From Candidatus Bathyarchaeota archaeon (GTDB taxonomy: Archaea; Thermoproteota; Bathyarchaeia; Bathyarchaeales; Bathycorpusculaceae): DNA of 64,000 nt. This document shows, one piece after another, positions 1 through 64,000 of the stretch (positions are counted from its first letter, which is position 1; the number at the start of each line of letters is the position of its first letter). Below the pieces are notes generated by a model, which was not told the DNA's origin, made no database searches, and saw only the letters and a program-made list of their open reading frames with translations. A program made the translations under genes and the position numbers. Location of the stretch: the NCBI GenBank assembly GCA_963828195.1, contig CAWHDT010000005.1, positions 288,001 to 352,000 on the forward strand, in the 5' to 3' direction.

Positions 1-264
1 GCGCATGTGGTCGAGAAACTCTTTTCTGTAGGCATGAAGAGCCGCCGTGTCGCCGAGGTCAAGCTTTGAAAAGAATGCGTAGTCGTCTGTAGCGGCGTTT
101 TTCCGAGAAAGATACATTCCGTATAATGCTCGGAAGTATCCTCTGTTCCATTCTGTTTTCTGCATTTTTTGTTTAACTCTTTCCAACTCTCGTTCAGCTT
201 CTGTGAATTGCCTACCTACTATGAGTTGAAAGTAACGTGTGACTAAGGCTTGCGGTACGGGCAT
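1..264 (-). CDS. Hypothetical protein (3'-truncated by window edge), directly downstream of radA
   Basis: Manual translation from ATG at 264: MPVPQALVTRYFQLIVGRQFTEAERELERVKQKMQKTEWNRGYFRALYGM...; open to the window edge; starts 2 nt after the radA stop. Confidence 0.75.
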   Translation of the reverse strand, partial: MPVPQALVTRYFQLIVGRQFTEAERELERVKQKMQKTEWNRGYFRALYGMYLSRKNAATDDYAFFSKLDLGDTAALHAYRKEFLDHMR

Positions 265-266
265 GT

Positions 267-1328
267 TTAGCGTCCACGACTTTTACTTGCTTTCTCTGCT
301 TTTTCTTCTTCAGAGATATCTTCTATTCCATTCTCGGTTACTTTAAGTATTTCCTCTCCTTCAGGCAAATACGGGCTTGAAACGAGCCGCGCAATCCTGG
401 TGGGACCATGGGGTGCCCTTCGCAGGTAGATGCGTGTGTGGCTTGTGTGACCCACGATGTTTCCGCCGATCGGATGAATTGCGTCGCCGAAGAATTGGTC
501 GGGTTTAGCCATTACTTGGTTGGTAACCACTGCCACTGCGTTGAATGCTCTGGCTAAAGCGATCAGTTTGTGCATGTGCTTGTTTAGTTTTTGTTGTCTT
601 GAAGCCAACATTTCCCGTCCGAGATATTCACTTCTGAAATGTGCAGTTAACGAGTCAACAATGATTAGTTTGACGTTGTTATCCTTGATTATTTCATCGG
701 CGTTTTCAAGAAGGAACATTTGGTGATCTGAAGTGTATGCCTCAGCGTAAATGATGTTTTTCGCTACTTTTTCAGGGTCTAAGCCTAAAAACTTCGACAT
801 CTGCACTATACGTTCAAGCCTGAAAGTGTTCTCCGTATCCACATATAACGCGGCGCCGTTGAGTCCACCTCGCTCCGGAGGCAACTGAACGTTTACGCAT
901 AACTGATGGCACATCTGGCTTTTTCCACTGCCATATTCACCGTAAAACTCTGTTATAGTTTGGGTTTCTAAGCCGCCGTCAACTATTTTGTCTAAGGCTT
1001 TGCTGCCTGTGCTTAATCGTAAAACGCTTTCGCGCATTTTGAAGAGTTCGTCTGCTCGGACGAAGGCGATGCCGATGGATGAACGAGCCGCCTGTATTAT
1101 TTGGAAAGCCTTTTTTTCGCTTACTCCCACGGGGTCTAGTTCTCGTGCTGTCGCCATGGCTAAAGATTCAACAGTGTGGTAGCCGAGTTCTCGGAGTTTT
1201 TGCGCTGTGGCGGGTCCAACTCCTGGAAGGTCTTCTATGAACTCATATTTTTTCTTGAGTGGTTCTGCTTCTTCTGTCTCTGTGTTTTCTGGTTCTTTTT
1301 GGTTTTCAACGCTTTCATCTTCAGACAT
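267..1328 (-). CDS. radA: DNA repair and recombination protein RadA
   Basis: N-terminal HhH (IEDLPGVGPATAQKL), Walker A GEYGSGKSQ, LIIVDSL, VVTNQV, HPIGGNIVGH; probable ATG at 1328. Confidence 0.97.
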   Translation of the reverse strand: MSEDESVENQKEPENTETEEAEPLKKKYEFIEDLPGVGPATAQKLRELGYHTVESLAMATARELDPVGVSEKKAFQIIQAARSSIGIAFVRADELFKMRESVLRLSTGSKALDKIVDGGLETQTITEFYGEYGSGKSQMCHQLCVNVQLPPERGGLNGAALYVDTENTFRLERIVQMSKFLGLDPEKVAKNIIYAEAYTSDHQMFLLENADEIIKDNNVKLIIVDSLTAHFRSEYLGREMLASRQQKLNKHMHKLIALARAFNAVAVVTNQVMAKPDQFFGDAIHPIGGNIVGHTSHTRIYLRRAPHGPTRIARLVSSPYLPEGEEILKVTENGIEDISEEEKAEKASKSRGR

Positions 1329-1469
1329 TATGTTCACACTTTTATGATGATGTGATGCATGGTGTATTTAAGATAACCTTAGAAAAGGGTTATTTCGTCA
1401 GTGGAGGGGAGAGTGAAAGTGAATGTGAAATTAAAAAAAACGATGCGACAAAAAACTGGGAAAAATGGG

Positions 1470-1751
1470 TTATTCTTTGCAGTGTTTCAGTTCGCCGAGT
1501 TCCTTCATTGTTTTGTTCAGTACAGCTTTGTCCTCGAAAGATTTAATGAGGTTGGCAGGTAAACAAACTGTCACTTTGCCCAGATAAGGCCTCTTGAACC
1601 CCATTTTCTTTGTTGCTTCGTCAGTTAAACCAACATAGAAATTCATAACCTGCCAAGTGTTCATATCTACATCTGCATCTTCAACTTCGCCTAGCAACAC
1701 TGAGTCTGCTGTAAACGCTTTTTTCCAAAATAGTCTAGTAATTTCAACCAT
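1470..1751 (-). CDS. PRC-barrel domain protein
   Basis: KKAFTADSVLLGEVEDADVDMNTWQV pattern typical of archaeal PRC barrels. Confidence 0.7.
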   Translation of the reverse strand: MVEITRLFWKKAFTADSVLLGEVEDADVDMNTWQVMNFYVGLTDEATKKMGFKRPYLGKVTVCLPANLIKSFEDKAVLNKTMKELGELKHCKE

Positions 1752-1862
1752 AGGAAAACCTTGTACTAAATTAACAATTGACTGCTATATTTGTTTGTCG
1801 GCGATAACTCGGCGGCAAAATGCTTTTTACAATCCGAAAACATAGTTACTAACGGTAATTTT

Positions 1863-2246
1863 ATGTCTACTTCTCAGAAAGAAACCAAGAAGCTTACTCC
1901 AGAAGAGGAGCGGGTTATCGTCAAGAAAGGAACTGAAATGCCCTTCACCGGTAAATACTTCGCGTTTTGGGAGAAAGGCACCTACGTCTGCAAACGCTGT
2001 GGAGCAGCCCTTTACCGTTCAGAAAACAAGTTTGAAGCAGACTGCGGGTGGCCAAGCTTCGACGAGGAAATTCCTGGCGCAGTCAAGCGGCTTCCTGACC
2101 CTGATGGGATGCGAACTGAAATTGAATGCGTAAACTGCGGAGCACACCTTGGCCACGTTTTCACAGGCGAACACTTCACGGAAAAAGATACTCGGCACTG
2201 CGTAAACTCAATATCTATGGATTTTGTACCTGACAAAAAAGAATGA
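1863..2246 (+). CDS. msrB: Peptide-methionine (R)-S-oxide reductase
   Basis: GTExPF, CxxC, CGWPSF, HLGHVF, RHCVNS motifs; ATG at 1863. Confidence 0.95.
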   Translation: MSTSQKETKKLTPEEERVIVKKGTEMPFTGKYFAFWEKGTYVCKRCGAALYRSENKFEADCGWPSFDEEIPGAVKRLPDPDGMRTEIECVNCGAHLGHVFTGEHFTEKDTRHCVNSISMDFVPDKKE

Positions 2247-2349
2247 TTGCGCCTTCTTTGAAGGATGCCGCTCCGCTATTCACTTGTTAAGAATGAAGCA
2301 AATAGTAGGGGAGGCTGAGGGCTTTTCGCTTGTGCCAGGCACCTTTTTG

Positions 2350-2610
2350 CTGCTTGATTTTTGACACAATTTTCATTTTTTGATAGAACAACAACACCCG
2401 AAAAACAACTGTTGTTCTTCTATTGAATCCAGATTTAAGGCAGCCATCTAAAAAATAAAATTAAAAGAAGAAGCTGGTGAAAACAATTTTTCTTCTTCTT
2501 CTTTGGTCTGTTTCTTTTTGTAGCTGTTTTTTTGTGCAAATAGCAGGTAGGGCTATAGGTAGGCGGCGTCTAATTAGGGCTTGTTTTAAGGTGATTTTTT
2601 GGTTTAAGGC
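2350..2610 (+). repeat. Dispersed intergenic repeat, copy 1 (two fixed-spacer inverted repeats plus conserved tail)
   Basis: AGAACAACA-N16-TGTTGTTCT, AGAAGAAG-N18-CTTCTTCT, then GTGCAAATAGCAGGTAGGGCTATAGGTAG...AGGGCTTGTTT; homologous to 20648-20880 and 32408-32640. Confidence 0.9.
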
Positions 2611-2638
2611 TTAAAATAGTTTATTTGCCAAAATAGGT

Positions 2639-3460
2639 TCAGCAGAATATTGGCTGTTCCATCGCGTTTAGATACGGCATTAATTCTTCAAGTTTGTTTA
2701 TCGTCAAGTATGATTTGGGAGTTAAGTTTCCGGTGTACTTGTTTTTTCTTCGGTTAATGTGGATGGGTATCATTCCCGTGTTCAATGCGCCTTCAACGTC
2801 TGTTTCCAACGTATCTCCGACAAAAACTGCTTCATAAGCCGGCACATCAAGCGCGTCGAGGGCTATTTTGAATATTTTTGGATTAGGTTTTCTTATGTTT
2901 ACGTCGCCGCTGACTATAATAAAGTCAAACAGGTTTTTCAGATTATTAGTTTTCAGAAGATCCCATGCGCACTCCGAGAAGCTCAGGTTAGATATAAGCC
3001 CAGTTTTGTATTTTGCCTGCAAAAAATCAAGCACTCTTACAGCTTGAGGATCCACCTGTATATAAAGAGAAAATGCCCTGCAAAAATCGCGAACGCCCTC
3101 ATCAATTGCCTTGTCATCTGGAGAAACCGTGTAACCAATATTTGAAAGGGTTTTTGAAACATATATTTTAAAATGGGGTTCCCTTAGGTTAGTGGATGTA
3201 GCTGCTTCAATTTGGGCAACAACTTTTGCATAGCTGCTTTCAAACTCTGGAAATGCACAGATAAACCCGTTTTTAGAAAGCGAACTGTGAAGCTTAAGTA
3301 AGCTTTTCGTGAAGCATTCGTGGCTGTCGCCTATGAGGATCAATGTGTCAAATAGGTCAAACAAAACGGCTTTGACGTTTTCCAGCGGGAGTGCAAAAGG
3401 GAACTTGCCGTTTTGATAGCCATGCATATTGTAACTTGATTGTTCGGCTAAGGTTTGCAT
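2639..3460 (-). CDS. HAD-superfamily hydrolase
   Basis: FDLFDTL motif I, ISN, KP, VFVGDTLETDVEGA; the true start may be downstream of the ORF start. Confidence 0.9.
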   Translation of the reverse strand: MQTLAEQSSYNMHGYQNGKFPFALPLENVKAVLFDLFDTLILIGDSHECFTKSLLKLHSSLSKNGFICAFPEFESSYAKVVAQIEAATSTNLREPHFKIYVSKTLSNIGYTVSPDDKAIDEGVRDFCRAFSLYIQVDPQAVRVLDFLQAKYKTGLISNLSFSECAWDLLKTNNLKNLFDFIIVSGDVNIRKPNPKIFKIALDALDVPAYEAVFVGDTLETDVEGALNTGMIPIHINRRKNKYTGNLTPKSYLTINKLEELMPYLNAMEQPIFC

Positions 3461-3562
3461 GAGGCTTGAAAAGCAAAGGCGTTGATATAGAGCTTTATTA
3501 CAAAATATATAGTGACCTAGGAGTGACCCAATAAACTATTTATAAAAAGTCAAGAGTTAAAA

Positions 3563-4189
3563 TTACCTGAAATTTGTTCCCCACTGATTCTTGAAACAGT
3601 AATCGCTAAGTGGCTTTTTATTGGGCACAGGCGGTTCCTCCGCTGGATAACCCATCGCAATCAGCGCCTCAGGCTCAACCTCATCTGGAATTTTCAGCAC
3701 TTTCCTCACAGTTTCTTTGCAAAAAGCAGGCGCACAATACCAACATGCACCCAACCCTTTTGCATGCACCGCCAACAACAGGTTTTGCATGGCTGCGCCT
3801 AAACTCTGCATCGCCAAATCCCGCTCAACACTCAGCCGCTCCACGTCAGGTTGCCTTGCCATCCCATCCATTGTGGTGCAAGCAAGAATGAGCACGGGTG
3901 CAGTTGCAAATCTTTCAACCCTTTCCCGCTGGGCTTCTACATCGACTTTTAAACCGTCTCGCGCCATGTCGGTAGCCCAAGCTTCAGCCATAGCCTCAGC
4001 CAGTTCCCGCTTAACCGCTGAGTCATCTAAAACTACAAATCGCCATGGTTGAGCGTTATGCGCAGAGGGCGCCCAGCCAGCAGCAACTAAAACCTTCTCA
4101 ATAATCTCTGGGGGTACAGGACGAGCTAAATATTTTCTGATGCTTCGTCGCTGTCCAATAACTTCAAACACATCTGTCATGAGAATCAT
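3563..4189 (-). CDS. Nitroreductase family protein (FbiB C-terminal-like)
   Basis: RRSIRKY, APSAHNAQPWRF, QNLLLAVHAKGLGACW, MGYP. Confidence 0.9.
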   Translation of the reverse strand: MILMTDVFEVIGQRRSIRKYLARPVPPEIIEKVLVAAGWAPSAHNAQPWRFVVLDDSAVKRELAEAMAEAWATDMARDGLKVDVEAQRERVERFATAPVLILACTTMDGMARQPDVERLSVERDLAMQSLGAAMQNLLLAVHAKGLGACWYCAPAFCKETVRKVLKIPDEVEPEALIAMGYPAEEPPVPNKKPLSDYCFKNQWGTNFR

Positions 4190-4213
4190 TATGTTTCTTT
4201 TTGCTTCTTAAGC

Positions 4214-5242
4214 TTAAACCCTGTTTGGCTCCAGAATGACTTTGAGTGATTGTCCCGCTTCAGCCATCAAGCGGAAACCTTCCTGCGCCTCACTCAGTGG
4301 AAGTCGATGCGTAATCATTTCTTTAACATTGAGTTGTTTTGTCGCTAGAATCCGCAGGGAATCTTCCAAGTCGTTTGGTGCGGCGCCGTAGCTTGTTTGC
4401 ATGGTTATTTCGTTTCTCCAGAACTGGTTAATTGGCACTGGGAGCTTCACGGTTGGGTCGGGTACGGCGAAGAAAAGGATAGTTCCCCCGTTGTCCACGC
4501 AGTCCAATGCTGACAGCGACGCGGATGTGGCTCCGGTGCAGACGACAACTTGGTCAGCTAATCTTCCCTCGTTGACCTCCCTGAGCTTAGTTGCCAGGTT
4601 GGCTTTTGCATCCAGTGCGTCGGTTGCGCCGAATTTTTTTGCAAGCTCCAGCCTGTACGGGTTAATGTCGGCAACAATGATTTTCTGTAAGCCTTTGAAT
4701 TTGGCAAGTTGCGCATGCAGGATTCCAGCTATGCCGCTCCCGATGATCAGAAGCGTGTCGTCTTTTTGCAGGTTGGCTAAGCGTTGACCCCGCGAGACAC
4801 ATGCCAGGGGCTCAATGAATGTGCCTTCTTCATAGGACATGTCGTCTGGCAGCTTGTAGATGCCGAAGTCAATGTTTATTTTTGGAACGCGGATGTACTG
4901 CGAGAAGCCGCCTGGATAATAATTTGTCGTGTGCAACGTGTGGCAGGCAGTGTGGAAGCCTCGTTTGCAGTAGCGGCAGTTGTTGCAGGGTACGTGGTGG
5001 CTGACGAAAACACGGTCGCCGACTTTGAGGCTAGTAACTTTGCCGCCGACTTTATCGATGACGCCCGTGGCCTCGTGACCCAGCACAATTGGAGCTTTGG
5101 GAACACGGTACCATTCTATAACGTCGCTGCCGCATATCCCGCTTGCCATAACCTTCAGCAACGCCTCGTCCTCGCCGATTTTGGGAATCGGCGTTTCTTG
5201 GATGCGGACGTCATGATTGTTGTAGTAGACAGCGGTTAGCAA
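4214..5242 (-). CDS. Zinc-dependent alcohol/polyol dehydrogenase (MDR family)
   Basis: GICGSD, GHE, CxxCxxC(7)C structural Zn site, GSGIAG. Confidence 0.92.
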   Translation of the reverse strand: MLTAVYYNNHDVRIQETPIPKIGEDEALLKVMASGICGSDVIEWYRVPKAPIVLGHEATGVIDKVGGKVTSLKVGDRVFVSHHVPCNNCRYCKRGFHTACHTLHTTNYYPGGFSQYIRVPKINIDFGIYKLPDDMSYEEGTFIEPLACVSRGQRLANLQKDDTLLIIGSGIAGILHAQLAKFKGLQKIIVADINPYRLELAKKFGATDALDAKANLATKLREVNEGRLADQVVVCTGATSASLSALDCVDNGGTILFFAVPDPTVKLPVPINQFWRNEITMQTSYGAAPNDLEDSLRILATKQLNVKEMITHRLPLSEAQEGFRLMAEAGQSLKVILEPNRV

Positions 5243-5267
5243 ATGGTTTTCACCAAAAAAAATTTGG

Positions 5268-6071
5268 TTAAGCTTTGCCAGCTATAACTTGATTGTAGAG
5301 GTCGTCGGCTTCTTTGGCGGTGTAGCCTTCGTGGATTATGGCGCGGATGGCTTTGATGGACGCAACGGGGTTCTCGGTTTGCCAAATGTTTCGTCCCAAA
5401 TTGACGCCTATCGCTCCTGCCTGTAACCCGTCATAAACGAAGTCGAAAACTTGCCTTTGAGTTTCCGTTTTTGGACCGCCAGCTATGACAACCGGTACTG
5501 GGCATCCTTCAATGACCTTGCGGAAGTTCTCGCAATAGTAAGTTTTGACTACCCGTGCCCCTATTTCAGCGGAAATCCTCGCTGCAAGCGCCAAGTATCT
5601 TGCTTCGCGTTTTTCAAGTTCTTTGCCGACTGCCGAAACCGCCATAACTGGGATGCCGTAGTCTTCACATTCATCAACGAGTTTGGCGAGGTTGCTTAGG
5701 CTTTTGTTTTCATATTTGCTTCCGACAAACACCGACATAGAAACTGCGGAAGCGTTTAGTCTGAGGATTTCCTGAATCGATGTAACGACGCTTTCGTTGG
5801 CTAAGTCTTCCCCAACAACGGATACAGCGCCTGAAACCCGCATGATAATTGGTTTTTCGATGGCGGGGTTAACGCAGTTACGCAGCACTCCGCGGGTGCA
5901 CATGATTGCGTCGGCGTACTGGTAAATCGGTTTAATGGTTTCGCCGGGCTTCTCAAGGCAATGGGTTGGGCCTTGGAAGTAGCCGTGGTCAATGGGCAAA
6001 AAGAGGGCTTTGCCGTCTCTCTGGATTAGCCTGCTTAACCTGTTTTTCATACCCCACTCCATAATCATCAC
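5268..6071 (-). CDS. lsrF: Class I aldolase family, LsrF-like thiolase
   Basis: MEWGMKNRLSR N-terminus, DHGYFQGPT, VKTYY, VIAGG, GRNIWQ. Confidence 0.8.
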   Translation of the reverse strand: MMIMEWGMKNRLSRLIQRDGKALFLPIDHGYFQGPTHCLEKPGETIKPIYQYADAIMCTRGVLRNCVNPAIEKPIIMRVSGAVSVVGEDLANESVVTSIQEILRLNASAVSMSVFVGSKYENKSLSNLAKLVDECEDYGIPVMAVSAVGKELEKREARYLALAARISAEIGARVVKTYYCENFRKVIEGCPVPVVIAGGPKTETQRQVFDFVYDGLQAGAIGVNLGRNIWQTENPVASIKAIRAIIHEGYTAKEADDLYNQVIAGKA

Positions 6072-6163
6072 TTCGTGGAACCTTTTGTTTTAAGAATTAA
6101 ATAACCTTTCCTACCCTGCCAAGAAAAAACTTTGAATTTGAGATTTTTGGGTTTTCTATTTTC

Positions 6164-6868
6164 TTAAAGTTCTATAGTTTGGGCAGTGTAAGGCTTAGGT
6201 ATGATTACTTTTGTCTGCGGCATCTTGTCCTTTAATATGTTTTCGAATTCCATGTGCTGCCCTTTGGAGCCGTGTATGGCAACAACAACTTTTGGTTTTA
6301 GGTCCGCTGCCATTTTAGAGGCGTTTTCGGGGGAACACGTTGGAGACCAGCGTCCTGTAGGCAGAAAAGCCAGCTGCGACTCGTAATCTTTGAGGGGCAC
6401 GTATCCTGAGTCGCCCGCGTGAAACACGAGGAGGTTGCCCATTTTTATTTGGAAGAGCATTAAGGGACCACGGTGGATCCTTTGAACCGCCTTTACCGTA
6501 AGGTCTCCGTAAGCGTACGTTTGACCAGACACCGCACTTTTTAACTTCTCCTCGGGGATGCTTCCTTTCAATTTGTCGGCGACTTTTGCCTCAGCCAATA
6601 TGGCTGCTCCAGTTTTCTTGAACAGCTTCAACGTCTTTCCACCATTGAAATGATCCATATGGTTGTGCGTGAAGAGCAGGAGGTTGACTTCTTTGAGTGC
6701 CGCCGTCTCGTCATCTTTCAAAAAGCCAGCGGGGTCAATCAGAACGGCTTGTTTAGCTGTCCTTGCGAGGATTCCTGAACCCCCAAAATACATGAAGGCA
6801 ATCTGGTTCTCAGAGAGACCTGAAGCAAAAAAATCGCCAATTTCTTTAGCCTTACTTTGTCTAAACAT
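6164..6868 (-). CDS. MBL-fold metallo-hydrolase (UlaG-like)
   Basis: THNHMDH, FHAGDS, AIHG. Confidence 0.88.
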   Translation of the reverse strand: MFRQSKAKEIGDFFASGLSENQIAFMYFGGSGILARTAKQAVLIDPAGFLKDDETAALKEVNLLLFTHNHMDHFNGGKTLKLFKKTGAAILAEAKVADKLKGSIPEEKLKSAVSGQTYAYGDLTVKAVQRIHRGPLMLFQIKMGNLLVFHAGDSGYVPLKDYESQLAFLPTGRWSPTCSPENASKMAADLKPKVVVAIHGSKGQHMEFENILKDKMPQTKVIIPKPYTAQTIEL

Positions 6869-7032
6869 AAATGACCGCTATTCCTTTGTGTGGCGACCCA
6901 ATATAAAAAATCTTTTGCAGACTTTTTCAAGTTTCTCTTCAATCCAGAATCAATCGACATAAATATAAAATCTATCAAAAATAAGTTGTTCCATTTGAGT
7001 AACAACAAAGCTATTTTAATAAAAAATTACTC

Positions 7033-7374
7033 TTGGATCTTGTTGTTGTGGAGGTGAAATTTTTGATTAAAACGGACAGCGCCATGGATCCTATGAAGGT
7101 CGCCTCTAACGTTTACAAGTTTCTTGATGAAAACGATCGGGTTAGGGTTCTCGAAGTCATTTTTAAGCCTGGGGATTCTGCGAAAATGCATCATCATCCC
7201 GAACACGTAGTTTATGTGCTGAAGGGAGGTCTTCTAAAGCTTACTTCTGAAGGGAAAACTCAGGAATTAGACTTAAAGCAGGGATCAGTTATTTTCCTCA
7301 AGGAGCAAAACCACGAAGCAACTAACTCTGGCAAATCAGACATTGACCTTCTAGTCATGGAGCTGAAGAAGTAG
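7033..7374 (+). CDS. Cupin domain protein
   Basis: ENDRVRVLEV, MHHHPEH, NHEATN; real start probably 7072 or 7084. Confidence 0.85.
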   Translation: MDLVVVEVKFLIKTDSAMDPMKVASNVYKFLDENDRVRVLEVIFKPGDSAKMHHHPEHVVYVLKGGLLKLTSEGKTQELDLKQGSVIFLKEQNHEATNSGKSDIDLLVMELKK

Positions 7375-7439
7375 TTTGTAAATAAGAGGGCAATCTTTTT
7401 TTCCCAAGGGTGCTCGACATTTTCCTGAAGACTTTTCTT

Positions 7440-8090
7440 TTATGATCCGCTCAATATGCCCGCAAGTAAGCGGCGCTCTGCTTTTCTTCGGTGTTCTATC
7501 AAGGTGGAGCTGCGCAAATCGAGTTTTTCTGCAAGCTCTTTAGAATCGATTCTTCTTGGCATATCGTAGTACCCGTGCTCAAAAGCTGAAACCAAAACAG
7601 TCCGCTGCTTAGCCGTCAAATAATCCAGCGGGGAATGCGGTGAAAACTTTGCGTCCGTAAGCGAAACCACTTTAAAAAGAACTCCGAGTTTTTCAATAAA
7701 ATTAAGGAACGCTTTCAATTGCCTCGTTTCTCCGAGAACGCAGACCTTAACCTTTCCGTCTCTGATCTCGCATGGACCTGAAAGGTAGATTCCCATGCTC
7801 AAAAAATCTTGAGAACCAGAGGGTAATTTCTCTTTGGTAAAACAAATGTAGGTTCCTTTCTTTTCTTCTTCTAAGATAACTACTTTGAGCTTGTTGCCAA
7901 CGAACACGTCCTCTATCCGTGCGGATGGATTTGTTAATTCAATTCTGCATACGGCATCAAAATGCTCTAAGTCGAACCTGAGAACATGCAGTAGCTCGAA
8001 GAGTTTTATTTTTTCAATTGACATGTCTGCCGATTCGCCATCAATCTTGCTGAATTCCTCGATGGAACCTTCCAATATGAGTCTGCGCAT
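7440..8090 (-). CDS. HTH-10 (bacterio-opsin activator-like) transcriptional regulator
   Basis: C-terminal LTAKQ...GYYDMPRRIDSKELAEKL...STLIEHRRKAERRL. Confidence 0.9.
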   Translation of the reverse strand: MRRLILEGSIEEFSKIDGESADMSIEKIKLFELLHVLRFDLEHFDAVCRIELTNPSARIEDVFVGNKLKVVILEEEKKGTYICFTKEKLPSGSQDFLSMGIYLSGPCEIRDGKVKVCVLGETRQLKAFLNFIEKLGVLFKVVSLTDAKFSPHSPLDYLTAKQRTVLVSAFEHGYYDMPRRIDSKELAEKLDLRSSTLIEHRRKAERRLLAGILSGS

Positions 8091-8283
8091 TGAAGAGAAC
8101 GTGCCCGTTCGTCAATAATAACTTTGTCAAAAGAGCCTAGCTTAAGCGGTAGAACCCTAATCTGACACTGTATACAACATTTAATCAAATAATTCCTGGA
8201 GTCAAGAACATGAATCTTCTCTTATTTCAAACGAACAATTCTGTACGGTTAAACTCTTGCGTGGGGTGCGAAAGGCTTTTATA

Positions 8284-8316
8284 CAAAGTTAGGCTAACCT
8301 AATTAGGCTGACCTAA
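8284..8316. promoter_or_regulatory. Tandem DtxR/IdeR-like operator between TATA-like box and start codon
   Basis: TTAGGCTAACCTAA (8289-8302) followed directly by TTAGGCTGACCTAA (8303-8316); 8284-8302 matches TTAGGTTAGGCTAACCTAA at 16/19. Confidence 0.65.
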
Positions 8317-8317
8317 A

Positions 8318-9313
8318 ATGGAGTACATCATAACTGTAAAAGACCTCGTCGAAGTGTACGCCGACGGAACAAAGGCAGTCGACGGTATTTCTTTCAACGT
8401 CAAAGAAGGCGAGTTCTTCGGATTTCTAGGCCCCAACGGCGCAGGAAAGAGCACCACAATCAAAGTCCTCACCACGCTCCTCAGAAAGACTTCAGGATAC
8501 GTCCACGTGGCCGGCTATGATTTAGATAAATCGCCCAAGGAAATCCGAAAAGTCATAGGGGCGTTAAGCCAAGAAACAAGTCTGGATGTGGATCTCACGG
8601 GGAGGGAGAACCTGCATCTTCAGGGTCGTTTACAGCAGCTTCATGGCTCCGTTCTCGAAGATCAGGTGGATGAGCTGTTGAAGCTAATGCAGCTTGAGGA
8701 TGTGGCGAAGAAACCTGCCGGTCGCTACTCGGGCGGGATGCGGAAGAGGTTGGATTTGGCTTGTGCTCTCATTCATAAGCCGAAGTTGTTATTCTTAGAT
8801 GAACCGACCACTGGACTTGACGCCCAGTCCCGCGCGGCTATCTGGGATTATCTGGAGAAACTGAATAAAGAGGAGGGCATAACGATTTTCTTGACTACGC
8901 AGTATTTGGAGGAAGCTGACCGGCTCTGTTAACAGCTCTCCATAATAGATCACGGTAAGCTCATCGCGGGTGGTTCTCCCTCGGAGCTTAAAGCGGATTT
9001 GGGCGGCGATATGATAATGCTGACGCTTAAAGACGGAACGGATGCAGCTTTGAGATCAAAAACAAAGGAGATTCTCAAAACGATCCCAGAAGTTACCAAT
9101 GTCATGGATTCGGATGGGGGTGTTGTTGCCTACGCAAAGAACGCTGGTGAGATAATCGCTGACGTTGTGACATCGCTTGACCGAAATAACATCCGCCCGT
9201 CATTTCTCAGCATTTCCTCTCCGACATTAGACGATGTCTTTCTGCGTCAGACGGGCAGGAGAATTAGGTCAGAGGAGCTTGGCAGGAAGGAAACCGAGCC
9301 CTTCCTGATGTGA
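8318..9313 (+). pseudogene. DrrA-like ABC transporter ATP-binding protein interrupted by one in-frame TAA
   Basis: GPNGAGKST, YSGGM, LDEPT; reads DRLC*QLSIIDHGK in frame across TAA 8930-8932 into the C-terminal PTLDDVF domain. Confidence 0.85.
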
Positions 9314-9314
9314 G

Positions 9315-10088
9315 GTGATCGATGTGGCATTACTCTACGACGTTCAATCGCTTCTTGTGAGATATCTGACGAAGCTTGTTAGGAATCCTACCTTGCTAGC
9401 GACAAATATTGCAACGCCCTTGCTGATGCTCCTTCTCTTCTCGCAGTTGCTTACTAAGTTCAGCATCTTTCCGGGCGTCTCTGGGAACTACCTCGCCTAT
9501 CTGACGCCGGGGATCGTTATGTTAACTGCTATGATTAGTGCACCTCAGGGCGGGGTCTCGATTGCGAATGATTTGAATTCGGGGTTCCTCTCGAAGCTGA
9601 TGCTTACTCAGGTTAGTAGACCCGCAATTTTGCTGGGCAGATTATTAACGGATGCTTTTGTTGTTGTGGTTCAGTCATTAATTACAATTGTCGTTGCAAT
9701 TGCGTTGGGTGTGACTATCGTCACTGGGATTCCCGGAATTTTGCTTATCTTGGTAACCGCCGCATTCTTTGAGCTAGCCCTGTCAGGGATTTTCCTTGTG
9801 GTCGGGATGAAAAGTAGGAAAACCGAGACTATCTCCGCGATTTCGGGTGTGCTGTTCTTTCCTCTCATCTTTGTAAGCAGCGCCGTTTTTCCCACTTCCT
9901 TCTTCCCTGCCTGGGCGCAGACTGTCTCTAAGTATAACCCAGTGAGTTATGCTTCGGATGTGACGCGTGCGTTGGTTCAGGGCGGCTTAACTTGGAGCAC
10001 ATTATTGTCCGCATATGCAGCGATCGGGATAATCGCCCTTGTGACCTTCGCGGCGACATTATATCAGTTCAGAAAAGTCGTTAGCTGA
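9315..10088 (+). CDS. ABC-2 type transporter permease
   Basis: Six hydrophobic segments, YLTPG, NPVSYA; follows the ATPase. Confidence 0.9.
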   Translation: MIDVALLYDVQSLLVRYLTKLVRNPTLLATNIATPLLMLLLFSQLLTKFSIFPGVSGNYLAYLTPGIVMLTAMISAPQGGVSIANDLNSGFLSKLMLTQVSRPAILLGRLLTDAFVVVVQSLITIVVAIALGVTIVTGIPGILLILVTAAFFELALSGIFLVVGMKSRKTETISAISGVLFFPLIFVSSAVFPTSFFPAWAQTVSKYNPVSYASDVTRALVQGGLTWSTLLSAYAAIGIIALVTFAATLYQFRKVVS

Positions 10089-10130
10089 GAAAGAACAATT
10101 TCCATATCTCCACTTTTTTCTCAACGGATT

Positions 10131-10364
10131 CTAAACTGTGGTTTCCTTTTTGGCTTCAGTTTTCCGCACGATTAAATAGCCTTTCTCTATAAGCCAATGG
10201 TGAAACTGCCACGTCGTGTAGAGGCAGGCGCTGCCGCATTTTTGCTTGGTCTGCTCGTAAGCGACGGACGCTTCTGTTAGCTTGTTTAGCTCCGTCTGCA
10301 CGGGGCATTTTACGTCTTTGCAGAATTCTCTTCGCTGATACTCCACGTACCCTTCAAGAGTCAT
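10131..10364 (-). CDS. Small Cys/His-rich hypothetical protein
   Basis: FCKDVKCP...CGSAC...WQFHHWLIEKGY; possible metal binding. Confidence 0.75.
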   Translation of the reverse strand: MTLEGYVEYQRREFCKDVKCPVQTELNKLTEASVAYEQTKQKCGSACLYTTWQFHHWLIEKGYLIVRKTEAKKETTV

Positions 10365-10500
10365 CTTTCATCGGTGGCTTAGTCCCCATTTAGGCTTAAT
10401 AAGTCTTGTCCGAGAAGGGCTTCCGCTTTTTCCAAGTCCAATTAGCCTAACTGCAGACGTGTTGCATGCCCTTTTAAGTCTCGTTTTAAATTAACTGCAT

Positions 10501-11130
10501 ATGCCCAAACTTTATCTCTTAGGCGGAGAAAACGTCCTTAAAAGAAGTGCAAGAGAAGTAAACGAGAGCGCCTTCTTGGATGCAGGAGATTCCGCCTCCG
10601 TTTTGGTGTTTCCGTGGGCAAGAGCGTCATTCGACAAAAAATACCAGAAAAGAAAAACGCTGGTTGATTATTTTATCAGTCTTGGCGCCAGCGCCGTTAA
10701 CTTTGTTGAATATACTGACTCAAATGAAGCCATCGCGCAGAAAATGGCTGAGTCTAACTTGGTTTATTTGACGGGAGGCGGCGCCAGCATTCTGCTTGAA
10801 CGCCTCAAAAACGCGGGTGTTGACCGGTTGCTCGCCGAGTACGGCGGCGTAATTGTGGGAAGAAGTGCAGGAGCCTTGGCACTATGCCGAAGATGCATAG
10901 TCACCTGTCGCAGTAATTCAAAAATCAAAGTTATCGATGGACTTGGCCTTGCAGACCTGACGCTTAAAGCCCATTATAAATCTGAAAAAGACGCGGCTCT
11001 ACAGCGGCTGTCAATGCAAGGAAAAATTTATGCTTTGCCTTCAGGCTCCGCGCTTATTTACCGTAACGGTGCTTGCTCATTTATGGGCGAAGCCTATTTG
11101 TTTGAGGACGGCGTAAAACGACTGTTATAG
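10501..11130 (+). CDS. Peptidase S51 / class I GATase-like protein (PepE-like)
   Basis: YLLGG, VYLTGG, GRSAGA nucleophile elbow, KAHY. Confidence 0.85.
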   Translation: MPKLYLLGGENVLKRSAREVNESAFLDAGDSASVLVFPWARASFDKKYQKRKTLVDYFISLGASAVNFVEYTDSNEAIAQKMAESNLVYLTGGGASILLERLKNAGVDRLLAEYGGVIVGRSAGALALCRRCIVTCRSNSKIKVIDGLGLADLTLKAHYKSEKDAALQRLSMQGKIYALPSGSALIYRNGACSFMGEAYLFEDGVKRLL

Positions 11131-11310
11131 GCGCTCTCTTACTTTTTGTGTGAGCAGCCTGACAACTGCTTCCTTGTCTTTTTCTATAACCCGCCAGAGC
11201 CGCCTGTTGTCTGCTGACGCATCGTTTTTGTAGTTGTTTTTGATGCGCCATAAGCTCTTGTTTTCGATTTCCAGCTGCTCCATCAAGTTGTACGTATCAT
11301 TGTCAAGCAT
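11125..11310 (-). CDS. Small helical hypothetical protein (ferritin-like half fold)
   Basis: MLDNDTYNLMEQLEIENKSLWRIKNNYKNDA; ATG at 11310 chosen as likely start. Confidence 0.65.
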   Translation of the reverse strand: MLDNDTYNLMEQLEIENKSLWRIKNNYKNDASADNRRLWRVIEKDKEAVVRLLTQKVRERL

Positions 11311-11613
11311 GCCTTTTCCCAAGGCGCTTAACGTAAAAACTTGGCTTTTAGATTTATTTTTGACGCCACTTTCAAGTTCTAAACTCATTTTTTCACGTTC
11401 TCTTTCCGCAATTTTACATCCCATTTTTCATGTCGTCTTCGCCGGATACCGCTGAGGTGCTTTCCTGCTTCTCCAGCCAAGCTACCCCTAACGCGACAAT
11501 AGCCTGTTTGAACTAAATAGATTACATAAACTATAGAGGCTAATCACTTAAGCTTATGTGACTGGCAAAGGCTGACAACAAACTATTTTAAATTAATTAA
11601 AAGCTGAGGAAAA

Positions 11614-11838
11614 TTATTCTTTTCTTTTAAGAAACGACACGACTACAGTTACCAAGATAAGGATCAGCAGGGCAGCGCCAAAGATGATGAGTGGAATTCT
11701 GAATGCTGGCAGGTCATGCAGAACATTGGTTGTGGGCAGCCCGCCTAAATAAGCCGTTAAAAAAATGCCTACGAAGACGGCACCGACTCCTTCAAGCGAG
11801 AACAAAAGAGTATTTAGTTTTTTGGTGACTAAAGTCAA
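11614..11838 (-). CDS. Small two-TM membrane protein
   Basis: Two hydrophobic helices and a basic C-terminus; TTG start at 11838 assumed. Confidence 0.7.
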   Translation of the reverse strand: MTLVTKKLNTLLFSLEGVGAVFVGIFLTAYLGGLPTTNVLHDLPAFRIPLIIFGAALLILILVTVVVSFLKRKE

Positions 11839-12001
11839 AGGCAGGTCCTTCCTAACTTGGGTTATTGTTAAGTACAAATTTGTATTTAACATTAATCTTT
11901 TTTGCCCTATTAAGAAATTTTGTTGCTCGCCTTGGCGAGACTGCGCTAAATCCGAAAATATAATATACTCAATCCAACGAGTTTCTTACCTGAGTTGCAG
12001 A

Positions 12002-12973
12002 ATGACTGAAGAAAAATTCTACACGCCGCTAAAAATCGGGTTATTCATAGTTGTCCTATCGTATTTCCTATTCACTCTGCACGCAACCTTCACGCTTTCC
12101 TGGGTCGGCGAGTGGAACCGTTTAGGCGGACCAGGACATTTCTTATCTACCATATATTATGAAGACATTTCCGCTTTCGCTACACTTCTTTTCAGGTTCG
12201 CAGCCAGCATCATAGCTATTGCCGCTGTTATCTTTTATTTTGCCAAGAAGAACATTTCCAAGCATGCAGTTCACAGGATACTGCAGGTTGTTCTAATTTT
12301 TGAAGCGATTTATTGGCTGGGTCTTGTTACAACGAGCTATTTTGAAGTTCAAGGTTTGTTTTTTAGCAGAAGCTTTAGTCATCTTCCATTAATGTCGATT
12401 CTGAATTCTTTGGGAACAAATGTTTTGCCTAGCTTGATCGAGTCCATAGCTATTCCCATTGTCTTGTTTATTTTGGCTTACAAGTTGAACCCAAACAAAC
12501 CCTTGAAAGAAGCAATACAGTGGGGAGCAATTTCTGGAACAATTATTATTTTTGTGTTTTGGCTAACAAACACAAGCCTCTGGATCGAAGCCGTAGACCA
12601 AAAGGGAACAACATACCTAACGGCCCATCCCCAAAACCTCCTCAGCTACATCATAACTGCCTTCGGATTGCTTGCGCTCGGCATCTACGCAGCAGCATTC
12701 ACAGTGAAATCTAGAAAAGCGCAAAGTCTGGGGGAACTTGACCTGAAGGTTGTTGGCGGCATCCTCTTGGCTCTGGGCATGTATTTTCTGTGGAACTATT
12801 TAACGTGGATTTTCTTCGGAGGCAACTACGTGTGGAGCTACTGGTACGCTTGGTTTCTGGGTCACAACATGGATCTATGGATGCTTTCTCTGCCGCTGCT
12901 TGCAATCCCGCTGCTTTTCTCCGATAGGCTCGGTGACAAAACTGATTCTGCGCCGCAGACGCCGAAATCATAA
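12002..12973 (+). CDS. Multi-pass membrane protein
   Basis: About 8 TM segments; probable start MTEEKFY at 12002. Confidence 0.8.
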   Translation: MTEEKFYTPLKIGLFIVVLSYFLFTLHATFTLSWVGEWNRLGGPGHFLSTIYYEDISAFATLLFRFAASIIAIAAVIFYFAKKNISKHAVHRILQVVLIFEAIYWLGLVTTSYFEVQGLFFSRSFSHLPLMSILNSLGTNVLPSLIESIAIPIVLFILAYKLNPNKPLKEAIQWGAISGTIIIFVFWLTNTSLWIEAVDQKGTTYLTAHPQNLLSYIITAFGLLALGIYAAAFTVKSRKAQSLGELDLKVVGGILLALGMYFLWNYLTWIFFGGNYVWSYWYAWFLGHNMDLWMLSLPLLAIPLLFSDRLGDKTDSAPQTPKS

Positions 12974-13013
12974 ACCTTTAAAAGTGCAGAAACAACAAAC
13001 ATTTTGACTTCAA

Positions 13014-13685
13014 ATGCATAAACCAGCTTTGTTTGCTGTTGCCTTAACCGTGCTTGTCGCAGTATCTTTGATGTCTTCGGCAGCTTTTGCCAGTGTTCCC
13101 GTTGTAGTCAAGGATGGCGACTGGATAAAGTATCAAGTGGCGGAAACAGGCGATGTAGCTGCAGATTACCACATAACTTGGGCAAGTATGAACGTCACGA
13201 GTGTTCAAGGCGAAGCCATAAACGTAAGCGTTCTCACCGGGTACACAAACGGAACCATATATCCAGAACCCAACATCGATCTCAACCTGGCTACGGGCGC
13301 AATCGGTGATGGCTTCTTTGTCCCAACAAACATCAACGTGGGAGATCAATTCTACAGCGAATACGTTGGGAACATAACTATAACGAGTGTTTGGCAGCTG
13401 GAAATTGCAGGCGCACTTCGAACAGTGGTTTCAGCAACAGTCATCACAAACTCAACAAACCCAACCACCTATTACTGGGACAGGCAAACAGGCATTCTTG
13501 TAGGCGCAACCACTTTTTTTCCAGGGTTCACGCTTTTCACAAAAGCAAACGAAACCAACCTTTGGCAACCCCAAATTTTAGGTTTAAATCAAACCATCTT
13601 CTATACGCTCATAGGCGGAGCAATTGCGGTGGTGGCAGCCTTGTTGGGTTTAGCTGTGATTCTGCTTCGTCGCAGGAAAGGCTGA
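13014..13685 (+). CDS. Secreted, C-terminally anchored beta-rich protein
   Basis: Signal peptide, VKDGDWIKY, YYWDRQTGILV, C-terminal TM plus RRRK. Confidence 0.8.
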   Translation: MHKPALFAVALTVLVAVSLMSSAAFASVPVVVKDGDWIKYQVAETGDVAADYHITWASMNVTSVQGEAINVSVLTGYTNGTIYPEPNIDLNLATGAIGDGFFVPTNINVGDQFYSEYVGNITITSVWQLEIAGALRTVVSATVITNSTNPTTYYWDRQTGILVGATTFFPGFTLFTKANETNLWQPQILGLNQTIFYTLIGGAIAVVAALLGLAVILLRRRKG

Positions 13686-13784
13686 TAAAAACCTAATTTT
13701 TTGAAGTATTATTGTTTCAGAATAGTTTTTGAGGTTATTTTTTGTATTTCGAGTCTTCTGCCTAACCAATTATCCGCTGTAACA

Positions 13785-14453
13785 TCATAACGTACCTAAA
13801 TAAATACTCCAGCACTTCAGCGAAGCAACGATTATCCTGAAGTTGGCTCTAACTTTGCCGCCGATCCGCGGGTTACCGCGTCTAGGCGGAGGCTCATACA
13901 GCACTTCGCCAATTTTAAAGCCGCACTTTTTAGCAACAACCAACAATTCGCCACCAAAAGTTTCTCCACCCCTTAAGCTAAAAAGGGGAACTGTCTCTTT
14001 TTTGTAAACCCTAAAATTTGAGAAAAAATCTGACACACCGAAAACTTTTCCAAGAGTCTTAGACGCTAGCCGCTCCGAAAACCTCGGAACAGCTGTCCGC
14101 GACGCCACCACTAAATCATACTCGCTTAATTCACTAACCAGCCTTGGTATGCAATCTGGGCTGTTTTCAAGGTCAGCATCTATAGTAACTATTGCAGGGT
14201 ACTTGGCTAGTTTCATCCCATACAGCAACCCTTTGGTTTGTCCTTCCCGAACTTTAGAAACAGCAACGTCCGCGACAAGCCTCGCCGCCTCAAAGGTTCC
14301 ATCTGTTGAGCTGTCGTCAACAACTATGACTTCATGCGGAATATCCTTCAGCGCGGACCTGACCCTGCGGATTAACTCTTCAATGTTTTCTCTTTCGTTC
14401 CATGTAGTGGTAACCACAGACACACCCCCGACCAATCCGCCCAGCGTACTCAT
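13785..14453 (-). CDS. Glycosyltransferase family 2 (DPM1-like)
   Basis: VVTTTWNERENI, VVDDSSTDGT, TIDADL. Confidence 0.88.
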   Translation of the reverse strand: MSTLGGLVGGVSVVTTTWNERENIEELIRRVRSALKDIPHEVIVVDDSSTDGTFEAARLVADVAVSKVREGQTKGLLYGMKLAKYPAIVTIDADLENSPDCIPRLVSELSEYDLVVASRTAVPRFSERLASKTLGKVFGVSDFFSNFRVYKKETVPLFSLRGGETFGGELLVVAKKCGFKIGEVLYEPPPRRGNPRIGGKVRANFRIIVASLKCWSIYLGTL

Positions 14454-14549
14454 AAATAAGCCTAGCCAACCCACAACTAATAAGCCCATCCCCCTAAAAA
14501 GCAGCCTGGAAAACAACCCAAAGGCAGGCAGCTGAGCATGTTTTTTTGT

Positions 14550-14600
14550 TGATGCTGAGCGGTGGAACTTGAACCCACGAAGGCTTGCGCCAGATAATCT
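14550..14600 (-). pseudogene. Decayed tRNA-Leu 3' fragment (att-like relic C)
   Basis: Reverse complement TGGCGCAAGCCTTCGTGGGTTCAAGTTCCACCGCTCAGCATCA: variable arm, T arm, degenerate ACCA. Confidence 0.7.
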
Positions 14601-14949
14601 ATTTTTTTCTTTTGGCTAAATCTTTTTTTTGGCGTTAGGTCCACTGCATCGACGATCATTTCCCTGACGAGCGACCGTTTGCTAACTTTCTGAAATTCCT
14701 CGGGAGTATACATTAGCAAATCCAACTCTTCAACAAATGACCAATCATCCAGAAGCATCTTCCCACGCTCAAGAGTGTTCATGCCCCTGAAGCTTTTTGA
14801 AACAACTATCAAATCGACATCACTGCTTTTTTGTCTTTTTCGCTTCGCTGTTGACCCAAAAAGAAGAACCTTTTCAAGCTTTATTTTCGAATCCACATTC
14901 TTAGGAACTCCTCGATTTTATCCATCAGAGGTTTGTCATCGTCAAGCAC
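14601..14949 (-). pseudogene. Minimal nucleotidyltransferase (MNT), frameshifted near the 5' end
   Basis: LFGS...SDVDLIVV motif; N-terminal MLDDDKPLMDKIEEFLR (GTG 14949) lies in another frame; the ORF runs on through the tRNA relic. Confidence 0.75.
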
Positions 14950-15022
14950 GCTTTTTGTCATTCGACTCTGCATGCAGGAAGGTGTCGTGACTATTTTGAT
15001 TTTTCTATCTTGAAAACACTAT

Positions 15023-15080
15023 TGGTGTCAGAGGTGCGAGCTTGAACCTACGAAGGTCTGAGCCTGAGATACTTAATCCT
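15023..15080 (-). pseudogene. Decayed tRNA-Leu 3' fragment (att-like relic B)
   Basis: Reverse complement ...TTAAGTATCTCAGGCTCAGACCTTCGTAGGTTCAAGCTCGCACCTCTGACACCA. Confidence 0.65.
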
Positions 15081-15141
15081 CCTCCAAATTAAATCCGTTC
15101 CAAAGTGGTGTTTTTCAAAACACTGACTTCCATAATGAGGG

Positions 15142-15549
15142 TTAGCTGTTCAGTACACTAAGCATTTCATCAATAGTTAGGATTTTTATCCCTTTGAATT
15201 CTTTTAATGCAAGCAGGTGCCTGTCGCCTGAAACGATGTAGTCAGCTTTTCCATCATATGCTGTTCTAACAATAACGTCGTCATCAGGGTCTTCTTTGAC
15301 AGCTTTGAATCTGGATTTTATTTCTATTATTCTTTCAGCATTCCCTAAGGTGTTAAGAAAGATTGTTACATACTGTTCATTTGTGTACTTTGCTACTTTG
15401 GGATCTTCTATTACATCAAGAAACTCTTCGAGTATAACTTTGGATAAAACTAGCTGTTTATGCTTTATCAATTTATTGAAGAGGTCGCGCGGTTTTCCGG
15501 CTTTAATCATCGCTGAAACCAAAACATTGGTGTCAAGAACAACCTTCAT
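15142..15549 (-). CDS. PIN-domain toxin (VapC/TIGR00305-like)
   Basis: VVLDTNVLVSA, EDPDDD, ADYIVSGDRHLL. Confidence 0.92.
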   Translation of the reverse strand: MKVVLDTNVLVSAMIKAGKPRDLFNKLIKHKQLVLSKVILEEFLDVIEDPKVAKYTNEQYVTIFLNTLGNAERIIEIKSRFKAVKEDPDDDVIVRTAYDGKADYIVSGDRHLLALKEFKGIKILTIDEMLSVLNS

Positions 15550-15559
15550 TCTTTAATTG

Positions 15560-15850
15560 TCACTTTGAGCGTTTTTTTATTTGCCTGTGCTCATGGATTA
15601 TCTGGTTTATCTCGTCGTTTGAGAGTTCGCCATATTTTGCGATTCTTTCATCAACTCGTTTGTACATGGCTTCTATTTCTTTCGTCAGGTCAGGTTCTTC
15701 AAATTTTTTCAGAATTACTGAGTCGTTGCATTCGTAAACGAGAAATTTTGTTTTCGGTTTGAGGCCCATTCTGGACCTTATTTTTGCAGGTATGACGACT
15801 TGTCCTTTTTCGCTGAGAATCGTGAGTTCGGCTTTTTCGTTTTGAGCCAT
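15560..15850 (-). CDS. AbrB/MazE/SpoVT family antitoxin
   Basis: SEKGQVVIPAKIR motif; directly upstream of the PIN gene. Confidence 0.92.
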   Translation of the reverse strand: MAQNEKAELTILSEKGQVVIPAKIRSRMGLKPKTKFLVYECNDSVILKKFEEPDLTKEIEAMYKRVDERIAKYGELSNDEINQIIHEHRQIKKRSK

Positions 15851-15999
15851 CTGTAGCCCCCGAATAATATCTTACTTTCTTACATAAAAAGGTACTTCCA
15901 CCACAAACCATCAGCACGCTACCCATCAACGATGCCCACAAGATTCCAATTTATGCAAAGAATTGATCGTTTAACCAAAAAAAAAGACCACATATCTAA

Positions 16000-16049
16000 T
16001 GGTGCCCGAAGGGGGACTTGAACCCACAGATGCCTGCGACTAAGTCTTA
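16000..16049 (-). pseudogene. Decayed tRNA-Leu 3' fragment (att-like relic A)
   Basis: Reverse complement ...GCAGGCATCTGTGGGTTCAAGTCCCCCTTCGGGCACCA; no matching 5' half adjacent. Confidence 0.7.
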
Positions 16050-16129
16050 TCAACACAGGTCCATCGGGAGTTCAATTTTTTGTAGTGGAGCTTTTTTTCT
16101 GTTCTTTCTCGGTGTTGGATTAAGCCTCA

Positions 16130-16262
16130 AACTACTGGTACCCCTACCAGTTACTGGTGGTAGCGCCAGTTAACTGTCTTCAAAACCAAGACACGGTTGC
16201 TTAAGGCGCATTTACAGCCATCGGAACCGCAACTTTGTCTCGCCGCCAGCCCCGCCGGCCAT
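16130..16262. ncRNA. Candidate structured RNA (consecutive hairpins)
   Basis: ACTGGTA-cccc-TACCAGT, ACTGG-N8-CCAGT, TGTCTT-N7-AAGACA, GTTGC...GCAAC; no convincing ORF. Confidence 0.35.
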
Positions 16263-16445
16263 AGATAAGGGAAGGATACAATTTGCACTCGGCTCAGATA
16301 CGCCCGCAAAAACACGGCGTCAGACGCTGCAGACCGCTTATTTTTCCAATTTCGCCACAACCGTCCTCAAGCCGCGCCTATGTCTGCCAATCAACCCAAA
16401 GCCCAAAACACCAAAATAAAAAGTCAACTAAAAATCGCCGATCCC

Positions 16446-16641
16446 AAAGCGCAACCAAAAAATTCACGCGCCCATATCCGACAATAACTTCAACATGGAG
16501 TCAACAATGAAAGTCGCAACCCGCCCATCCCAAAGTCGCAAACCACAAACGCCCTCACACCCCAAACCAAAAAAACAACCCAAAACACAAAGACCCAAGG
16601 CGGAAAGTCGCAACTTACGCCAGCGCAAAAGTCGCAACTTT
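16446..16641 (+). repeat. Repeated motif AAAGTCGCAA(CTT) upstream of tuf
   Basis: Copies at 16510, 16532, 16604 and 16628; variant at 16446. Confidence 0.7.
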
Positions 16642-16743
16642 AATTTTTTTATGCACAAACAACAACGGAATCTTAAAATAATTGGAAGAACTGATGTGTT
16701 AACGAATTCATAAATTAGGGTAAGATTAATTGAGGATGAAAAA

Positions 16744-18048
16744 ATGAGCAAATCAGATAAACCCCACTTAAACATCATCATCATGGGGCACGTTGACGCG
16801 GGAAAATCCACAACAACAGGCCACTTACTTTACTTAGCAGGCGCAATTGACGAAAGAACAATCAAAGCCTTTGAAGAAGAAGCCGAAAAAATGGGCAAAG
16901 GCACCTTCAAATTCGCTTGGGTTCTAGACAACCTCAAAGAAGAACGAGAAAGAGGAGTAACCATCGACCTAAGGTTCCTACAATTCCAAACCAAAAAATA
17001 CAACTTCACAGTCATCGATGCGCCAGGACACAGAGACTTCGTCAAAAACATGATCACAGGCGCAAGCCAAGCAGACGCCGCCATACTCTTCGCCTCAGCC
17101 AAAAAAGGCGAGTTCGAAGCAGGCATCGGCGCAGGTGGACAAACACGAGAGCACGCTTTCTTAGCATTCACTTTAGGTATTCGCCAATTAATTGTTGCAG
17201 TTAACAAAATGGATGATATATCCGTTAATTACAGCAAAGAAAGGTATGAGGAGATAAAAGCAGAAGTTTCAAGAATGCTTCGAATGGTCGGCTTTAAAGT
17301 CGATAAAATCAACTTTATACCCGTTTCAGGCTGGACTGGCGAAAACTTAATCACGAAAACTCCAAAATTACCATGGTACGCTGGTCCAACCTTAATTGAG
17401 GGACTAGATCTGCTGGAAGTACCAGTTAAACCCACCAACAAACCTCTTCGCGTCCCAATTCAAGACGTATACAGCATCACAGGCATCGGCACCGTTCCAG
17501 TCGGCAGAGTTGAAACAGGCGTTCTGAAACCAGGCCAAACCTTAGTTTTCATGCCAAGCAACAAAGTAGGCGAACTCAAATCACTCGAAATGCACCACAC
17601 TGTAATCCCGTTTGCTGAACCAGGCGACAACATCGGCATGAACGTCAGAGGCATCGCAAAAACCGACATACACCGAGGAGACGTAGCAGGAACCACAGAA
17701 AATCCTCCGACAATAGCTAAAGAATTCATCGGCCAAATCATCGTGATTTATCACCCAACCGCAATAGCAGCAGGATACACACCGGTACTCCACTACCACA
17801 CTGGCCAAATCGCATGTCGATTCACCGAACTCATAAAGAAAATCGATCCGCGCACAGGTCAAGTAACTGAAGAACATCCAAGTTTCCTTAAAACAGGCGA
17901 CGCAGCTTGGGTAAGAATGGAACCACTGCATCCGATATCAGTCGAAGCCTACACTGACTTTCCAGAACTAGGACGATTCGCAGTTAGAGACATGGGCACA
18001 ACCGTTGCTGCAGGTGTCATCAAAGAAGTCACTAAAAAGGGACCATAA
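16744..18048 (+). CDS. tuf: Translation elongation factor EF-1alpha
   Basis: [46 protein letters not shown]. Confidence 0.98.
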
Positions 18049-18589
18049 ACCCCCACCATTTTATTTTATTTAATTAATAAACCGTTTCTTTTTAAATTTT
18101 AATCATTGTATTTTAAATATTAATGGTGTAAACTATTCAATTTTTAATTTGTTTCGTTTAATTTTTGAAGGCTTTGTGGTTGTCACGTGACAGTCACAAG
18201 TGCATATATTGAATGGAAGGAGTGGCTTAGCTAAGGTGTGGGTAATGGATTGTCAAAATGAGAAATCCAGCATGCTCTTAAACAAGGATTTGGATGGGGC
18301 TAAAAAGGGATGCTTAAGCCACAAACTTAACCTCGCAATAGCGTTAAAAGATGTGCCGCTTGAAGTTAGGCGCAAAGAAGCAAAAAAACCATTATTCTTA
18401 ATCAGATACGAGTAAACATAATTAACACAGCAACCATTGGTTCGATCAAAAGTTTTCTTCTACATTCTTTTTTTATTGTAAAAGCTGAGTTTTTTAAAAA
18501 CAATTAATTTTATCTTTTTTAATCGCGAGTTTTTGGAAGCGCAACTAAAATAAACACGAGTTTACGGTTACGTAGTGCGAGTTGACTGC

Positions 18590-19315
18590 ATGTCAGGAAC
18601 TGAAACGTTGATTCCATTCATCGGCGACAAAAAACAGAAAGGTGAAGAACCCACTATAATCGTGGATAGTCGAGAGGCAAGCAGTGCAGAGAAGATTGTT
18701 AAAGGTTTGGTTGAGCGGGGAGTTAACGTGAAAACGCAGTTGCTGGATAAAGGCGACTACATCCTTTCTGACCAATGTGCGGTAGAGCGTAAAACCGTTA
18801 ACGATTTTGTTTATACCTTGACGCGGCGTTACCTTTTTGAGCAGCTTTTCGGGCTCAAAGAAGCCTATCCTAAAGCGCTTATCGTTCTTGAGGGATACAT
18901 GCCTATAATCTACAAGTACAGCAACATTCAACCAAGCGCAATTTGGGGCGCCATGTTTAATTTAGCAAAAAACGGCATATCCATAGTGAACACATCATCG
19001 CATAAAGAAACAGTTGATTTCCTCTACACCGCAGCTCGTCAGGAGCAAATCGTTGAGAAAAGAAGCGCCGTGGTGCATGCCTTCAAAAAATGTGAGACGC
19101 TGTCGGATTCGCAGGTGTATTTTGTTGCCAGCTTGCCCAATATTGGGCGGGAAAAGGCAACGGCTATATTGGATTCTTATCAGACGCCGATGAACGCGTT
19201 GATTAGCGTGGATGACTGGTCAAAAGCTGTAGATGGGTTAGGCCCAGTGATAACTAACAAGGTGAAAGAGGTTTTAAGCACCCCCTACAAGGACAAAACA
19301 TGTGTAGAACAGTAG
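18590..19315 (+). CDS. ERCC4/XPF nuclease, short form without helicase
   Basis: IVDSRE, GDY, ERK, C-terminal tandem HhH. Confidence 0.88.
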   Translation: MSGTETLIPFIGDKKQKGEEPTIIVDSREASSAEKIVKGLVERGVNVKTQLLDKGDYILSDQCAVERKTVNDFVYTLTRRYLFEQLFGLKEAYPKALIVLEGYMPIIYKYSNIQPSAIWGAMFNLAKNGISIVNTSSHKETVDFLYTAARQEQIVEKRSAVVHAFKKCETLSDSQVYFVASLPNIGREKATAILDSYQTPMNALISVDDWSKAVDGLGPVITNKVKEVLSTPYKDKTCVEQ

Positions 19316-19382
19316 CTGCGTAGGGGCGGCTTAGCGAAAGGTTAAAAGCTAATTGAGCGACACTATCGAATCAGCGGTGGGT

Positions 19383-19935
19383 ATGGACAAAGTAAAGATA
19401 GCATTAACAGTCCTTTCAATTTTAATTATAGTTGTTCCCCTTGCAATCGTGGCTTATGAATACCGAAATAACGTAGATGCGCTAGTTGTTCCTCCCGAAA
19501 TTCAGAGCCTGGAGAACGGTGGCAACTCCAACTTCTACAGGATCAATATCTGAGCAGCCGCAGTTTCAAGCACCTCAGCTTGAGAGCCAACAATATAATG
19601 CCCAAACGGGAGCGTTTGCAGTTTCCTTCAACTTCACTAATCCCTTAACAAATCCAGTTTCAATTGACAGCCTCTCAGCAGAAGTAGTGTCAGCAGACGA
19701 CGCCGCCTTAGGAAACATATCACTAGATCAGCCGATCCAGATTACGCCCGGTGAAACTTCCACCATTAACGTTTCTGGAATGCTGGATCAAAACGCAATA
19801 AGCCAGTTTGAAGCCCAAAATCCCGGGGTCAGCGGCATCAACATTTCCCTTGCAAACCTGAACATCAACGTCGCAGGCATCAACGTGCATATGGACCAGG
19901 TAAGTGATGCGGGGCAGATTCAGCTTCCAGGGTGA
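19383..19935 (+). pseudogene. Membrane-anchored LEA-2-like beta-sandwich protein, one frameshift
   Basis: TM N-terminus (19383-) and FTNP-containing beta domain (-19935) lie in adjacent frames; they join near 19530. Confidence 0.65.
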
Positions 19936-20558
19936 ACATGATGGGTCGAAGCATAAACTGGTTTGGGTTGGCGGCTGGAATCACCACTTTAATCGTGCTT
20001 CCTATCTCCCTTTATTTTCCGTGGTGGCAGTTGACAATCGGGCAAAACCTAGTAAAGATTAACTCGTCCCCAATGAACACGAATTTCGCGTTGTTCGGCG
20101 GAGCCCAATTTACAGTGCCGCTGATTTGGGCGATGAACCTTATAAGCATCTTAACCTTCACCGCAGCCGGCATAATAATGCTGATTTACTCAATTAACCC
20201 CACAAAATCCTACTCTAAACAACTGCTTGGCTTCTCATACAAGAAACCTTTGTATGCAGTGGTCTCTTTTGCAGTGGGCATAGTCGCGATCGTGTTAGTC
20301 ACTGGATTCCTCGGAATGAACATACCTCTTATCGGCTCAAAAACTGTTGTTCTGCCAACGCAACTTGTCTCCAATGACCTAAGCATCACCGCTTCAGTTT
20401 CATCCGGCTTTCAATTCCCCTTCTACATTGCAATAGCAGCCGCCGCCCTCTGCATAGTGGCAAGACTGTACCATAGAAACCTCGCCAAAGCTCTCCTGAA
20501 AACACCTGAAACATTAATGCCGTCGCCCGAAACCTCAGCAGCCCCCGCTTCAGCTTAA
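19932..20558 (+). CDS. Membrane protein (about 4 TM)
   Basis: FPWWQL motif, hydrophobic segments, 4-nt overlap with the upstream gene. Confidence 0.8.
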   Translation: MNMMGRSINWFGLAAGITTLIVLPISLYFPWWQLTIGQNLVKINSSPMNTNFALFGGAQFTVPLIWAMNLISILTFTAAGIIMLIYSINPTKSYSKQLLGFSYKKPLYAVVSFAVGIVAIVLVTGFLGMNIPLIGSKTVVLPTQLVSNDLSITASVSSGFQFPFYIAIAAAALCIVARLYHRNLAKALLKTPETLMPSPETSAAPASA

Positions 20559-20647
20559 GCCATTTTGTGTTGGTTTTTTGACAAATACTGTGAAGGTCTA
20601 TGGGCAGCGGGTTTCTGAGCGGGCTTGCTTTGGGTTGGCTTTTTGCG

Positions 20648-20880
20648 GCTGAATTTTGCTGTAAATTTTAATTTTGAAAGAACAACAACACTTTGGAAAC
20701 AACTGTTGTTCTTCTGGGCAATATTTATTTTTAAAAGAAGAAGAAGCTGGTGAAAACAATTTTTCTTCTTCTTCTGCCTGGCATATTTGTGGCAGTTTTT
20801 GGCACAAATAGTAGGCAGGTCTATATGTAGACGCAGTTTGGGTCAGGGCTTGTTTCATGTCGGTTTTATGGTTTAGACCA
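20648..20880 (+). repeat. Dispersed intergenic repeat, copy 2
   Basis: Same two inverted repeats with 16- and 18-nt spacers; diverged tail CAAATAGTAGGCAGGTCTATATGTAG...CAGGGCTTGTTT. Confidence 0.9.
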
Positions 20881-21230
20881 TAAATTAAGCTTAAACCTAA
20901 CTTGTTTCCCACTGTAAAAACGAGGAAAACGCGTAAGAAACAGGTATAAACCTATTCATACCTGACTGAATGGCATCCGTCAAATGCGACAGCTCACCCA
21001 ATGCAGGGCTTGTCTTGGGTTGCTTTTTGATTTAGCGTTTGAAACAAGGTTAACTTATTTTGGAGAAAAAAAGGAAACTTGGCAAATCAACCCAATGCGC
21101 CTAATAGCCGCATCTACAAGATCCAAATAGAGACAAGCTCCAGCACAAATATTCAAGCCGCCACCGCTAAAGTTTAAAGGCTAAACCCACATTATTCTAT
21201 GAACCCGCAAAAAACCAAGCCAAAATTCAA

Positions 21231-21308
21231 GGGGCTGTCGGCTAGCTTGGTCTAGGCTTGTAGCCTCGGGCGTTATAGACGAGAGTTCAAATCTCTCCAG
21301 CCCCACCA
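21231..21308 (+). tRNA. tRNA-Pro(CGG)
   Basis: GGGGCTG/CAGCCCC acceptor, anticodon loop CT-CGG-GC, T arm GAGAG-TTCAAAT-CTCTC, encoded CCA. Confidence 0.92.
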
Positions 21309-21782
21309 ACTTTAAGGTTCTGAACCGTTTCAGGTTCAAGTATCAGCGGTTTTACTTTGTCCTTACAAGATATGAAAGAAATGAATTCAATATATAGTGC
21401 TCTCTAAAGAAGCCTAAGCTGGACGTTTCAGCTTTAACTTCGCCGCCTAATGGAGAAGTGCGTGGACATTTTTCTCTTTTATCTCTGCTTCCATTCCTTT
21501 TTTCCTTTGTTTTTCGTTTGGTTTTGTTTTTTCTCATTGTCCGGTTTGTTTTTAGTTTTGCTTTTTATTTTTGATAACCCTCCTTCATTATTAGACTGCC
21601 TGCGCTCCTTATCCGTGTTGCCTTCGTAGCTTCAAACCTTGACATAAACTTACAAAAAACAACTCATTAGCAAGTCCTAGACGTGGGGTCCTGAATGAAT
21701 CAGGCTTACCTAAGCAGAGAAGAGGATAAATATTTGCTGCTTCTGTTGAAAATCATAAAAAAGACGGAAAAATCAAAGAAAA

Positions 21783-22772
21783 CTAAGAACAAACTTTTTT
21801 ATCGGGCGTTTCGAGGTGCAGCTTCTTGGCTAGGTCCTTGTATCTGTTTCTAACTGTAACTTCGGTTACACCAGCTGCCTCGGCGATGTCTTTTTGTGTT
21901 TCTTTTTCAGTGTTCTGCAAGCATGCGATATAGAGTGCGGCGGCAGCTAAACCCATAGGGTCTTTTCCTGCTGAAACTCGTTTTTGCCTAGCTAACCTGA
22001 GTATTGCTATGGCTGCGCCCTGTGTTCTGCCAGATATTCCAGTTTTTTCTGCAATTTTTGAAACGTATGTCAACGGGTCAGAAATTGGCATGTGAAAATC
22101 AAGTTCTTTTAGCAGAAGTCGATAGCATCTTGCAACATCTTTCTTATCAACAAGACTAGCTTCGGAGATTTCGCTAAGGGTTCGGGGGGATCCACTTTTG
22201 CGGCAAGCAGCATAGAGTGACGCTGCGGCGATGGCGTTGATTGACCTGCCACGGACTAAGCCTTTGTCGAGTGCTTTTCTGTAAACGACGGCGGCTTTTT
22301 CTCTTACTGGCGGTGAGGCGGAAACTTTGCTTGATAAACGCTCAAGTTCAGCCATTGCTTGGGCCAGGTTCCGATCAATAGATGAGTGCACCCGACTGCG
22401 TATTTGCCATTTCCTAAGACGCCACATCTGTAACCTAGTGGATAAGGGTAGTTTTCTTCCAAACGCATCTCGGTCAACTTGGCTGATGGCTGTGGACAAG
22501 CCTTTATCATGAATTGAATATGATGTGGGCATGCCAACGCGGCTTCTTGAGGTTTTCTCTTCCGCGGTAAAAGCGCGCCACTCTGGACCCTTATCCATCA
22601 TTTGCTCATACAAAACAAGGCCGCAGTCACCGCAGATTGTTTCGCCCGAGTCGTAGTCGTGAACTAGATTTTTGCTTGCACATTCAGGGCACTTATCAAC
22701 CAAGTGCTGATTAGTTTTTGGTACCTCTTCAGATACACCAATTTGGGTTGTACTCATATTTTCTAACTCCAT
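21783..22772 (-). CDS. tfb: Transcription initiation factor IIB
   Basis: Zn ribbon CPEC/CGDCG, GPEWRAF B-reader, two cyclin folds, VTEVTVRNRY; start 22772 or 22757. Confidence 0.97.
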   Translation of the reverse strand: MELENMSTTQIGVSEEVPKTNQHLVDKCPECASKNLVHDYDSGETICGDCGLVLYEQMMDKGPEWRAFTAEEKTSRSRVGMPTSYSIHDKGLSTAISQVDRDAFGRKLPLSTRLQMWRLRKWQIRSRVHSSIDRNLAQAMAELERLSSKVSASPPVREKAAVVYRKALDKGLVRGRSINAIAAASLYAACRKSGSPRTLSEISEASLVDKKDVARCYRLLLKELDFHMPISDPLTYVSKIAEKTGISGRTQGAAIAILRLARQKRVSAGKDPMGLAAAALYIACLQNTEKETQKDIAEAAGVTEVTVRNRYKDLAKKLHLETPDKKVCS

Positions 22773-22975
22773 CAAACTATTAATTTTGTGAACATTCTCG
22801 ATTTTTTTCGGAGCGCGCAACAATTATGTTGAGCCTGCGGGGGCAATTTTGCAAAGGGATCTTTCCAGATAGATTGCCCCTAACCCTCATACGAGGATGT
22901 TCCAGGCTAACTGGCTTGCCCTTGCCTTTCATGCAGCGTCTTATAATGCAGTTATCAGTATTTGAGGACGCGACT

Positions 22976-23119
22976 TTATGGTTTGGTATTGATCCAAGTT
23001 CTTACTGCTTCTTGGACAGCTTTAGATAAGTCGCCTTTTTTGCCGCCGAATTGCTCCACAGTTTTCAATCTTAGCTGTTTTTCTAATTCATCTGAGATGT
23101 CAACGTTTATGCGACCCAT
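22976..23119 (-). CDS. 47-aa ribbon-helix-helix protein (not in ORF track)
   Basis: MGRINVDISDELEKQLRLKTVEQFGGKKGDLSKAVQEAVRTWINTKP; paralog at 55973. Confidence 0.8.
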   Translation of the reverse strand: MGRINVDISDELEKQLRLKTVEQFGGKKGDLSKAVQEAVRTWINTKP

Positions 23120-23801
23120 TTTACTCACTTGTCTTTATTTTTGAAATAAGCGAATTTTTAATAATTGCTGGTTTTTTTAACATTTTTTGTTTGCTTTGAG
23201 GTTGCTTATTTATATAAGCACAAATGAACATACACGCTTATAAGTATATGTGTTTAAGTGTGTAAATGTGATGGACTATTGCACACTTTGGCTTGCGGTA
23301 AGTAAATGATTAGAAAAAAAGAAAGAGATGAAACTGCAAAAACGAAAAGACCATAGCCCGCATGTCACCACCAAACCCCGCTTCTGGAGGATAATTCTTA
23401 ACTTTGTTGTCGGTTGAGTTGCCCACTGCTTTTTAGCCCGGTTTCATTTGAGACCAGAAGCTATTCCTTTTTTAATTTGAAAAATTTTTAAATTAAAGGG
23501 TTCACGGATCTCCAGCCCCCATAAAGCCTTTGCTCTGAACAACGTTGCATTTTCAGTAATTATGTCGGGGAATAAAAGAGAGTGGCCAAGGAAACAAACG
23601 AAGACGTCTGGAAAGATTGCACTGGCTTTCTACCTGAGGCTTTGGAAAGTTGCCATCTTCTCTTCGCTCTGATTCCAGAGATGAGGTCAAACGGCTTTGC
23701 GATGGTTCCTAACTTGAAAGGCAGGTAATGACCCCGGGAGTTTTGCAAAGAGACAAATGAAGAGAAATAAATTGAAAATAAGAAAGAAAAATTGGGTTGG
23801 T

Positions 23802-24035
23802 TTATTGTACCGCTTGCACTTTTTGTATTTCAGGGATTTTCTCTTTTAGTAGCGCTTCTATGCCGTTTTTAAGTGTCATCGCTGACATGGGGCAGCCTGC
23901 GCAGTGTCCGGTCAAGCGGACTTTCACAGTTTGCTTTTCAACTGCTACTAGTTCTACGTCTCCGCCGTCCATTTGAATTTGTGGTCTTATTTCGTCAAGG
24001 ACCGCTTGAACTCTTTTTTCGATTGAATCAGCCAT
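23802..24035 (-). CDS. NifU/NfuA-like Fe-S carrier domain
   Basis: IRPQIQMDGGDVEL, GHCAGCPMS, TLKNGIE. Confidence 0.92.
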   Translation of the reverse strand: MADSIEKRVQAVLDEIRPQIQMDGGDVELVAVEKQTVKVRLTGHCAGCPMSAMTLKNGIEALLKEKIPEIQKVQAVQ

Positions 24036-24126
24036 TTTAAACTTCACTTACCCCATTGAAAAGGGGTTTAATGATTAAAAAGTTCCGATGCGCCACAGAA
24101 ATTTTTGTTAAAAAATTTTGAACAAT

Positions 24127-24453
24127 CTATAGGATGCCCAGCATTGCTGCAACTGCAACACCGATTGAAGCTGCGCAAACCAGAATCATCAGCCCCTTTG
24201 ATTTGAAGAAGCTTTTTGTTTCTTCTTGACCCTCTTGGAACTCGTACTCTTTAATCTCTTTTGTTGCCGAGTTTATCTGCACTTTCGCCGTAGTTTTCTG
24301 AAACATCATCTCTACAACGTACAGTTCCCCGTCAAGCGAAACTTTCATCGGCAGCCAGTTCCCTTTGTAACCTAGCCGCTTCAGGAAATCAGCTGTCATA
24401 GCTGTTGCATTTTCAGCGTCGAACCGTGAAACCACTGTTGTTTCAGTAGACAT
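24127..24453 (-). CDS. Hypothetical protein with PepSY-like domain and C-terminal TM
   Basis: VQINSATKEIKEY and a hydrophobic tail. Confidence 0.7.
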   Translation of the reverse strand: MSTETTVVSRFDAENATAMTADFLKRLGYKGNWLPMKVSLDGELYVVEMMFQKTTAKVQINSATKEIKEYEFQEGQEETKSFFKSKGLMILVCAASIGVAVAAMLGIL

Positions 24454-24585
24454 GAATCTTCTCTGAGACAGAACATGGCGCTACACCATTTTAGGATTTA
24501 TGAAGCATAAAACAATATTTCAAATCCACATGGCTCGCCGCTTGGAAAAAAGCATCCGTTTTGCCCTTTGCAAAGAAAAAAGAGG

Positions 24586-24801
24586 TTACGGCATCGGTGT
24601 ACTTGGCAGTTGAGTTATGGTTCCGTTGATTGATTCAGTTTGGTTTAGAAGGTTGTTTGTCATGGTTTTGAGTTGGTCAAGTGCGGGAATATTGTTGGTG
24701 TTAAGTGCCTGCTCTGCCGTGCTCACGGCGTAGCTGATAACTACGCAAGAAAGCACCACAGCTGCCGTTATCAAAAGCAAAGTAGCTACTGCTGTCTCCA
24801 A
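24586..24801 (-). CDS. Small pilin/archaellin N-terminus-like protein
   Basis: ETAVATLLLITAAVVLS resembles a class III signal peptide H-domain, but the basic leader is absent. Confidence 0.55.
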   Translation of the reverse strand: METAVATLLLITAAVVLSCVVISYAVSTAEQALNTNNIPALDQLKTMTNNLLNQTESINGTITQLPSTPMP

Positions 24802-24977
24802 AGTTCTTCTCCTTCCTCAAACCTACTTTGCCGAAAAATCAATTTAAAAGGTGTTCTTTTTTCCAGATTATTCCTATTTTGGATATATATCAAGAATTGC
24901 AATAAGCGACTAACTGGTCAACTGTGGTTTTCCCCCTTAACTGCTTCTAGGCACCTCAAACCTTTCAGTTTAACCTT

Positions 24978-25499
24978 CTATTTGCTTGACGCCTGTTTTT
25001 CTGCAGGTGGCGTAGTCGAGGACGCAGGAGCCGCCGTTGGCGCTGTTTCAGGTTTTTCTGTGGGCGCTTGGTTTTGGGGAGCGCTTGACAGTATCTGTAT
25101 TTTTTCCGCCATTGGATGTAGAAGGTCAGGCGGGGGATAGGGCGTGTTTAGGTTTGATGACAGAATGTAGATTGAGTTGAAAACGTGCTGGTAGATGGTG
25201 AAGAGAATTTGGGGAATTTTTGTTTTAGGGTTAACTTCCAATTTTTTCTTGATGTCATCAGCTTTTCCCATCAGGGTGACTGTGCCAGTGGTGTTGTATT
25301 TTACCACGTTTGGCTTGGTTGAAATCGCCAATGCAAAGCTAAGTGTCACTTCGTTTGTGCCTTTTTTTTGTTCTTCCAGCTTCGCGTTTACGTCAAAAAA
25401 CAATTCATCTTTGGAGAGGTATTCGCCAGTTCGTTCAGCCTGTAAACTATTAAGAGTGATGGAAACTATGACTCCCGAGACAGAATACTGTGGGTTTAC
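24978..25499 (-). CDS. Hypothetical protein, SecB/arcadin-1-like alpha/beta pattern; start uncertain
   Basis: Frame open to TGA at 25520; extension VSITLNSLQAER upstream of the first TTG (25403). Confidence 0.65.
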   Translation of the reverse strand, partial: VNPQYSVSGVIVSITLNSLQAERTGEYLSKDELFFDVNAKLEEQKKGTNEVTLSFALAISTKPNVVKYNTTGTVTLMGKADDIKKKLEVNPKTKIPQILFTIYQHVFNSIYILSSNLNTPYPPPDLLHPMAEKIQILSSAPQNQAPTEKPETAPTAAPASSTTPPAEKQASSK

Positions 25500-25593
25500 G
25501 ACTGATTCCTCTCTACATCATTTCTGCGATTTTAATATTTAACTTTGCTTATAGCTAGCGCGCTAACCACCCTTGCAATCGATAAGCTCCCGC

Positions 25594-26271
25594 TTACGGT
25601 TGGTCGGAGCTGTAGAATGCTGGCACCGAAAGTTCCCCTATGAACTTGAAAGTTTCATCTCCCTTAGAGTTTGCTTTAGGTTTAAGCACGATTTTTTTAG
25701 GGATGTCTTCTTCAATGTAAACTATGTAGCTGACGGTTGTTCCTAACCCTAAGCGGGCAAGCTGCTGAACGGTCGTCTTAAACTTTTCATTTTCCTGAAT
25801 TTTCTTGTTTATTTTTTCAATTGCCTCAAACAGAATTTCTGTCTGGCCTTGCTCGGTGAATGAAATTGCAATGTCGCCTGATTGAACCCAGTTTGATGTT
25901 TCTTCTTTTCCTTTCGCTCCCTTTTTACCCTTATCTGTTGGCTCCACTGGCTTCTTTGATTGGCTGCGCAGGGTCTTTTGGAGGGCAGCTGATTTCTGGT
26001 ACCATTCTTCGGTTTTGTGGGCGCCTTCAAAGTCCCTGAGTAACGTGCCCAGCCACTGACTATAATCTTCAAACAATGCTTTGTACTGGAGCGTTTGGTT
26101 TGCCAAAAACTCTGTAAGATCCTTAAGTGATGTAAATGTGCGTATCTCTGTTCCCGTTTTTTCCACTTCCTTTTCCAGTTTCCCTTGGGATTTAGATGTA
26201 TTAGTACGGTTAGTTTTTGGATAATAGGATTTGTCCATTGTAGAAATTACATACTTTTCAAGGTGTACCAC
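25594..26271 (-). CDS. Hypothetical coiled-coil protein
   Basis: Long ORF with helical heptads; the start is probably downstream (about 26166). Confidence 0.75.
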   Translation of the reverse strand: MVHLEKYVISTMDKSYYPKTNRTNTSKSQGKLEKEVEKTGTEIRTFTSLKDLTEFLANQTLQYKALFEDYSQWLGTLLRDFEGAHKTEEWYQKSAALQKTLRSQSKKPVEPTDKGKKGAKGKEETSNWVQSGDIAISFTEQGQTEILFEAIEKINKKIQENEKFKTTVQQLARLGLGTTVSYIVYIEEDIPKKIVLKPKANSKGDETFKFIGELSVPAFYSSDQP

Positions 26272-26338
26272 AAAATCTAAGGCGGTTTAGCAAAGTTTCA
26301 GCAATCCTTTGGCAGCCTTACTTCTGCCGATTATATGC

Positions 26339-27397
26339 TTAGCCGATTACTTTCGACACGTAAGGTATTTTCTTCAGCAAAAGAATTATTCCAAGAGACA
26401 CAAACAGGACAATCACAGTCATCAATGGGACCCCGATGATTGAGTTTATAGTGTTGCCGTTAATCGCGAAGCCGAGGTAGCCTCTTTGGATGGTTTCAAG
26501 AACCATGACGTGAAAGAGGAATATGGGTAAAGAGTTTACGCTGATTAATTTAACAAATTTATTGACTTTGGATGGTTTGGTCTCTTTCTGAACTGGCGCT
26601 GGCTTAACAGTGATTAACAGCAAAAACACCATAACTGCAGCCAAAATAATTGTGGGGCTCAGATACTGTTGGAAGAAATACATTTCTCCTCCTCCAACGG
26701 TTCCAGCAATTATGTAGGTGCCTATTGCAGTCAAGGCTACTCCGAGAATCATGAATAATGAAAGTGTTTGGCGACGCACCTGCACAGTGAGCAGGTATGT
26801 GCCTAAAACAAAGTAGCCCACGTACCCTGTAATCGTTAAGACTTCATTATTCAACTGGTAGGTAGTTAAGATCCCCGCAACTGGAATAAAGGCTGCACCC
26901 AAAAGCCACAGCACCACCAAATATTTCACCAGATTATCTTCTGCATGAGCCAAAAATATGCGTAAGATCGGCGTCAAGAGGTAGAGTCCAGCGAGCATGT
27001 AGAGGTACCAAAACTGGTAGTATGGACCATTAAGTATGCCATTGATAATGGCGCCTGAAGTAAAAGCTTGATGCTCCACCAAAAAGTCCCATGCGAAGTA
27101 GGCGCCACCCCAAAATATCCATGGCAGACCTATTCGAGCCCACCGCTTCTTGAAAAAAGTACTGAGGCTTTCGTTCTTTGAGGGTTGAAGAAGAAGCGCA
27201 CCGGTTAACATGACAAACAATGGCACTCCGATTCGTCCGAGGGATTGGTAAACGTCAACCGTGGTCCAACGGATGATTTCAAACTGATTCATCTGTTGAA
27301 TAGTTAAATCGTTTGCGGAATGAAGCAGAATAACGCCTATTATTGCTACGGTGCGGATTAAGTCAACGGGAATAGCGCGCCCTCTCAGTTGATTCAG
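26339..27397 (-). CDS. Acyltransferase family 3 membrane protein (probable CTG start)
   Basis: DLIRTVAIIGVILLH upstream of the ATG, VPLFVMLTG, QFWYLY, YFVLG; CTG at 27397 is in frame after an upstream TAG. Confidence 0.88.
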   Translation of the reverse strand: MNQLRGRAIPVDLIRTVAIIGVILLHSANDLTIQQMNQFEIIRWTTVDVYQSLGRIGVPLFVMLTGALLLQPSKNESLSTFFKKRWARIGLPWIFWGGAYFAWDFLVEHQAFTSGAIINGILNGPYYQFWYLYMLAGLYLLTPILRIFLAHAEDNLVKYLVVLWLLGAAFIPVAGILTTYQLNNEVLTITGYVGYFVLGTYLLTVQVRRQTLSLFMILGVALTAIGTYIIAGTVGGGEMYFFQQYLSPTIILAAVMVFLLLITVKPAPVQKETKPSKVNKFVKLISVNSLPIFLFHVMVLETIQRGYLGFAINGNTINSIIGVPLMTVIVLFVSLGIILLLKKIPYVSKVIG

Positions 27398-27527
27398 CTT
27401 CTCTACCTATCCCAAATTACATCATAGGAACATTTTATGTTAATAAAAGTTGACTTGCCACAATCGAGAATGCATGTTTCATTTAATCTGCAACAATAAA
27501 AGCGTTTTTTCAATAAGTGGAGCCTCT

Positions 27528-28190
27528 TTAGATTAGGTTACTGAATATGTCATCGGCGATTATTTTTGATCCTGTACTGTTAGGATGAACTCCATCGGGA
27601 AAACAATACCCGTCATCACTCAAAGCTGAATACACGTTAATTACTGGCGAATTAGTCTCTTTTGCTGTCTGCTCGATGAGGGGCACTATATTTTGAGCGA
27701 AATATTTGGGGTCAATGCCTGTTCCATTGTTAAAAACCGGCGGCGGCAAAACAATCCACACCTTCGGTTTGCTGCTGAGAGATTGGAACGCAGAAACTAG
27801 GTTGACGTAGTCAGCCACAAAACTTGCGTTGTACTGCTCAAGGTCCGGGTGGGCGTCGTTTGTTCCCAGCATAATGATTACTATGTTCGGCTGAAACTTT
27901 GTTGCATTTAAAAATTGGCTGGAATTCATGTAGGGATTGGACGATTCGAGACAAACTGAGGAGCCGCTGTCGCCAAAATTGCGGACCTGATAGTTGGGTC
28001 CAAGCAGCATCGCAAGGTCAAATGGGTACCAAGTTCCCTGTGTGATGCTGTCGCCGACGCAGGCAACACGAATTTTAGTTATTGAAAAATCAGTCGTTAC
28101 GGTGCCCAAAATGAAGACTGAGGAGATTCCTGATAAGACGATAAGAACTGCTATTGCAATTACGAGGAATCTTACTTTATTTTTGTTCAT
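27528..28190 (-). CDS. SGNH/GDSL acetylesterase, membrane-anchored
   Basis: GDSIT, MLGTND, DGVHP; N-terminal TM. Confidence 0.92.
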   Translation of the reverse strand: MNKNKVRFLVIAIAVLIVLSGISSVFILGTVTTDFSITKIRVACVGDSITQGTWYPFDLAMLLGPNYQVRNFGDSGSSVCLESSNPYMNSSQFLNATKFQPNIVIIMLGTNDAHPDLEQYNASFVADYVNLVSAFQSLSSKPKVWIVLPPPVFNNGTGIDPKYFAQNIVPLIEQTAKETNSPVINVYSALSDDGYCFPDGVHPNSTGSKIIADDIFSNLI

Positions 28191-28357
28191 ATTGCGTTCT
28201 TCACAGTAAACTGGATTTTGCTGTATGCTTGCTTGGATTAATGAAAATAACTGCTCATTAACTTAACGGAAAAACCCGCGTCCGCTGAGTCGGAGCAACT
28301 GTTTGCTGATAAATACGTTAAAAAAGTGATTAAGATGCATTTGACACTTGACGAAGA

Positions 28358-29098
28358 CTATACTCCGCCCGATAAGAGACGATGCTTAGAAGTGTTTTTT
28401 TCGATTTTCTGCACAGAGCCGACCTTTCCAATATAAGCAATATCGGTCAAGCCGACAAAAAAACCTGTTTCCACAACGCCTGGAATCATCTTTATCTTCA
28501 CCTCGAACTCGGCGGGGAAAGCTACTTCGCCAAAATATGTATCCAAAATGGCGTTTCCATTGTCCGTTATGACTGGACCTAGCTTTCCTTTTCCTTCCCT
28601 AAGAACAGGCGCGCCGCCGACTTGGATGATTTTTTGTTTGACAAGCGAAATGGCAAAGGGCAAGACCTCGATTGGCACTGACTGGTTATTTTCACCTAGC
28701 ATTTTGACTTTTTTCTTTTCGTCAGCAATGATGATGTTGAGTTTAGAGGCTGCGGCAACGATTTTTTCCCTTGCTAAAGCTGCGCCCATGCCCTTGATTA
28801 AAAACAATTCGGGAGTTACTTGATCTGCCCCGTCGATAGTTACGTCAATTTGGGGATGTTCATCTAAAGTCGTGATTGGAATGCCACATTCGACAGCAAG
28901 CAGGAACGCTTGATACGAAGTTGGAATGCCCATAACCCTTAGTTTTTCACGTTTTACTCTTTCACCCAGTGCTTCTATGGCAAAAGCCGCTGTACTGCCG
29001 CTTCCCAAACCGACAATAAAGCCGTCTTTAACATGTTTAACCGCTTCTAAGGCTGCGTTCTGTTTTGCCCTTTGAATTGGGTCAAGGTTAGCTTTCAA
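28358..29098 (-). CDS. rpiA: Ribose-5-phosphate isomerase A
   Basis: GLGSGST, DGADQV, IKGMGAALAREK, TDNGN, PGVVETG. Confidence 0.96.
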   Translation of the reverse strand: MKANLDPIQRAKQNAALEAVKHVKDGFIVGLGSGSTAAFAIEALGERVKREKLRVMGIPTSYQAFLLAVECGIPITTLDEHPQIDVTIDGADQVTPELFLIKGMGAALAREKIVAAASKLNIIIADEKKKVKMLGENNQSVPIEVLPFAISLVKQKIIQVGGAPVLREGKGKLGPVITDNGNAILDTYFGEVAFPAEFEVKIKMIPGVVETGFFVGLTDIAYIGKVGSVQKIEKNTSKHRLLSGGV

Positions 29099-29831
29099 TT
29101 TCCATCTGCCCCAGTTTATCTAAAACTTTTTCAACTTCACTTCTAATCGAATCAATCCTTTTTTCAGCTTCAGTTTTAGCGTCAGGCTTTTCCTCTGGAG
29201 GTTTCCGCTTCTTTCTCTGTTTTTCTTCCCCAGTTTCCCCCTCTTCTTCTTCCTCTTCATCCTCCATTTTTTCTATCGGGGGTGCGGGCTTTTGTGTTGG
29301 TAATTTTACGGGTATCTCTCTTATGGGTTTAACGTCGATTTTTGTTCTTAGCTCTTCAACCTTTGAGGTTAATTCCCCGAAGCGTTCGCTGAATAGCTTC
29401 ATTAAATCTTCCTGCATCCCCTCAAGATCATGCAGCGCAACTATTGTTTCATCTTTCGAGATGGATTCTTTAATAGACATCATTCTGGCCTTGTAGCTTG
29501 CAGCAAGCTTTTCTCTTTCTGCCTCTGAGATTTTTCCCTCTGCCTGTGCCTCGTACAAGCGCCTCAGTGCGTCGCTTAAAATGTCTCTTTCTAAATCTAG
29601 CATTCGCAGCTCATCTTTTGCGCTGGAAGCTGCCGTTGTTGGGACACTTTTAGAGATTCTGAAAGGTGAACTTGCCGAATAGTCAATGCTTGGGTCGCTG
29701 TCTGTTTTTTGAGGTTTTTTCTTAGGGTTTTTTTTACCCAGCCGGCTCATGGAAAAAATAACTACTCCGCACGCGAAAATAATCACTACCGCTACTGCCG
29801 TCACCGTTACTGGGTCATCGTACCAAGCCAT
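29088..29831 (-). CDS. Membrane-anchored coiled-coil hypothetical protein
   Basis: N-terminal TM (MAWYDDPVTVTAVAVVII), coiled coil, acidic tract. Confidence 0.8.
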   Translation of the reverse strand: MAWYDDPVTVTAVAVVIIFACGVVIFSMSRLGKKNPKKKPQKTDSDPSIDYSASSPFRISKSVPTTAASSAKDELRMLDLERDILSDALRRLYEAQAEGKISEAEREKLAASYKARMMSIKESISKDETIVALHDLEGMQEDLMKLFSERFGELTSKVEELRTKIDVKPIREIPVKLPTQKPAPPIEKMEDEEEEEEGETGEEKQRKKRKPPEEKPDAKTEAEKRIDSIRSEVEKVLDKLGQMEIES

Positions 29832-30003
29832 GCCAAGCTGTCCTCGATATGTTGATTGCACACGATATATATATAAATTATACAATCTCTCCAAACCAGT
29901 TTTTAATTTAAACGGGTGCCCTCGCCCATAGGATAATTTTATCTTTAGCAAGTTACCCTTCTCTCTTTATGCATCATGGTGCATCTGTGAGTTATGGAGT
30001 AAA

Positions 30004-31239
30004 ATGGTTGCTGACGAGAAACGTAGGCTTGTAGTTTTCGACGTTGAAGGAGTGCTTATTCCGAAAAACCGCTTCATTTTCGAAGTGGGAAAAACCTTAG
30101 GCTTAGCTAAGCTGATTAAGCTTCTTTTCTTCGGGTTTCTCTACGAAGCTGGCCTGTTAAAGCTGCAATCCGTTTTGAGGCATGTTTTCGGGGAATTAGA
30201 GGGGGTTAAGCTTGAAACTTTAATGTCAATTTTTGACAAAATCCCCGCGACTCCTTTTCTGCAAAACATTTTTTCTCAAATAAAAATGAGAAATTGCAAG
30301 ATTGCGTTAATCAGCTCCGGCTTGCCCACGGTCATAGTTAAAAAATTGGCTGATTCACTTTGCGCGGACTATGCTTACGGAGTCGAAGTTGAAACCAAAG
30401 ACGGCTATTTAACGGGTAAAATCTGGGGTGACACAATTTACCCGAACGGCAAGCTCAAAGTTTTATCAAAGATTCTGACCACTGAAGGCCTGCGGCTTAG
30501 CGACTGCATCGTTGTCGCCGATGACAGAAATAACCGCTGCATTTTTCTGCCCGGAATAGTGAAGATCGGTTTTAACCCCGACTTTGTTCTGAGAGTTAAA
30601 GCCGACAGAGTTGTAAACGGCAAGCTGTCCTCAATCTTACCCATTATTGATGGGAAACCACATAAGCGTTCTTTTCCGTCAACGAACGATTTTCTGCGGG
30701 AAGACATTCATGCTTCCGGTTTTTTCGTGCCCATTATCTCAACTTTCATTGGAGTTCCCACGGTAGCTGCCATAATTTTCGGCATCGCGTTGATATATAC
30801 AATATCGGAGCTTTGGCGTCTGGAAGGAAAAGAATTATCATTCATCTCGGCGATTACACGCCACGCAGCTAATCAATCAGAACTACGAGGCTTCGCTGCT
30901 GCACCATTGTATTTCGCCTTCGGCATCTTGTTTACCTTGCTTGTGTTCCCAGCACCCGCAAGCTACGCCGCAATCGCCATTTTTTGTTTAGGAGACAGCG
31001 TTGCTTCTCTTTTCGGAGGCTTAATCTCCACGTCTTTGCCGTTTAACAAGGGAAAAACTTGGGAAGGTTCACTGTCCGGCTTCTTTTTTGCGTTTTTAGC
31101 AGGCTCATTTTTTGTCCATCCGTATGTGGCTTTTATTGGGGCAGCGATTGCCATGACCGTGGAGGTTCTTCCATTGCCAGTTAACGATAATGTGTTGATC
31201 CCGATAATTACTGGAGCAGCGTTGACGCTACTGATTTAA
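30004..31239 (+). CDS. Fusion of SerB-like HAD phosphatase and dolichol/phytol kinase (CTP-transferase-like) membrane domain
   Basis: VFDVEGVL, ISSG, VADDRNN; C-terminal GDSVASLFG, GKTWEGS, NDN. Confidence 0.8.
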   Translation: MVADEKRRLVVFDVEGVLIPKNRFIFEVGKTLGLAKLIKLLFFGFLYEAGLLKLQSVLRHVFGELEGVKLETLMSIFDKIPATPFLQNIFSQIKMRNCKIALISSGLPTVIVKKLADSLCADYAYGVEVETKDGYLTGKIWGDTIYPNGKLKVLSKILTTEGLRLSDCIVVADDRNNRCIFLPGIVKIGFNPDFVLRVKADRVVNGKLSSILPIIDGKPHKRSFPSTNDFLREDIHASGFFVPIISTFIGVPTVAAIIFGIALIYTISELWRLEGKELSFISAITRHAANQSELRGFAAAPLYFAFGILFTLLVFPAPASYAAIAIFCLGDSVASLFGGLISTSLPFNKGKTWEGSLSGFFFAFLAGSFFVHPYVAFIGAAIAMTVEVLPLPVNDNVLIPIITGAALTLLI

Positions 31240-31341
31240 CGGAACCACTGCCTTAAGGTAATGCTTGAAAAAGACGCCCTGTCCCACACTTTGCATGCAG
31301 AATCGGTGAAAATGCATACGGAATAGATGCAGTTTCTTAAG

Positions 31342-31596
31342 TTATTTTTTGTTTTGTGCGTTCACTAAGTCCAGTTTTTGCTGGTGGCTTAGCTTTTTTA
31401 TTTCTCTTTCGCGCTTCATCGCTTTGCTCCGTAAATCAAACTGTTCAACGTAAGCTATCTTTTGGGGCTTGTGTGACTTTGTGTATTTTGCGCCCTTGCC
31501 GTTTTGATGCAGTTTCATCCTTAAATCTAAGTCCTTGGTGTAGCCCGTGTAGAAACTTCCGCCGCTGCATAGTAAAATGTAAACGTAAAATGGCAT
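31342..31596 (-). CDS. GIY-YIG nuclease (UPF0213)
   Basis: YVYIL, YTGYT, HQNGKGAKYT, AMKREREIK. Confidence 0.92.
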   Translation of the reverse strand: MPFYVYILLCSGGSFYTGYTKDLDLRMKLHQNGKGAKYTKSHKPQKIAYVEQFDLRSKAMKREREIKKLSHQQKLDLVNAQNKK

Positions 31597-31601
31597 TTTG
31601 T

Positions 31602-32282
31602 TTATTGCGCCTCCGTTTGGGGTGGCAGATAATCGTAAACGATGCCTTTCTGCATGGCTCTTTTAAGGTAAGCTTCAGGGTCGATTTCTTGGACTTTTGC
31701 GCGGTCAACGTCGATGATGTAGATGTCGTGGATGCGCGCATTTCGTATTTCTTCAACGGTGACCGGCGGCTTCTGGTAGTATGCGTCACAGAGCTTTTTT
31801 ATCTGCGTTATTTCTTGGTCAGTTCGGTTTCTCGGTGGCTTAGCTAACGCAGCTGGAAAAGGCAGAATGTAGTGGGGTGGGACGCCTAACGCGAATTTTC
31901 CTGCGAAGCTGCTGTACCGAATTATCTTGCTTGCCAACCGTGCAGTTGTGTAAGTGAGGGGCGCCAAAGCGTTTTCGGGGGGAATATAGCCCGTTTCTAT
32001 TTCAACAATGAGGTTTCCGTAGCCTTTTATGGCGTACAAATCGCAGGTTAAAATTTCATTTAGGGGATATTCAAGTTGGACTTCGTAGCCTTTCTGGATC
32101 AGGTATTTGGCGCAGACCAGCTCCATCACGGAATGGTTGATTTTCAAAACGTTTTCTCTCTGCAGCTTCACCAACCAATCTTTCAGCATGTTAAGTTTGT
32201 TTTCAGCTTCCTTACCAGAATCTTGAGCCAGCCTTGCCAACAGTACCGTTAAATCCTGCTCGAACTTTAGCCTGTTACTCAT
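31602..32282 (-). CDS. Hypothetical protein, PD-(D/E)XK-like
   Basis: HSVMEL...EYP...CDLYA...VEIETG. Confidence 0.7.
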   Translation of the reverse strand: MSNRLKFEQDLTVLLARLAQDSGKEAENKLNMLKDWLVKLQRENVLKINHSVMELVCAKYLIQKGYEVQLEYPLNEILTCDLYAIKGYGNLIVEIETGYIPPENALAPLTYTTARLASKIIRYSSFAGKFALGVPPHYILPFPAALAKPPRNRTDQEITQIKKLCDAYYQKPPVTVEEIRNARIHDIYIIDVDRAKVQEIDPEAYLKRAMQKGIVYDYLPPQTEAQ

Positions 32283-32407
32283 GCTGTTTTCCTTGCCGAT
32301 TGACTGGGCGGTTGCTTAAGTTGCATTGACATCAACAATATTATGGATTTCTCCCTTTAATAGCTTCGACGATAGGTTTGAGAAAGCGCCGCAAGCCATA
32401 TTCGTCG

Positions 32408-32640
32408 TTTGATTTTTGTTATTAATTTTAAATTTTGAAAGAACAACAACACTTGGGGAACAACTGTTGTTCTTCTTGGCAATATTTATTTAAAAGAAGA
32501 AGCCTAGTGAAACCGTTTTTCTTCTTCTTTGGTCCTGTTTCTTTTTGAAGTTAAATTTTTGTGCAAATAGCAGGTAGGGCTATAGGTAGCGGCGTCTTAT
32601 CAGGGCTTGTTTTAAGCTGATTTTTTTGGTTAGGGTTTTT
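32408..32640 (+). repeat. Dispersed intergenic repeat, copy 3
   Basis: Same two inverted repeats (16- and 18-nt spacers); tail nearly identical to copy 1. Confidence 0.9.
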
Positions 32641-32950
32641 GGCAACTTTTTAATTAACTAGAGAGCAATTTTTTAAAGTTAACGCGTTATTTCCAAATCG
32701 CCGTGAAACGCTTGCTAATTGTCTCTTTCTAAGTTGCAGTTTGATGATTTTGATTTTTAGCACTACTCTCATTCATATCTAATTACCTCGGCTGGTCGCG
32801 TTCTGGCTGCTCACCACACAGGGTACAGACTACTCAGGCCCACCCAGCAATAAATTTCTCAAGTTTGCCGCGTTCTAACATGTAGAATTAAATAATGCCA
32901 AACATAGATATCGAGACGTTAAAGGTAAATTGCTGAGAGGGGAGGGTTAA

Positions 32951-34453
32951 GTGAAAAAACGGTTAGCAATAGTTTTATCGCTTGTAGTAATCACCGTTAT
33001 TGTTGTTTCAACGTTTGTTTCCATAGAAATTTACACGCCCTTTTCGACTGCGGTGGCAAGTAAGAAGCCGTTTTACGTCGGCGTCACTTACTGCGGAGAC
33101 TCAAACACCGAAGCAGAACAACTTATCAACAAAGTAAAAAACTACACTAACCTGTTTGCTCTGGATTCTGGACCCTTAATGCAAAACGTTGGCGCAATGG
33201 AGCAGATATGCACTTACGCCGTTAACTCAGGATTAAACGTCATAGCATATTTCAGCACCGCTGGCGCATCAACCAATCAAATAGACTCTTTCCTCAACTT
33301 TTCTCAGACGGGGGGCATTCATTTCTTGGGATTATACTTAAATGATGAACCAGGCGGAAAAATGCTTGATGGACAAGTTTCCCTTTTCGATAGCGACATG
33401 GGAAACAACTTTCTTCCCCAAAATGTTGTTAAAGGTCAAGATGGATCTATTTCGATTAGTGAAGGCAATGGTAGTGAATCGGGCGTTACTTCATCCGAAA
33501 CCACATTTGAACCTTCGGGAACAATTAAAAACGACATTTTAAATATCCAGTTTCCTATTGGGGCGCAATCATCTGCAAACACCACGTATTATCTAAATGG
33601 CACTATTACTTTTGTATCAACTAATGGAAACGTAACCACTGGAACTTTGATGTACCAGCCAGACGGCACCGTGCAAAACCAAAACGGCGCAATAGTAACT
33701 GATGAAGGCAATATTTCTCAGTTCAAACCCTACCAAGAACTCTGGAATTCAAATCCGATTCTGAATTACACTGACGCAGCAAACCTCTATGTAACCAATC
33801 AACAATCTACCCTGAGCGATCTTGGGAATCAATCGTCTGTTAATCTTTTCACTTCAGACTATGGACTTTACTGGTTCGACTACTTAGGCGGTTACAACAC
33901 CGTTTTTGCAGAGTTATTTGGAGCCCAAACCGACCCCCAGACTTTAGCTTTAGTTAGGGGCGCAGCCGACATGCAAGATAAAAGTTGGGGAGCAATGATT
34001 GAATGGGCTAATCGCACGTCGATTACACTGCAAAGCGGCACCCAAATATACAATGAGATGCGGCAAGCTTACGAAGATGGCGCTGAATACACTGTCGTAT
34101 TTAACTACTCGCCAAGCGGCAATGGCACTGGCCTTTTGCAGGACGAGCAGTTCGCCGCGATTCAGAAGTTCTGGACGGATGTTGTGCAGAACCCCAAAAT
34201 AACCAACAATGTAGCAGGACAAGATGCGTTAGTTTTGCCCAACGATTACGGTTGGGGAATGCGGAGCCAGACCGACACGATATGGGGCATATGGCCAGCC
34301 GACAACCAGTCACAGCAAGTTTGGAATAATGTGCAATCCGCTCTTGCCAAATACGGGTCAAAACTAGATATAATCTATGATGACCCATCGTTTCCAAACT
34401 ATACAAGCATGTACTCAAAGGTAATTTACTGGAATGGCACCATTGCACCATAA
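32951..34453 (+). CDS. Membrane-anchored extracellular protein (possible glycoside-hydrolase-like barrel)
   Basis: N-terminal TM, GLYLNDEPGG, TSDYGLYWFDY, many N-x-S/T sequons. Confidence 0.75.
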   Translation: MKKRLAIVLSLVVITVIVVSTFVSIEIYTPFSTAVASKKPFYVGVTYCGDSNTEAEQLINKVKNYTNLFALDSGPLMQNVGAMEQICTYAVNSGLNVIAYFSTAGASTNQIDSFLNFSQTGGIHFLGLYLNDEPGGKMLDGQVSLFDSDMGNNFLPQNVVKGQDGSISISEGNGSESGVTSSETTFEPSGTIKNDILNIQFPIGAQSSANTTYYLNGTITFVSTNGNVTTGTLMYQPDGTVQNQNGAIVTDEGNISQFKPYQELWNSNPILNYTDAANLYVTNQQSTLSDLGNQSSVNLFTSDYGLYWFDYLGGYNTVFAELFGAQTDPQTLALVRGAADMQDKSWGAMIEWANRTSITLQSGTQIYNEMRQAYEDGAEYTVVFNYSPSGNGTGLLQDEQFAAIQKFWTDVVQNPKITNNVAGQDALVLPNDYGWGMRSQTDTIWGIWPADNQSQQVWNNVQSALAKYGSKLDIIYDDPSFPNYTSMYSKVIYWNGTIAP

Positions 34454-34609
34454 TCCGCCACACTGACTAAAAAAAGTTACAAGTATCATATGTTTACCAA
34501 CGATTTTGCTAAGACCTTTTCCCGAAGCAAGTGAACGCCTACCCCTGCAGAAGAAGAGCGGGATTAAAGCGTTTAAAACTCAACAAAAACAAGATTAGTA
34601 TGGGAAAAA

Positions 34610-35179
34610 TTATCCTTGATTTGGAAGGACTATAATTTCAACCCCTATTGTTAAATAATAATTTGCTCCCGATTGAGTGCTTATCAGTATAGGCCGCCCA
34701 AACTTGAGGTCTAAGTAGTATTGTCCTACAGGAGCGTTACCTGCAAACTTGATTGCAAGCGCGGTAGAATTAGACATGGAAGGCTGTACAACTATCGGGT
34801 TAAGGCTGAAGCTGTAAGTCAAAATGTTATCCTGAATAAAAGATGAATTTCCTGTGTCAGCCCAAACCTTGGGGTTTATTGTATCGCTGTAAGTGCTTAA
34901 TGTTAGGTTTTCAATAGGTATTTCTATCGGCTGATCAGTGATGGACGTGAATGTGAGGTTTATCGGCAAAGTTGCTCCCTGAGTGACATTAAAGTAGATT
35001 CCGTCTTCATTGGGACCGCCGCCATTTATCTGGTAAGAAAACACATACTCTGGACCCGAGAAAGGTGTTGCCTTTGGGAGTTGATTTTGGTACGTTTTAT
35101 AGGCTATTATGCCAAAACCAGCAGCTAAAATAGCGACTAACAGGATAGTTATTGAAACTATTTTTCTGTTCATCACCAT
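34610..35179 (-). CDS. Membrane-anchored Ig-like secreted protein
   Basis: N-terminal TM, beta-rich, NAPVGQY. Confidence 0.7.
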   Translation of the reverse strand: MVMNRKIVSITILLVAILAAGFGIIAYKTYQNQLPKATPFSGPEYVFSYQINGGGPNEDGIYFNVTQGATLPINLTFTSITDQPIEIPIENLTLSTYSDTINPKVWADTGNSSFIQDNILTYSFSLNPIVVQPSMSNSTALAIKFAGNAPVGQYYLDLKFGRPILISTQSGANYYLTIGVEIIVLPNQG

Positions 35180-35225
35180 TCTTTTTCCTCGGTAACCGCT
35201 TATTTAATTTGTGGAAGCGACCTGC

Positions 35226-36533
35226 TTATTCATAGCGCATTGCCTCCGCTGGCCGCGTTCGAGCTGCTCTCCACGCAGGATACAGGCTGCCAAGGGCTCC
35301 CAGCAATACAGCGACTCCTAATCCGAGCAGTACGAGTTCGGGGGTTATGGTTACGGAGATAGATGCTGACGAAGCCGAGCCTATGGATACGCCTGCTGTT
35401 GATACTGTGCTGTTTCCAGCCTGAGTTGGATGGGGAAGCAGCAGATTAGCAAGCGATGTCGCACCCACAGTACCAATCACTAAACCCACAACGCCCGCGA
35501 TCAAGCACAGCAGCACACCTTCAAGCATAAACTGCCCCAAAACCGCCATGCTGCTGGCACCCAACGCCTTCAGGGTACCAATTTCTCGGGTTCTCTCACG
35601 CACCGTATACAACATAATGAAAAGCACGATTGCCGCAACCACCACAGTAACAACGGCAATCTCCATCGTACCAGTACTCTGGATTTGACTCATAGAAGCC
35701 TGCGCCATCTGCAACTCCTCACTGGTCTGAGTTTGCATTTGAATCACCGAATCCACCAGAGAAGCAGCTATCGAAACCGACAACTTAGGGTACATAATGC
35801 TGATTTTACTAGCAACATCTTCTACATCGGTGACATTGTCGGCAAAAACCTTAAAGTCTGATACCGCTCCCGTGTTATTAGTTATTGCCTGGGCGTCGTT
35901 AAGGTTCATGTAGACAGCGGTTTCGTTGAGCGGCGTGTACCCCTCCATACCGACCACCTGGAAGGTTTGGTTCAAAATGTTAACGGTTCCACCAACAGTG
36001 ATGTTGAAATAATCTGCAACTCGCTCCTGAAGTACAACCACGCCGCTGTCGCCTGCCTGCAGGTTTCGTCCAGCAGTAATGTTCGAGGGCAAAAGCAAAG
36101 AGTACATACTCAGCAAAGACGCATTATCCAAAGAAATCCCATAGACGTTATACGCGAAGTTGCCGTCGTATTCTGTTTGGTCAAAGATGGGTATGACGTT
36201 GGCGACGTCTGGGATCGAGGTGAGATTGGCGTAGTCTGTGATGTTCATAAGTGGCTGCTCAACGAGGGTTTGATTATCAGGCCCTGCATCGGGAACTGAG
36301 ACTGCTGGCAGGTGACAGTTTATTTGGGTTGCTACGGTAGTTACCGTTGCATTAACAGCTTGGGTCGCCTCTGTTAGATCGACAATGGTTTGTTGGGTGG
36401 TGGCTTTGCTTGCGCTGATGCTTGGCGGAATAGAAATCAACATAGCCAAAGCAAAACTCAAAACCACAATTACGAGTAGCGACCTAGTTTTTCTTCTAGA
36501 AATGTTCCTTGACGCTCTACTTAGTATACCCAT
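35226..36533 (-). CDS. MacB/FtsX-family ABC permease (1 of 3)
   Basis: RNISRRKTRS, VRERTREIGTLKALGA, SLYPAWRAARTRPAEAMRYE. Confidence 0.93.
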   Translation of the reverse strand: MGILSRASRNISRRKTRSLLVIVVLSFALAMLISIPPSISASKATTQQTIVDLTEATQAVNATVTTVATQINCHLPAVSVPDAGPDNQTLVEQPLMNITDYANLTSIPDVANVIPIFDQTEYDGNFAYNVYGISLDNASLLSMYSLLLPSNITAGRNLQAGDSGVVVLQERVADYFNITVGGTVNILNQTFQVVGMEGYTPLNETAVYMNLNDAQAITNNTGAVSDFKVFADNVTDVEDVASKISIMYPKLSVSIAASLVDSVIQMQTQTSEELQMAQASMSQIQSTGTMEIAVVTVVVAAIVLFIMLYTVRERTREIGTLKALGASSMAVLGQFMLEGVLLCLIAGVVGLVIGTVGATSLANLLLPHPTQAGNSTVSTAGVSIGSASSASISVTITPELVLLGLGVAVLLGALGSLYPAWRAARTRPAEAMRYE

Positions 36534-36574
36534 CTATTTTAACTCCAAAGCAGGTTTTCAATTTCTGCATTAAA

Positions 36575-37906
36575 TCATTCATACCTCATAGCCTCCGCTG
36601 GATTGGTTCTAGCCGCTTTCAAAGCAGGATACAAACTCCCAAGAACACCCAACAAAACGGCGGCGCCTAATCCTATCAGCGCAATTTCCGGCGTTATAGG
36701 AACAGAGATAACATTTGACCCGTTGCCGAGAAACGGCATCCGTCCATAGATTGTCTTCATTAGAGCTATTGTTCCGTTTGAATTCCCTCCCACAGTAACA
36801 CCAGTCTGCACAGGGGTTGGCAGTAGCAGGCTAGATAGTGTTGGGAGGGCAATTACGCCGACTGCTATGGCAACAAAAGCTGCAATAAGGCTAAGCACGA
36901 CGGCTTCAATCATGAATTGCCCCAGAATGGTTATGTTACCGGCGCCCATTGCTTTAAGCGTCCCTATTTCTTTAGTTCTTTCCCGAACACTGTAAAGCAT
37001 AACAAACAGCACTATTACAGCGTCTGCAACAACTACGATGCTTATTTCGGTTAGACCTGTATCTTGAATTTGACTCAGGTTGTTTTGGGCGGATTGAATC
37101 AGCTCGGTCATTTGGCTTTGCAGTGGTTCAGCCGCGTTAATCTGAGACAGACCAGATGAAACTTGCAAGTTAGGATCTAAACTGCTGATTCGGGATGCAA
37201 CTGTATTGACGTTGTCAAGGTTATCAACAAATACTGTATATAATGATGCCTGACCAGTTGCGTTGGTGATAGCTTGGGCGTCAGCTAAACTCATGCTCGC
37301 AACCAAACCTCCCGGGTCATTGTTGATGCCTACGACCGTGAAGTTTCGCCCCGAAATCGTGAAAGTTCCGCCTACACCTACACTAAAATTCTCTGCGGTT
37401 TGCTTATCCAAAACAACAACGCCGCTATCGCCAACCTGCAAATTTCGTCCCTCAATGATGTTAGCGGGTAGGAGTGATGGAATTTTTGACAAAGAAGCAT
37501 TATCTAAGGGTATACCGTAGATTTGATATGACCGATTGGCTGTAATCAACACGTTAAGTATTGGTATAACGCTGGTGACATCTGGAATTGACGTAATGTT
37601 ATTGTATAATGATTCGTTCATAAGTGGCTGCTGAATATAGCCGTTCGAACTCAACACGTTTTGGGGGCTGAAGGATATCGGATAACTGCACTGTATTTCG
37701 GTTGCCGACAAATTTATAGTTGCATTAAGGGAGCCGTAAGTACTTATTAGATCATCAAATACTTGTCGAGTCATTGCTTCTCTTGCATTGATGCTTGGCG
37801 GCAAAATAATTAGCATCGTCAAGGCAAGGCTTAACGCAATGATCACTATTACGGCGCGAGTTTTTCTTCTCGACAGGTTTCTGGCTGCTCTACTTAGTAT
37901 TCCCAT
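36575..37906 (-). CDS. MacB/FtsX-family ABC permease (2 of 3)
   Basis: VRERTKEIGTLKAMGA, YPALKAARTNPAEAMRYE. Confidence 0.93.
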   Translation of the reverse strand: MGILSRAARNLSRRKTRAVIVIIALSLALTMLIILPPSINAREAMTRQVFDDLISTYGSLNATINLSATEIQCSYPISFSPQNVLSSNGYIQQPLMNESLYNNITSIPDVTSVIPILNVLITANRSYQIYGIPLDNASLSKIPSLLPANIIEGRNLQVGDSGVVVLDKQTAENFSVGVGGTFTISGRNFTVVGINNDPGGLVASMSLADAQAITNATGQASLYTVFVDNLDNVNTVASRISSLDPNLQVSSGLSQINAAEPLQSQMTELIQSAQNNLSQIQDTGLTEISIVVVADAVIVLFVMLYSVRERTKEIGTLKAMGAGNITILGQFMIEAVVLSLIAAFVAIAVGVIALPTLSSLLLPTPVQTGVTVGGNSNGTIALMKTIYGRMPFLGNGSNVISVPITPEIALIGLGAAVLLGVLGSLYPALKAARTNPAEAMRYE

Positions 37907-37939
37907 CTACTTTACCACCTGATAAAAAAAAAATAAAGG

Positions 37940-39220
37940 CTACGTCTCTTCATTGGTCAGTCGCGTACCCTCTGGTGTCTGTTTTCCTCGGCTTATTTTT
38001 GCCAAGTTAGCTCTCTCAGCTATTTTCATTGCAATGAGGACAGCAGAGAGAACTATTACGACACAAACAAGCATAACAATCGTTAATAATTGGCCAGAAA
38101 ATTCTGGAACTGCCGGGGATGAAGAATCAGTCGGCGATGCGTTCATGTTCGTGCTAATAACCGAAACTGCACCGATCCAATCAGCCACAGGACTGTTAGT
38201 TGCAACCGAAGCAAGATTTGTAACATAAGCATATTCACCGTTTGGCGTTATAGCTATGCCATAAGGGCTGGATCCGGCACTAACTGTTTTATCCACTGTG
38301 TTTGTGGCTGTGCTTATCACTGAAACTGAATCGTTGAAGTAATTTGTGACGTAGGCGTATTTGCCGTCAGGAGTTATAGCTATACCGTTAGGCTGGTCAA
38401 AACCACCTATTGTCGCTGTCACCGTGTTCGTAGCCGTACTTATCACTGAAACCGCAGTGCTATTCACGCATACATAGGCGTTTTCGCCGTTTGGCGTTAT
38501 AGCCACCGCGTAAGCGTTGTCTCCATCTCCAAGGGTTACCGTTGCCGTCACAGTGTTCGTAGTCGTATTTATCACTGAAACTGTTCCGTCCGAATTTGCA
38601 GCATAAGCGCATTCGCCGTTTGGCGTTATTGCTACAGCTTGAGGTATGATGGGACCTCCAACAGTTATGATGTTCGCTCCTACGTTGGTGACCGGGGATG
38701 CGCTTTGGGTTCCGATAGTTATGTTCGCCGTTACTGTGTGGGTTGCTGTGCTTATCACTGTAACTGCACCGTCGTAATTTGTAACGTAGACGTATTCGCC
38801 GTTAGGAGTTATTGCTACGCCTTGATTGGGATTGCCGCCGATGGTTATCGTCGCAGTCACTGTGTTAGTAGATGTGCTAATGACTGAAACTAAGCCGTCT
38901 TGGTTTGTTGCAGTATTTGTGTCCGTTACATAAGCATATTTTCCGTCGGGCGTTATGGCTACACCAACAGGCCAGTTTTGTCCAGTTACTACAGCCACTA
39001 CCTTATTCGTAGCCGTGTTTATCACTGAAACATTGTCCGTATTTGGAACGTAGGCATAATTGCCGTCAGGCGTAAAAACCACGGAATAAGGAACCCCGCC
39101 GACAGTTACAGTCGCCGAATTTGCCGCTCGAACTGGCTGAGATAATGGTGTCAAAGCACAGAGCAAGATGGCGAAGATGATGCAGCCAACGCCCAAATTC
39201 TTTACTGTTCTCTTAATCAT
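37940..39220 (-). CDS. YVTN beta-propeller surface protein with PEF-CTERM sorting signal
   Basis: Seven AITPxGxYAYVTN repeats; VPEF followed by a TM at the C-terminus. Confidence 0.92.
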   Translation of the reverse strand: MIKRTVKNLGVGCIIFAILLCALTPLSQPVRAANSATVTVGGVPYSVVFTPDGNYAYVPNTDNVSVINTATNKVVAVVTGQNWPVGVAITPDGKYAYVTDTNTATNQDGLVSVISTSTNTVTATITIGGNPNQGVAITPNGEYVYVTNYDGAVTVISTATHTVTANITIGTQSASPVTNVGANIITVGGPIIPQAVAITPNGECAYAANSDGTVSVINTTTNTVTATVTLGDGDNAYAVAITPNGENAYVCVNSTAVSVISTATNTVTATIGGFDQPNGIAITPDGKYAYVTNYFNDSVSVISTATNTVDKTVSAGSSPYGIAITPNGEYAYVTNLASVATNSPVADWIGAVSVISTNMNASPTDSSSPAVPEFSGQLLTIVMLVCVVIVLSAVLIAMKIAERANLAKISRGKQTPEGTRLTNEET

Positions 39221-39222
39221 TC

Positions 39223-39960
39223 TTAAAGTGCCTCCGTTGATTTTGATTGACGGTTGAAAAGACCTTCTTTTTGAGCCTGTTTATCTTCGCTTATTTTCCC
39301 GCCATTAAGATACAGTGTGCGTTGAGTCTGCGCCGCAACTTGCTCGTCGTGGGTTACCATTATGATTGTTGTGCCCTGTTTCTGGTTGAGGTCCGCCAGA
39401 AGCTTCACGATTTCCTGCTTGTTGGCCACATCTAAGTTTCCTGTGGGTTCGTCAGCCAAAATTATGGCAGGATCCTTGGCTAAGGCGCGGGCGATAGCGA
39501 CTCGCTGCTGTTCACCCTGACTGAGGCGTTGAGGGCTATGTTGCTCGCGTCCAGATAATCCAACTGTGGCAAGAAATTCTTTTGCTCTTTCTCTTCTTTC
39601 ACCTTGGAATTTGCCGGAAAGCTCCATGGATAATTCGACGTTTTCCCGAGCGTTCAGGTACGGTACAAGGTTGAAGTTTTGGAAGATGAAGCCTATTTTG
39701 TCGCGACGGATTTTGTAGAGTTTTGATTCAGGCAGCCTTGCAACGTCTACGTTGTCGATGAGTACTTTTCCGCTTGATGCTTTATCGATGCAGCCGATGA
39801 CGTTGAGGAGGGTGGTTTTGCCGCTGCCTGATGGCCCCATGATTGCTGTGAACTCGCCTTTTTTGACTTCCAGGTTAAGGTCGGTTAGGGGCTGGACGCC
39901 TCGTTTGCCCAGCTTATAGGTTTTAGTTAGGTTTTCGATTTTCAGTACTGAATCACTCAT
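39223..39960 (-). CDS. ABC transporter ATP-binding protein (LolD/MacB-type)
   Basis: GPSGSGKTT, LSQGEQQRVAIAR, ADEPTGNLD, VTHD. Confidence 0.95.
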   Translation of the reverse strand: MSDSVLKIENLTKTYKLGKRGVQPLTDLNLEVKKGEFTAIMGPSGSGKTTLLNVIGCIDKASSGKVLIDNVDVARLPESKLYKIRRDKIGFIFQNFNLVPYLNARENVELSMELSGKFQGERRERAKEFLATVGLSGREQHSPQRLSQGEQQRVAIARALAKDPAIILADEPTGNLDVANKQEIVKLLADLNQKQGTTIIMVTHDEQVAAQTQRTLYLNGGKISEDKQAQKEGLFNRQSKSTEAL

Positions 39961-41311
39961 ATCGCATGGCCTCCGCAGGTCTTGTTCTCGCTGCCTTCAA
40001 CGCGGGGTACAGGCTTCCAAGCGCACCCAACAAAACGGCAGCGCCTAACCCCGTCAACACAAACACAGGAGTTACAGGAACAGAGAAAACGTTAGGTCCA
40101 TTGCCAGTCAGAAAGGGCCTTGGTCCGGATGTAATTCTTTCTAGAACCATTGTTCCGTTCGCGTTCGTACCTATGCCTGCTCCGACCTGAGTCGGCGTTG
40201 GCAGCAGGAAACTGGCAAATGTCGGAACCACTAAGGCGCCGACTATTATAGCAATCACGGCAGCTATCACGCTAAGTATTGCACCTTCAAACATAAACTG
40301 CCCCAAAACGGATGCGTTGCTAGCTCCCATTGCTTTGAGTGTACCGATTTCTCTGGTTCGCTCTCGAACGCTGTAGAGCATTATAAACAGGATTATCGCG
40401 CCATCCGCGATGACGGCGATGGCGATTTCAACTATACCAGTAGTCTGGATTTGATTTAGGTTATTTTGGGCAGCTTGAGCCATGTCGTTTAATTGGCTTT
40501 GAAGGGGCGCAGCTGCATTTAGTTGGGATTCGCCGCTTGAAACTTGCATTTTCGGAAAATCGGCTTCGATTCGAGAGGTGATTGTGTTGACGTTATCGAC
40601 GTTGTCAGCGAAGATTTTGAAGTCTGACGCTTGGCCGGTAGTGTTTGTTATGGCTTGGGCGTCAGCTAAACTCATGACAGCGCCATAGTAACCGTCGTAA
40701 TGGCAAATACCTATTACTTTAAGGCTTCTTCCAGACAGGGTTATGGTTCCGCCTACAGTTACGTTAAATAGAGCTGCGTCTTTTTCATCTAAAACTACGA
40801 CGCCTGTGTCGCCAACTTGGAGGTTGCGTCCTTCGGTGATGTTAGCGGGTAAAAGGGATGGATCCATTTGGAAAGAGGCGTTGTTTACGGGTATACCCCA
40901 GACTAATCCATATTTGAGTTGCGGGTCGCTTTGTTCAAGCAATGGAATAACTGTGGTTACATCAGGAATAGAGCTTAATCCTGAGTAATCGGTGATGTTA
41001 ACAGTGATGTACTGGATAAATATCTGGGTACCGCTTATGTTTCCATAGGCTCCGTTTAGAAAGCTTCCAACGCTGAAGTTGGTTCCAAAGTTACCGTCAA
41101 TCTCTGTTGCCGCCAAGGTGACATCTGACTTCAGAATGTTTCCAGCCGAAACAAAATTGTTTATCATATTTTTAGTCGTGTTTTCTCGTGTATTGATGCT
41201 TGGCGGAAGAATGGTTATAAGTGTTAAGGCAAGGCTCATGGCAGCAATTACTATCGCAGCGCGGGTTTTTCGCCTAGATAAATTTTTAGCTGCTCTTGAA
41301 ACTATACCCAT
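39953..41311 (-). CDS. MacB/FtsX-family ABC permease (3 of 3)
   Basis: Same signature motifs as the two paralogs. Confidence 0.93.
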   Translation of the reverse strand: MGIVSRAAKNLSRRKTRAAIVIAAMSLALTLITILPPSINTRENTTKNMINNFVSAGNILKSDVTLAATEIDGNFGTNFSVGSFLNGAYGNISGTQIFIQYITVNITDYSGLSSIPDVTTVIPLLEQSDPQLKYGLVWGIPVNNASFQMDPSLLPANITEGRNLQVGDTGVVVLDEKDAALFNVTVGGTITLSGRSLKVIGICHYDGYYGAVMSLADAQAITNTTGQASDFKIFADNVDNVNTITSRIEADFPKMQVSSGESQLNAAAPLQSQLNDMAQAAQNNLNQIQTTGIVEIAIAVIADGAIILFIMLYSVRERTREIGTLKAMGASNASVLGQFMFEGAILSVIAAVIAIIVGALVVPTFASFLLPTPTQVGAGIGTNANGTMVLERITSGPRPFLTGNGPNVFSVPVTPVFVLTGLGAAVLLGALGSLYPALKAARTRPAEAMRYE

Positions 41312-41678
41312 TTAATTTATCTCCTGACACCCATTAAAGAACACGTTTGAAAAGTAGCTAATAATTCTCCCCGCAGAACACTTTTGTTCCTGAACTGTTC
41401 TCCAAAAGAACAGCGGTAAAAACCAACGGTTCAGTTACCAGATAGTTGTTAACTATTAAAGATACATTTTCTCTAAGTGCTTGCTTTGAATGCGAGATGT
41501 TCTTCTCCATGGATATTTTTATGAAATGTGTCTTTGTTATTTTTATTCGTTGTATAACCGGGATACTATAATGATGAGCTATTTTGGAGCTGTTCTTCTT
41601 GAGAACACTTTGGAACGTCTGTGTTCTTGAGAGAGAATTATTAGGCGCCAAGCTGATTAGCAAAGCAGTGAAAAACCA

Positions 41679-42533
41679 ATGATCGAAAAAAAACTGATAC
41701 TATGCGCAATACTCGCCATAACAATCGGCATAGCGGCAATCGTACCAACTGAATACTTGATGGCTGCCCAAGCCCAAGAATCCACTCAACAACCAAACGC
41801 CCCAGCAACAAATATACAAGTACCCAATGTCGAGCCTATGTCGGATGTTAATATCACATATGCTTATTGTAATTATGACATAACTTTCTCAAACGACACA
41901 ATGGCACTTTACGGAGCTGAAATTGAAATAGTTGTAAATTTCACTTTGAATCCTAACGCCCTAGCAGGTGCGGACGCTCAGATAGAATATTACAACTTCG
42001 CTATCTCCTCAGACCAAGGACCAATCATCAACCTCGGATACTACTTAGCGTTAGCTTCCAACCAAAACATCATAACTGGTATCGGGGGGCCTAACGGAAC
42101 GATCAACTTCGCGAGCGGTCTAAACTTTAATGCACCCACCTTAGGTCAAAACATAAACTACGGCAGCGGCGGGCAAGAGATAAATCTCGATGTATATAGC
42201 CCCACCTACACCATGGGATATGTCAGCAACAACATACTGGGATCTGACCCTAACAATCTACCGCAAGCTGCAACTGAGTTAGGAAACGCCACAACGCTAT
42301 ACATTGATGTATCTAAAATTTGCACCGTCACAGTCAGCGGCAATGTCACCGTTACCACACCGGCAAGCAATCAAGTCCTACAACACGTTGAGTTAACAAA
42401 TGTAGGCAGTGGGCTCGGATTTGTATATGGAACCTATGCAGAAGGAACCCTGCCGCTTCCAATAGATGGACCAACAGCAGGAGTAACTCCAAATAGCGGA
42501 GAAACAGGCAACAATACCCCATCAAGTCCATAG
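41679..42533 (+). CDS. Secreted/membrane-anchored hypothetical protein
   Basis: Signal/TM N-terminus, N/T/S-rich beta content. Confidence 0.8.
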   Translation: MIEKKLILCAILAITIGIAAIVPTEYLMAAQAQESTQQPNAPATNIQVPNVEPMSDVNITYAYCNYDITFSNDTMALYGAEIEIVVNFTLNPNALAGADAQIEYYNFAISSDQGPIINLGYYLALASNQNIITGIGGPNGTINFASGLNFNAPTLGQNINYGSGGQEINLDVYSPTYTMGYVSNNILGSDPNNLPQAATELGNATTLYIDVSKICTVTVSGNVTVTTPASNQVLQHVELTNVGSGLGFVYGTYAEGTLPLPIDGPTAGVTPNSGETGNNTPSSP

Positions 42534-42545
42534 GTTGCAGCCAAC

Positions 42546-42998
42546 ATGGCTAACGATGAACTCGAAGGCAACACCCTAAACGTCTACGCATACATAGTGC
42601 ACGTTGCAAAGCCAGTGGGAACCAGAGACGTCACAAGAGGCGCAGGCTTAAGCAGCACAAGCGTCGCATTCAGGCACCTGCAGAAACTTGAAGACATGGG
42701 TTTAATCGAGAAAAACAGTTATGGCGACTACATCTTAAAGGAGAAAACAAACATCAACGGGCACGTCTGGGTCGGCAAAAACCTTGTGCCGCGGTTGATG
42801 TTTTACTCCTTCTTTTTTCTTGGCGCTTTCGCAGCCGAGATAACAATTATAATGTTAAGCTTTCTAATAAAAGGTATTGCGATCCAAGTTAGTTTTCTTT
42901 TCTTAACAGGCATGACGGCGGTAGCGATGAGTCTATTCCTAATCGAAGGAATATTACTCTACAGAAAACTTAATCCAAACCATAGAAGCAACGATTAA
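42546..42998 (+). CDS. Membrane-anchored winged-HTH regulator
   Basis: GTRDVTRGAGLSSTSVAFRHLQKLEDMGLIEK plus two C-terminal TMs. Confidence 0.85.
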   Translation: MANDELEGNTLNVYAYIVHVAKPVGTRDVTRGAGLSSTSVAFRHLQKLEDMGLIEKNSYGDYILKEKTNINGHVWVGKNLVPRLMFYSFFFLGAFAAEITIIMLSFLIKGIAIQVSFLFLTGMTAVAMSLFLIEGILLYRKLNPNHRSND

Positions 42999-43519
42999 AC
43001 TTCTGATTGTTTTTGATGATATATTCTGCTGTGAATGTACAGTGAGGCGGCTCCGGTTATTAGTGCTAATAGGCTTCCGATAAAAAGTGGGAACACAAGC
43101 AGGTTTCCGTAGGTTGCGATTTCTTGCTGCCATGGCCAAGGGTACCCTTGATTGAATAGAGGCCACGCCCCAATTACCTGGTAGGTGAATCCGAGGGCTG
43201 TCACTATTATTGCGGCGTGTTCTTTGTTGTCGGCTCTTTCGGGTTGGATGTCTCTTATGCAGTAAATAGAGAGCATCAGTGTTCCGATTAGGCTGGTTAC
43301 GAGAAGCAGGGGAATAGTGAACTTCCATTGTGGCATGAAAAAAACGAAAACTCTCAAGTTAAGATTCGGGCTGGGCAACAGGCTGTACATGCTTGGGATA
43401 ACAAACCATAAATCTGCCACTCCAAAGAAAACCAGCAGCAAACCGATTGGAAATTGGTGGCGTTTGACAAAATTGGCGACTGCGTAAAGCTGATTTGTTT
43501 GATCCAGAGTTTGATTCAC
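42995..43519 (-). CDS. Membrane protein (about 4 TM)
   Basis: Hydrophobic ORF convergent with the wHTH gene. Confidence 0.75.
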   Translation of the reverse strand: MNQTLDQTNQLYAVANFVKRHQFPIGLLLVFFGVADLWFVIPSMYSLLPSPNLNLRVFVFFMPQWKFTIPLLLVTSLIGTLMLSIYCIRDIQPERADNKEHAAIIVTALGFTYQVIGAWPLFNQGYPWPWQQEIATYGNLLVFPLFIGSLLALITGAASLYIHSRIYHQKQSEV

Positions 43520-43549
43520 CCATACGTAATATCTATCTGAATTTGTTGG

Positions 43550-43626
43550 TGGTGGGCCCGAGGAGATTTGAACTCCTGACCAACAGATTATGAGTCTGGC
43601 GCTCTACCTAACTGAGCTACGGGCCC
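43550..43626 (-). tRNA. tRNA with CAT anticodon, probably tRNA-Ile2
   Basis: GGGCCCG acceptor typical of archaeal Ile tRNAs, loop CT-CAT-AA, T arm AGGAG-TTCAAAT-CTCCT, encoded CCA. Confidence 0.9.
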
Positions 43627-43705
43627 ACATCGAGGTTCTGTCTAATATTGCTGTTTCAAACAACATTTAAACATTTTCCGCATTTCCACAAAGCAACTGC
43701 AAGAT

Positions 43706-44566
43706 TCACCGCTGTGTTCTTTCGTAATGAAAAAGGTATTCTTGAGCGTAACCCGCGTATTGTCCAAAGTAGCTTCTTCCGAAAGCGTTGAGTTTTTCGT
43801 ATTCACTATTAGTTAGGGAATCATTGGTTGACAGCTTTTTCACAAGAATTTCGGGAAGCAGATTTGAATAATGATTTAGAATTACACGTTTAACCCAAAC
43901 GTCCACGGGGAAAGCCTCGGTTTTTTCGAGAGAAAAAAGAAGAACGCAATCCGCCACTTTGAACCCAACGCCTGGAAACTCCACCAGCATCTTCTTGGCT
44001 TCCAGATAGGGCAGGTTTTTCAAACGTTCAAGGTCAATTTTTTCTTCAAATATTTTTTTGGCTGTTGCCTGAACATACTTTGCTCTATAGCCTAAGCCGC
44101 ATTCGCGCAATCCGTTCTCGCTTGCCAAAGCCAGCTTCTCAGGGGACGGAAAAATGTAAAAGTCTTTTTCGTCAAAAACCCGCTTTTCACCATATTTCGC
44201 CGAAATTTTGCTGAGCATCTGCTCGATTGCCGCTATGCTCTTGTAGGTTGCGCAGATGAAGCTGATGAGGCACTCCCAAGAGTCCTGCTGAACAAGCCTT
44301 AGCCCCTTAAACCTGCGTAGGGCAGCCTTAATGTAATCATCCTTGGCGATACAGCGGCTGATCTGCGCTAAATCATCATTCAAACCAAAATAGTGCCTAA
44401 CGAATTCTTCGCCAACACCGTCAAAATCCAACCTGTCACCACATTGCCGAATCTTAAAAATTTTGTCGCGACTAACCCCGTACCACCAGTCGCCGATTTT
44501 TTTACATCTAAAAACTTGCCCGCAGCAAAGAGAAAAATCCAGATCAAAAGGAACATCCAGCTTCAT
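43706..44566 (-). CDS. 8-oxoguanine DNA glycosylase (Ogg1-type HhH-GPD)
   Basis: CGQVFR, WECLISFI, GLGYRAKY, PGVGFKVADC, FPVDVW, YAGYAQEYLF. Confidence 0.92.
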   Translation of the reverse strand: MKLDVPFDLDFSLCCGQVFRCKKIGDWWYGVSRDKIFKIRQCGDRLDFDGVGEEFVRHYFGLNDDLAQISRCIAKDDYIKAALRRFKGLRLVQQDSWECLISFICATYKSIAAIEQMLSKISAKYGEKRVFDEKDFYIFPSPEKLALASENGLRECGLGYRAKYVQATAKKIFEEKIDLERLKNLPYLEAKKMLVEFPGVGFKVADCVLLFSLEKTEAFPVDVWVKRVILNHYSNLLPEILVKKLSTNDSLTNSEYEKLNAFGRSYFGQYAGYAQEYLFHYERTQR

Positions 44567-44568
44567 GC

Positions 44569-46701
44569 TTACTGCTCCATGAATTTCTCGGGTTTAGGGA
44601 TTTCGGGCGATAGGCCTTTGCGTTGACGTAAATCCGTGATGACTTGCGTGGCAAGTTTAGGCGGCAGTTTTTCCCAGTGGTCAAAAAAAGATTGCCAAAA
44701 AGCCCGCCCAGATGTGGCAGAGCGAAGTTCTTTTGAGAACCCGAAGGTTTCAGCGACGGGGATAAAGCCGCTGATGGTTGTTAGAAGTCCTTTCTGCTCA
44801 AACGCTGTGACTTTTCCACGTCGGCTGCCAAGTATTCTTGTGGATTCGCCTGTTAATTCAGATGCGACAACTATGATTATTTTGTAAATTGGCTCCAGCA
44901 AAACTGGCTGCGCCGTCAAGAAAGAACCGAAAACTGCCTTGCCTACCCCCCGCATCACCTCAACCGAGCTGAACTCCTCGCCGCTGCTCAGCTGGAAATC
45001 TACCAAGTTTACTTTCAAATGCCGCACTGGTTCGCCGCACAAGGGGCCAGCTTTGCAGGCAAACTCGAAGCCGCCGATGATCGCCTCCAGAGCCTCTTCT
45101 GAAACCTGCTGCGTTTTTCCGCCGCAGTCTAAAAGCACATTTCGATGCTCGTCAACTGAAAGGATGCCCTCTGCCGCTTCTGCCTCAGACGGTTGAGGTT
45201 GTTCTTCCTGCTCGGGCTCAACCTGCACCCAAAAACTGTTTTGTTTATTTGGGCTCTTCGCTAAAGCCACAACGCCTTTTTTCTCGACACTTTCCATGTA
45301 AACAACTCTGGGCGAAGAAACCCCCACTTCTAAGCCGCTGGAAGTTTTTAACTGGTTAATAGCGACTTCCAGATGCAACTCACCCATCCCGCTCAGCAGA
45401 TACTCGCCCGTCTGGGGGTCTGCCATCACCTTAAGATTCGGGTCTTCACTCGCCAGTTTCTCTAAGCCCTCAAGCAAAACGGGGATGTCATGGGGGTTTT
45501 TCGGTTCAACAGCCAAGGTAACAACAGGCTCAGAAACGTAGCTTATGCCTTCAAAAGGAACCATGTTGGCTTTATGTTCAAGGTCGACAAGGGTTTCGCC
45601 AGCCTTTACCTTGCCCATCAAAGTTAAAGATGCCAGGTTGCCTGCGGGAACCCAGCTTACTTCCTCTCTGAACGAACCCATATCGATGGCGGCTTGGTTC
45701 ACAACTGTTTCAGCTAAAGCATCCACCAGATGCAAGCGGTCACCTTTCTGCAGTTTGCCCGAAAACAATCTGCCAGTAGCAACGGTTCCGCCGCTTAAAT
45801 CTGAATGCATGTTGGCGACGTAGAAAACAGCTGGTCCCTCATCGCCGCATTCAAGCAACGCTTTGCCAATCGCCGATTCAACGTGTCCATCCCAAACCTT
45901 CGCAATCCTATACGCTTGTGCCTCTCTTGGGTTTGGAAGCTTCCTAATCGCCATCTCAAAAACCGCCTCGTAAACAGGCAAAGCTTCGCCCAGCTTCTTA
46001 TCGTAGCCCTTTAAGTGGGCTTCTATGATGTCTGAAAACTTTGTGCCTCTCGCCTTTGCCATGTCTAACGTGAAGCCCCAACCGTGAAGCGCTGCTCCGA
46101 AAGCCACGTTGCCTGATGATGCTTCGATTTTCCATTGGTTTTTGAATGGTTCTTCGCAGTAGAGTTCGATGAGGTCGTTGAAGCTGCTGATTATGTGGTT
46201 TAGTTTTTTTTGGATTTGCTCTTCGCCCAGATGCAGTTCAGTGATGAGGCGGTCAAGCTTGTTGATGAAGAGCACCGGTCTGACCCGTTCCTCAAGGGCT
46301 TGCCGAGTGACAATTTCGGTTTGAGCCATAATTTCCTCTACAGCATCCACGACCACGACGGCGCCGTCGATGACGCGCAGGGCTCGGGTGACTTTGCCGG
46401 TGAAATCCACGTGTCCCGGAGTATCCACGAGGTTTATGATGTAGGGGTTTTCGGCGGTTTTGTAGAGCAGGCTGATGTTGGCTGTTTTTATGGTGATTTT
46501 GCGTTTTTGCTCTTCGTCAAGATAATCAAGCACGCGGGCGGTTCCAGCCATCGCCGTTGAAAGCAAGCCTGTGCCCGCCAGAAGGGAGTCGGCAAGAGTG
46601 GTTTTGCCGTGGTCAATATGGGCGATTATGCCTATGTTTCGGATAAGCTCTTTTCTGCTCATAAGCTGTTGAATCTGCGCTATCTGCTTGAATCTCGGCA
46701 T
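44569..46701 (-). CDS. Elongation factor 2 paralog (aEF-2p), no diphthamide motif
   Basis: AHIDHGKTT, DTPGHVDF, NKLD, GMGELHL, LRSATSGRA; the HRG loop is replaced by SSGEEFSS. Confidence 0.9.
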   Translation of the reverse strand: MPRFKQIAQIQQLMSRKELIRNIGIIAHIDHGKTTLADSLLAGTGLLSTAMAGTARVLDYLDEEQKRKITIKTANISLLYKTAENPYIINLVDTPGHVDFTGKVTRALRVIDGAVVVVDAVEEIMAQTEIVTRQALEERVRPVLFINKLDRLITELHLGEEQIQKKLNHIISSFNDLIELYCEEPFKNQWKIEASSGNVAFGAALHGWGFTLDMAKARGTKFSDIIEAHLKGYDKKLGEALPVYEAVFEMAIRKLPNPREAQAYRIAKVWDGHVESAIGKALLECGDEGPAVFYVANMHSDLSGGTVATGRLFSGKLQKGDRLHLVDALAETVVNQAAIDMGSFREEVSWVPAGNLASLTLMGKVKAGETLVDLEHKANMVPFEGISYVSEPVVTLAVEPKNPHDIPVLLEGLEKLASEDPNLKVMADPQTGEYLLSGMGELHLEVAINQLKTSSGLEVGVSSPRVVYMESVEKKGVVALAKSPNKQNSFWVQVEPEQEEQPQPSEAEAAEGILSVDEHRNVLLDCGGKTQQVSEEALEAIIGGFEFACKAGPLCGEPVRHLKVNLVDFQLSSGEEFSSVEVMRGVGKAVFGSFLTAQPVLLEPIYKIIIVVASELTGESTRILGSRRGKVTAFEQKGLLTTISGFIPVAETFGFSKELRSATSGRAFWQSFFDHWEKLPPKLATQVITDLRQRKGLSPEIPKPEKFMEQ

Positions 46702-47204
46702 AGCTAACACACAAACAGAATCCCAAATACGTCGTCGCCCTATTAAATTTATAATTCTTTTTTTCCTTTGATGTAGCAACTTTTCTTAGTTAAATGTATT
46801 AAAATCTAGTTATGGAATTTTTGAACTAAAATTTAGTTAACGCAGTGAATCCGCTTACGTAAAATTGCAATAAAAGCAAAAATAAAATGTTTTTTGTTGT
46901 TGTATCTAGCAAACCACATAGGAATATTAACACTTTTGAGAGTCATTAATTAGCAACAGTATAGCCTGCGATATTCCAGCATGTTATGATTGTTAACTGC
47001 AGGCAGACTAGTTGGCGTGGAGAAATGATTTTTGAATCAAATTAAAGTTGCTGTTAAACAAACTTACGAAACTGTCGATGCAATAATATTTGAAGCAGCC
47101 TTAACGCTAAACGCGATAGAAACCAAATACAAACAAAAAGAATATGTCAGTTGACTTCGCCGCCAAACAGCTTTGACTTGCAACAATGAAAATTTGGTAA
47201 TGCA

Positions 47205-47441
47205 TTATTTTATTATTGTTTGCACTCTGCCGACTTTACCATCGGTAAGCCGCACTTTGATTCCGTGGGGATGAGTTGAGCTATTAGTGAGAATATCTTT
47301 CACTGTGCCCTCGGTTAATTTGCCGCTCCGTTGATCTTGCTTCAAGACGATTTTTACGCGGATGCCCGGTTTGATTTGGCTTCTTTGTTGATTAGGTTCC
47401 ACCCATGCTCTGGACGCTTTGCGGCTTAAGTGCATTCGCAT
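47205..47441 (-). CDS. YwbE family protein
   Basis: KQDQRSGKLTEG, HPHGIKVRL, VGRV; real start probably about 47402. Confidence 0.9.
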   Translation of the reverse strand: MRMHLSRKASRAWVEPNQQRSQIKPGIRVKIVLKQDQRSGKLTEGTVKDILTNSSTHPHGIKVRLTDGKVGRVQTIIK

Positions 47442-47466
47442 GTAATAATCAAAAAGTGTTGGAATA

Positions 47467-47931
47467 CTACGTGAGTTCCTGCCCTATTTTTTGACCGTAC
47501 TCGTAGCACGCGGACAATTTGCCTGCGTCTACATCTTTGGATTCAAGAGTTATTCCAGGAACCATCTTCATCTTTAGCGCAACCCCAAACGCAAGCTCCA
47601 TCATTCTGACGCACTCTTTTCCATCACTGTACCCCCCGCTGGATGTGAAGCATCCACACACTTTGCCCTTAAGCGAATGCCCCTCTGAGTAGAAAGCCAG
47701 TATGGTTTCATCCATAAACCTCTTGAGCTGCCACGCAATATTGCTGTAACACGTGGGTGAACCAATAGCTAAACCATCAGCTTCAGCTAAGTCGTTTTGC
47801 GTGCAGTCAGCAGCCTTCTTCAGAACCGCATTTGCACCCGCTGCCTCAGCGCCTTTTGCAATCTGAGAAGCCATTTTCTCCGTTCTGCCCGTATCAGAAT
47901 AATAAATGATGAGAAGAGTTTTCGCCAACAC
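47467..47931 (-). CDS. Flavodoxin/WrbA-like protein
   Basis: YYSDTGRTEKMA, IGSPT. Confidence 0.88.
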   Translation of the reverse strand: MLAKTLLIIYYSDTGRTEKMASQIAKGAEAAGANAVLKKAADCTQNDLAEADGLAIGSPTCYSNIAWQLKRFMDETILAFYSEGHSLKGKVCGCFTSSGGYSDGKECVRMMELAFGVALKMKMVPGITLESKDVDAGKLSACYEYGQKIGQELT

Positions 47932-48041
47932 AACGCACCTCTACAAACTTAAATTCAAAGATAACAAGATAATAGCTTTTCCTCTTAGGCGCTAAATTAT
48001 TAACTTCCCCACTCAGTAATCATCCCCGGAGGAAACTTCAG

Positions 48042-48812
48042 ATGCAAAAGCCGCCGATAACAGTCCCAGTGGACCAGCTAAATCAGGAGCCCTTCGCTTC
48101 AGTCATGTGTTTCCCAAAGCCCAGCGAAGCTGAACTGCAAAGCCGCATTGAGGAACTGCGCAGCCACGGCGTCACGGCGCTTGAGTTTTCGGGGGCAGCC
48201 AGCCTCTTCGGCGTTGCGGTTCCAGTTTTAGGCAAGGGCTTCGTCGGCATCGTAGTAGTCGCGCATCTGAATGAGAAGCGGGTGGCGGTTAAAATCCGAA
48301 GGGCAGACGCAGACCGAGCCGACTTGCTTCACGAAGCTCATATGTTGTCGGTGGCGAACTCTGCTGATGTGGCTCCAAAATTGATTGCTGCAAGCAAAAA
48401 TTTCCTTCTTATGCATCTCATTGACGGCGACCTGCTTCCAAACTGGCTCAAAACAAACAAAGATAAAGCAGCGGTGAAGCTGGTTTTGGGGCAAGTTTTG
48501 GAACAGTGCTTTAGACTCGACCACGCGGGTTTGGATCATGGCGAGCTGAGCAAGGCGCCGAAACATTTGCTTGTTGACAAAGCGGGGAAGGTTTTCATTG
48601 TGGATTTTGAAACTGCCAGCATCGAGCGGAGAACGGCGAATGTCACGGCGGTTTGCCAGTACCTTTTTGCTGGAAACAGCTCTGCTTCGAAGATTTTGGC
48701 TGAAATTTTCGGGGAAAGGAACAGATTGGAAATGATCGGTGCGTTGAAGGCGTACAAGAAAAACAGAACAAGAGAGCATTTTGTGGGTTTGCTTGAGTTT
48801 TGCCTTTCTTAG
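48042..48812 (+). CDS. Atypical Ser/Thr protein kinase (RIO/Bud32-like fold)
   Basis: LGKGFVGIV, VAVK, DHGELS, IVDFE. Confidence 0.85.
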   Translation: MQKPPITVPVDQLNQEPFASVMCFPKPSEAELQSRIEELRSHGVTALEFSGAASLFGVAVPVLGKGFVGIVVVAHLNEKRVAVKIRRADADRADLLHEAHMLSVANSADVAPKLIAASKNFLLMHLIDGDLLPNWLKTNKDKAAVKLVLGQVLEQCFRLDHAGLDHGELSKAPKHLLVDKAGKVFIVDFETASIERRTANVTAVCQYLFAGNSSASKILAEIFGERNRLEMIGALKAYKKNRTREHFVGLLEFCLS

Positions 48813-48862
48813 TAAAAAGTATTTTTAAATTTAGGACACTGCATTATTTTTGAGGGTTTCAA

Positions 48863-49096
48863 ATGAGCGTTGATGTCGGAAGAGTAATGGATGAAGTTGA
48901 GGCGAAATACGGTTTGAAGCTGCCACGCACAGTGATAACGATAGATTACGACGAGGACATTGGCGACCTCTACATACGATTCAAAAACGCTGACGTCACC
49001 GAAGGCGAACCAACAAGCGACGGGAAAACGATTGTTCATTACGACAAAAAAGGCAAAATAGCCGCGGTCGAAATTATGGATATAACAACAGTATAA
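48863..49096 (+). CDS. DUF2283 protein (putative antitoxin)
   Basis: YDEDIGDLYIRF...YDKKGKIAAVEI. Confidence 0.85.
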   Translation: MSVDVGRVMDEVEAKYGLKLPRTVITIDYDEDIGDLYIRFKNADVTEGEPTSDGKTIVHYDKKGKIAAVEIMDITTV

Positions 49097-49344
49097 CCTG
49101 AAGCTCATCCAAAATGTTCTACGTTCTTCTTGCGCTTTTATGCATATACTGCAAAATCTTCAGGCAATTATTTTAAGATACCTCATTCTTCTTTTTTGGC
49201 AATAACAGCCTTAACATTAAAAGAAAGACGAAGACCGAGGATAATATCAACTTAGTTTTGTGGCTCCTTTAAGCACTGTTTTTCCTAGTGCAAACGCTTA
49301 AAACGATCTTAGTTTATACAAACGTAATAAGGGGTTTGGGAAAC

Positions 49345-50397
49345 ATGTCTGCCGTCGGCATTGATTCTGTAAAAATTGAACTGGGTAATCCGCCTAACGT
49401 TTTTGAGGGTCTATTGGGAATCGCTGTTACCTGCAAAGATGAAAACAAGTTTATTGAAACTTACAAAACTTGCATGCCTAAGGCTCTAGAGAACGCAGGG
49501 GCAAAATCTAGCCGCATAGTCCTTAAAGCATATGACATATCTAAGCTAGCACCAACACTGGAAAACAAAGTAATTATCCCTTTAATAGACTGCTTAAATG
49601 GTGAAATAGAGCGAATAGACATTTACTACACTAGATATAATGCTAACAAATTACCAACAATAACGGTATACGGCAAGGAGCAACCAACTACCAAAAATCC
49701 AGTAGAGTTTCTCCGTTTAATTTCAAACGCCTACCCTCATTATGTCAGTTACTACTACATAACCCAATATACTTCTGCAAATGTTTCGAGAATGTACCTA
49801 GATCATTTTGATTCTTGCTTGACACCCTGTTGGGAAACTTTATCGCATTTCAACGGATTAAAAATAATATACAAGGGAGGAAACTGCAATTCCTTAGTAT
49901 CTATTGCGGATATTCTTCTCAGGGTCACAATTATGGAATTAAAAGCAAAACATGAAGATTTCAGATCTGACGGATTAGCACGCATACATTCGCCCTTTTC
50001 GTGGTCCAAAAAAGTATCCGTCCATGAATTAGGCGGCAGTACCGCCATATTAAAAACCATGACACCAATAAGTAGAAGGCCGATTGACCTAACAAATTTT
50101 CTTTCAAGGCCACTAGTTTTTATTCCAGTTGAAAGTTTAGCTGGAATGCAGATTAAAGAAGAAAGAGATATGTTCGAAGAATTGCCAATTTTTGATGATT
50201 TGTCAAACTTTCTGTTCCAAACTAAAGGGAGTTTTAAGTACTTTAGACCCGATTCTGATGTTAAGATAATAAAAAATGGAGACTATTTCCTAGTTATTGG
50301 ACCAAATAGCGAAACTCTATTCAAATACCTAAAAGCTTGTGGAACCACTCTCACTAAAATTACACCTGACGAATTAAAAGAAAAAGCTTCTTCCTAA
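49345..50397 (+). CDS. AT-rich hypothetical protein with possible RNase H-like fold
   Basis: N-terminal VGIDS, YLDHF and SIADIL could form an acidic triad. Confidence 0.7.
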   Translation: MSAVGIDSVKIELGNPPNVFEGLLGIAVTCKDENKFIETYKTCMPKALENAGAKSSRIVLKAYDISKLAPTLENKVIIPLIDCLNGEIERIDIYYTRYNANKLPTITVYGKEQPTTKNPVEFLRLISNAYPHYVSYYYITQYTSANVSRMYLDHFDSCLTPCWETLSHFNGLKIIYKGGNCNSLVSIADILLRVTIMELKAKHEDFRSDGLARIHSPFSWSKKVSVHELGGSTAILKTMTPISRRPIDLTNFLSRPLVFIPVESLAGMQIKEERDMFEELPIFDDLSNFLFQTKGSFKYFRPDSDVKIIKNGDYFLVIGPNSETLFKYLKACGTTLTKITPDELKEKASS

Positions 50398-50572
50398 ATA
50401 TTCATCAATTAAGACACGAAACACGCCCTTTGGTCTAAGGACATGTTCAATTACCTTAAAAATCTCAACTATCTAATATATTTTTTGTATCTATCTTTCA
50501 TAAATAAAATTAATGCCTTTTAGCTTAAACTTGATGATCTCTATTTTTGTGAAAGAGACTACGACACTATAA

Positions 50573-50701
50573 ATTATTGGCAACGCAATTCCTGCAAGCG
50601 ATTGGACGATTGAACAGGTATTGAATGAATATCCCCAGTTAAAGCGTGAAGATGTCATTGCTGTTTTGAAATACGCAGCTGAAATTGTCAAAGGTAATTA
50701 G
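50573..50701 (+). pseudogene. DUF433 antitoxin C-terminal remnant
   Basis: WTIEQVLNEYPQLKREDVIAVLKYAAE; N-terminus deleted, no start codon. Confidence 0.75.
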
Positions 50702-51787
50702 TTAAGCTACGACTTCCGAAAGCCTGTTTTGCGTTGCCGCTTGTTTTATCTCCGTGGCTATGCGTCTGCCCATGTACATGTTTTCGCCGTATTTCAGGTA
50801 AGCGTAGGGTGAGGTGCCGATGCCCACGTTTGTCCCCGCAACTATGCGTGCGGAAATCTCGAAGGTGAAGATTTTCAAGTCATCAGTTATGACGGTTTCA
50901 AGGCAGAATGGTCCGATGATTCCGGGCGGCGCGAGTTCTTTGGCTTTCTTGTGCACACTGTCGCCCATACGCATCATTTCAGGAAGCAAAGATTCACGGA
51001 GCACAATGGGAAAGTTGCCGACCACAGTGTACGTTGGATTAACATCAATCTCCAGCTGTTCAGCTGCGGGAATTTTGCCGATTGAATCTACTGCTGATTC
51101 GTAGCGTCTATCCATCGCGAGCAACTCGACATCGTCGTTTAAAATTGAGCTGAAGTAGCTGGGGTAAACATTCACGCCTAACGCGTACTCCTGCAGGTGA
51201 ATACCCGCTAAATCCTCTTCTTTAAGCAATCCGCGTTTCACTAATTCATCGAATTTCTTGTGGAAGGCTTTGGGTGAATTTGCAAGGAAGTATCCTCTGC
51301 CGCCTTTGGCTCCGGGCAGTTTGGCGATGACTAAACGGTCAATATCCGCCGGGGTTTTGAAAGTGGCTGGCAGGCGCAGTCCTGCTTGGCGCAGCCATTC
51401 TTCTTGGGATTTGCGGTTGGCTTCCCAATGGAGCAGCTGGCGGTTTCCAAACATAGGCACCATAAGGCTGTCGGTTAATTCTTCAGTGCTCAGGTAAGCG
51501 GTGAACGACCCATGCGGAATCAAAATGACGTTTAGGCGTCGCAGTTTCTCCTGCATCTGTTCATTCAGAAGCTCCGTGAAGTCCTTGACCAGGATTAGTT
51601 CGTCAACAAGCGGGTACTTCTTGTACATTATCGCGTCTTTTTCTTTGCAAATGCACACTGTGCGGAATCCTTCTTCTCTCGCGCCTTTGAAAATGTTTAG
51701 GGAGCTATGAGAGCCCAAGGTGCCGATGGCTAGTTTTTTCTGGTCGTATTTCGCAACTATTTTGCCGATGTCCTTGGGAGTTATCAT
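50702..51787 (-). CDS. purP: Formate-dependent FAICAR synthetase PurP
   Basis: TLGSHSS, IPHGSF, GAKGGRGYF, DRRYES, FEISARIVAGTN. Confidence 0.93.
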   Translation of the reverse strand: MITPKDIGKIVAKYDQKKLAIGTLGSHSSLNIFKGAREEGFRTVCICKEKDAIMYKKYPLVDELILVKDFTELLNEQMQEKLRRLNVILIPHGSFTAYLSTEELTDSLMVPMFGNRQLLHWEANRKSQEEWLRQAGLRLPATFKTPADIDRLVIAKLPGAKGGRGYFLANSPKAFHKKFDELVKRGLLKEEDLAGIHLQEYALGVNVYPSYFSSILNDDVELLAMDRRYESAVDSIGKIPAAEQLEIDVNPTYTVVGNFPIVLRESLLPEMMRMGDSVHKKAKELAPPGIIGPFCLETVITDDLKIFTFEISARIVAGTNVGIGTSPYAYLKYGENMYMGRRIATEIKQAATQNRLSEVVA

Positions 51788-52881
51788 GTCACCACTTCCG
51801 CAAGCCTGCCTTCTTTAACTGCACGTTTAACTTCCATTGCGACGCGCCTGCCTGGACCAACTTCCACCCCGTACTTGTACTTCATGTACGGCGACGTGGG
51901 TTCAACGCATGGGCATCCTGGCACACGGGGGCTAACATCGAAAACGTAGAACTCCAAATCCTTCGTGACGGCTCCTTGCAAAGCGAATAACCCGATCATT
52001 CCAGGCGGATACTCTTTTTTGCATGTCTCTACGAATTTTTCGGCTGCGTCAAAGATTTTTTCGATTTGGCTCTCCCGCATGGTTGCGCCCATGTGCCCGA
52101 TTTCGATGTTCTGCGTGGGAATGTTTAGCTCAAGCTGCTCCATAGCGGGCAAATCCAACACGCCGTCAAGATCTGTTTGGATACGTCTGTCAAAGCCTAA
52201 AAGATCGATTTCGTCTGTTAAAGGGGACCAGAACAGGTTAGCGTTAAATTTCGCCCCGACTATATACTCTTCTATCAGGGCGTTTTCCAGCCCTTCGCAA
52301 GTAATTATCCCCTGCATTATACGTCTCTGAGACATTTTCACGTACTCCTCAGGAGAAGAAGCAAAGAAAAAAGCGCGTTCAATCGCACGTTCTTTTTCGG
52401 GAACTTTCACGATTGCTAAACGGTCAATTTCTTCTGGTGACTCGAAGGTTTTAGGCGTCGCTATTCCAGCCTTCTGAAGCAGGTACAACTGGTTTCGCGG
52501 CGTGTTTCGTTCCTCTGTCCGCAGCATTGATCGGTTACCCATAAGGGGCACGGCGAACTGGTTCTCTATTGCTTCGTAGCCAGCGTAAACTGAGAATGAT
52601 CGGTTGGGAACAAAAACCGTGTTTAAATCAGCCAGTTTCTTGACGTTGGCGTCACTGGTTATTTCAGAGAATTTATCCAGCATAATTACGTGGTCAAAGA
52701 GGTTTTTGTAGTATTTCATGTAGGTTTTTTCTCTGCCTGTCTGGCAAACAACAACGGTTTCTAACCCCTCTTGCTTTGCGCCAGACGCTATCTCAAGCGC
52801 CGAGTGGGAACCCAAAACGCCAATGCGAATTTCTTTCGAATTGTATTTTTTTATTACTTGCTTAATTTCGTCCCCTAACAT
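51784..52881 (-). CDS. PurP-like ATP-grasp protein (second subfamily)
   Basis: LGSHSAL, VPNRSF, ERAFF, DVSPRVPG. Confidence 0.88.
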   Translation of the reverse strand: MLGDEIKQVIKKYNSKEIRIGVLGSHSALEIASGAKQEGLETVVVCQTGREKTYMKYYKNLFDHVIMLDKFSEITSDANVKKLADLNTVFVPNRSFSVYAGYEAIENQFAVPLMGNRSMLRTEERNTPRNQLYLLQKAGIATPKTFESPEEIDRLAIVKVPEKERAIERAFFFASSPEEYVKMSQRRIMQGIITCEGLENALIEEYIVGAKFNANLFWSPLTDEIDLLGFDRRIQTDLDGVLDLPAMEQLELNIPTQNIEIGHMGATMRESQIEKIFDAAEKFVETCKKEYPPGMIGLFALQGAVTKDLEFYVFDVSPRVPGCPCVEPTSPYMKYKYGVEVGPGRRVAMEVKRAVKEGRLAEVVT

Positions 52882-52883
52882 GC

Positions 52884-53936
52884 TTATTCCTTCATGTATT
52901 TTCTGTATTTCGCAATTACCTCTGACAGCTCAGGGGCACCAAACATTTTGCGGTTTGTCATCGCGTTTGCCGCCGCCATGTACATCTCGCTGATGATTGT
53001 TTTAAGCTCGGGGTCAAGTTTCGGCGGCTGCGACTTGCACAGCGCTTTCCAATATTGGATGCCTTTAGCTTCAGCCTCTTTTTTCGCCGCCTCCAGATCC
53101 GTGTACCAGCGGGTTTTCTTGTAGAATTGACGCGCCACCTCTTTGCTGACATGCACGCCGCCGTAGGTGAACCTGCATTCGTCAAGGGTTCCGACTACGT
53201 CAACTATCATGAGTTGTCTTTTCTCGTCGAAGGCTAACTCGATTTTTCCATCCTCATTCTTGAGCCCAGCTTTCGCAGCAACTTCAGTTATGGTTTCGTC
53301 GGCTTTAAGCAAAATGGCTTTGACATCGGCTAGTTCTTGGTCGGTTAAACCCGCGATTTTCTGCGCTTCAGCCCACGTCACGTAACGGTCAGTTTCTTCA
53401 AGCTTCGTACTCACGTCAAAGATTGGCTTCGCCAAGTTTTCTCCTGGCTTTGGATAGTGTTCTAAGCCGAGGTCTTTTAGCGTTATTTTTCCCTGTTCAA
53501 GCCGTTTGAAAACTGAGGAGCCTTCGGGCAAGCCGTTTCGATAGATTATTTCAAGCGGGATTAGGCAGTTCTTCAATTTGGATGTGTAGATGCTGTAGTC
53601 ATGCAGGATTTTGCCGTTAACTACGCTTGTTTTTGGCTTGTAAACGTTAACTAAACTGACTTCCATGATGCTTGAGGGCTGCTTTAACCCGCTAAACTTG
53701 ACCGCTTTGCCGTCCGAGTCCACTAAGCCTCTATAGTGAGTCCTTACTCCTTTGCGCTCCAATTGTTCAAAACAGTACGCGCCCATAAGGCACAGAGCAG
53801 CGCCTTTGCCGTCGATTAAATCGGGCATTTCTCCCCAGTCAAAAACGCTGTAGCGGTCTGAAAAATGGAATCTGCCGACGCCCATTTGAGTCTGGGTGGG
53901 TTTCTTTGTTACTTCAAGGTCTTTGACGCTGCCCAT
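52884..53936 (-). CDS. purC: SAICAR synthase
   Basis: MGSVKD, FSDRYSVFDWG, STKLE, DGKIE, GTLDECRF. Confidence 0.93.
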   Translation of the reverse strand: MGSVKDLEVTKKPTQTQMGVGRFHFSDRYSVFDWGEMPDLIDGKGAALCLMGAYCFEQLERKGVRTHYRGLVDSDGKAVKFSGLKQPSSIMEVSLVNVYKPKTSVVNGKILHDYSIYTSKLKNCLIPLEIIYRNGLPEGSSVFKRLEQGKITLKDLGLEHYPKPGENLAKPIFDVSTKLEETDRYVTWAEAQKIAGLTDQELADVKAILLKADETITEVAAKAGLKNEDGKIELAFDEKRQLMIVDVVGTLDECRFTYGGVHVSKEVARQFYKKTRWYTDLEAAKKEAEAKGIQYWKALCKSQPPKLDPELKTIISEMYMAAANAMTNRKMFGAPELSEVIAKYRKYMKE

Positions 53937-54228
53937 TCTGCAATCCCTATTTCGTCTCTTTTCTATCAGATTTACCTATTTTAGCTTATATCAATATCTA
54001 GAACCGCAATCACATTTTAAAGAATATAAGCAAATGCGCCCAAGCCATCAGACATAGAAGCATCAATGCAAGAAGGATAGTTATCTTCATTCTTCTTCGA
54101 ATTTGCCATTTTGTTGTTAAAGCGATAAAAAGTTTTTCATTAAGGTTTCTTGACTAAGATTGGTTAAAGTTTCCTTACTAAACCTTCACTTTTTTAAGCT
54201 CGAAATTTGGTTCTTAGGGATTTAATTC

Positions 54229-54940
54229 TTAATTTGGCTTATCTCTCTGCTTTTTTATTCTTAGTATGATTGCTATAGAGAGTATTGAAAAGACTAAAAG
54301 CAAAATTACTAGCAATTCCAATTCTGGAACTGTAAGAATGGGTGAAGGAGAAGCTTGGTTAACTAAAAGGTTACGATTGCCTTCTACATTAATATATATT
54401 GGTTGGTTATTGGAACTTTGATCCCAATTTGCATTTGTCGCAAACAGTTGACCACCTTCGGGGTCATTGTCAGTTACGTCATAGGAAAGAACCCCATTAA
54501 ATTCAAGTTTCAAATTAGCAACTTCAGGTTTAAAGCTCATAGAGAGTGTTCCACTGCTATTTTTGGGGTGTTAAGGTAATTTCATAGTTGACTAAATTTT
54601 GTATAACTGAATTAACCGCAGACTCATTAAGCAAAATCGGGTACTCCAAAATATTGAACACAATAGAAAAACCATCGCTATTATAATATTGATTCAGGTA
54701 AGTTATTGATATCAACCAATCAGCTGTGTAAGTATTATTCTGAATCCAAACACCATTAGGGTCCGTCTGAATCGTCGTAGTAACGTCAAATGTACAAATA
54801 ATATTACTACTATCTGCCTCATAGATGTTGGTTTTTCCAAAATCTTCAGTTAAAGTCTGGCCATGAGCGGTCATAGCAATCTCTGAAAAAAGTAACAAGC
54901 ACATGATTGATAGAACAATTATCAATTTTGAAGAGATCAT
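54229..54940 (-). pseudogene. Secreted protein with PEF-CTERM-like tail, frameshifted at a homopolymer
   Basis: Signal-peptide ORF 54557-54940 and ORF 54229-54540 (TVPEL, TM, basic tail) join as LTPQNSSGTLSMSF if one base is removed from T5 at 54560-54564. Confidence 0.7.
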
Positions 54941-55024
54941 GTTTATGCTATTTTATTCCAACTTGGATTTATTACTTTGTGATTTTTTTGTTTGCTTAAC
55001 GCTACAGACTTTGTTCTTAGCAGC

Positions 55025-55140
55025 TTACTTCTTTGTTCGGCTTATTCTCCGCTTTTTTAGTCTCAGTATAAATGCAATGGATAGCATTGAAAGGAACAGG
55101 GGTAAAATGGCTATCAATGGAAACTCTGGAAAAGGCAATA
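55025..55140 (-). pseudogene. Orphan PEF-CTERM tail
   Basis: FPEFPLIAILPLFLSMLSIAFILRLKKRRISRTKK*; no body upstream. Confidence 0.65.
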
Positions 55141-55972
55141 ATACCCTAAAAGCATGGGAAAGTGTGCAAAATAACTGTGCAATAAGCACGGTAAAGTGTG
55201 CAATAACCGATTAACTGCTATTTCATGATAATATTCAGCATGGACTTATGGTAATATTTGCACACTTGTAATATTACCATGAAAAAAACGAGTTAATAGT
55301 GATTTTTAGTGCTTTTCAGGTTTAAGGTTGTTAAATCACTGTATACAATGTATGCAGGGTTTTTTGGGGTTGTTTTAGTTAATTTTTGGGCTTTTTCTCC
55401 ATTGAAAAAGACGGTTAAAAGGCGGTGAATTAAAGGTGTAATTTTAAAACTCGGTGTGAATTATAAACTTGGTTTACAAACTAAAATTACTTAAGCGTAA
55501 CCTTTGGTAACTAGTTAATGGGAAAACATGCCCGTTTTTAACTAAAATTCACCGTTTTGTCTTTTATCGGTGAAAACATTATCTATTATCAATAGTTTGG
55601 TAATTATCGCATATTTTTATAGGGAAACTTGTAATTTTTACAAATAACCTTCTCTCCCAGAGAAAAAAGCCCGCGAGCGAACCCAAAAAAGAAATCACAA
55701 AAATCACACCTTGCTCTGCCTTCTAAAGTGGCTATAGCGCTTTGAGTTTTGAAACAATTACCGCTAGCCGTTTCTTAATGTTTTCAATGTAGGTGTTTAA
55801 GTGTAGAACAATATAGGTGGTTAGGTGTAAGAGTAGAAAGGCTTAAAAGCAGATAACAACAATATAGCACTCGTATTTGAGGATAGGGTTCCCGTCTACC
55901 ACTCAAGGCGGGAGGCATTGGAAGAGAGAGGTTCCTTCTATGCCTTTATCGTAACAAAGGAAGTCGGTCAAT

Positions 55973-56116
55973 GTGGGAAAAATCAACCTTGTAGTTTCTG
56001 ACGAATTAGAAAAACAATTCCGAGAAGCAGTTTTTAAAAAATATGGAATGAAACGCGGCAACATAACGAAAGCCACTGACGAAGCTCTGCAAGATTGGAT
56101 AAAAAAGACCGCTTGA
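55973..56116 (+). CDS. 47-aa ribbon-helix-helix protein (not in ORF track)
   Basis: MGKINLVVSDELEKQFREAVFKKYGMKRGNITKATDEALQDWIKKTA; paralog of 22976-23119. Confidence 0.8.
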   Translation: MGKINLVVSDELEKQFREAVFKKYGMKRGNITKATDEALQDWIKKTA

Positions 56117-56214
56117 TTTTTCCCTACTTTTCCCCTTATTTTTGTGTGGAAAACATATTTAAGCAGTAACTTTAGCGTTTGCCGTAACTCTGACTCCTAA
56201 AAGGAGAAAACAAA

Positions 56215-56343
56215 ATGCCTATATTTAGTTTTGTTTTTGAGCGCTCGGGGAACTTGCACGGCAAGAATGAACCTGAAACGGTTCGACCCCGACAACCCAT
56301 TAAACCAAAAACAGTACAGCCCAGAAAAGATAGCACAGCTTAA
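56215..56343 (+). CDS. Small hypothetical protein (42 aa)
   Basis: AAGGAG SD-like sequence before the ATG; overlaps the alternative ORF 56231-56434. Confidence 0.35.
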   Translation: MPIFSFVFERSGNLHGKNEPETVRPRQPIKPKTVQPRKDSTA

Positions 56344-56455
56344 GCGGATGAAGGAAAAACAGGAAGGCGGTCAAAGATGGAAAAACCGACCGTGCTATGA
56401 GCATTGGTCTATCGACCATCGCCAAACCGATTAGCCAAAAGATTGTTTTGTGCGC

Positions 56456-57226
56456 TCACACAATACTTTTTCGCCTTTTTCCCAAAACATCCTCAGATTC
56501 TTCTTTGGTTAACAGTTGAAAGTTGCTTTTGCCTTCTTTCAAAACTTTATTGAATACATTTTCGAGCTGTTGAATTTTGTCTTTCCCGAATGCTTTCTCA
56601 AGTGATTTTTTCATGTCAGTTAGAGCGGGTTCCGCTGTTTTGTCTTTGGCTAACGATTTAGAGGGATTTTGATATTCAAAGAGGACTTTAAAGTATTCGT
56701 CATCGCTGAGCGTTCTTGTTTTCGTCATTTCACTAATTATGCTGTGTGCGATTGGTCGTCTTACGAATGCTTGAGCGCCTCCTTGCTGTGTGACGTAAAA
56801 CGCGGGGATCTCCATAAGAGCGTTATGTCCGTCTTTTGCCGCGATAAATGCAGAGTACAAGGAGAGAGCACCTAACCATAGGCTAAGTTCCTTGAAAAGC
56901 TCTTCTTTTGGTCGTTCGCTTCCAAATTTTGTTAGGTTCTCATTGATAAGATTAAGCAGTTCAAGCTTGAGAATTGTTTCTTCCCACATCTCTTTAGGCA
57001 TGTTTTTTGGATTAAGACGATACCGTAAGTCTTTGTAGGCTTTTCTATCCGTCTCTAAGATTCCGTCTTTAGTCATTTTCTTAAGCAAACGAAAAATTGT
57101 CGATTCTGATATGCCTTCTTTTTTTGCTTTTTTTAGTACTTCCGATGCTTTGAGCCATTGCTGAGAAATAAAAATCGCGATGAGCTTTTTCTCTTTTTCT
57201 TTCGCCGAAGAATCAACGCGAGACGT
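56456..57226 (-). CDS. Winged-HTH repressor-like protein (probable ACG start)
   Basis: HTH KASEVLKKAKKEGISESTIFRLLKKMTKDGIL lies mostly upstream of the ORF-track start; AAGGAGG 7 nt before in-frame ACG at 57226. Confidence 0.78.
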   Translation of the reverse strand, partial: TSRVDSSAKEKEKKLIAIFISQQWLKASEVLKKAKKEGISESTIFRLLKKMTKDGILETDRKAYKDLRYRLNPKNMPKEMWEETILKLELLNLINENLTKFGSERPKEELFKELSLWLGALSLYSAFIAAKDGHNALMEIPAFYVTQQGGAQAFVRRPIAHSIISEMTKTRTLSDDEYFKVLFEYQNPSKSLAKDKTAEPALTDMKKSLEKAFGKDKIQQLENVFNKVLKEGKSNFQLLTKEESEDVLGKRRKSIV

Positions 57227-57337
57227 CCTATTTCCTCCTTATTTGATAGCAATACTTGACAGAAATCGTTTATAAGCTTTACTGCTTATTGGTGTAATAA
57301 TTACTATCAGTTAGGAGTAATTCCGAGAAAGGTAGTA

Positions 57338-57544
57338 TTGGAGAGAGAAAAGAAAATGGACAAAAAACCGAGTTTCCAAATGGATGCACCAACCCTAAAA
57401 CTTGTTGATGAAACAGCCGAGAAAATAGGCATCTCCCGTTCTGACTTTTTCAGAATGGCAGTCAAAGAAAAACTCTTTCGTCTTGGCGTTCTTCAACAAG
57501 AACAAAGCCTAAGCGTCAATAGCCACATGAGCGGAGGTGCTTAA
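57338..57544 (+). CDS. CopG/RHH family DNA-binding protein
   Basis: SFQMDAPTLKLVDETAEKIGISRSDFFRMAVKEKL. Confidence 0.85.
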   Translation: MEREKKMDKKPSFQMDAPTLKLVDETAEKIGISRSDFFRMAVKEKLFRLGVLQQEQSLSVNSHMSGGA

Positions 57545-57919
57545 ATGTCGCAGAAAGAAACAAAAAAAACTGAGCCGCTATCAATCCAACTCCAAGCCAT
57601 AAATATTATGATAAAAGCCTCTGAACATAACGGCATCTTTGATTCAGGTTTTAGTCTCCCTGACTTAGCTCAAAACGCAGAATACCGAGGCATGAAAGGA
57701 GAACAACTTTGGACAGCAGAAATGCTTGAAAAAGTAATAACCCGATTCCGACAACACATCGCCACACATCAGACCGAACCAAAAGACATAGACGCGCTCC
57801 TGACATTGCTATCCACAAAAATTAACGTCAACATCGACCGTATCCGCAGATGCTTTTACGGAATCCCAGAGCCAGCTTCCGAAACTGTCAACCTCTTTCC
57901 AACAGAAGAAACCGAATAA
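57545..57919 (+). CDS. Hypothetical protein
   Basis: GGAGGT SD-like sequence; abuts the RHH gene. Confidence 0.75.
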   Translation: MSQKETKKTEPLSIQLQAINIMIKASEHNGIFDSGFSLPDLAQNAEYRGMKGEQLWTAEMLEKVITRFRQHIATHQTEPKDIDALLTLLSTKINVNIDRIRRCFYGIPEPASETVNLFPTEETE

Positions 57920-57945
57920 ACCAATTCTAAGGAGAAAAAGCCAAA

Positions 57946-58020
57946 ATGTCCGAAAAAACACAAAAAATCTTAGAAATCGCCGCTTTTCTCATAGTGGCGG
58001 TTTTAAGCCTAATCCTATAG
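57946..58020 (+). CDS. 24-aa hydrophobic peptide (not in ORF track)
   Basis: AAGGAG SD-like sequence; MSEKTQKILEIAAFLIVAVLSLIL. Confidence 0.5.
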   Translation: MSEKTQKILEIAAFLIVAVLSLIL

Positions 58021-58034
58021 AAAAAATCAACGCT

Positions 58035-58265
58035 GTGAATATGATGTCTATAACCTCGCCGTCAAAACTAAGTAAATCTGTTACTGACAACGTTCTAAAG
58101 CAGATGGAAGAAAAAGCAATAGCTTACATCGGAGCTAATAAAAAGGTCGTAATCATCGCGGTCGCTGTAATCTTAGCCTTAATCGTTCTCTATCTGTTGA
58201 CACGTCAACCAAAGCCTAACGCTGAATTTTTATCTTCATTGGGGAAAATAAACGAGCATTCTTAG
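58035..58265 (+). CDS. Small single-TM protein
   Basis: KKVVIIAVAVILALIVLYLLTR. Confidence 0.7.
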   Translation: MNMMSITSPSKLSKSVTDNVLKQMEEKAIAYIGANKKVVIIAVAVILALIVLYLLTRQPKPNAEFLSSLGKINEHS

Positions 58266-58269
58266 GAAG

Positions 58270-59820
58270 GTGTCATTTACGAGTAACCGTCAACTTGCAA
58301 GCCCAAAGACAAGGCATGGCGAAATAAAAACACCTGAAAAAGTTAGCGCTTTATTTAGCCGCTTGAAAAAAGACAAGCCAGAGCCAGCCAACCCCGAAAC
58401 AAACCCGTGGAAGCTGAAACCCTTTAAAGGCATAATTCGCGGGGAATTTCACCAGAGCAGTTTACAACACGACCAAGAAGTAGAAATCCGTAACGGTATG
58501 CAGTACGCGGACTACCTGAACATATCAAAAAGGCAATTCCTCTATTTGATTTACGCCGATTTTCCCAATGGTGCGCCAACAAGCTCACGAACTCTTGCCG
58601 ATGCAAAAGTTGCTGAATACAACAAAACGCTATGCCATCAATATCTCGCTAAGCACTATCAGAACCCCGTAACAGGTGAATGGACAGACGCGGGTAAGAT
58701 GGTTGATGCAAGAGGTCGATACTTATACATGAAATTTGGACAACGTGACCCCGCACTTTTCAGCTTGGAAGATTTTCAAGAAGCAAAGAAAGACGCATCC
58801 TTTTATGACGAGCAAGGGAAACTTAAGTTTTCGCCGCTGTCTCAGCTTCGATGCATTATGCAGTTTACGGCTTTACAGGTTGAGGACTCACCACTATCTC
58901 GAAGGCGTTTTCAATTCGTGGAAGGCGACGAGTGGGATACAACAGGAAAAAAGAAAATAGGCGGTAAAAAAGACGACTATCTCCAAGAGCAAGAGCTAAA
59001 AATTTACGTGGAAAACATCAATGAACCCGACACGCTCGTTCTGCACCGATTAGGCTTAGAAGGCGGGGGGAGAATAAGCAGTGAATTACTTATGGGGCAA
59101 AAACTACTAAATGGCTATCTTTGTCAGGCTTTTTGGGATTTGAATTGCTTAAGCATGTTCGAGCCAAAAGTTGAAGGCAGTAAGACGGGCGGGAAAGTAA
59201 AGAGGTACTTTGCACCTGAAACGATGGCATTTTTCCAGCGGTACGTTACTGACTTCAATATAAAAGGTGCATGGTTTACGCGCTACCCATCAGAGGAACA
59301 CAACTATACAAGCTATGAGAGCAGTCTAAAATCGGCGGGTTATCGAGCAGGGCTTTGGCGTTTTAAGAAGGCTCAGAAGGGGCAAGAACTCGCAGACGGG
59401 GAAAAATTAGCCGCTAATGGACAAGTCTATAGATTAAAAGCAGTTAACAACAACCAAAAAGGCACACAGGACTTTGAAAAACAATGGTTAACCGAGGGCA
59501 AAATGACAACAAGCCACACGGTAATGAAACATACATTCGTGAGTCTCGCAGGACTTCATGGCTTGAGCTTAGACGATTGCGCAGAACAATGCGGAACAGA
59601 CCCAACAACCATACGAGACTTCTATCATGGCACCTTAGGCGACAAACTCCGCTCAGTAATCTTAGGCGAAAAAACATATGAACCGTGGAAAGATTGGATA
59701 ACCCGCTTTGTTGAACCATTATACACCAAGCGCTATAGCGAACTGATAAGCCAAAGTAAGATTGTTGTTGACTTAAAAGCAATCGCCCAAGAAGAGGCAG
59801 AAATGGCAGAGGTTGCGTAA
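58270..59820 (+). CDS. Divergent tyrosine recombinase/integrase-like protein
   Basis: DYLQEQEL, GLEGGGRISS (box I Arg), PKV (Lys), TSHTVMKHTFVS (box II variant), QCGTDPTTIRDFY (terminal Tyr). Confidence 0.72.
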   Translation: MSFTSNRQLASPKTRHGEIKTPEKVSALFSRLKKDKPEPANPETNPWKLKPFKGIIRGEFHQSSLQHDQEVEIRNGMQYADYLNISKRQFLYLIYADFPNGAPTSSRTLADAKVAEYNKTLCHQYLAKHYQNPVTGEWTDAGKMVDARGRYLYMKFGQRDPALFSLEDFQEAKKDASFYDEQGKLKFSPLSQLRCIMQFTALQVEDSPLSRRRFQFVEGDEWDTTGKKKIGGKKDDYLQEQELKIYVENINEPDTLVLHRLGLEGGGRISSELLMGQKLLNGYLCQAFWDLNCLSMFEPKVEGSKTGGKVKRYFAPETMAFFQRYVTDFNIKGAWFTRYPSEEHNYTSYESSLKSAGYRAGLWRFKKAQKGQELADGEKLAANGQVYRLKAVNNNQKGTQDFEKQWLTEGKMTTSHTVMKHTFVSLAGLHGLSLDDCAEQCGTDPTTIRDFYHGTLGDKLRSVILGEKTYEPWKDWITRFVEPLYTKRYSELISQSKIVVDLKAIAQEEAEMAEVA

Positions 59821-59823
59821 AAA

Positions 59824-60471
59824 TTGACGGCAAGAAGCATCAGATTAAGCGCTGACGAAGAGACTAAAGAGAGCGAAATCTTCGCCTTTTATGGTGTACA
59901 AGGCGAAACCTACAGCGAGCAATACCGCGATTTCATAGTAAAGATCCATAAAGCAATGCGCTTAGACGTAGTGATAGAAACACCCGATAATCCCGCTGTA
60001 CATCCCGCGCCAAACATTACCGTTATGCGCTGTCCATTACGCAAAACTCTTACAGTCGCACACAAAGACAAGAAAACTGGCGCTATCCTTTGGAGCGAGA
60101 AAAAACTCATATGCGTAAACAACCCACCACAAAAGACCTTTCTTGATGGCTCAGAAATATGCGAAGTATGCTTAGCGAAATTTTACGGTTTAGCAAAGAA
60201 ACTACGCGCCGCTAATCCTGACAGTTTGTCAGCACCGAAACAGAAGTCACAGCAAGAAGAAACGCCGATAACACAGCCAATAGACATCCCAGCCGCCACA
60301 CGTCAGCTTTTCTTAGCTCATTATGACGGTAAGAAACATTGCCCTTTCAGTGGTGACCGCATTTTAAGCCAAACTTGCTATGTATGCAGTACGCAAAACT
60401 CTAAACGCTGGAATGAATGCCGAGTGCTTGTCATGTCGATTATAACACCGCAAAAGGCAACAGCAAACTAA
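59824..60471 (+). CDS. Cys-rich hypothetical protein
   Basis: CP...C...CEVC and CPF...CYVC...C clusters. Confidence 0.75.
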   Translation: MTARSIRLSADEETKESEIFAFYGVQGETYSEQYRDFIVKIHKAMRLDVVIETPDNPAVHPAPNITVMRCPLRKTLTVAHKDKKTGAILWSEKKLICVNNPPQKTFLDGSEICEVCLAKFYGLAKKLRAANPDSLSAPKQKSQQEETPITQPIDIPAATRQLFLAHYDGKKHCPFSGDRILSQTCYVCSTQNSKRWNECRVLVMSIITPQKATAN

Positions 60472-60495
60472 GCCTTCCTTTTTTTAAACCAATAG

Positions 60496-61125
60496 GTGAG
60501 ACGAATGGTAACTACCAAAAAATCTGATAAAAAAGCTAAATTGCTCAATGCAGACCTTGACCTTGAATATTTTGAAATATTGGAAAGGGTTATTGCAGAC
60601 CAAAATCTTAACGGTAGACGAGAAGGTTTAGCCGTTATTTTTAAAGGCTATCTGAAGTCATGTAATCCCTCTGCCGCTGAACATGAACCTACTATTTGCG
60701 AGTTCCTTTCCGACGATAAAACTCTTTGTTGCAAAAATAAGGATAAAATCAAAAAAACAACGATTAAAGAATGCAAAGGCTGTCAGAAAACGCAAGAAGT
60801 CGTCGCAAGAAACCAACGTATGGAAGAGCTAAGATTTCATGGAGAACTTTTAAGACATGATTTGACTGAGCAAATGTGGATTTTTGAACTTGGCATTCCC
60901 TTTGAAAAAACAGGGTATGACACTTTTAACCGTTTGCTTTTCCTCAAAGAAAAACTCGACCAAAAAGAAAGGGAAATTGCAAAGCTTTTGCCGCTCGAAA
61001 TCGAAAACGCTTCCCTAAAACAACAACTAAGCGAAAAAGCAATGGAAATACAGACTTTGAAAGCTGAAAACGCTAAGCAAGAAACCACAATCAATGACTA
61101 TATGTTTCAGAGGAAACCCCAATGA
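60496..61125 (+). CDS. Hypothetical protein with Cys cluster and C-terminal coiled coil
   Basis: CEFL...CC...CKGC followed by heptad repeats. Confidence 0.75.
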   Translation: MRRMVTTKKSDKKAKLLNADLDLEYFEILERVIADQNLNGRREGLAVIFKGYLKSCNPSAAEHEPTICEFLSDDKTLCCKNKDKIKKTTIKECKGCQKTQEVVARNQRMEELRFHGELLRHDLTEQMWIFELGIPFEKTGYDTFNRLLFLKEKLDQKEREIAKLLPLEIENASLKQQLSEKAMEIQTLKAENAKQETTINDYMFQRKPQ

Positions 61126-62012
61126 AATATCTGCTTTTGGTTCCCATCCGTAACAGTGCTCACCTTCTACCGTTCTTTTTCCAATCGCTTAGAAGCATGA
61201 ACCCAAAACCTGACTATATCGTTTGGTGCACCAATAACAACACCGATAAGACTGTTCAAAAACTGAAAGCTTTCCGCGATATTCCCTCAGAAATCATTGA
61301 ATTGCCCGACTTTCCGAAAGACTTCATCAAGCAGAAAGGAGTTTTTGAGGCGATAAGCATCGTTCGTCAGCGCCTTTGGGAGCGTGCGCGAGAACTTAAT
61401 AGCGAATGGACTTTTATGTGTGACTCAGACCATTTTGTTGTTTCATCTGACATCTTGGAAATACTGAGCACTTGGAACGTGGATTTTGTTGTAACGCCTC
61501 AAATGCGCTTTGTAGAAAATGCACAGAAAAAGGGAGAGTACGCAATAATTTTAACTGCATGGCTGCTTGAAAATGGCAATTGGTGCCGTGTTTTTTCAGA
61601 CTTTTATACTCACGCATTAATTCCCCATCAGCTATTTGTTTGCCGCTCCACTCTAACGCCGCAAAGACCACTCCTTGTTCCTAACATGGCTGTGGCTTAC
61701 GGATTTTATTGCTTTAGCCGTCGCCTTGTTCAAGATTGCCGTTTAAATTGGCATCCGCTCTCAGATTCCACAGCAACTAAAGACCTTCCAATCGGTGAAT
61801 TCCTCGTACTTGCCAGAAACGGGTTAGTCGGCAAAAATGGCATGATTGGTGAGGATATGCAATTTGCTCTGAGTGCGCGAAGGCTTGGTTACATAATACA
61901 TATGGATGGAATAGCCGTTATCGACCATGTGTGCTATGACGAAAAAATTAGCGGAATTAAGGCGTGGGATTTCAACATGAATGCTTTTGTGCCTTCTCAA
62001 AGTATGCGGTAA
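61122..62012 (+). CDS. Glycosyltransferase, GT-A fold (family 2-like)
   Basis: LVPIRN, NNNTDKT, CDSD (DxD), IGED, DH. Confidence 0.8.
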   Translation: MKYLLLVPIRNSAHLLPFFFQSLRSMNPKPDYIVWCTNNNTDKTVQKLKAFRDIPSEIIELPDFPKDFIKQKGVFEAISIVRQRLWERARELNSEWTFMCDSDHFVVSSDILEILSTWNVDFVVTPQMRFVENAQKKGEYAIILTAWLLENGNWCRVFSDFYTHALIPHQLFVCRSTLTPQRPLLVPNMAVAYGFYCFSRRLVQDCRLNWHPLSDSTATKDLPIGEFLVLARNGLVGKNGMIGEDMQFALSARRLGYIIHMDGIAVIDHVCYDEKISGIKAWDFNMNAFVPSQSMR

Positions 62013-62104
62013 GAGCTATTATGACATTTCAACTACAAGAAACGCCTTTTTGGGGTCAATTTACGGCTAAAGTTTTTTAAACCAATCAACCCCTATTTTA
62101 TGTT

Positions 62105-62413
62105 ATGAGTGCTGACGAAAAAGACATTGTTTTTATGGTTAGCTCTGCGTGTAGTGGTTGCGGCTCTTACCTTAGAGCGTACAGTAAAGATTCGCGACTA
62201 ACTCGCTGTTTTGATTGCGGAGCAAGAAAGCCTCATCCAAATATTTTATCCGTTTTCCAATACGAGGAAGAAATGGTCGGCGAGTCAAAAGAACACGGAA
62301 CAATTTTTCAAAATCGTAGACGATGCAAGGAATGTGGTTCTAATAAGTATTTTTACATCATGGAGAACGGTGTTGAAAAACAACGGTGTGATGAATGTGA
62401 GGATTTATTTTAA
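62105..62413 (+). CDS. Double zinc-ribbon protein
   Basis: CSGC, CFDC, CKEC, CDEC. Confidence 0.75.
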   Translation: MSADEKDIVFMVSSACSGCGSYLRAYSKDSRLTRCFDCGARKPHPNILSVFQYEEEMVGESKEHGTIFQNRRRCKECGSNKYFYIMENGVEKQRCDECEDLF

Positions 62414-63934
62414 AAAATGAGGGGATACCCTTTAAGCCCTGCGGGGCACTTCATTAGAGTGCTTTTGGTTTAGAAAGTGTTCACCCCGACGCAAAAGAAC
62501 GGTTGTAATTGTCACAATCGCAAAGATGCTTAGAATTGCAAGTGTGCAATTAGGCACTTCTGGATTCTCCAAATCTTTCTCGATGCATTTATCCAAGCAC
62601 TTCACCCAACATCATTTGGCGAGTTGCGTTCCTTCTAAATAAACAGGGTATAGCTCTACGCCTTGAGGTGTGGAGGAATCATCAATTAAATGTGCAGTTC
62701 CATCCGGGCAATAGACTTTGTCACCCTTGGAGGCTTTTTTGTAACGCTTGGCACACTCTCTTAATTGAGGGCATCCGTCGCAATCTCGTGATAGTATTTT
62801 TCATTATCGCCTCTTTTCTATTTTATGAACCCCATGATGTACCTTTTTGTTGAATAAATCATAAGGCTTGGATTCCTTGAAGCTTGATCTTTTATGAACT
62901 TTCGATATTTTATCGCATAATATGCAAATATTGTTATAGATGAACTTGCGCATAATGCGACCAAGGGTATACCGGTTTCTTCCATCATTTTCCACCTAAA
63001 CATCGGTCTATTTCATTATTTCTTTTTTTAGTGAACACCTTTTTTGAGTAATATTTTTTATCAGTTTTACTTCGGAAAGAAAATAGTGGCGTTACGATAA
63101 AAGCCTGATTGAGATATATTCATAAAGATTATGAAAAGTTAAGGTAAAATTATTATTGTGAGGCCGATGCACCCATGCTTAAAAAGCGTAGATACAACAA
63201 ACAACCTGAAACCGAAAAAATAGCGGGTGTAACTTCCAACAGCTTCATTAATTGAAATAGTAACTCTCCGGATATTCGTTTATAAAATTTTTAGTTCCAC
63301 GTGTAAAATATTTCCTTTCCTTGAAGATATTGCACTCACAAAAAGCAAATACAACTTTCCCCACCATGTTTCTCTACCGTGTTTGCGGAAAAACTCACAT
63401 CGCCCTCTCTTTATTTCCTTTCAAACTGTTATCTTTTGGTTGATGACTTTTATTTTACTGAATTTCGTTTCGTATCGTTCTTCGCAGTTCGCTTTTAGTT
63501 CTAGATTCACAAACGTAAACTGTAAAGCAAAATTTGCTTTTTACCATACAACTGTCAAACATATTACAAATATTGTGAGAGTATTTTTGATAATTAAGAA
63601 AAATTCTGAACAAATCATAACCAGATTTAAATAAGATGTGAACCGCGTTAACATATCGGAAATCGAAAGAGTGAAACCACAACGATGTTTGACCTCATGA
63701 ATCCTTTGGGGACTAGCACGGCTTCTTTGAAATCGGTTTTTGCGTATAACATGCTGTGGTTTAAGAAGAGTCCCAATGCAGAGACTGATCCAAGCGAAAG
63801 ACACTTGAGAATTGATGATAAAACCAGTTTGGAGAAGCCGAAAAAAATCAGAGCTATTCTAGAAAGTGCTTCTAACGGCATAATATCGAGGCGTACACGA
63901 GGTGGTTGCGCTGAAAAACAATGTTGCTGATAAT

Positions 63935-64000
63935 TTGGATAACATAGATATTAAAATTCTCAATTTGCTTCAGGAAGATAGCCGATCAAGTTTTCACGAG
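63935..64000 (+). CDS. Lrp/AsnC family regulator (5' end only)
   Basis: LDNIDIKILNLLQEDSRSSFHE; the start may be slightly upstream. Confidence 0.8.
   Translation, partial: MDNIDIKILNLLQEDSRSSFHE

Follow-up and report, generated by a model that had tools for sequence, protein, structure and literature searches.

A previously undescribed family of archaeal repeats, dispersed between the genes of a Bathyarchaeota genome, carries two hairpins that correspond, by arm sequence and geometry, to the two commonest types of a hairpin lying within a gene of Bathyarchaeia head-tailed viruses and proviruses. The viral gene encodes a protein of about 150 amino acids, lies directly upstream of the large-terminase gene (terL) and overlaps it, and on the protein tree its hairpin changes type some 20 times in step with the adjacent helix 3 of the protein, a putative DNA-recognition helix. 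From sequence comparison we tentatively suggest that the copies in the chromosome are imitations of a viral packaging (pac) site, itself putative in that role, a reading that we regard as quite possible rather than probable. The window, by which we mean the whole 64-kb stretch of DNA that was analysed, belongs to a 2.83-Mb genome that is 96% complete (G000 in what follows). A first-pass annotation had described in it three co-oriented copies of a non-coding element with two dyads of fixed spacing; its interpretation is partly supported by the results below, to which the hairpin types in the viral gene are an added finding.

The three copies proved real when the window sequence was read. All lie on the + strand with dyads and tail where they had been placed, and they align over 334 columns with a mean column identity of 76%. 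The first dyad (AGAACAACA-N16-TGTTGTTCT; H1 below) occupies positions 2385-2418, 20679-20712 and 32440-32473, the second (AAGAAGAAG-N18-CTTCTTCTT; H2) positions 2465-2500, 20738-20773 and 32494-32529, and 3' of the second dyad all three copies have a tail of the form CAAATAG..AGG..CTATA.GTAG..GGGCTTGTTT. The gap between the dyads varies, as had been claimed, with a longer linker in copy 1, and T-runs are plentiful on the + strand of the copies. The contexts originally assigned hold for all three copies, the first being convergent, the second followed by a tRNA gene and the third divergent.

All features of the copies listed here are on the + strand. Copy 1 is preceded by a degenerate tail-like remnant (2298..2332, read from the sequence) directly 3' of the upstream gene's stop codon; at the orthologous site two relatives (G047 and G062) have a full tail module and a third (G016) a tail-like variant. 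Its leader (2344..2384; sequence and alignment) starts TTTTTG.TG..G, as the tail module does, and ends TTTTGAT immediately before H1 (2385..2418; AAC/GTT type), whose arms at 2385-2393 and 2410-2418 enclose a 16-nt spacer and whose RNA fold (2381-2425) reaches -11.3 kcal/mol (z -5.1). The linker (2419..2464; alignment) is a long variant (..GAATCCAGATTTAAGGCAGCCATCTAAAAAAT..) found in three of the 40 aligned composites, namely copy 1 and loci L065 and L081. H2 (2465..2503; AAG/CTT type) has its arms at 2465-2473 and 2492-2500 around an 18-nt spacer, the CTT run continuing to 2503, and the tail (2504..2618; sequence, alignment and consensus fold) comprises a small hairpin TTTGT..ACAAA, then AAATAGCAGGTAGGGCTATAGGTAGG, GGGCTTGTTT and T-runs. 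Copy 3 consists of a leader (32400..32439; sequence and alignment), H1 (32440..32473; sequence and fold) with arms at 32440-32448 and 32465-32473 and a 16-nt spacer, a linker (32474..32493; sequence), H2 (32494..32529; sequence) with arms at 32494-32502 and 32521-32529 and an 18-nt spacer, and a tail (32530..32640; sequence and alignment).

Copy 2 interrupts an older tail module, as comparison with relatives reveals. The 5' part of the older module (20562..20639) abuts the stop codon of the upstream gene, and is followed by the leader of copy 2 (20640..20678; sequence and alignment), by H1 (20679..20712; sequence and fold) with arms at 20679-20687 and 20704-20712 and a 16-nt spacer, by a linker (20713..20734; GGGCAATATTTATTTTT, from the sequence), by H2 (20735..20775; sequence and fold), composed of (AAG)4 at 20735-20746, an 18-nt spacer at 20747-20764 and the CTT arm at 20765-20775, and by the tail of copy 2 itself (20776..20897; sequence, alignment and fold). 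The 3' part of the interrupted module, together with an extension up to the tRNA promoter (21004..21165), is collinear with the element of G016, in which the tail module is uninterrupted; about 25 nt of this part (GGGCTTG..TTGGGTTG.CTTTTTG) are duplicated with the end of the 5' part, and the 134 nt separating it from the tail of copy 2 are unique in the genome. The empty-site comparison suggested by the first-pass annotation found the copy 2 site empty in three relatives (G004, G019 and G047). Folded as a whole, the composite of copy 2 forms local hairpins one after another (-76.9 kcal/mol, z -4.6).

Further copies exist throughout the genome, as a genome-wide, non-coding, multicopy element would have them: full composites number about 41 and loci with hairpins 84, and nhmmer gives 97 matches to a profile of three copies and 111 to a profile of 41. 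The 84 loci hold 64 H1 and 76 H2 hairpins, both types being present in 52 loci. The full order of modules is leader, H1 (AAC/GTT arms), linker, H2 (AAG/CTT arms) and tail; the element is, however, a mosaic of modules and not the single unit first supposed, as modules also stand alone and in other orders, for example H2-linker-H1 at C1:72329, C2:60836 and C3:194441. Perfect hairpins with a stem of at least 9 and a loop of 6-30 number 471, as against 316 in a Markov-shuffled genome, and the excess consists essentially of AAG and AAC arms; as a control, a pattern read backwards gave 0 matches across the 101 genomes searched. The fixed spacer lengths, set beforehand as the point on which the description of the element could fail, held in this larger sample, at 16 nt in 117 of 128 regex matches to H1 (both strands scanned, so that each palindrome counts twice) and 18 nt in 60 of 66 for H2. 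Mean pairwise identity between copies is 0.94-1.00 in the arms, 0.59-0.63 in the loops and 0.51-0.61 in the tail, and in all copies the arms start (A)AGAAC or AAGAAG and end GTTCT(T) or CTTCTT. Outside the stems the copies diverge by a median of 0.35 and a minimum of 0.11; near-identical copies were looked for among the composites and none was found, so there has been no recent burst.

The copies avoid genes. Only 6 of 140 hairpins fall inside ORFs of at least 150 aa, though such ORFs make up 74% of the genome, and the other 134 lie outside them; convergent intergenic regions are enriched (18 observed, 8.8 expected, p=0.003) and several copies abut stop codons. Tandem contexts have no orientation bias (12 co-oriented, 11 opposite), and the strand bias relative to replichores that had been raised earlier is absent too (27 + and 22 -, Fisher p=0.16 against local GC skew), in accord with arms whose sequence is the same on either strand. 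Copies are not regularly spaced along the contigs (CV 0.94, compared with 0.98 +/- 0.11 for random placement), no gene recurs beside them (the largest cluster comprises 5 of 338 flanking genes), no orphan arms were found as long-range inverted repeats around a gene in G000, and the loops have no signal of complementarity to nearby genes (8.17, against 8.27 in controls). A coding role for the chromosomal copies was rejected on account of linker lengths that are not multiples of three and an in-frame stop in copy 1; one frame is open through H1 in the copies read by eye, and three-frame read-through of the hairpin peptide gives spurious protein matches. The tail was likewise rejected as a promoter, its distance to co-oriented downstream genes ranging from 30 to 911 nt, in keeping with the earlier view that the element is no ordinary promoter or terminator. 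A loose scan for the TTTTTGTGGCTG motif gave 888 matches and was uninformative.

The element matches neither a known Rfam family nor the end of a resident insertion sequence, which is as the first-pass annotation had it. Rfam finds 2 tRNAs only in the window, nothing in its positions 1250-1500, and sub-threshold chance rows only when ten copies are searched at E<=5. The multicopy structured RNA that had been offered as one possibility gains no covariation support within G000, where both stems are invariant and thereby neutral, with no G-U or compensatory changes in the consensus of 40 copies; nor was anything Xer-like seen. The reported lack of terminal inverted repeats and of a transposase stands: the folds of the 40-copy consensus and of copy 2 pair local hairpins and never the two ends, and the longest word shared by the flanks of 41 copies averages 4.80, compared with 4.83 +/- 0.21 for permuted flanks, a measure of target-site duplication that could miss short ones because the ends are fuzzy. 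Searches of G000 gave 0 matches to Y1 (RAYT/TnpA, PF01797), for which the control was positive in 6 of 14 genomes, and no TnpB or IS110 gene. Transposase genes of two kinds are resident in G000, 4 of DDE_Tnp_1 and 7 of rve; for the two insertion-sequence families present in identical copies, the ends (GGATTCGCTTA.. and GGTTCTGTAAAGT..) are unrelated to the element, and a 2434-bp rve element contains none of the four element motifs searched for.

Among relatives, the family is patchy and strongly amplified in one lineage. Exact H1 occurs 52 times in G000 and at most 14 times in any of 100 congeners; at least one is present in 43 of the 101 genomes and none in the remaining 58, and the consensus of the loop differs by species. 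H1 or H2 is present at the site orthologous to copy 1 in 0 of 11 relatives, and copies 1 and 3 are located at synteny breaks. Eight hairpin loci of relatives were checked, and two (L033 of G022 and L034 of G010) have an orthologue in G000 that adjoins a composite; loop orientation is flipped and synteny broken in both, and positional conservation of the hairpins between species is suggestive only. Elsewhere, the G000 form of the H1 pattern had 0 matches in the viral contig collection, H1 with its linker had 0 matches in the metagenome contig collection, and the scan of the genome contig collection led to two other Bathyarchaeota MAGs. On other metagenome contigs H1 resides within a quite different composite repeat, six loci of which gave only a tRNA in Rfam, and pairing of H1 with H2 at similar spacing recurs in 33 metagenome matches. 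Many metagenome contigs end at these repeats, which break the assemblies.

In the viruses, the ORF that follows the gene with the hairpin is a large terminase (Pfam Terminase_6N, E 7.5e-14 and 8.5e-15; phrog_2, E 5.5e-38), and a tail protein is encoded near terL. The position directly upstream of the large terminase is the usual one of the small-terminase gene (terS), and by gene order, size and architecture the ~150-aa gene is small-terminase-like, and hence a putative small terminase. Pfam, PHROGs and PADLOC provided no name for its product. A Foldseek search found nothing at E<=0.001 (best E 0.24), with weak Myb/SANT matches and a small terminase, 4xvn, at rank 21 (E 0.95), and sequence profiles of the PDB gave Myb only, at E 0.07-0.8. 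In the predicted model, three helices form an N-terminal domain, the hairpin codons fall in a disordered linker, and the C-terminal helices are long. Among 30 loci of the genus picked by protein homology, a terL-like gene adjoins in 24 and a perfect hairpin of at least 7 bp lies at the same codons in 27. Nineteen viral contigs of IMG/VR carry the gene; the hairpin is found in it in 17 of 18 contigs, once each, with only four other hairpins of at least 9 bp in 202.8 kb, a count sampled only within ~10 kb on each side of the gene. At least 120 metagenome contigs have H1 in its long form (12-nt arm, 13-nt loop, 12-nt arm), which is in frame within a conserved ORF in 9 of the 80 metagenome loci listed.

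Viral arms include AAC, AAG, AGT/GTA, AAGAAGACAA, AAGAAAAAA, GTAGTAGTGC, TGATGATGACC and others. Across the viral genes and other genomes the stem exists in at least eight complementary versions, which share an AGAA..TTCT base, and the fact that these have been kept complementary shows that pairing matters, as RNA or as DNA alike. H1 of G000 has in common with the viral form TTGAAAGAACAACAACA, the 3' arm and a loop of 13 nt, often with CAAC at its end. Its geometry is 12-13-9 (5' arm, loop and 3' arm, in nt) as opposed to 12-13-12 in the virus, its 3' arm being shorter by one GTT; the arms of its H2 equal the viral AAG type. A cognate ~150-aa gene was sought in G000 with 0 matches (the best tblastn hit, E 0.046, is on a repeat copy), the ORF ahead of its distant terL (contig C6) lacks a hairpin, and its 14 CRISPR spacers do not match the retrieved viral and metagenome loci. 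Sequence of the tail type was found in 0 of 77 retrieved viral loci, and since neither leader nor tail has a counterpart there, mimicry does not explain the composite as a whole. Congeners rich in H1 mostly also carry terS-like genes, and the hairpins could therefore derive from decayed or duplicated proviral genes; terS-like matches number up to 24 per genome, many of them partial or with stop codons.

The type of the viral hairpin follows the sequence of the third helix closely. Among 103 homologues, hairpins of the AAC type accompany xRQK in 43 and one reading classed as 'other' (LRQK), those of the AAG type accompany xYQK in 32 of 32, and those of the GTA type accompany xYKK (14) or RxKIxR (8), plus two 'other' and one xRQK. 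A protein tree that omits helix 3 and the linker has 20 changes of hairpin class, 21 of helix class and 22 of the two combined, compared with 47.8 for shuffled labels, and there are protein pairs that are 96% identical elsewhere and differ in both hairpin type and helix 3. One could also suppose that the co-switching reflects physical linkage within a recombination tract, as only about 10 codons lie between helix 3 and the hairpin. The natural pairs of helix and site, of at least three types, constitute ready-made specificity swaps.

Under the reading that we prefer, the viral hairpin, or palindrome, would be a pac recognition site read by helix 3, and the chromosomal copies would be mimics of its two commonest types. 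A terminase of either type could then bind a chromosomal copy and start headful packaging of host DNA, whereby the packaging machinery would be drained by decoys, neighbouring host DNA would be spread by transduction in a drive like that of DNA uptake sequences, or both. Continued recognition would keep arms and spacing fixed while loops, linkers and tails drift, and viruses might escape by swapping the cassette of helix plus hairpin. How new copies arise is a guess, namely by recombination at the shared TTTTTG-rich starts of the modules. The full scenario, in which the chromosome bears dispersed decoy pac sites that hijack the terminase, sabotage virions and spread host DNA while viruses swap helix and site as a cassette, we consider possible but somewhat doubtful. 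If true, the roughly 20 independent co-switches and the tandem cassette arrays described below would record an arms race over the specificity of packaging, and the system would represent, in archaea, both a conflict of a new kind between virus and host and a drive akin to uptake sequences. The likely origin and reader of the host repeat would lie with the hairpin in the putative terS of a virus family, exchanged together with a putative recognition helix.

As a rival reading, the repeat may be selfish and non-autonomous, a palindrome of the REP/BIME, BOX or MITE type that an enzyme copies in trans, with arms kept for mobilisation and no host function; the viral gene would then hold one more in-frame insertion, comparable to Rickettsia palindromic elements and tolerated as a linker. 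The modular mosaic, the amplification in a single lineage, the species-specific loops, the empty orthologous sites of copies 1 and 2, the synteny breaks, the enrichment between convergent genes and the presence of H1 in a different composite would all be expected of such an element; we nevertheless find it rather unlikely, given that it would have left neither target-site duplications, terminal inverted repeats nor near-identical copies, that G000 lacks Y1/RAYT, TnpB and IS110 genes, has DDE and rve insertion sequences with unrelated ends and shows no recurrent neighbour, and that passive insertion should not yield a viral hairpin that is near-universal, sits at one fixed position, has at least eight compensatory stems and tracks the helix. 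An explanation through RNA, with hairpins acting as 3'-end, terminator, stabiliser or processing signals for a host factor able to recognise a stem based on AGAA..TTCT, and with viruses using the same factor in terS mRNA, for instance to set the ratio of terS to terL, seems to us unlikely. It would account for the intergenic position near convergent gene ends and stop codons, the T-runs, the string of local hairpins and the missing orientation bias, as the leading arm is the purine one on either strand and both transcripts form the same stem, and the many stem versions on one base suggest that structure is recognised rather than sequence. The lack of an Rfam match and the absence of loop complementarity speak against it, and the identity of arms across species and the tight association between stem type and a DNA-binding-like helix point to a sequence-specific viral reader.

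The repeats might, alternatively, be a by-product or reservoir of cassette exchange, that is, fragments of terS with helix 3 and hairpin scattered among viruses, proviruses and the chromosome, decaying and possibly reused for type switches. One contig of a congener (G023:C15, L293) indeed contains three tandem partial cassettes of the GTA, AAG and AAC types (hairpins at 456-492, 679-717 and 784-833), which still encode ..IYKKIEQLGLEVVDEE.., ..IYQKLLDMGLLKEEED.. or ..ILQKLINLDLLREQQQ.., each in a different frame, with a single C-terminal domain after them; the partial terS-like matches in the genus and the recurrent H1-H2 pairing in metagenomes agree with this, as does the 5' flank of H1 in G000 (..ATTAATTT..TTGAAAG), whose likeness to helix-3 coding sequence is weak and AT-rich. 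Decaying fragments should lose stems and loops alike, though, whereas here the stems are 94-100% identical and the loops about 60%, and G000 has 84 loci but no cognate gene, with leaders and tails that lack a counterpart in the retrieved viral loci, so that we judge this origin improbable. Binding sites of a host protein, such as a nucleoid protein in chromosome organisation, with an incidental viral link, would explain the fixed arm spacing and the genome-wide intergenic distribution; we think this very improbable, as the copies have neither replichore or skew polarity nor regular spacing, the several complementary stem versions indicate intrastrand pairing or type-specific readers and not one host protein, and exact H1 is missing from 58 of the 101 genomes of the genus.

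Dispersed palindromic repeats are well known in bacteria; in the Bathyarchaeia literature we found no description of such a family, MITEs included, and the main text of the Bathyarchaeia virus paper does not contain the word 'hairpin'. Defining features of REP/BIME elements are a palindrome with GTAG or CGTC conserved at one end and a cognate RAYT/Y1 gene. Like those of enterobacteria and pseudomonads, the present repeats are short intergenic palindromes in mosaic clusters with alternative linkers, enriched at the 3' ends of genes and with stems better kept than loops; unlike them, they have no GTAG/CGTC tag, their arms starting AGAA, and no RAYT/Y1, their modules are co-oriented rather than alternating, their loops are long (13-18 nt), and their arms are triplet repeats common to a viral gene. 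BOX of Streptococcus pneumoniae and Correia- or ERIC-type elements have modules (A-B-C) in variable number and order, about 100 copies and no transposase of their own. The family resembles them in modular build, in a copy number near 100 and in the lack of its own transposase, and differs in having no terminal inverted repeats or target duplications and in copies that are old and diverged except in the stems. Rickettsia palindromic elements also occur in frame inside protein-coding genes, as does the viral palindrome, which by contrast belongs to one viral gene family, at a fixed position, is near-universal and covaries with the protein, while the chromosomal copies avoid genes.

Closer to the preferred reading are the DNA uptake sequences of Neisseria and Haemophilus (DUS/USS), which accumulate since recognised DNA is transferred more, and are often intergenic and in inverted pairs. 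Under pac-site mimicry, a recognition sequence for a DNA-transfer machine would likewise accumulate in the genome; the reader would, however, be a viral terminase and not a competence receptor, the hairpin of 34-40 bp is too long to originate by point mutation, and the copies are 10 to 20 times fewer. The closest parallel is phage P22. The pac site of P22 lies inside the TerS gene and is an asymmetric 22-mer, not a hairpin, and DNA recognition by small terminases is still called unclear (PMC9611059). Nine P22 pac-like sites are reported in the Salmonella chromosome, for which the authors propose that selection via packaging and transduction is possible (PMC11260489). In both cases a sequence in a viral small-terminase or small-terminase-like gene recurs in the host chromosome. 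The archaeal family departs from the P22 case in comprising about 140 hairpins at 84 loci rather than nine sites, with two viral types side by side, in consisting of perfect hairpins within a mosaic repeat rather than an asymmetric 22-mer, and in residing in an archaeal host without a cognate virus. If the host copies are recognised, packaging-site mimicry would be extended to a genome-wide scale, from the nine P22 sites of Salmonella (PMC11260489) to about 84 loci.

The three co-oriented copies of an intergenic repeat that a first-pass annotation had picked out in the window are borne out at ~2344-2618, ~20640-20897 and ~32400-32640, all on the + strand, with 76% mean column identity when aligned. 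Every copy has the two dyads described there, AGAACAACA-N16-TGTTGTTCT (H1, an AAC/GTT-arm hairpin) and then AAGAAGAAG-N18-CTTCTTCTT (H2, AAG/CTT arms), followed by a tail, and the gap between the dyads does vary, the linker being longer in copy 1. The composite is a five-part mosaic of leader (TTTTTGTGGCTG..), H1, linker (with at least two alternative forms), H2 and tail, the last comprising, in order, a small hairpin (TTTGTG..CRCAAA), AAATAGTAGGTAGGTCTATAGGTAGG, GGGCTTGTTT and T-runs; modules are also found singly, and in the order H2-linker-H1. Further copies exist throughout this genome (G000; 2.83 Mb in nine contigs, labelled C1, C2 and so on, 96% complete; the window is C5:288001-352000), in which BLAST returned 45 matches and nhmmer 97 with a 3-copy and 111 with a 41-copy profile, there being 41 full composites, defined as nhmmer matches of at least 150 bits. 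A scan of the + strand found 64 H1 and 76 H2 hairpins at 84 loci (52 with both types, 24 with H2 alone, 8 with H1 alone), and the spacer lengths, said to be invariant, hold genome-wide, at 16 nt in 117 of 128 H1 regex matches (a count over both strands) and 18 nt in 60 of 66 H2 loops. Only 6 of the 140 hairpins lie inside ORFs of at least 150 aa, though such ORFs make up 74% of the genome. Perfect hairpins number 471, against 316 in a shuffled genome, the surplus consisting of H1 and H2 arm types, and the purine arm almost always comes first. Two related matches outside this genome are Candidatus Bathyarchaeota MAGs. The repeat is a real, well-defined feature and forms a new family of mosaic hairpin repeats in archaea.

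Conservation contrasts sharply between the parts of the composite: mean pairwise identity is 0.94-1.00 in the arms, 0.59-0.63 in the loops, 0.51-0.61 in the tail and 0.34-0.41 in the flanks, and divergence over all non-stem positions has a median of 0.35 and a minimum of 0.11. Variation in one segment is unlinked to that in another (Mantel r ~0), neighbouring tail segments excepted. Since the H1 and H2 stems are both invariant in the 40 copies submitted to RNAalifold, they offer no covariation within this genome, and some covariation was seen in the small tail hairpin only. Folding energies of individual hairpins range from -10.7 to -13.7 kcal/mol; the fold of the complete copy 2 is a series of local hairpins (z -4.6), and the two ends of the composite do not pair in the folds. 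At six composites (C4:32979-33324, C3:326331-326646, C7:277568-277901, C6:35104-35414, C1:317794-318091 and C5:162821-163145) another module, common to them all (..CCAAACATGATTCAACATAG..TGCAACGA..GCGCACTTTGCA..), takes the place of the usual tail end or comes after it; this module is a further repeat family. Some tails run on into purine-rich sequence in which the words AAAGATAC/GGAAAGAT recur (C1:328745-329039 and C4:78781-79076; also the congeners G016, G047 and G062, loci L085-L087). The composites at C5:863086-863350 (-) and C5:867077-867356 (+), 3.7 kb apart with 13% non-stem divergence and identical H1 and H2 loops, are the second most alike pair in the genome and may be an inverted duplication.

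The repeat matches no Rfam family, and the ends of the two IS families with identical copies are unrelated to it, in keeping with the earlier impression that it belongs to no described family. No target duplication was found at the copies in this genome, nor any Y1/RAYT, TnpB or IS110 gene; its transposase genes comprise 4 DDE_Tnp_1 and 7 rve. Apparently active insertion sequences are a 1875-bp DDE_Tnp_1 element in three copies (C1:5027-5683, C1:442387-443043 and C5:742841-743497; ~99.8% identity between those compared) and a 2434-bp rve element in two identical copies (C1:297710 and C6:19464) with AGAGAGAG on either flank. A bias by strand or replichore, which had been put forward as a check, did not emerge (27 + versus 22 -, Fisher p=0.16; no GC-skew bias), and the copies have neither regular spacing along the genome nor a recurrent neighbour gene.

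With 2.3 kb around copy 1 as query, the composite was found in none of 60 congeners, where its modules are found apart from one another, the tail in G004, G016, G047 and G062 and H1-like hairpins in G022, G010 and others. Exact H1-type hairpins number 52 in this genome and at most 14 in any of 100 congeners, with at least one in 43 of the 101 genomes; the pattern read backwards, used as control, had 0 matches in every genome. Elsewhere H1 has 12-nt arms around a 13-nt loop; all copies here are short of one GTT in the 3' arm, and loops are alike within species, which points to concerted evolution or within-lineage spread. At the copy 1 site neither H1 nor H2 is present in any of 11 relatives, three of which have the tail module. 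G004, G019 and G047 have an empty site in place of copy 2 (~35 nt from stop codon to tRNA promoter), and G016 has an uninterrupted tail there; in G000, leader-H1-H2-tail and 134 unique nt interrupt this older tail, and ~25 nt are duplicated at the junctions. The right edge of this inserted block is marked by the promoter region (..CCG.TAAAGTTTAAAG.., conserved in G004, G016, G019 and G047) of the downstream tRNA gene at 21231-21305. Synteny with relatives stops at copies 1 and 3. A separate stretch of ~105 nt (1318-1423) within the divergent intergenic region upstream of the gene at 1461-2246 is single-copy here, has 71-82% identity matches at several places in many genus genomes, and has no Rfam match.

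In metagenomes the long form of H1 is present on at least 120 contigs, and the 80 listed loci fall into three settings: another, ~170-nt composite repeat; arrays with AAG-, AGT- and A-rich-arm hairpins; and, at nine loci, an in-frame position within a conserved ~150-aa ORF (..IRQKLIKLDLLKEQQQQKNLCCCSSKLELP..). The ~170-nt composite (..GTTTGTCTGCT-H1-ACCAACCTTCCCATGCACAGAACGCAGCGTTTAGAGCCTAAAATTGCAAAAT..CCCCGAGAATAACAC) is conserved on many contigs with varied flanks (e.g. L132, L137, L143, L154 and L196); Rfam had no match to it in six loci. The ORF that follows and overlaps the ~150-aa ORF is a large terminase, terL (Terminase_6N, E 7.5e-14 and 8.5e-15; phrog_2, E 5.5e-38), and a tail protein lies upstream in the congener G090. 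We found 128 homologues of this terS-like ORF, the named ones all from Bathyarchaeota or Bathyarchaeia MAGs; it is present on 19 IMG/VR contigs and in 64 of 101 genus genomes, where as many as 24 matches, many of them partial, can occur in a single genome; G000 has none. Among 30 genus loci picked by protein homology alone, terL adjoins it in 24, and 27 have at the same codons a perfect hairpin, 7 bp or longer and mostly 9-16 bp, whose arms are AAC/GTT, AAG/CTT, AGT/ACT, AAGAAGACAA, AAGAAAAAA, GTAGTAGTGC, TGATGATGACC and others, the arm types of the chromosomal arrays. Of 18 IMG/VR contigs, 17 carry the hairpin within this gene; in the 202.8 kb scanned on them, only 4 further hairpins reach 9 bp or more. 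In G090 (L272, C1:806000-825999), the tail protein, a 141-aa ORF, the terS-like gene and terL abut an ABC/AAA-type ATPase and a type I restriction-modification operon; this could be a defence island with a truncated provirus in it. G000 itself has, at C6:21796-23647, a distant large-terminase homologue that is 31% identical to the L135 protein; the 176-aa ORF ahead of it contains a Myb-like motif and no hairpin, and the homologue is probably what remains of another provirus.

An AlphaFold model of the ~150-aa protein (pLDDT 75.5) has an N-terminal three-helix domain and long C-terminal helices, and its disordered linker falls exactly on the hairpin codons (residues 55-65). In 103 full-length homologues, with hairpin type inferred from the encoded peptide, hairpin type tracks the helix-3 motif: the AAC type (QQQ..CCC) goes with xRQK (43, plus 1 'other' reading LRQK), the AAG type (EEE..SSS) with xYQK (32/32), and the GTA type (VV..TTT) with xYKK (14), RxKIxR (8), 'other' (2) and xRQK (1). 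A tree of the remainder of the protein has 20 changes of hairpin class, 21 of helix class and 22 of the combined label, against 47.8 for shuffled labels, and protein pairs 96% identical elsewhere differ in both. Locus L293 (G023:C15:8700-10100) has three tandem partial cassettes of the terS-like gene in different frames upstream of one C-terminal domain, each with a helix-3 coding stretch and a hairpin (456-492, GTA; 679-717, AAG; 784-833, AAC); it resembles a store of alternative specificity cassettes, or a recombination scar.

These comparisons show that the two dyads of G000 are copies, in the chromosome, of the viral hairpin in its two commonest versions, and that this virus family keeps the hairpin in the gene at the small-terminase position and swaps it, together with a putative recognition helix, as a cassette. 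The repeat is demonstrably linked by sequence to a hairpin that covaries and lies in a cluster of viral packaging genes. As to mechanism, we tentatively propose, at somewhat less than an even chance, that the viral hairpin would be a packaging-recognition (pac) site and the host copies pac mimics. Against this stand the lack of a significant match between the ~150-aa protein and any named family or fold, the lack of a cognate gene in G000, its shortened H1 3' arm, and a leader and tail without viral counterpart. Co-switching could also come from linkage alone, because helix and hairpin are ~10 codons apart. Nor do the spacers of the CRISPR array at C3:403196-404184 match any of the fetched viral and metagenome loci (30-nt repeat, 15 repeat copies and 14 spacers, of which 3 equals 5 and 4 equals 6).

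One could instead suppose that the hairpins act as RNA, for example as 3'-end structures, which we consider unlikely; in favour of it, copies number 18 in convergent intergenic regions (8.8 expected) and 6 in divergent ones (8.9 expected; p=0.003), and in tandem contexts 12 are co-oriented and 11 opposite. An origin from decaying proviral cassettes seems to us slightly less probable still; hairpin-rich genomes elsewhere in the genus mostly carry terS-like genes too, as such an origin would have it, so that it and selection are not separable. Pac mimicry, if it holds, would account for arms that stay invariant around free loops, for copies being indifferent to orientation, for the exclusion of hairpins from genes, for the presence of both hairpin types next to each other and for amplification in particular lineages. 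In headful phages, P22 among them, pac sites are located within terS (PMC9611059), and in Salmonella nine P22 pac-like sites direct packaging and transduction (PMC11260489); the copies described here would be analogous to these.

Follow-up and report, generated by a model that had tools for sequence, protein, structure and literature searches.

The window analysed here (64,000 nt, positions 288,001-352,000 of contig CAWHDT010000005.1 of Candidatus Bathyarchaeota archaeon, GCA_963828195.1) contains an intact open reading frame of 516 aa with a GTG start, which resembles a tyrosine recombinase in which parts of the active site have been replaced. The locus raises the question of whether this gene encodes a working integrase, a recombinase put to another use or a decaying remnant, and whether it marks a mobile element. 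The features of the locus are collected in the table below.

Features of the recombinase locus; positions are those of the window, except for the recombinase domains, which are given in amino acid residues.
Feature	Position	Strand	Basis or remarks
Recombinase-bearing element, approximate extent	54002..63590	.	Flank homology, shared core, synteny
Conserved non-coding block, candidate origin or operator	55118..55660	.	86% mean column identity, three elements
47-aa ORF	55973..56116	+	DNA stretch 84-89% identical to other elements; no Pfam match
67-aa ORF	56231..56434	+	86% identical to same-position ORF in locus L008
210-aa ORF, no known family	56456..57088	-	Divergent to recombinase operon
Ribbon-helix-helix (CopG-type) regulator, 68 aa	57338..57544	+	PF01402, E 5.5e-5, 23.4 bits (cut-off 20.5)
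c1 protein, 124 aa, directly upstream of recombinase in family	57545..57919	+	13/15 loci
76-aa protein, one hydrophobic helix	58035..58265	+	Immediately 5' of recombinase; homologues in 3/15 loci
Divergent tyrosine recombinase, 516 aa	58270..59820	+	ORF, AF2 model, fold matches, XerA profile alignment
Recombinase N-terminal HTH-containing domain	~1-110 (residues)		
Recombinase core-binding domain	~111-230 (residues)		
Recombinase catalytic domain	~231-470 (residues)		~50-aa beta insertion inside (~360-410); C-terminal helices after
Cys-rich protein, 215 aa, 8 Cys	59824..60471	+	One homologue, in L012
c2 protein, 209 aa, 6 Cys, coiled-coil-like	60496..61125	+	13/15 loci; weak coiled-coil Pfam matches only
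Probable family-2 glycosyltransferase, 296 aa	61122..62012	+	PF13704 E 2.8e-5, PF00535 E 3.3e-4; both below cut-offs
c3 zinc-ribbon protein, 102 aa, 8 Cys	62105..62413	+	PF12760 E 2e-4, below cut-off; 10/15 loci
57-aa remnant, beta-helix surface protein C-terminal membrane anchor (c4)	62432..62605	-	DNA match to C7 147002-147159

As a single sequence the ORF is recognised by no model in Pfam, PHROGs or NCBIfam, and phmmer found no match in the PDB. Its AF2 model (mean pLDDT 90.8) has the two-domain fold, core-binding plus catalytic, of the tyrosine recombinase superfamily (PF00589). The fold suspected in a preliminary description of the locus was borne out by Foldseek, whose top PDB matches are all tyrosine recombinases. 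VIA, a re-scoring of Foldseek's own list of matches, gave Z scores over residues ~111-469 of 16.4 for XerA (16.2 for a second XerA entry), 16.0 for IntI4, 15.0 for XerH and 13-14 for Tn1549 Int, lambda Int and Cre. Several BFVD matches are nameless; the named ones are integrases or proteins with a tyrosine-recombinase domain, and the nearest ESM Atlas cluster is 'tyrosine-type recombinase/integrase' (score 0.97). Sequence homology to the superfamily was detected through the family profile and the relatives: the profile reached XerA (5hxy) at E 7e-12 and five more recombinase sequences at E < 1e-3, and of 37 distant relatives, 26 match PF00589 at E <= 0.01 and 13 of these reach the gathering score. 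No type IB topoisomerase or protelomerase was among the Foldseek or VIA matches listed; these enzymes combine an R-K-R-H-Y core with N-terminal or clamp domains of their own, and Arg II is Lys here. We conclude from the predicted fold and the family profile that the ORF encodes a real, very divergent tyrosine recombinase.

In the alignment with the XerA profile, R268 (GGGRISS, residues 265-271), K300 (EPK, 298-300) and Y452 (FYHG, 451-454) stand opposite their canonical partners and supply the Arg I, beta-hairpin Lys and catalytic Tyr of the superfamily; His II is H416. K420 lies opposite the Arg of HxLRH and T443 opposite the His of LGH. With S271 at Glu/Asp I (position R+3), the deviating positions total three of seven, not two, and both Glu/Asp I and His/Trp III lack their canonical residues. 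The preliminary description had correctly read the retained box I Arg and terminal Tyr, the change of HxxR to HTVMKH (416-421) and of LGH to CGT (441-443), and an insertion of ~50 aa before box II, which is beta-rich in the AF2 model and missing from shorter relatives. The long N-terminus that it held to be unrecognised is contradicted by two alignments, that of residues ~111-230 with the core-binding domains of XerA, IntI, Cre and lambda Int, and that of residues ~76-97 with a helix-turn-helix detected by Pfam in shorter relatives.

Among 94 aligned relatives, R268, K300 and Y452 are each present in all 94, H416 and K420 each in 91, and T443 in 92, while position 271 is occupied by Ser (69), Ala (17) or Gly (8). 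The signature R-[S/A/G]-K-H-K-T-Y is carried by 91/94 sequences, and Y..R, the pNOB8 pattern, stands at the His II and Arg II positions in 3/94. Box II does not have the form His II-x-x-Arg II; the spacing is HxxxK in 55/94 and HxxK in 39/94. Since HxxxK is one residue longer than HxxR, His II may be displaced. The variant residues are kept in relatives down to ~21% identity, and dN/dS between the two recombinase copies of the genome is 0.08. Because the signature recurs so widely and dN/dS is this low, the three replaced residues are a clade-wide conserved variant and not decay. This agrees with the earlier suggestion of a new recombinase subfamily, and the homologues lack the canonical HxxR and LGH that simple decay had been expected to reveal. 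In a survey quoted in PMC2943603, Arg II was Arg in 99.1% and Lys in 0.5% of natural sequences, a conservation reported to be on par with that of the catalytic tyrosine; the same source describes Cre R292K as active in vivo and in vitro, with moderate activity, defective ligation and accumulation of the covalent intermediate, and vaccinia TopIB R223K as retaining ~10% activity (PMC2943603).

The second recombinase copy of the genome, 80% identical to the first and here called the C7 copy, lies within an 11,673-bp insertion between the RuBisCO and AMP phosphorylase genes. This insertion is bounded by an 11-bp direct repeat, AAATCTTTAAC, at C7 136867-136877 (attL) and 148540-148550 (attR), and the corresponding site is uninterrupted in 5/5 relatives examined. 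The C7 copy therefore has the direct repeats and the empty site of a site-specific integrated element; for the window copy, these marks are clear only as a left junction and an empty purC-purE site, so that the clean att and empty-site result comes from one element, C7. A search for a second clean empty site, at locus L009, gave only the left boundary (~8045-8145). Inspection of the C7 element's ORFs showed no further integrase gene, and the recombinase presumably made the C7 junctions. In the C7 element, ~5.7 kb separate the gene from the left boundary and ~4.4 kb from the right, in keeping with the earlier remark that the gene sits mid-operon and not at the element edge.

Recombinase matches at E <= 1e-10 were found in 11 of 61 congeneric genomes, in nine of them over most of the protein length, and none of the host genes flanking the window copy recurs in any of the 13 other full-length loci. 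The recombinase gene is accessory. One clade member is encoded on a circular, virus-like metagenome contig of 13.1 kb that also encodes a packaging ATPase and a fusellovirus VP2-like protein. This relative carries the same active-site residues; the Cys-rich protein encoded downstream of its recombinase showed no similarity by pairwise BLASTP to the two Cys-rich proteins of the window. Searches by tblastn of a phage collection (E <= 1e-3) and of a plasmid collection returned no match to the recombinase, and the 22 pattern matches of an IMG/VR scan included no relative. In Logan contigs from four DNA runs, neither joining across the C7 element nor a circular junction was seen; these contigs are short (in the rows listed, mostly <750 bases) and thinly covered, so that they bear on mobility neither way. 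The preliminary description held that the gene marks an undescribed Bathyarchaeia mobile element, and the patchy distribution, the C7 direct repeat with its empty sites and the lack of matches in these collections support it.

In the window, the left host junction of the element falls at ~53992-54001, where homology of the flank to four relatives stops. The core common to this element and the C7 copy spans 55112-62564, synteny with G016:C6 (lrp flank) starts at 63590, and G+C is low at both element edges. The right end is blurred, with a truncated surface-protein gene followed by ~16 kb of chromosome-like genes. purC adjoins purE in 3/3 relatives examined, and here ~25.7 kb, beginning with the element, lie between them. 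In a test of this block as a single mobile unit, its P-type ATPase and glnA were found at ordinary chromosomal loci in other congeners, and a block resembling the purC-purE insert adjoins a related element in G016:C6, within a ~45-kb variable region without clean flanks.

A search of 53800-64000 gave no convincing pair of terminal repeats. The only candidate att repeats of the window copy are a 10-mer, AGCTTATATC (53983, 79557), and a 9-mer, CTATTTTAG (53976, 79781), and chance alone should produce repeats as long as these about once here; k-mer searches yielded only 9-11-mers, again of chance-level length. In locus L015 the C7 core AAATCTTTAAC occurs about as often as expected (17 matches at <=2 mismatches vs 16.7). 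No tRNA gene lies at or near the element, so tRNA-targeted integration is unsupported: the window has only tRNA-Pro (21231) and tRNA-Met (43550), and loci L015, L016 and L018 have none. Rfam returned a single chance-level match for 53000-64000 and the right flank.

The gene neighbourhood was compared across 15 loci (clusters c1-c4). In the conserved non-coding block, AAAGTGTGCAA occurs as three direct repeats and once more, inverted, in the loop of a palindrome with co-varying arms; the DNA of the block (86% mean column identity) is better conserved than that of the recombinase gene (70-77%). Exact copies of AAGTGTGCAA number five, four of them inside the element, and with one mismatch allowed the motif is not enriched (8 vs 7.5 expected). 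The 47-aa ORF has by eye the look of a ribbon-helix-helix protein. In other loci the position of the divergent 210-aa ORF is taken by unrelated ORFs of similar size. Homologues of the CopG-type regulator occur in 4/15 loci. The c1 proteins of other loci are 124-277 aa long, and c1 belongs to no known family in Pfam or NCBIfam, with weak RHH_3 matches in Pfam and sub-threshold RHH leads in the ESM Atlas.

Downstream of the recombinase, where c2 forms a conserved family, the three Cys-rich proteins and the glycosyltransferase named in the preliminary description were recovered. The Cys-rich proteins have 8, 6 and 8 Cys; the glycosyltransferase is a weak assignment, its PF13704 score (25 bits) falling below the 27.5-bit cut-off, and has homologues in 3/15 loci. 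In the C7 copy, whose right end it occupies, the c4 surface protein is complete (455 aa), and a full-length relative has beta-helix/NosD matches in Pfam. Pfam, PHROGs and NCBIfam reveal no recognisable replication protein in the element.

XerA (5hxy, 4a8e) is both the best profile match and the best structural match to the Bathyarchaeia recombinase, with the same core-binding plus catalytic fold and the same aligned Arg I, beta-hairpin Lys, His II and Tyr. XerA is shorter (~270-320 aa) and has canonical HxLRH and LGH, whereas the protein of the window is 516 aa long, has Ser, Lys and Thr at the three replaced positions and bears an extra N-terminal HTH domain, the ~50-aa insertion and C-terminal helices. 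XerA resolves chromosome dimers at dif (in part after PMC2958812) and is present in single copy. Identity with XerA or a chromosome dimer resolvase, which would be a conserved, usually single-copy core gene with a canonical active site, is contradicted by the 11/61 distribution, the presence of two copies and the non-canonical residues; the genome has five other PF00589-type ORFs.

Three groups of archaeal integrases also depart from the canonical active site. In the SNJ2-type integrases, which PMC5861418 reports as required for recombination, the Glu/Asp I position is Gly/Ala and the His/Trp III position Ala/Val. Compared by description only, these enzymes of haloarchaeal pleolipoviruses resemble the Bathyarchaeia clade in altering Glu/Asp I (Ser/Ala/Gly here) and His/Trp III (Thr here), but they keep the pentad R..K..HxxR..Y with its Arg II (R298), which is Lys here. 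The pNOB8-type integrases are described by the motif R...YxxR...Y with Arg at His/Trp III (PMC8371274, PMC5861418), and their int gene stays intact after integration because att lies outside it. An intact gene in the integrated state and the Y..R of 3/94 relatives are shared with this type, while 91/94 relatives, the window recombinase included, have H..K, and the window protein has Thr in place of the pNOB8 Arg at His/Trp III; with H and K at the tetrad positions, the recombinase is not of pNOB8 type. The 'suicidal' SSV1-type integrases, as outlined in the same two sources (R...KxxR...Y; PMC8371274, PMC5861418), have att inside int, which is split on integration. They serve small archaeal viruses and plasmids and likewise have a non-canonical box II, but in them it is His II that has become Lys, with Arg II retained, whereas here Lys is at Arg II. 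The SSV1 type was rejected: integration has split neither copy of the gene, ~5.7 and ~4.4 kb separate the C7 gene from its att cores, and box II reads HxxxK. Laboratory parallels to K420 are Cre R292K and vaccinia TopIB R223K, in which this very catalytic residue was likewise changed to Lys and which show that Lys can support cleavage and recombination. Those mutants are engineered, single, less active and ligation-defective, whereas the Lys here is natural and conserved, and the Bathyarchaeia clade has two more altered positions and, in this subfamily, an extra residue between His II and Lys.

The recombinase is probably a catalytically competent integrase of a small (~10-12 kb), patchily distributed integrated element of Bathyarchaeia, its enzymatic activity and the function of Lys at Arg II being deduced by analogy. 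By the chemistry of the family, Y452 would attack the scissile phosphate and form a 3'-phosphotyrosyl intermediate. R268 and K300 would act in their usual roles of transition-state stabilisation and general acid, K420 would take over from Arg II in giving the phosphate its second cationic ligand, and S271 and T443 would occupy the places of the structural residues Glu/Asp I and His/Trp III. The DNA would be held by the N-terminal HTH domain and the core-binding domain, and recombination between a short AT-rich core of the element and the same core at an intergenic host site would leave short direct repeats. Against this reading count the three non-canonical positions among seven, the moderate activity and ligation defect of Cre R292K, the possible displacement of His II, the lack of a convincing att repeat for the window copy, the single clean att and empty-site result, and the place of the gene away from the element end, unlike that of many integrases.

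Of the other readings, it is extremely improbable that an ordinary integrase has simply decayed within a dead element. The window copy does look immobilised, having no clear attR and a truncated surface-protein gene, but its ORF is intact, the same unusual residues recur in 91/94 relatives and in that of the circular contig, and dN/dS is 0.08. It is also very unlikely that the protein is a recombinase-fold, DNA-binding regulator of the element that no longer recombines, like SPbeta-type MrpR/YopR. The gene does lie mid-operon between regulators and small Zn-binding proteins, and MrpR, YopR and SroF are among the structural matches (Z 9.3-11.5); true recombinases score higher, however (Z 13-16), the Tyr nucleophile, Arg I and beta-hairpin Lys are invariant (94/94), and the substitute at Arg II is the sole conservative residue known to preserve activity. 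The C7 junction, moreover, is of recombinase type with a direct repeat, where no other integrase gene was seen.

The main job might instead be multimer resolution, or nicking or initiation in replication, on an episome, perhaps at the repeat-and-palindrome block, with Lys favouring long-lived covalent intermediates. Such a role would suit an element with no recognisable replication protein, a gene internal and distant from the att ends, a block of AAGTGTGCAA repeats and co-varying palindrome better conserved than the recombinase DNA, and the covalent intermediate that Cre R292K accumulates (PMC2943603). We nevertheless hold it unlikely, as what speaks for it is all indirect, the repeat-flanked integrated state needs an integrase, for which the recombinase is the sole candidate seen, and nothing ties the recombinase to the repeat block. 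Resolvase and integrase roles are compatible with each other. The resolvase, topoisomerase-like or replication-protein alternative offered in the preliminary description found no positive support. Decidedly unlikely is a combination of these roles, in which a natural 'R292K-like' recombinase, tuned to long-lived covalent 3'-phosphotyrosyl intermediates, would serve as both integrase and replication initiator or resolvase at 55150-55280 in small archaeal viruses or elements that lack a recognisable replication protein; to our knowledge, such combined use has not been described for archaeal recombinases.

A clade under purifying selection with Lys at Arg II and with Ser and Thr at two further positions is a natural experiment on which parts of the active site are dispensable, and it may offer enzymes with a different balance of cleavage and ligation. 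Our literature search found no description of this recombinase clade, and the literature found on Bathyarchaeia elements concerns only viruses recognised through capsid genes or CRISPR spacers. Because standard domain models miss the recombinase, integrase-based searches would overlook this family of Bathyarchaeia elements. The mobilome of the Bathyarchaeia is barely described, and the family profile, together with the link to a circular virus-like contig, gives a handle on such elements.

The product of the divergent recombinase gene has no match in Pfam, PHROGs or NCBIfam, and a phmmer search against PDB sequences gave a best E value of only 0.43. A word-indexed search retrieved 47 relatives with E <= 0.01 and 29-80% identity. 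Some of them lie on contigs of 0.5-1.7 Mb, and the two with names are each a "hypothetical protein" of Bathyarchaeia/Bathyarchaeota. When cluster representatives were searched exhaustively with HMMER, 84 relatives were retrieved at E <= 0.001. Among 37 representatives at greater distance, mostly of 400-500 aa, PF00589 is matched at E <= 0.01 by 26, of which 13 reach or exceed the gathering score; many have an N-terminal helix-turn-helix (HTH). Besides XerA (5hxy, E 7e-12), the family profile matches a staphylococcal integrase, P. abyssi XerA, HP1 Int, XerD and IntI4. An AlphaFold2 model from a 94-sequence alignment (mean pLDDT 90.8, pTM 0.76) was compared with the PDB by Foldseek, where the top matches are tyrosine recombinases only (XerA, IntI4, Tn1549 Int, HP1 Int, XerH, Cre and lambda Int), with the recombinase-fold repressors MrpR, YopR and SroF at lower ranks. 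The tyrosine recombinase fold proposed in the preliminary description is borne out by VIA-align, which places two XerA structures best (Z 16.4 and 16.2), then IntI4 (Z 16.0, rmsd 4.2 over 271 residues) and the remaining recombinases (Z 13-15), the matched span being residues ~111-469. In BFVD, those matches that have a name (several have none) are integrases or proteins with a tyrosine-recombinase domain, and the nearest ESM Atlas cluster is a tyrosine-type recombinase (score 0.97). We conclude that the protein belongs to the tyrosine recombinases by descent and fold.

Structural alignment delimits a core-binding domain (residues ~111-230) and a catalytic domain (~231-470). Residues ~76-97, two helices in the model, align with the HTH of shorter relatives; the N-terminus is therefore an extra HTH domain followed by an ordinary core-binding domain, so that the long extra part described earlier is real but is not unrecognised. 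A beta-rich insertion at ~360-410 is restricted to the 470-540-aa subfamily, and helices at 473-513 lie C-terminal to the Tyr in the model.

The motifs first read by eye are present: GGGRISS (265-271), HTVMKH (416-421), CGT (441-443) and FYHG (451-454). Profile alignment pairs GgRisS with XerA GVRVGE (Arg I, R268), EpKv with the beta-hairpin Lys (K300), tHilKHTF with PHVLRHTF (His II, H416; Arg II, K420), qtgTd with LLGHS (His/Trp III, T443) and FY with IY (Tyr, Y452), while S271 stands at Arg I +3, a position usually Glu/Asp. Among the 94 aligned sequences, with identity to the query as low as ~21%, R268, K300 and Y452 are invariant. The Lys and Thr singled out in the preliminary description are conserved, Lys at position 420 in 91/94 and Thr at 443 in 92/94; His occupies position 416 in 91/94, and position 271 is Ser in 69, Ala in 17 and Gly in 8. 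The combined signature R-[S/A/G]-K-H-K-T-Y occurs in 91/94. In the remaining three sequences the His II and Arg II positions are occupied by Tyr and Arg, a pNOB8-type pattern, and these two positions therefore change together. Box II spacing is HxxxK in 55/94, including the window protein, and HxxK in 39/94. Comparison with a second copy of the gene, 80% identical and located on contig C7 of the same genome, gave a dS of 1.77 (near saturation), a dN of 0.14 and a dN/dS of 0.08.

The recombinase gene lies within a co-directional gene run from 57338 to 62413. Comparison of 15 loci demonstrated one recurring protein upstream (c1, 13/15) and two downstream (c2, 13/15; the zinc-ribbon c3, 10/15), the rest of the neighbourhood being variable. 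A 47-aa ORF at 55973-56116 (+), below the 50-aa threshold of the ORF list, is 84-89% identical in DNA to other elements; by eye it looks like a ribbon-helix-helix protein, and a Pfam search of it gave no match.

Genes of the recombinase operon and the adjoining surface-protein remnant in the window.
Feature	Position	Strand	Basis or remark
CopG-type ribbon-helix-helix protein	57338-57544	+	PF01402 above cut-off
124-aa protein	57545-57919	+	ORF call
76-aa protein, single hydrophobic helix	58035-58265	+	ORF call
Divergent tyrosine recombinase	58270-59820	+	GTG start, 516 aa
Cys-containing protein	59824-60471	+	ORF call
Cys-containing protein	60496-61125	+	ORF call
Family-2 glycosyltransferase, weak match	61122-62012	+	Pfam
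Zinc-ribbon protein	62105-62413	+	ORF call, Pfam
Surface-protein gene remnant, 57 aa	62432-62605	-	After shared core

A non-coding block at 55118-55660 has 86% mean column identity among three elements, above that of the recombinase gene's DNA. It contains three direct AAAGTGTGCAA repeats (55160, 55173 and 55194) and an inverted AAAGTGTGCAA copy in the loop of a palindrome (~55249-55281), whose arms vary between elements yet remain complementary. A further copy, at 62540 within AATTGCAAGTGTGCAATT, is close to where the shared core ends on the right. The block may serve as an origin, as an operator or as a region bound by the recombinase. At 23256-23288, distant from the element, the same AAGTGTG(C/T)AA motif occurs as an inverted pair with a spacing of 13 bases.

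Simple decay of an ordinary integrase is contradicted, since the variant residues are conserved across the clade; the alignment and the dN/dS of 0.08 show a conserved, selected state in which three of the seven signature positions deviate clade-wide. Together with fold and descent, these clade-wide residues uphold the main earlier interpretation, a possibly new recombinase subfamily. A non-catalytic, MrpR/YopR-like regulator is disfavoured because Tyr, Arg I and Lys are invariant. A role as a resolvase, or in replication nicking, at the repeats and palindrome (55150-55280) is less likely but could coexist with integration.

The best-supported reading is that the protein is quite probably an active integrase using standard tyrosine-recombinase chemistry, within which K420 is predicted to take over the Arg II role. 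Natural sequences are reported to have Arg at Arg II in 99.1% and Lys in 0.5% (PMC2943603). The same source describes Cre R292K as active in vivo and in vitro, with a build-up of covalent intermediate that indicates a ligation defect, and vaccinia TopIB R223K as retaining ~10% activity. SNJ2-type archaeal integrases are described with Gly/Ala at Glu/Asp I and Ala/Val at His/Trp III (PMC5861418). Each single deviation therefore has a precedent in which function is retained. The archaeal integrases tabulated in the latter source (SNJ2, phiCh1, SSV1, pNOB8 and pTN3) all keep Arg II, whereas the clade described here has Lys. Full-text literature searches returned no description of the combined deviations with Lys at Arg II as a clade-wide state.

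The C7 copy lies in an 11,673-bp insertion, with the recombinase gene (142630-144183) mid-insertion. Homology of relatives to the left flank ends at C7 136877 and to the right flank begins at C7 148531, and the flanks overlap by 22 bp in relatives. The sequence AAATCTTTAAC at 136867-136877 is repeated at 148540-148550; all five relatives examined (G003, G004, G019, G042 and G047) have one uninterrupted copy, ...TTTTTCCTTAAAATCTTTAACTATT..., and the intact target site is between form III RuBisCO and AMP phosphorylase. Cores of thaumarchaeal elements are reported to be likewise short (down to 8 bp, median 17 bp; PMC6563490). The last gene of the insertion encodes a 455-aa surface protein with no Pfam match of its own, while its cluster relatives match Beta_helix/NosD. 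At the left end, an inorganic pyrophosphatase gene is present as cargo (G000:C7 136971-137549, equivalent to L067 2971-3549; PF00719, E 7e-49).

The core common to the window and C7 elements is 55112-62564. On the left of the window element, homology to four relatives stops at 53992-54001, ~60 bp upstream of purC. purE follows purC by 76-329 bp in the three relatives examined (G004, G003 and G016); in the host, ~25.7 kb separates them, from 54002 to ~79670-79780, past the window end. After the surface-protein remnant and ~1 kb of AT-rich DNA, lrp, a P-type ATPase gene, glnA and two asparagine synthase genes follow from 63590, a block syntenic (77-86% identity) with one adjoining a related element in G016:C6; the ATPase gene and glnA are at ordinary chromosomal loci in other congeners. 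The sole terminal repeats of the ~25.7 kb are the 10-mer AGCTTATATC (53983 and 79557) and one 9-mer, with about one of such length expected by chance. The 25.7 kb may be a single island of composite origin or an element together with host DNA that was translocated, and the window copy may be immobilised, with the recombinase gene itself intact. The block also holds a CobQ-like amidotransferase; its P-type ATPase gene is the genome's only copy and its glnA a second copy. Secreted or surface protein fragments with C-terminal hydrophobic anchors and basic tails occur at both element edges, all on the minus strand (54229-54940, 55025-55189 and the remnant). Sequence 54042-54183 matches many places in congeneric genomes, and the beta-helix protein gene of C7 has a similar ...TTTCTTGACT...TTGG... 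stretch upstream of it. A dispersed repeat of ~150-190 bases (>70 copies in the genome, 74-97% identity) occurs in the window at ~2356-2544, ~20638-20811 and ~32411-32571 and beyond it at G000:C5 367359-367552 (window coordinate 79359-79552); it is similar to a miniature transposable element or a family of intergenic repeats.

Searches of the window element with Pfam, PHROGs and NCBIfam gave no recognisable capsid, ATPase or replication gene, and it may be a provirus, a plasmid or a satellite. A metagenome scan yielded 19 loci. The two ends of one contig (L055; 13,235 bases) overlap by 123 bases, and it is therefore circular, ~13.1 kb. Its products include a 410-aa member of the clade in which THLLKH, GT and Y are present (phrog_1 "integrase", E 1.1e-8). 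Also encoded are a small packaging ATPase (phrog_2666, E 4.9e-18), a protein of the fusellovirus VP2 family (PF25632, E 1.7e-10, exceeding the cut-off) and a beta-helix protein resembling a tail spike, and the contig has the appearance of a small, undescribed archaeal virus. More distant members of the family occur at two chromosomal loci, L010 and L013 (48% and 37% identity), which have a different set of eight conserved upstream genes in common (upstream ~800-9700 of each). One of these genes encodes a protein (308 and 291 aa) that matches the PM2-type coat protein domain P2_N below threshold, and these loci may be proviruses of another type using the same integrase clade.

Recombinase matches at E <= 1e-10 occur in 11/61 genomes of the genus, host included (9/11 over most of the protein length), and in 5/38 genomes at least 90% complete. 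In a 301-genome phylum sample, a strong match (E ~1e-165) was found only in the host genome and one other of the same family; 27 other matches (E 1e-16 to 1e-24; ORFs of 272-383 aa, one per genome) are probably ordinary Xer-type recombinases. The host genome has five further PF00589-type ORFs, and the recombinase therefore need not be the chromosome's Xer. All 14 loci taken from genomes of species representatives bear the title Candidatus Bathyarchaeota or Bathyarchaeia, and the window's host flanks are common to none of them. This patchy distribution (11/61), with the C7 insertion, its direct repeat and the intact sites in relatives, agrees with the earlier proposal of an undescribed Bathyarchaeia mobile element. 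Judged from these genome comparisons, the gene is accessory and mobile, and marks an undescribed family of Bathyarchaeia mobile elements.
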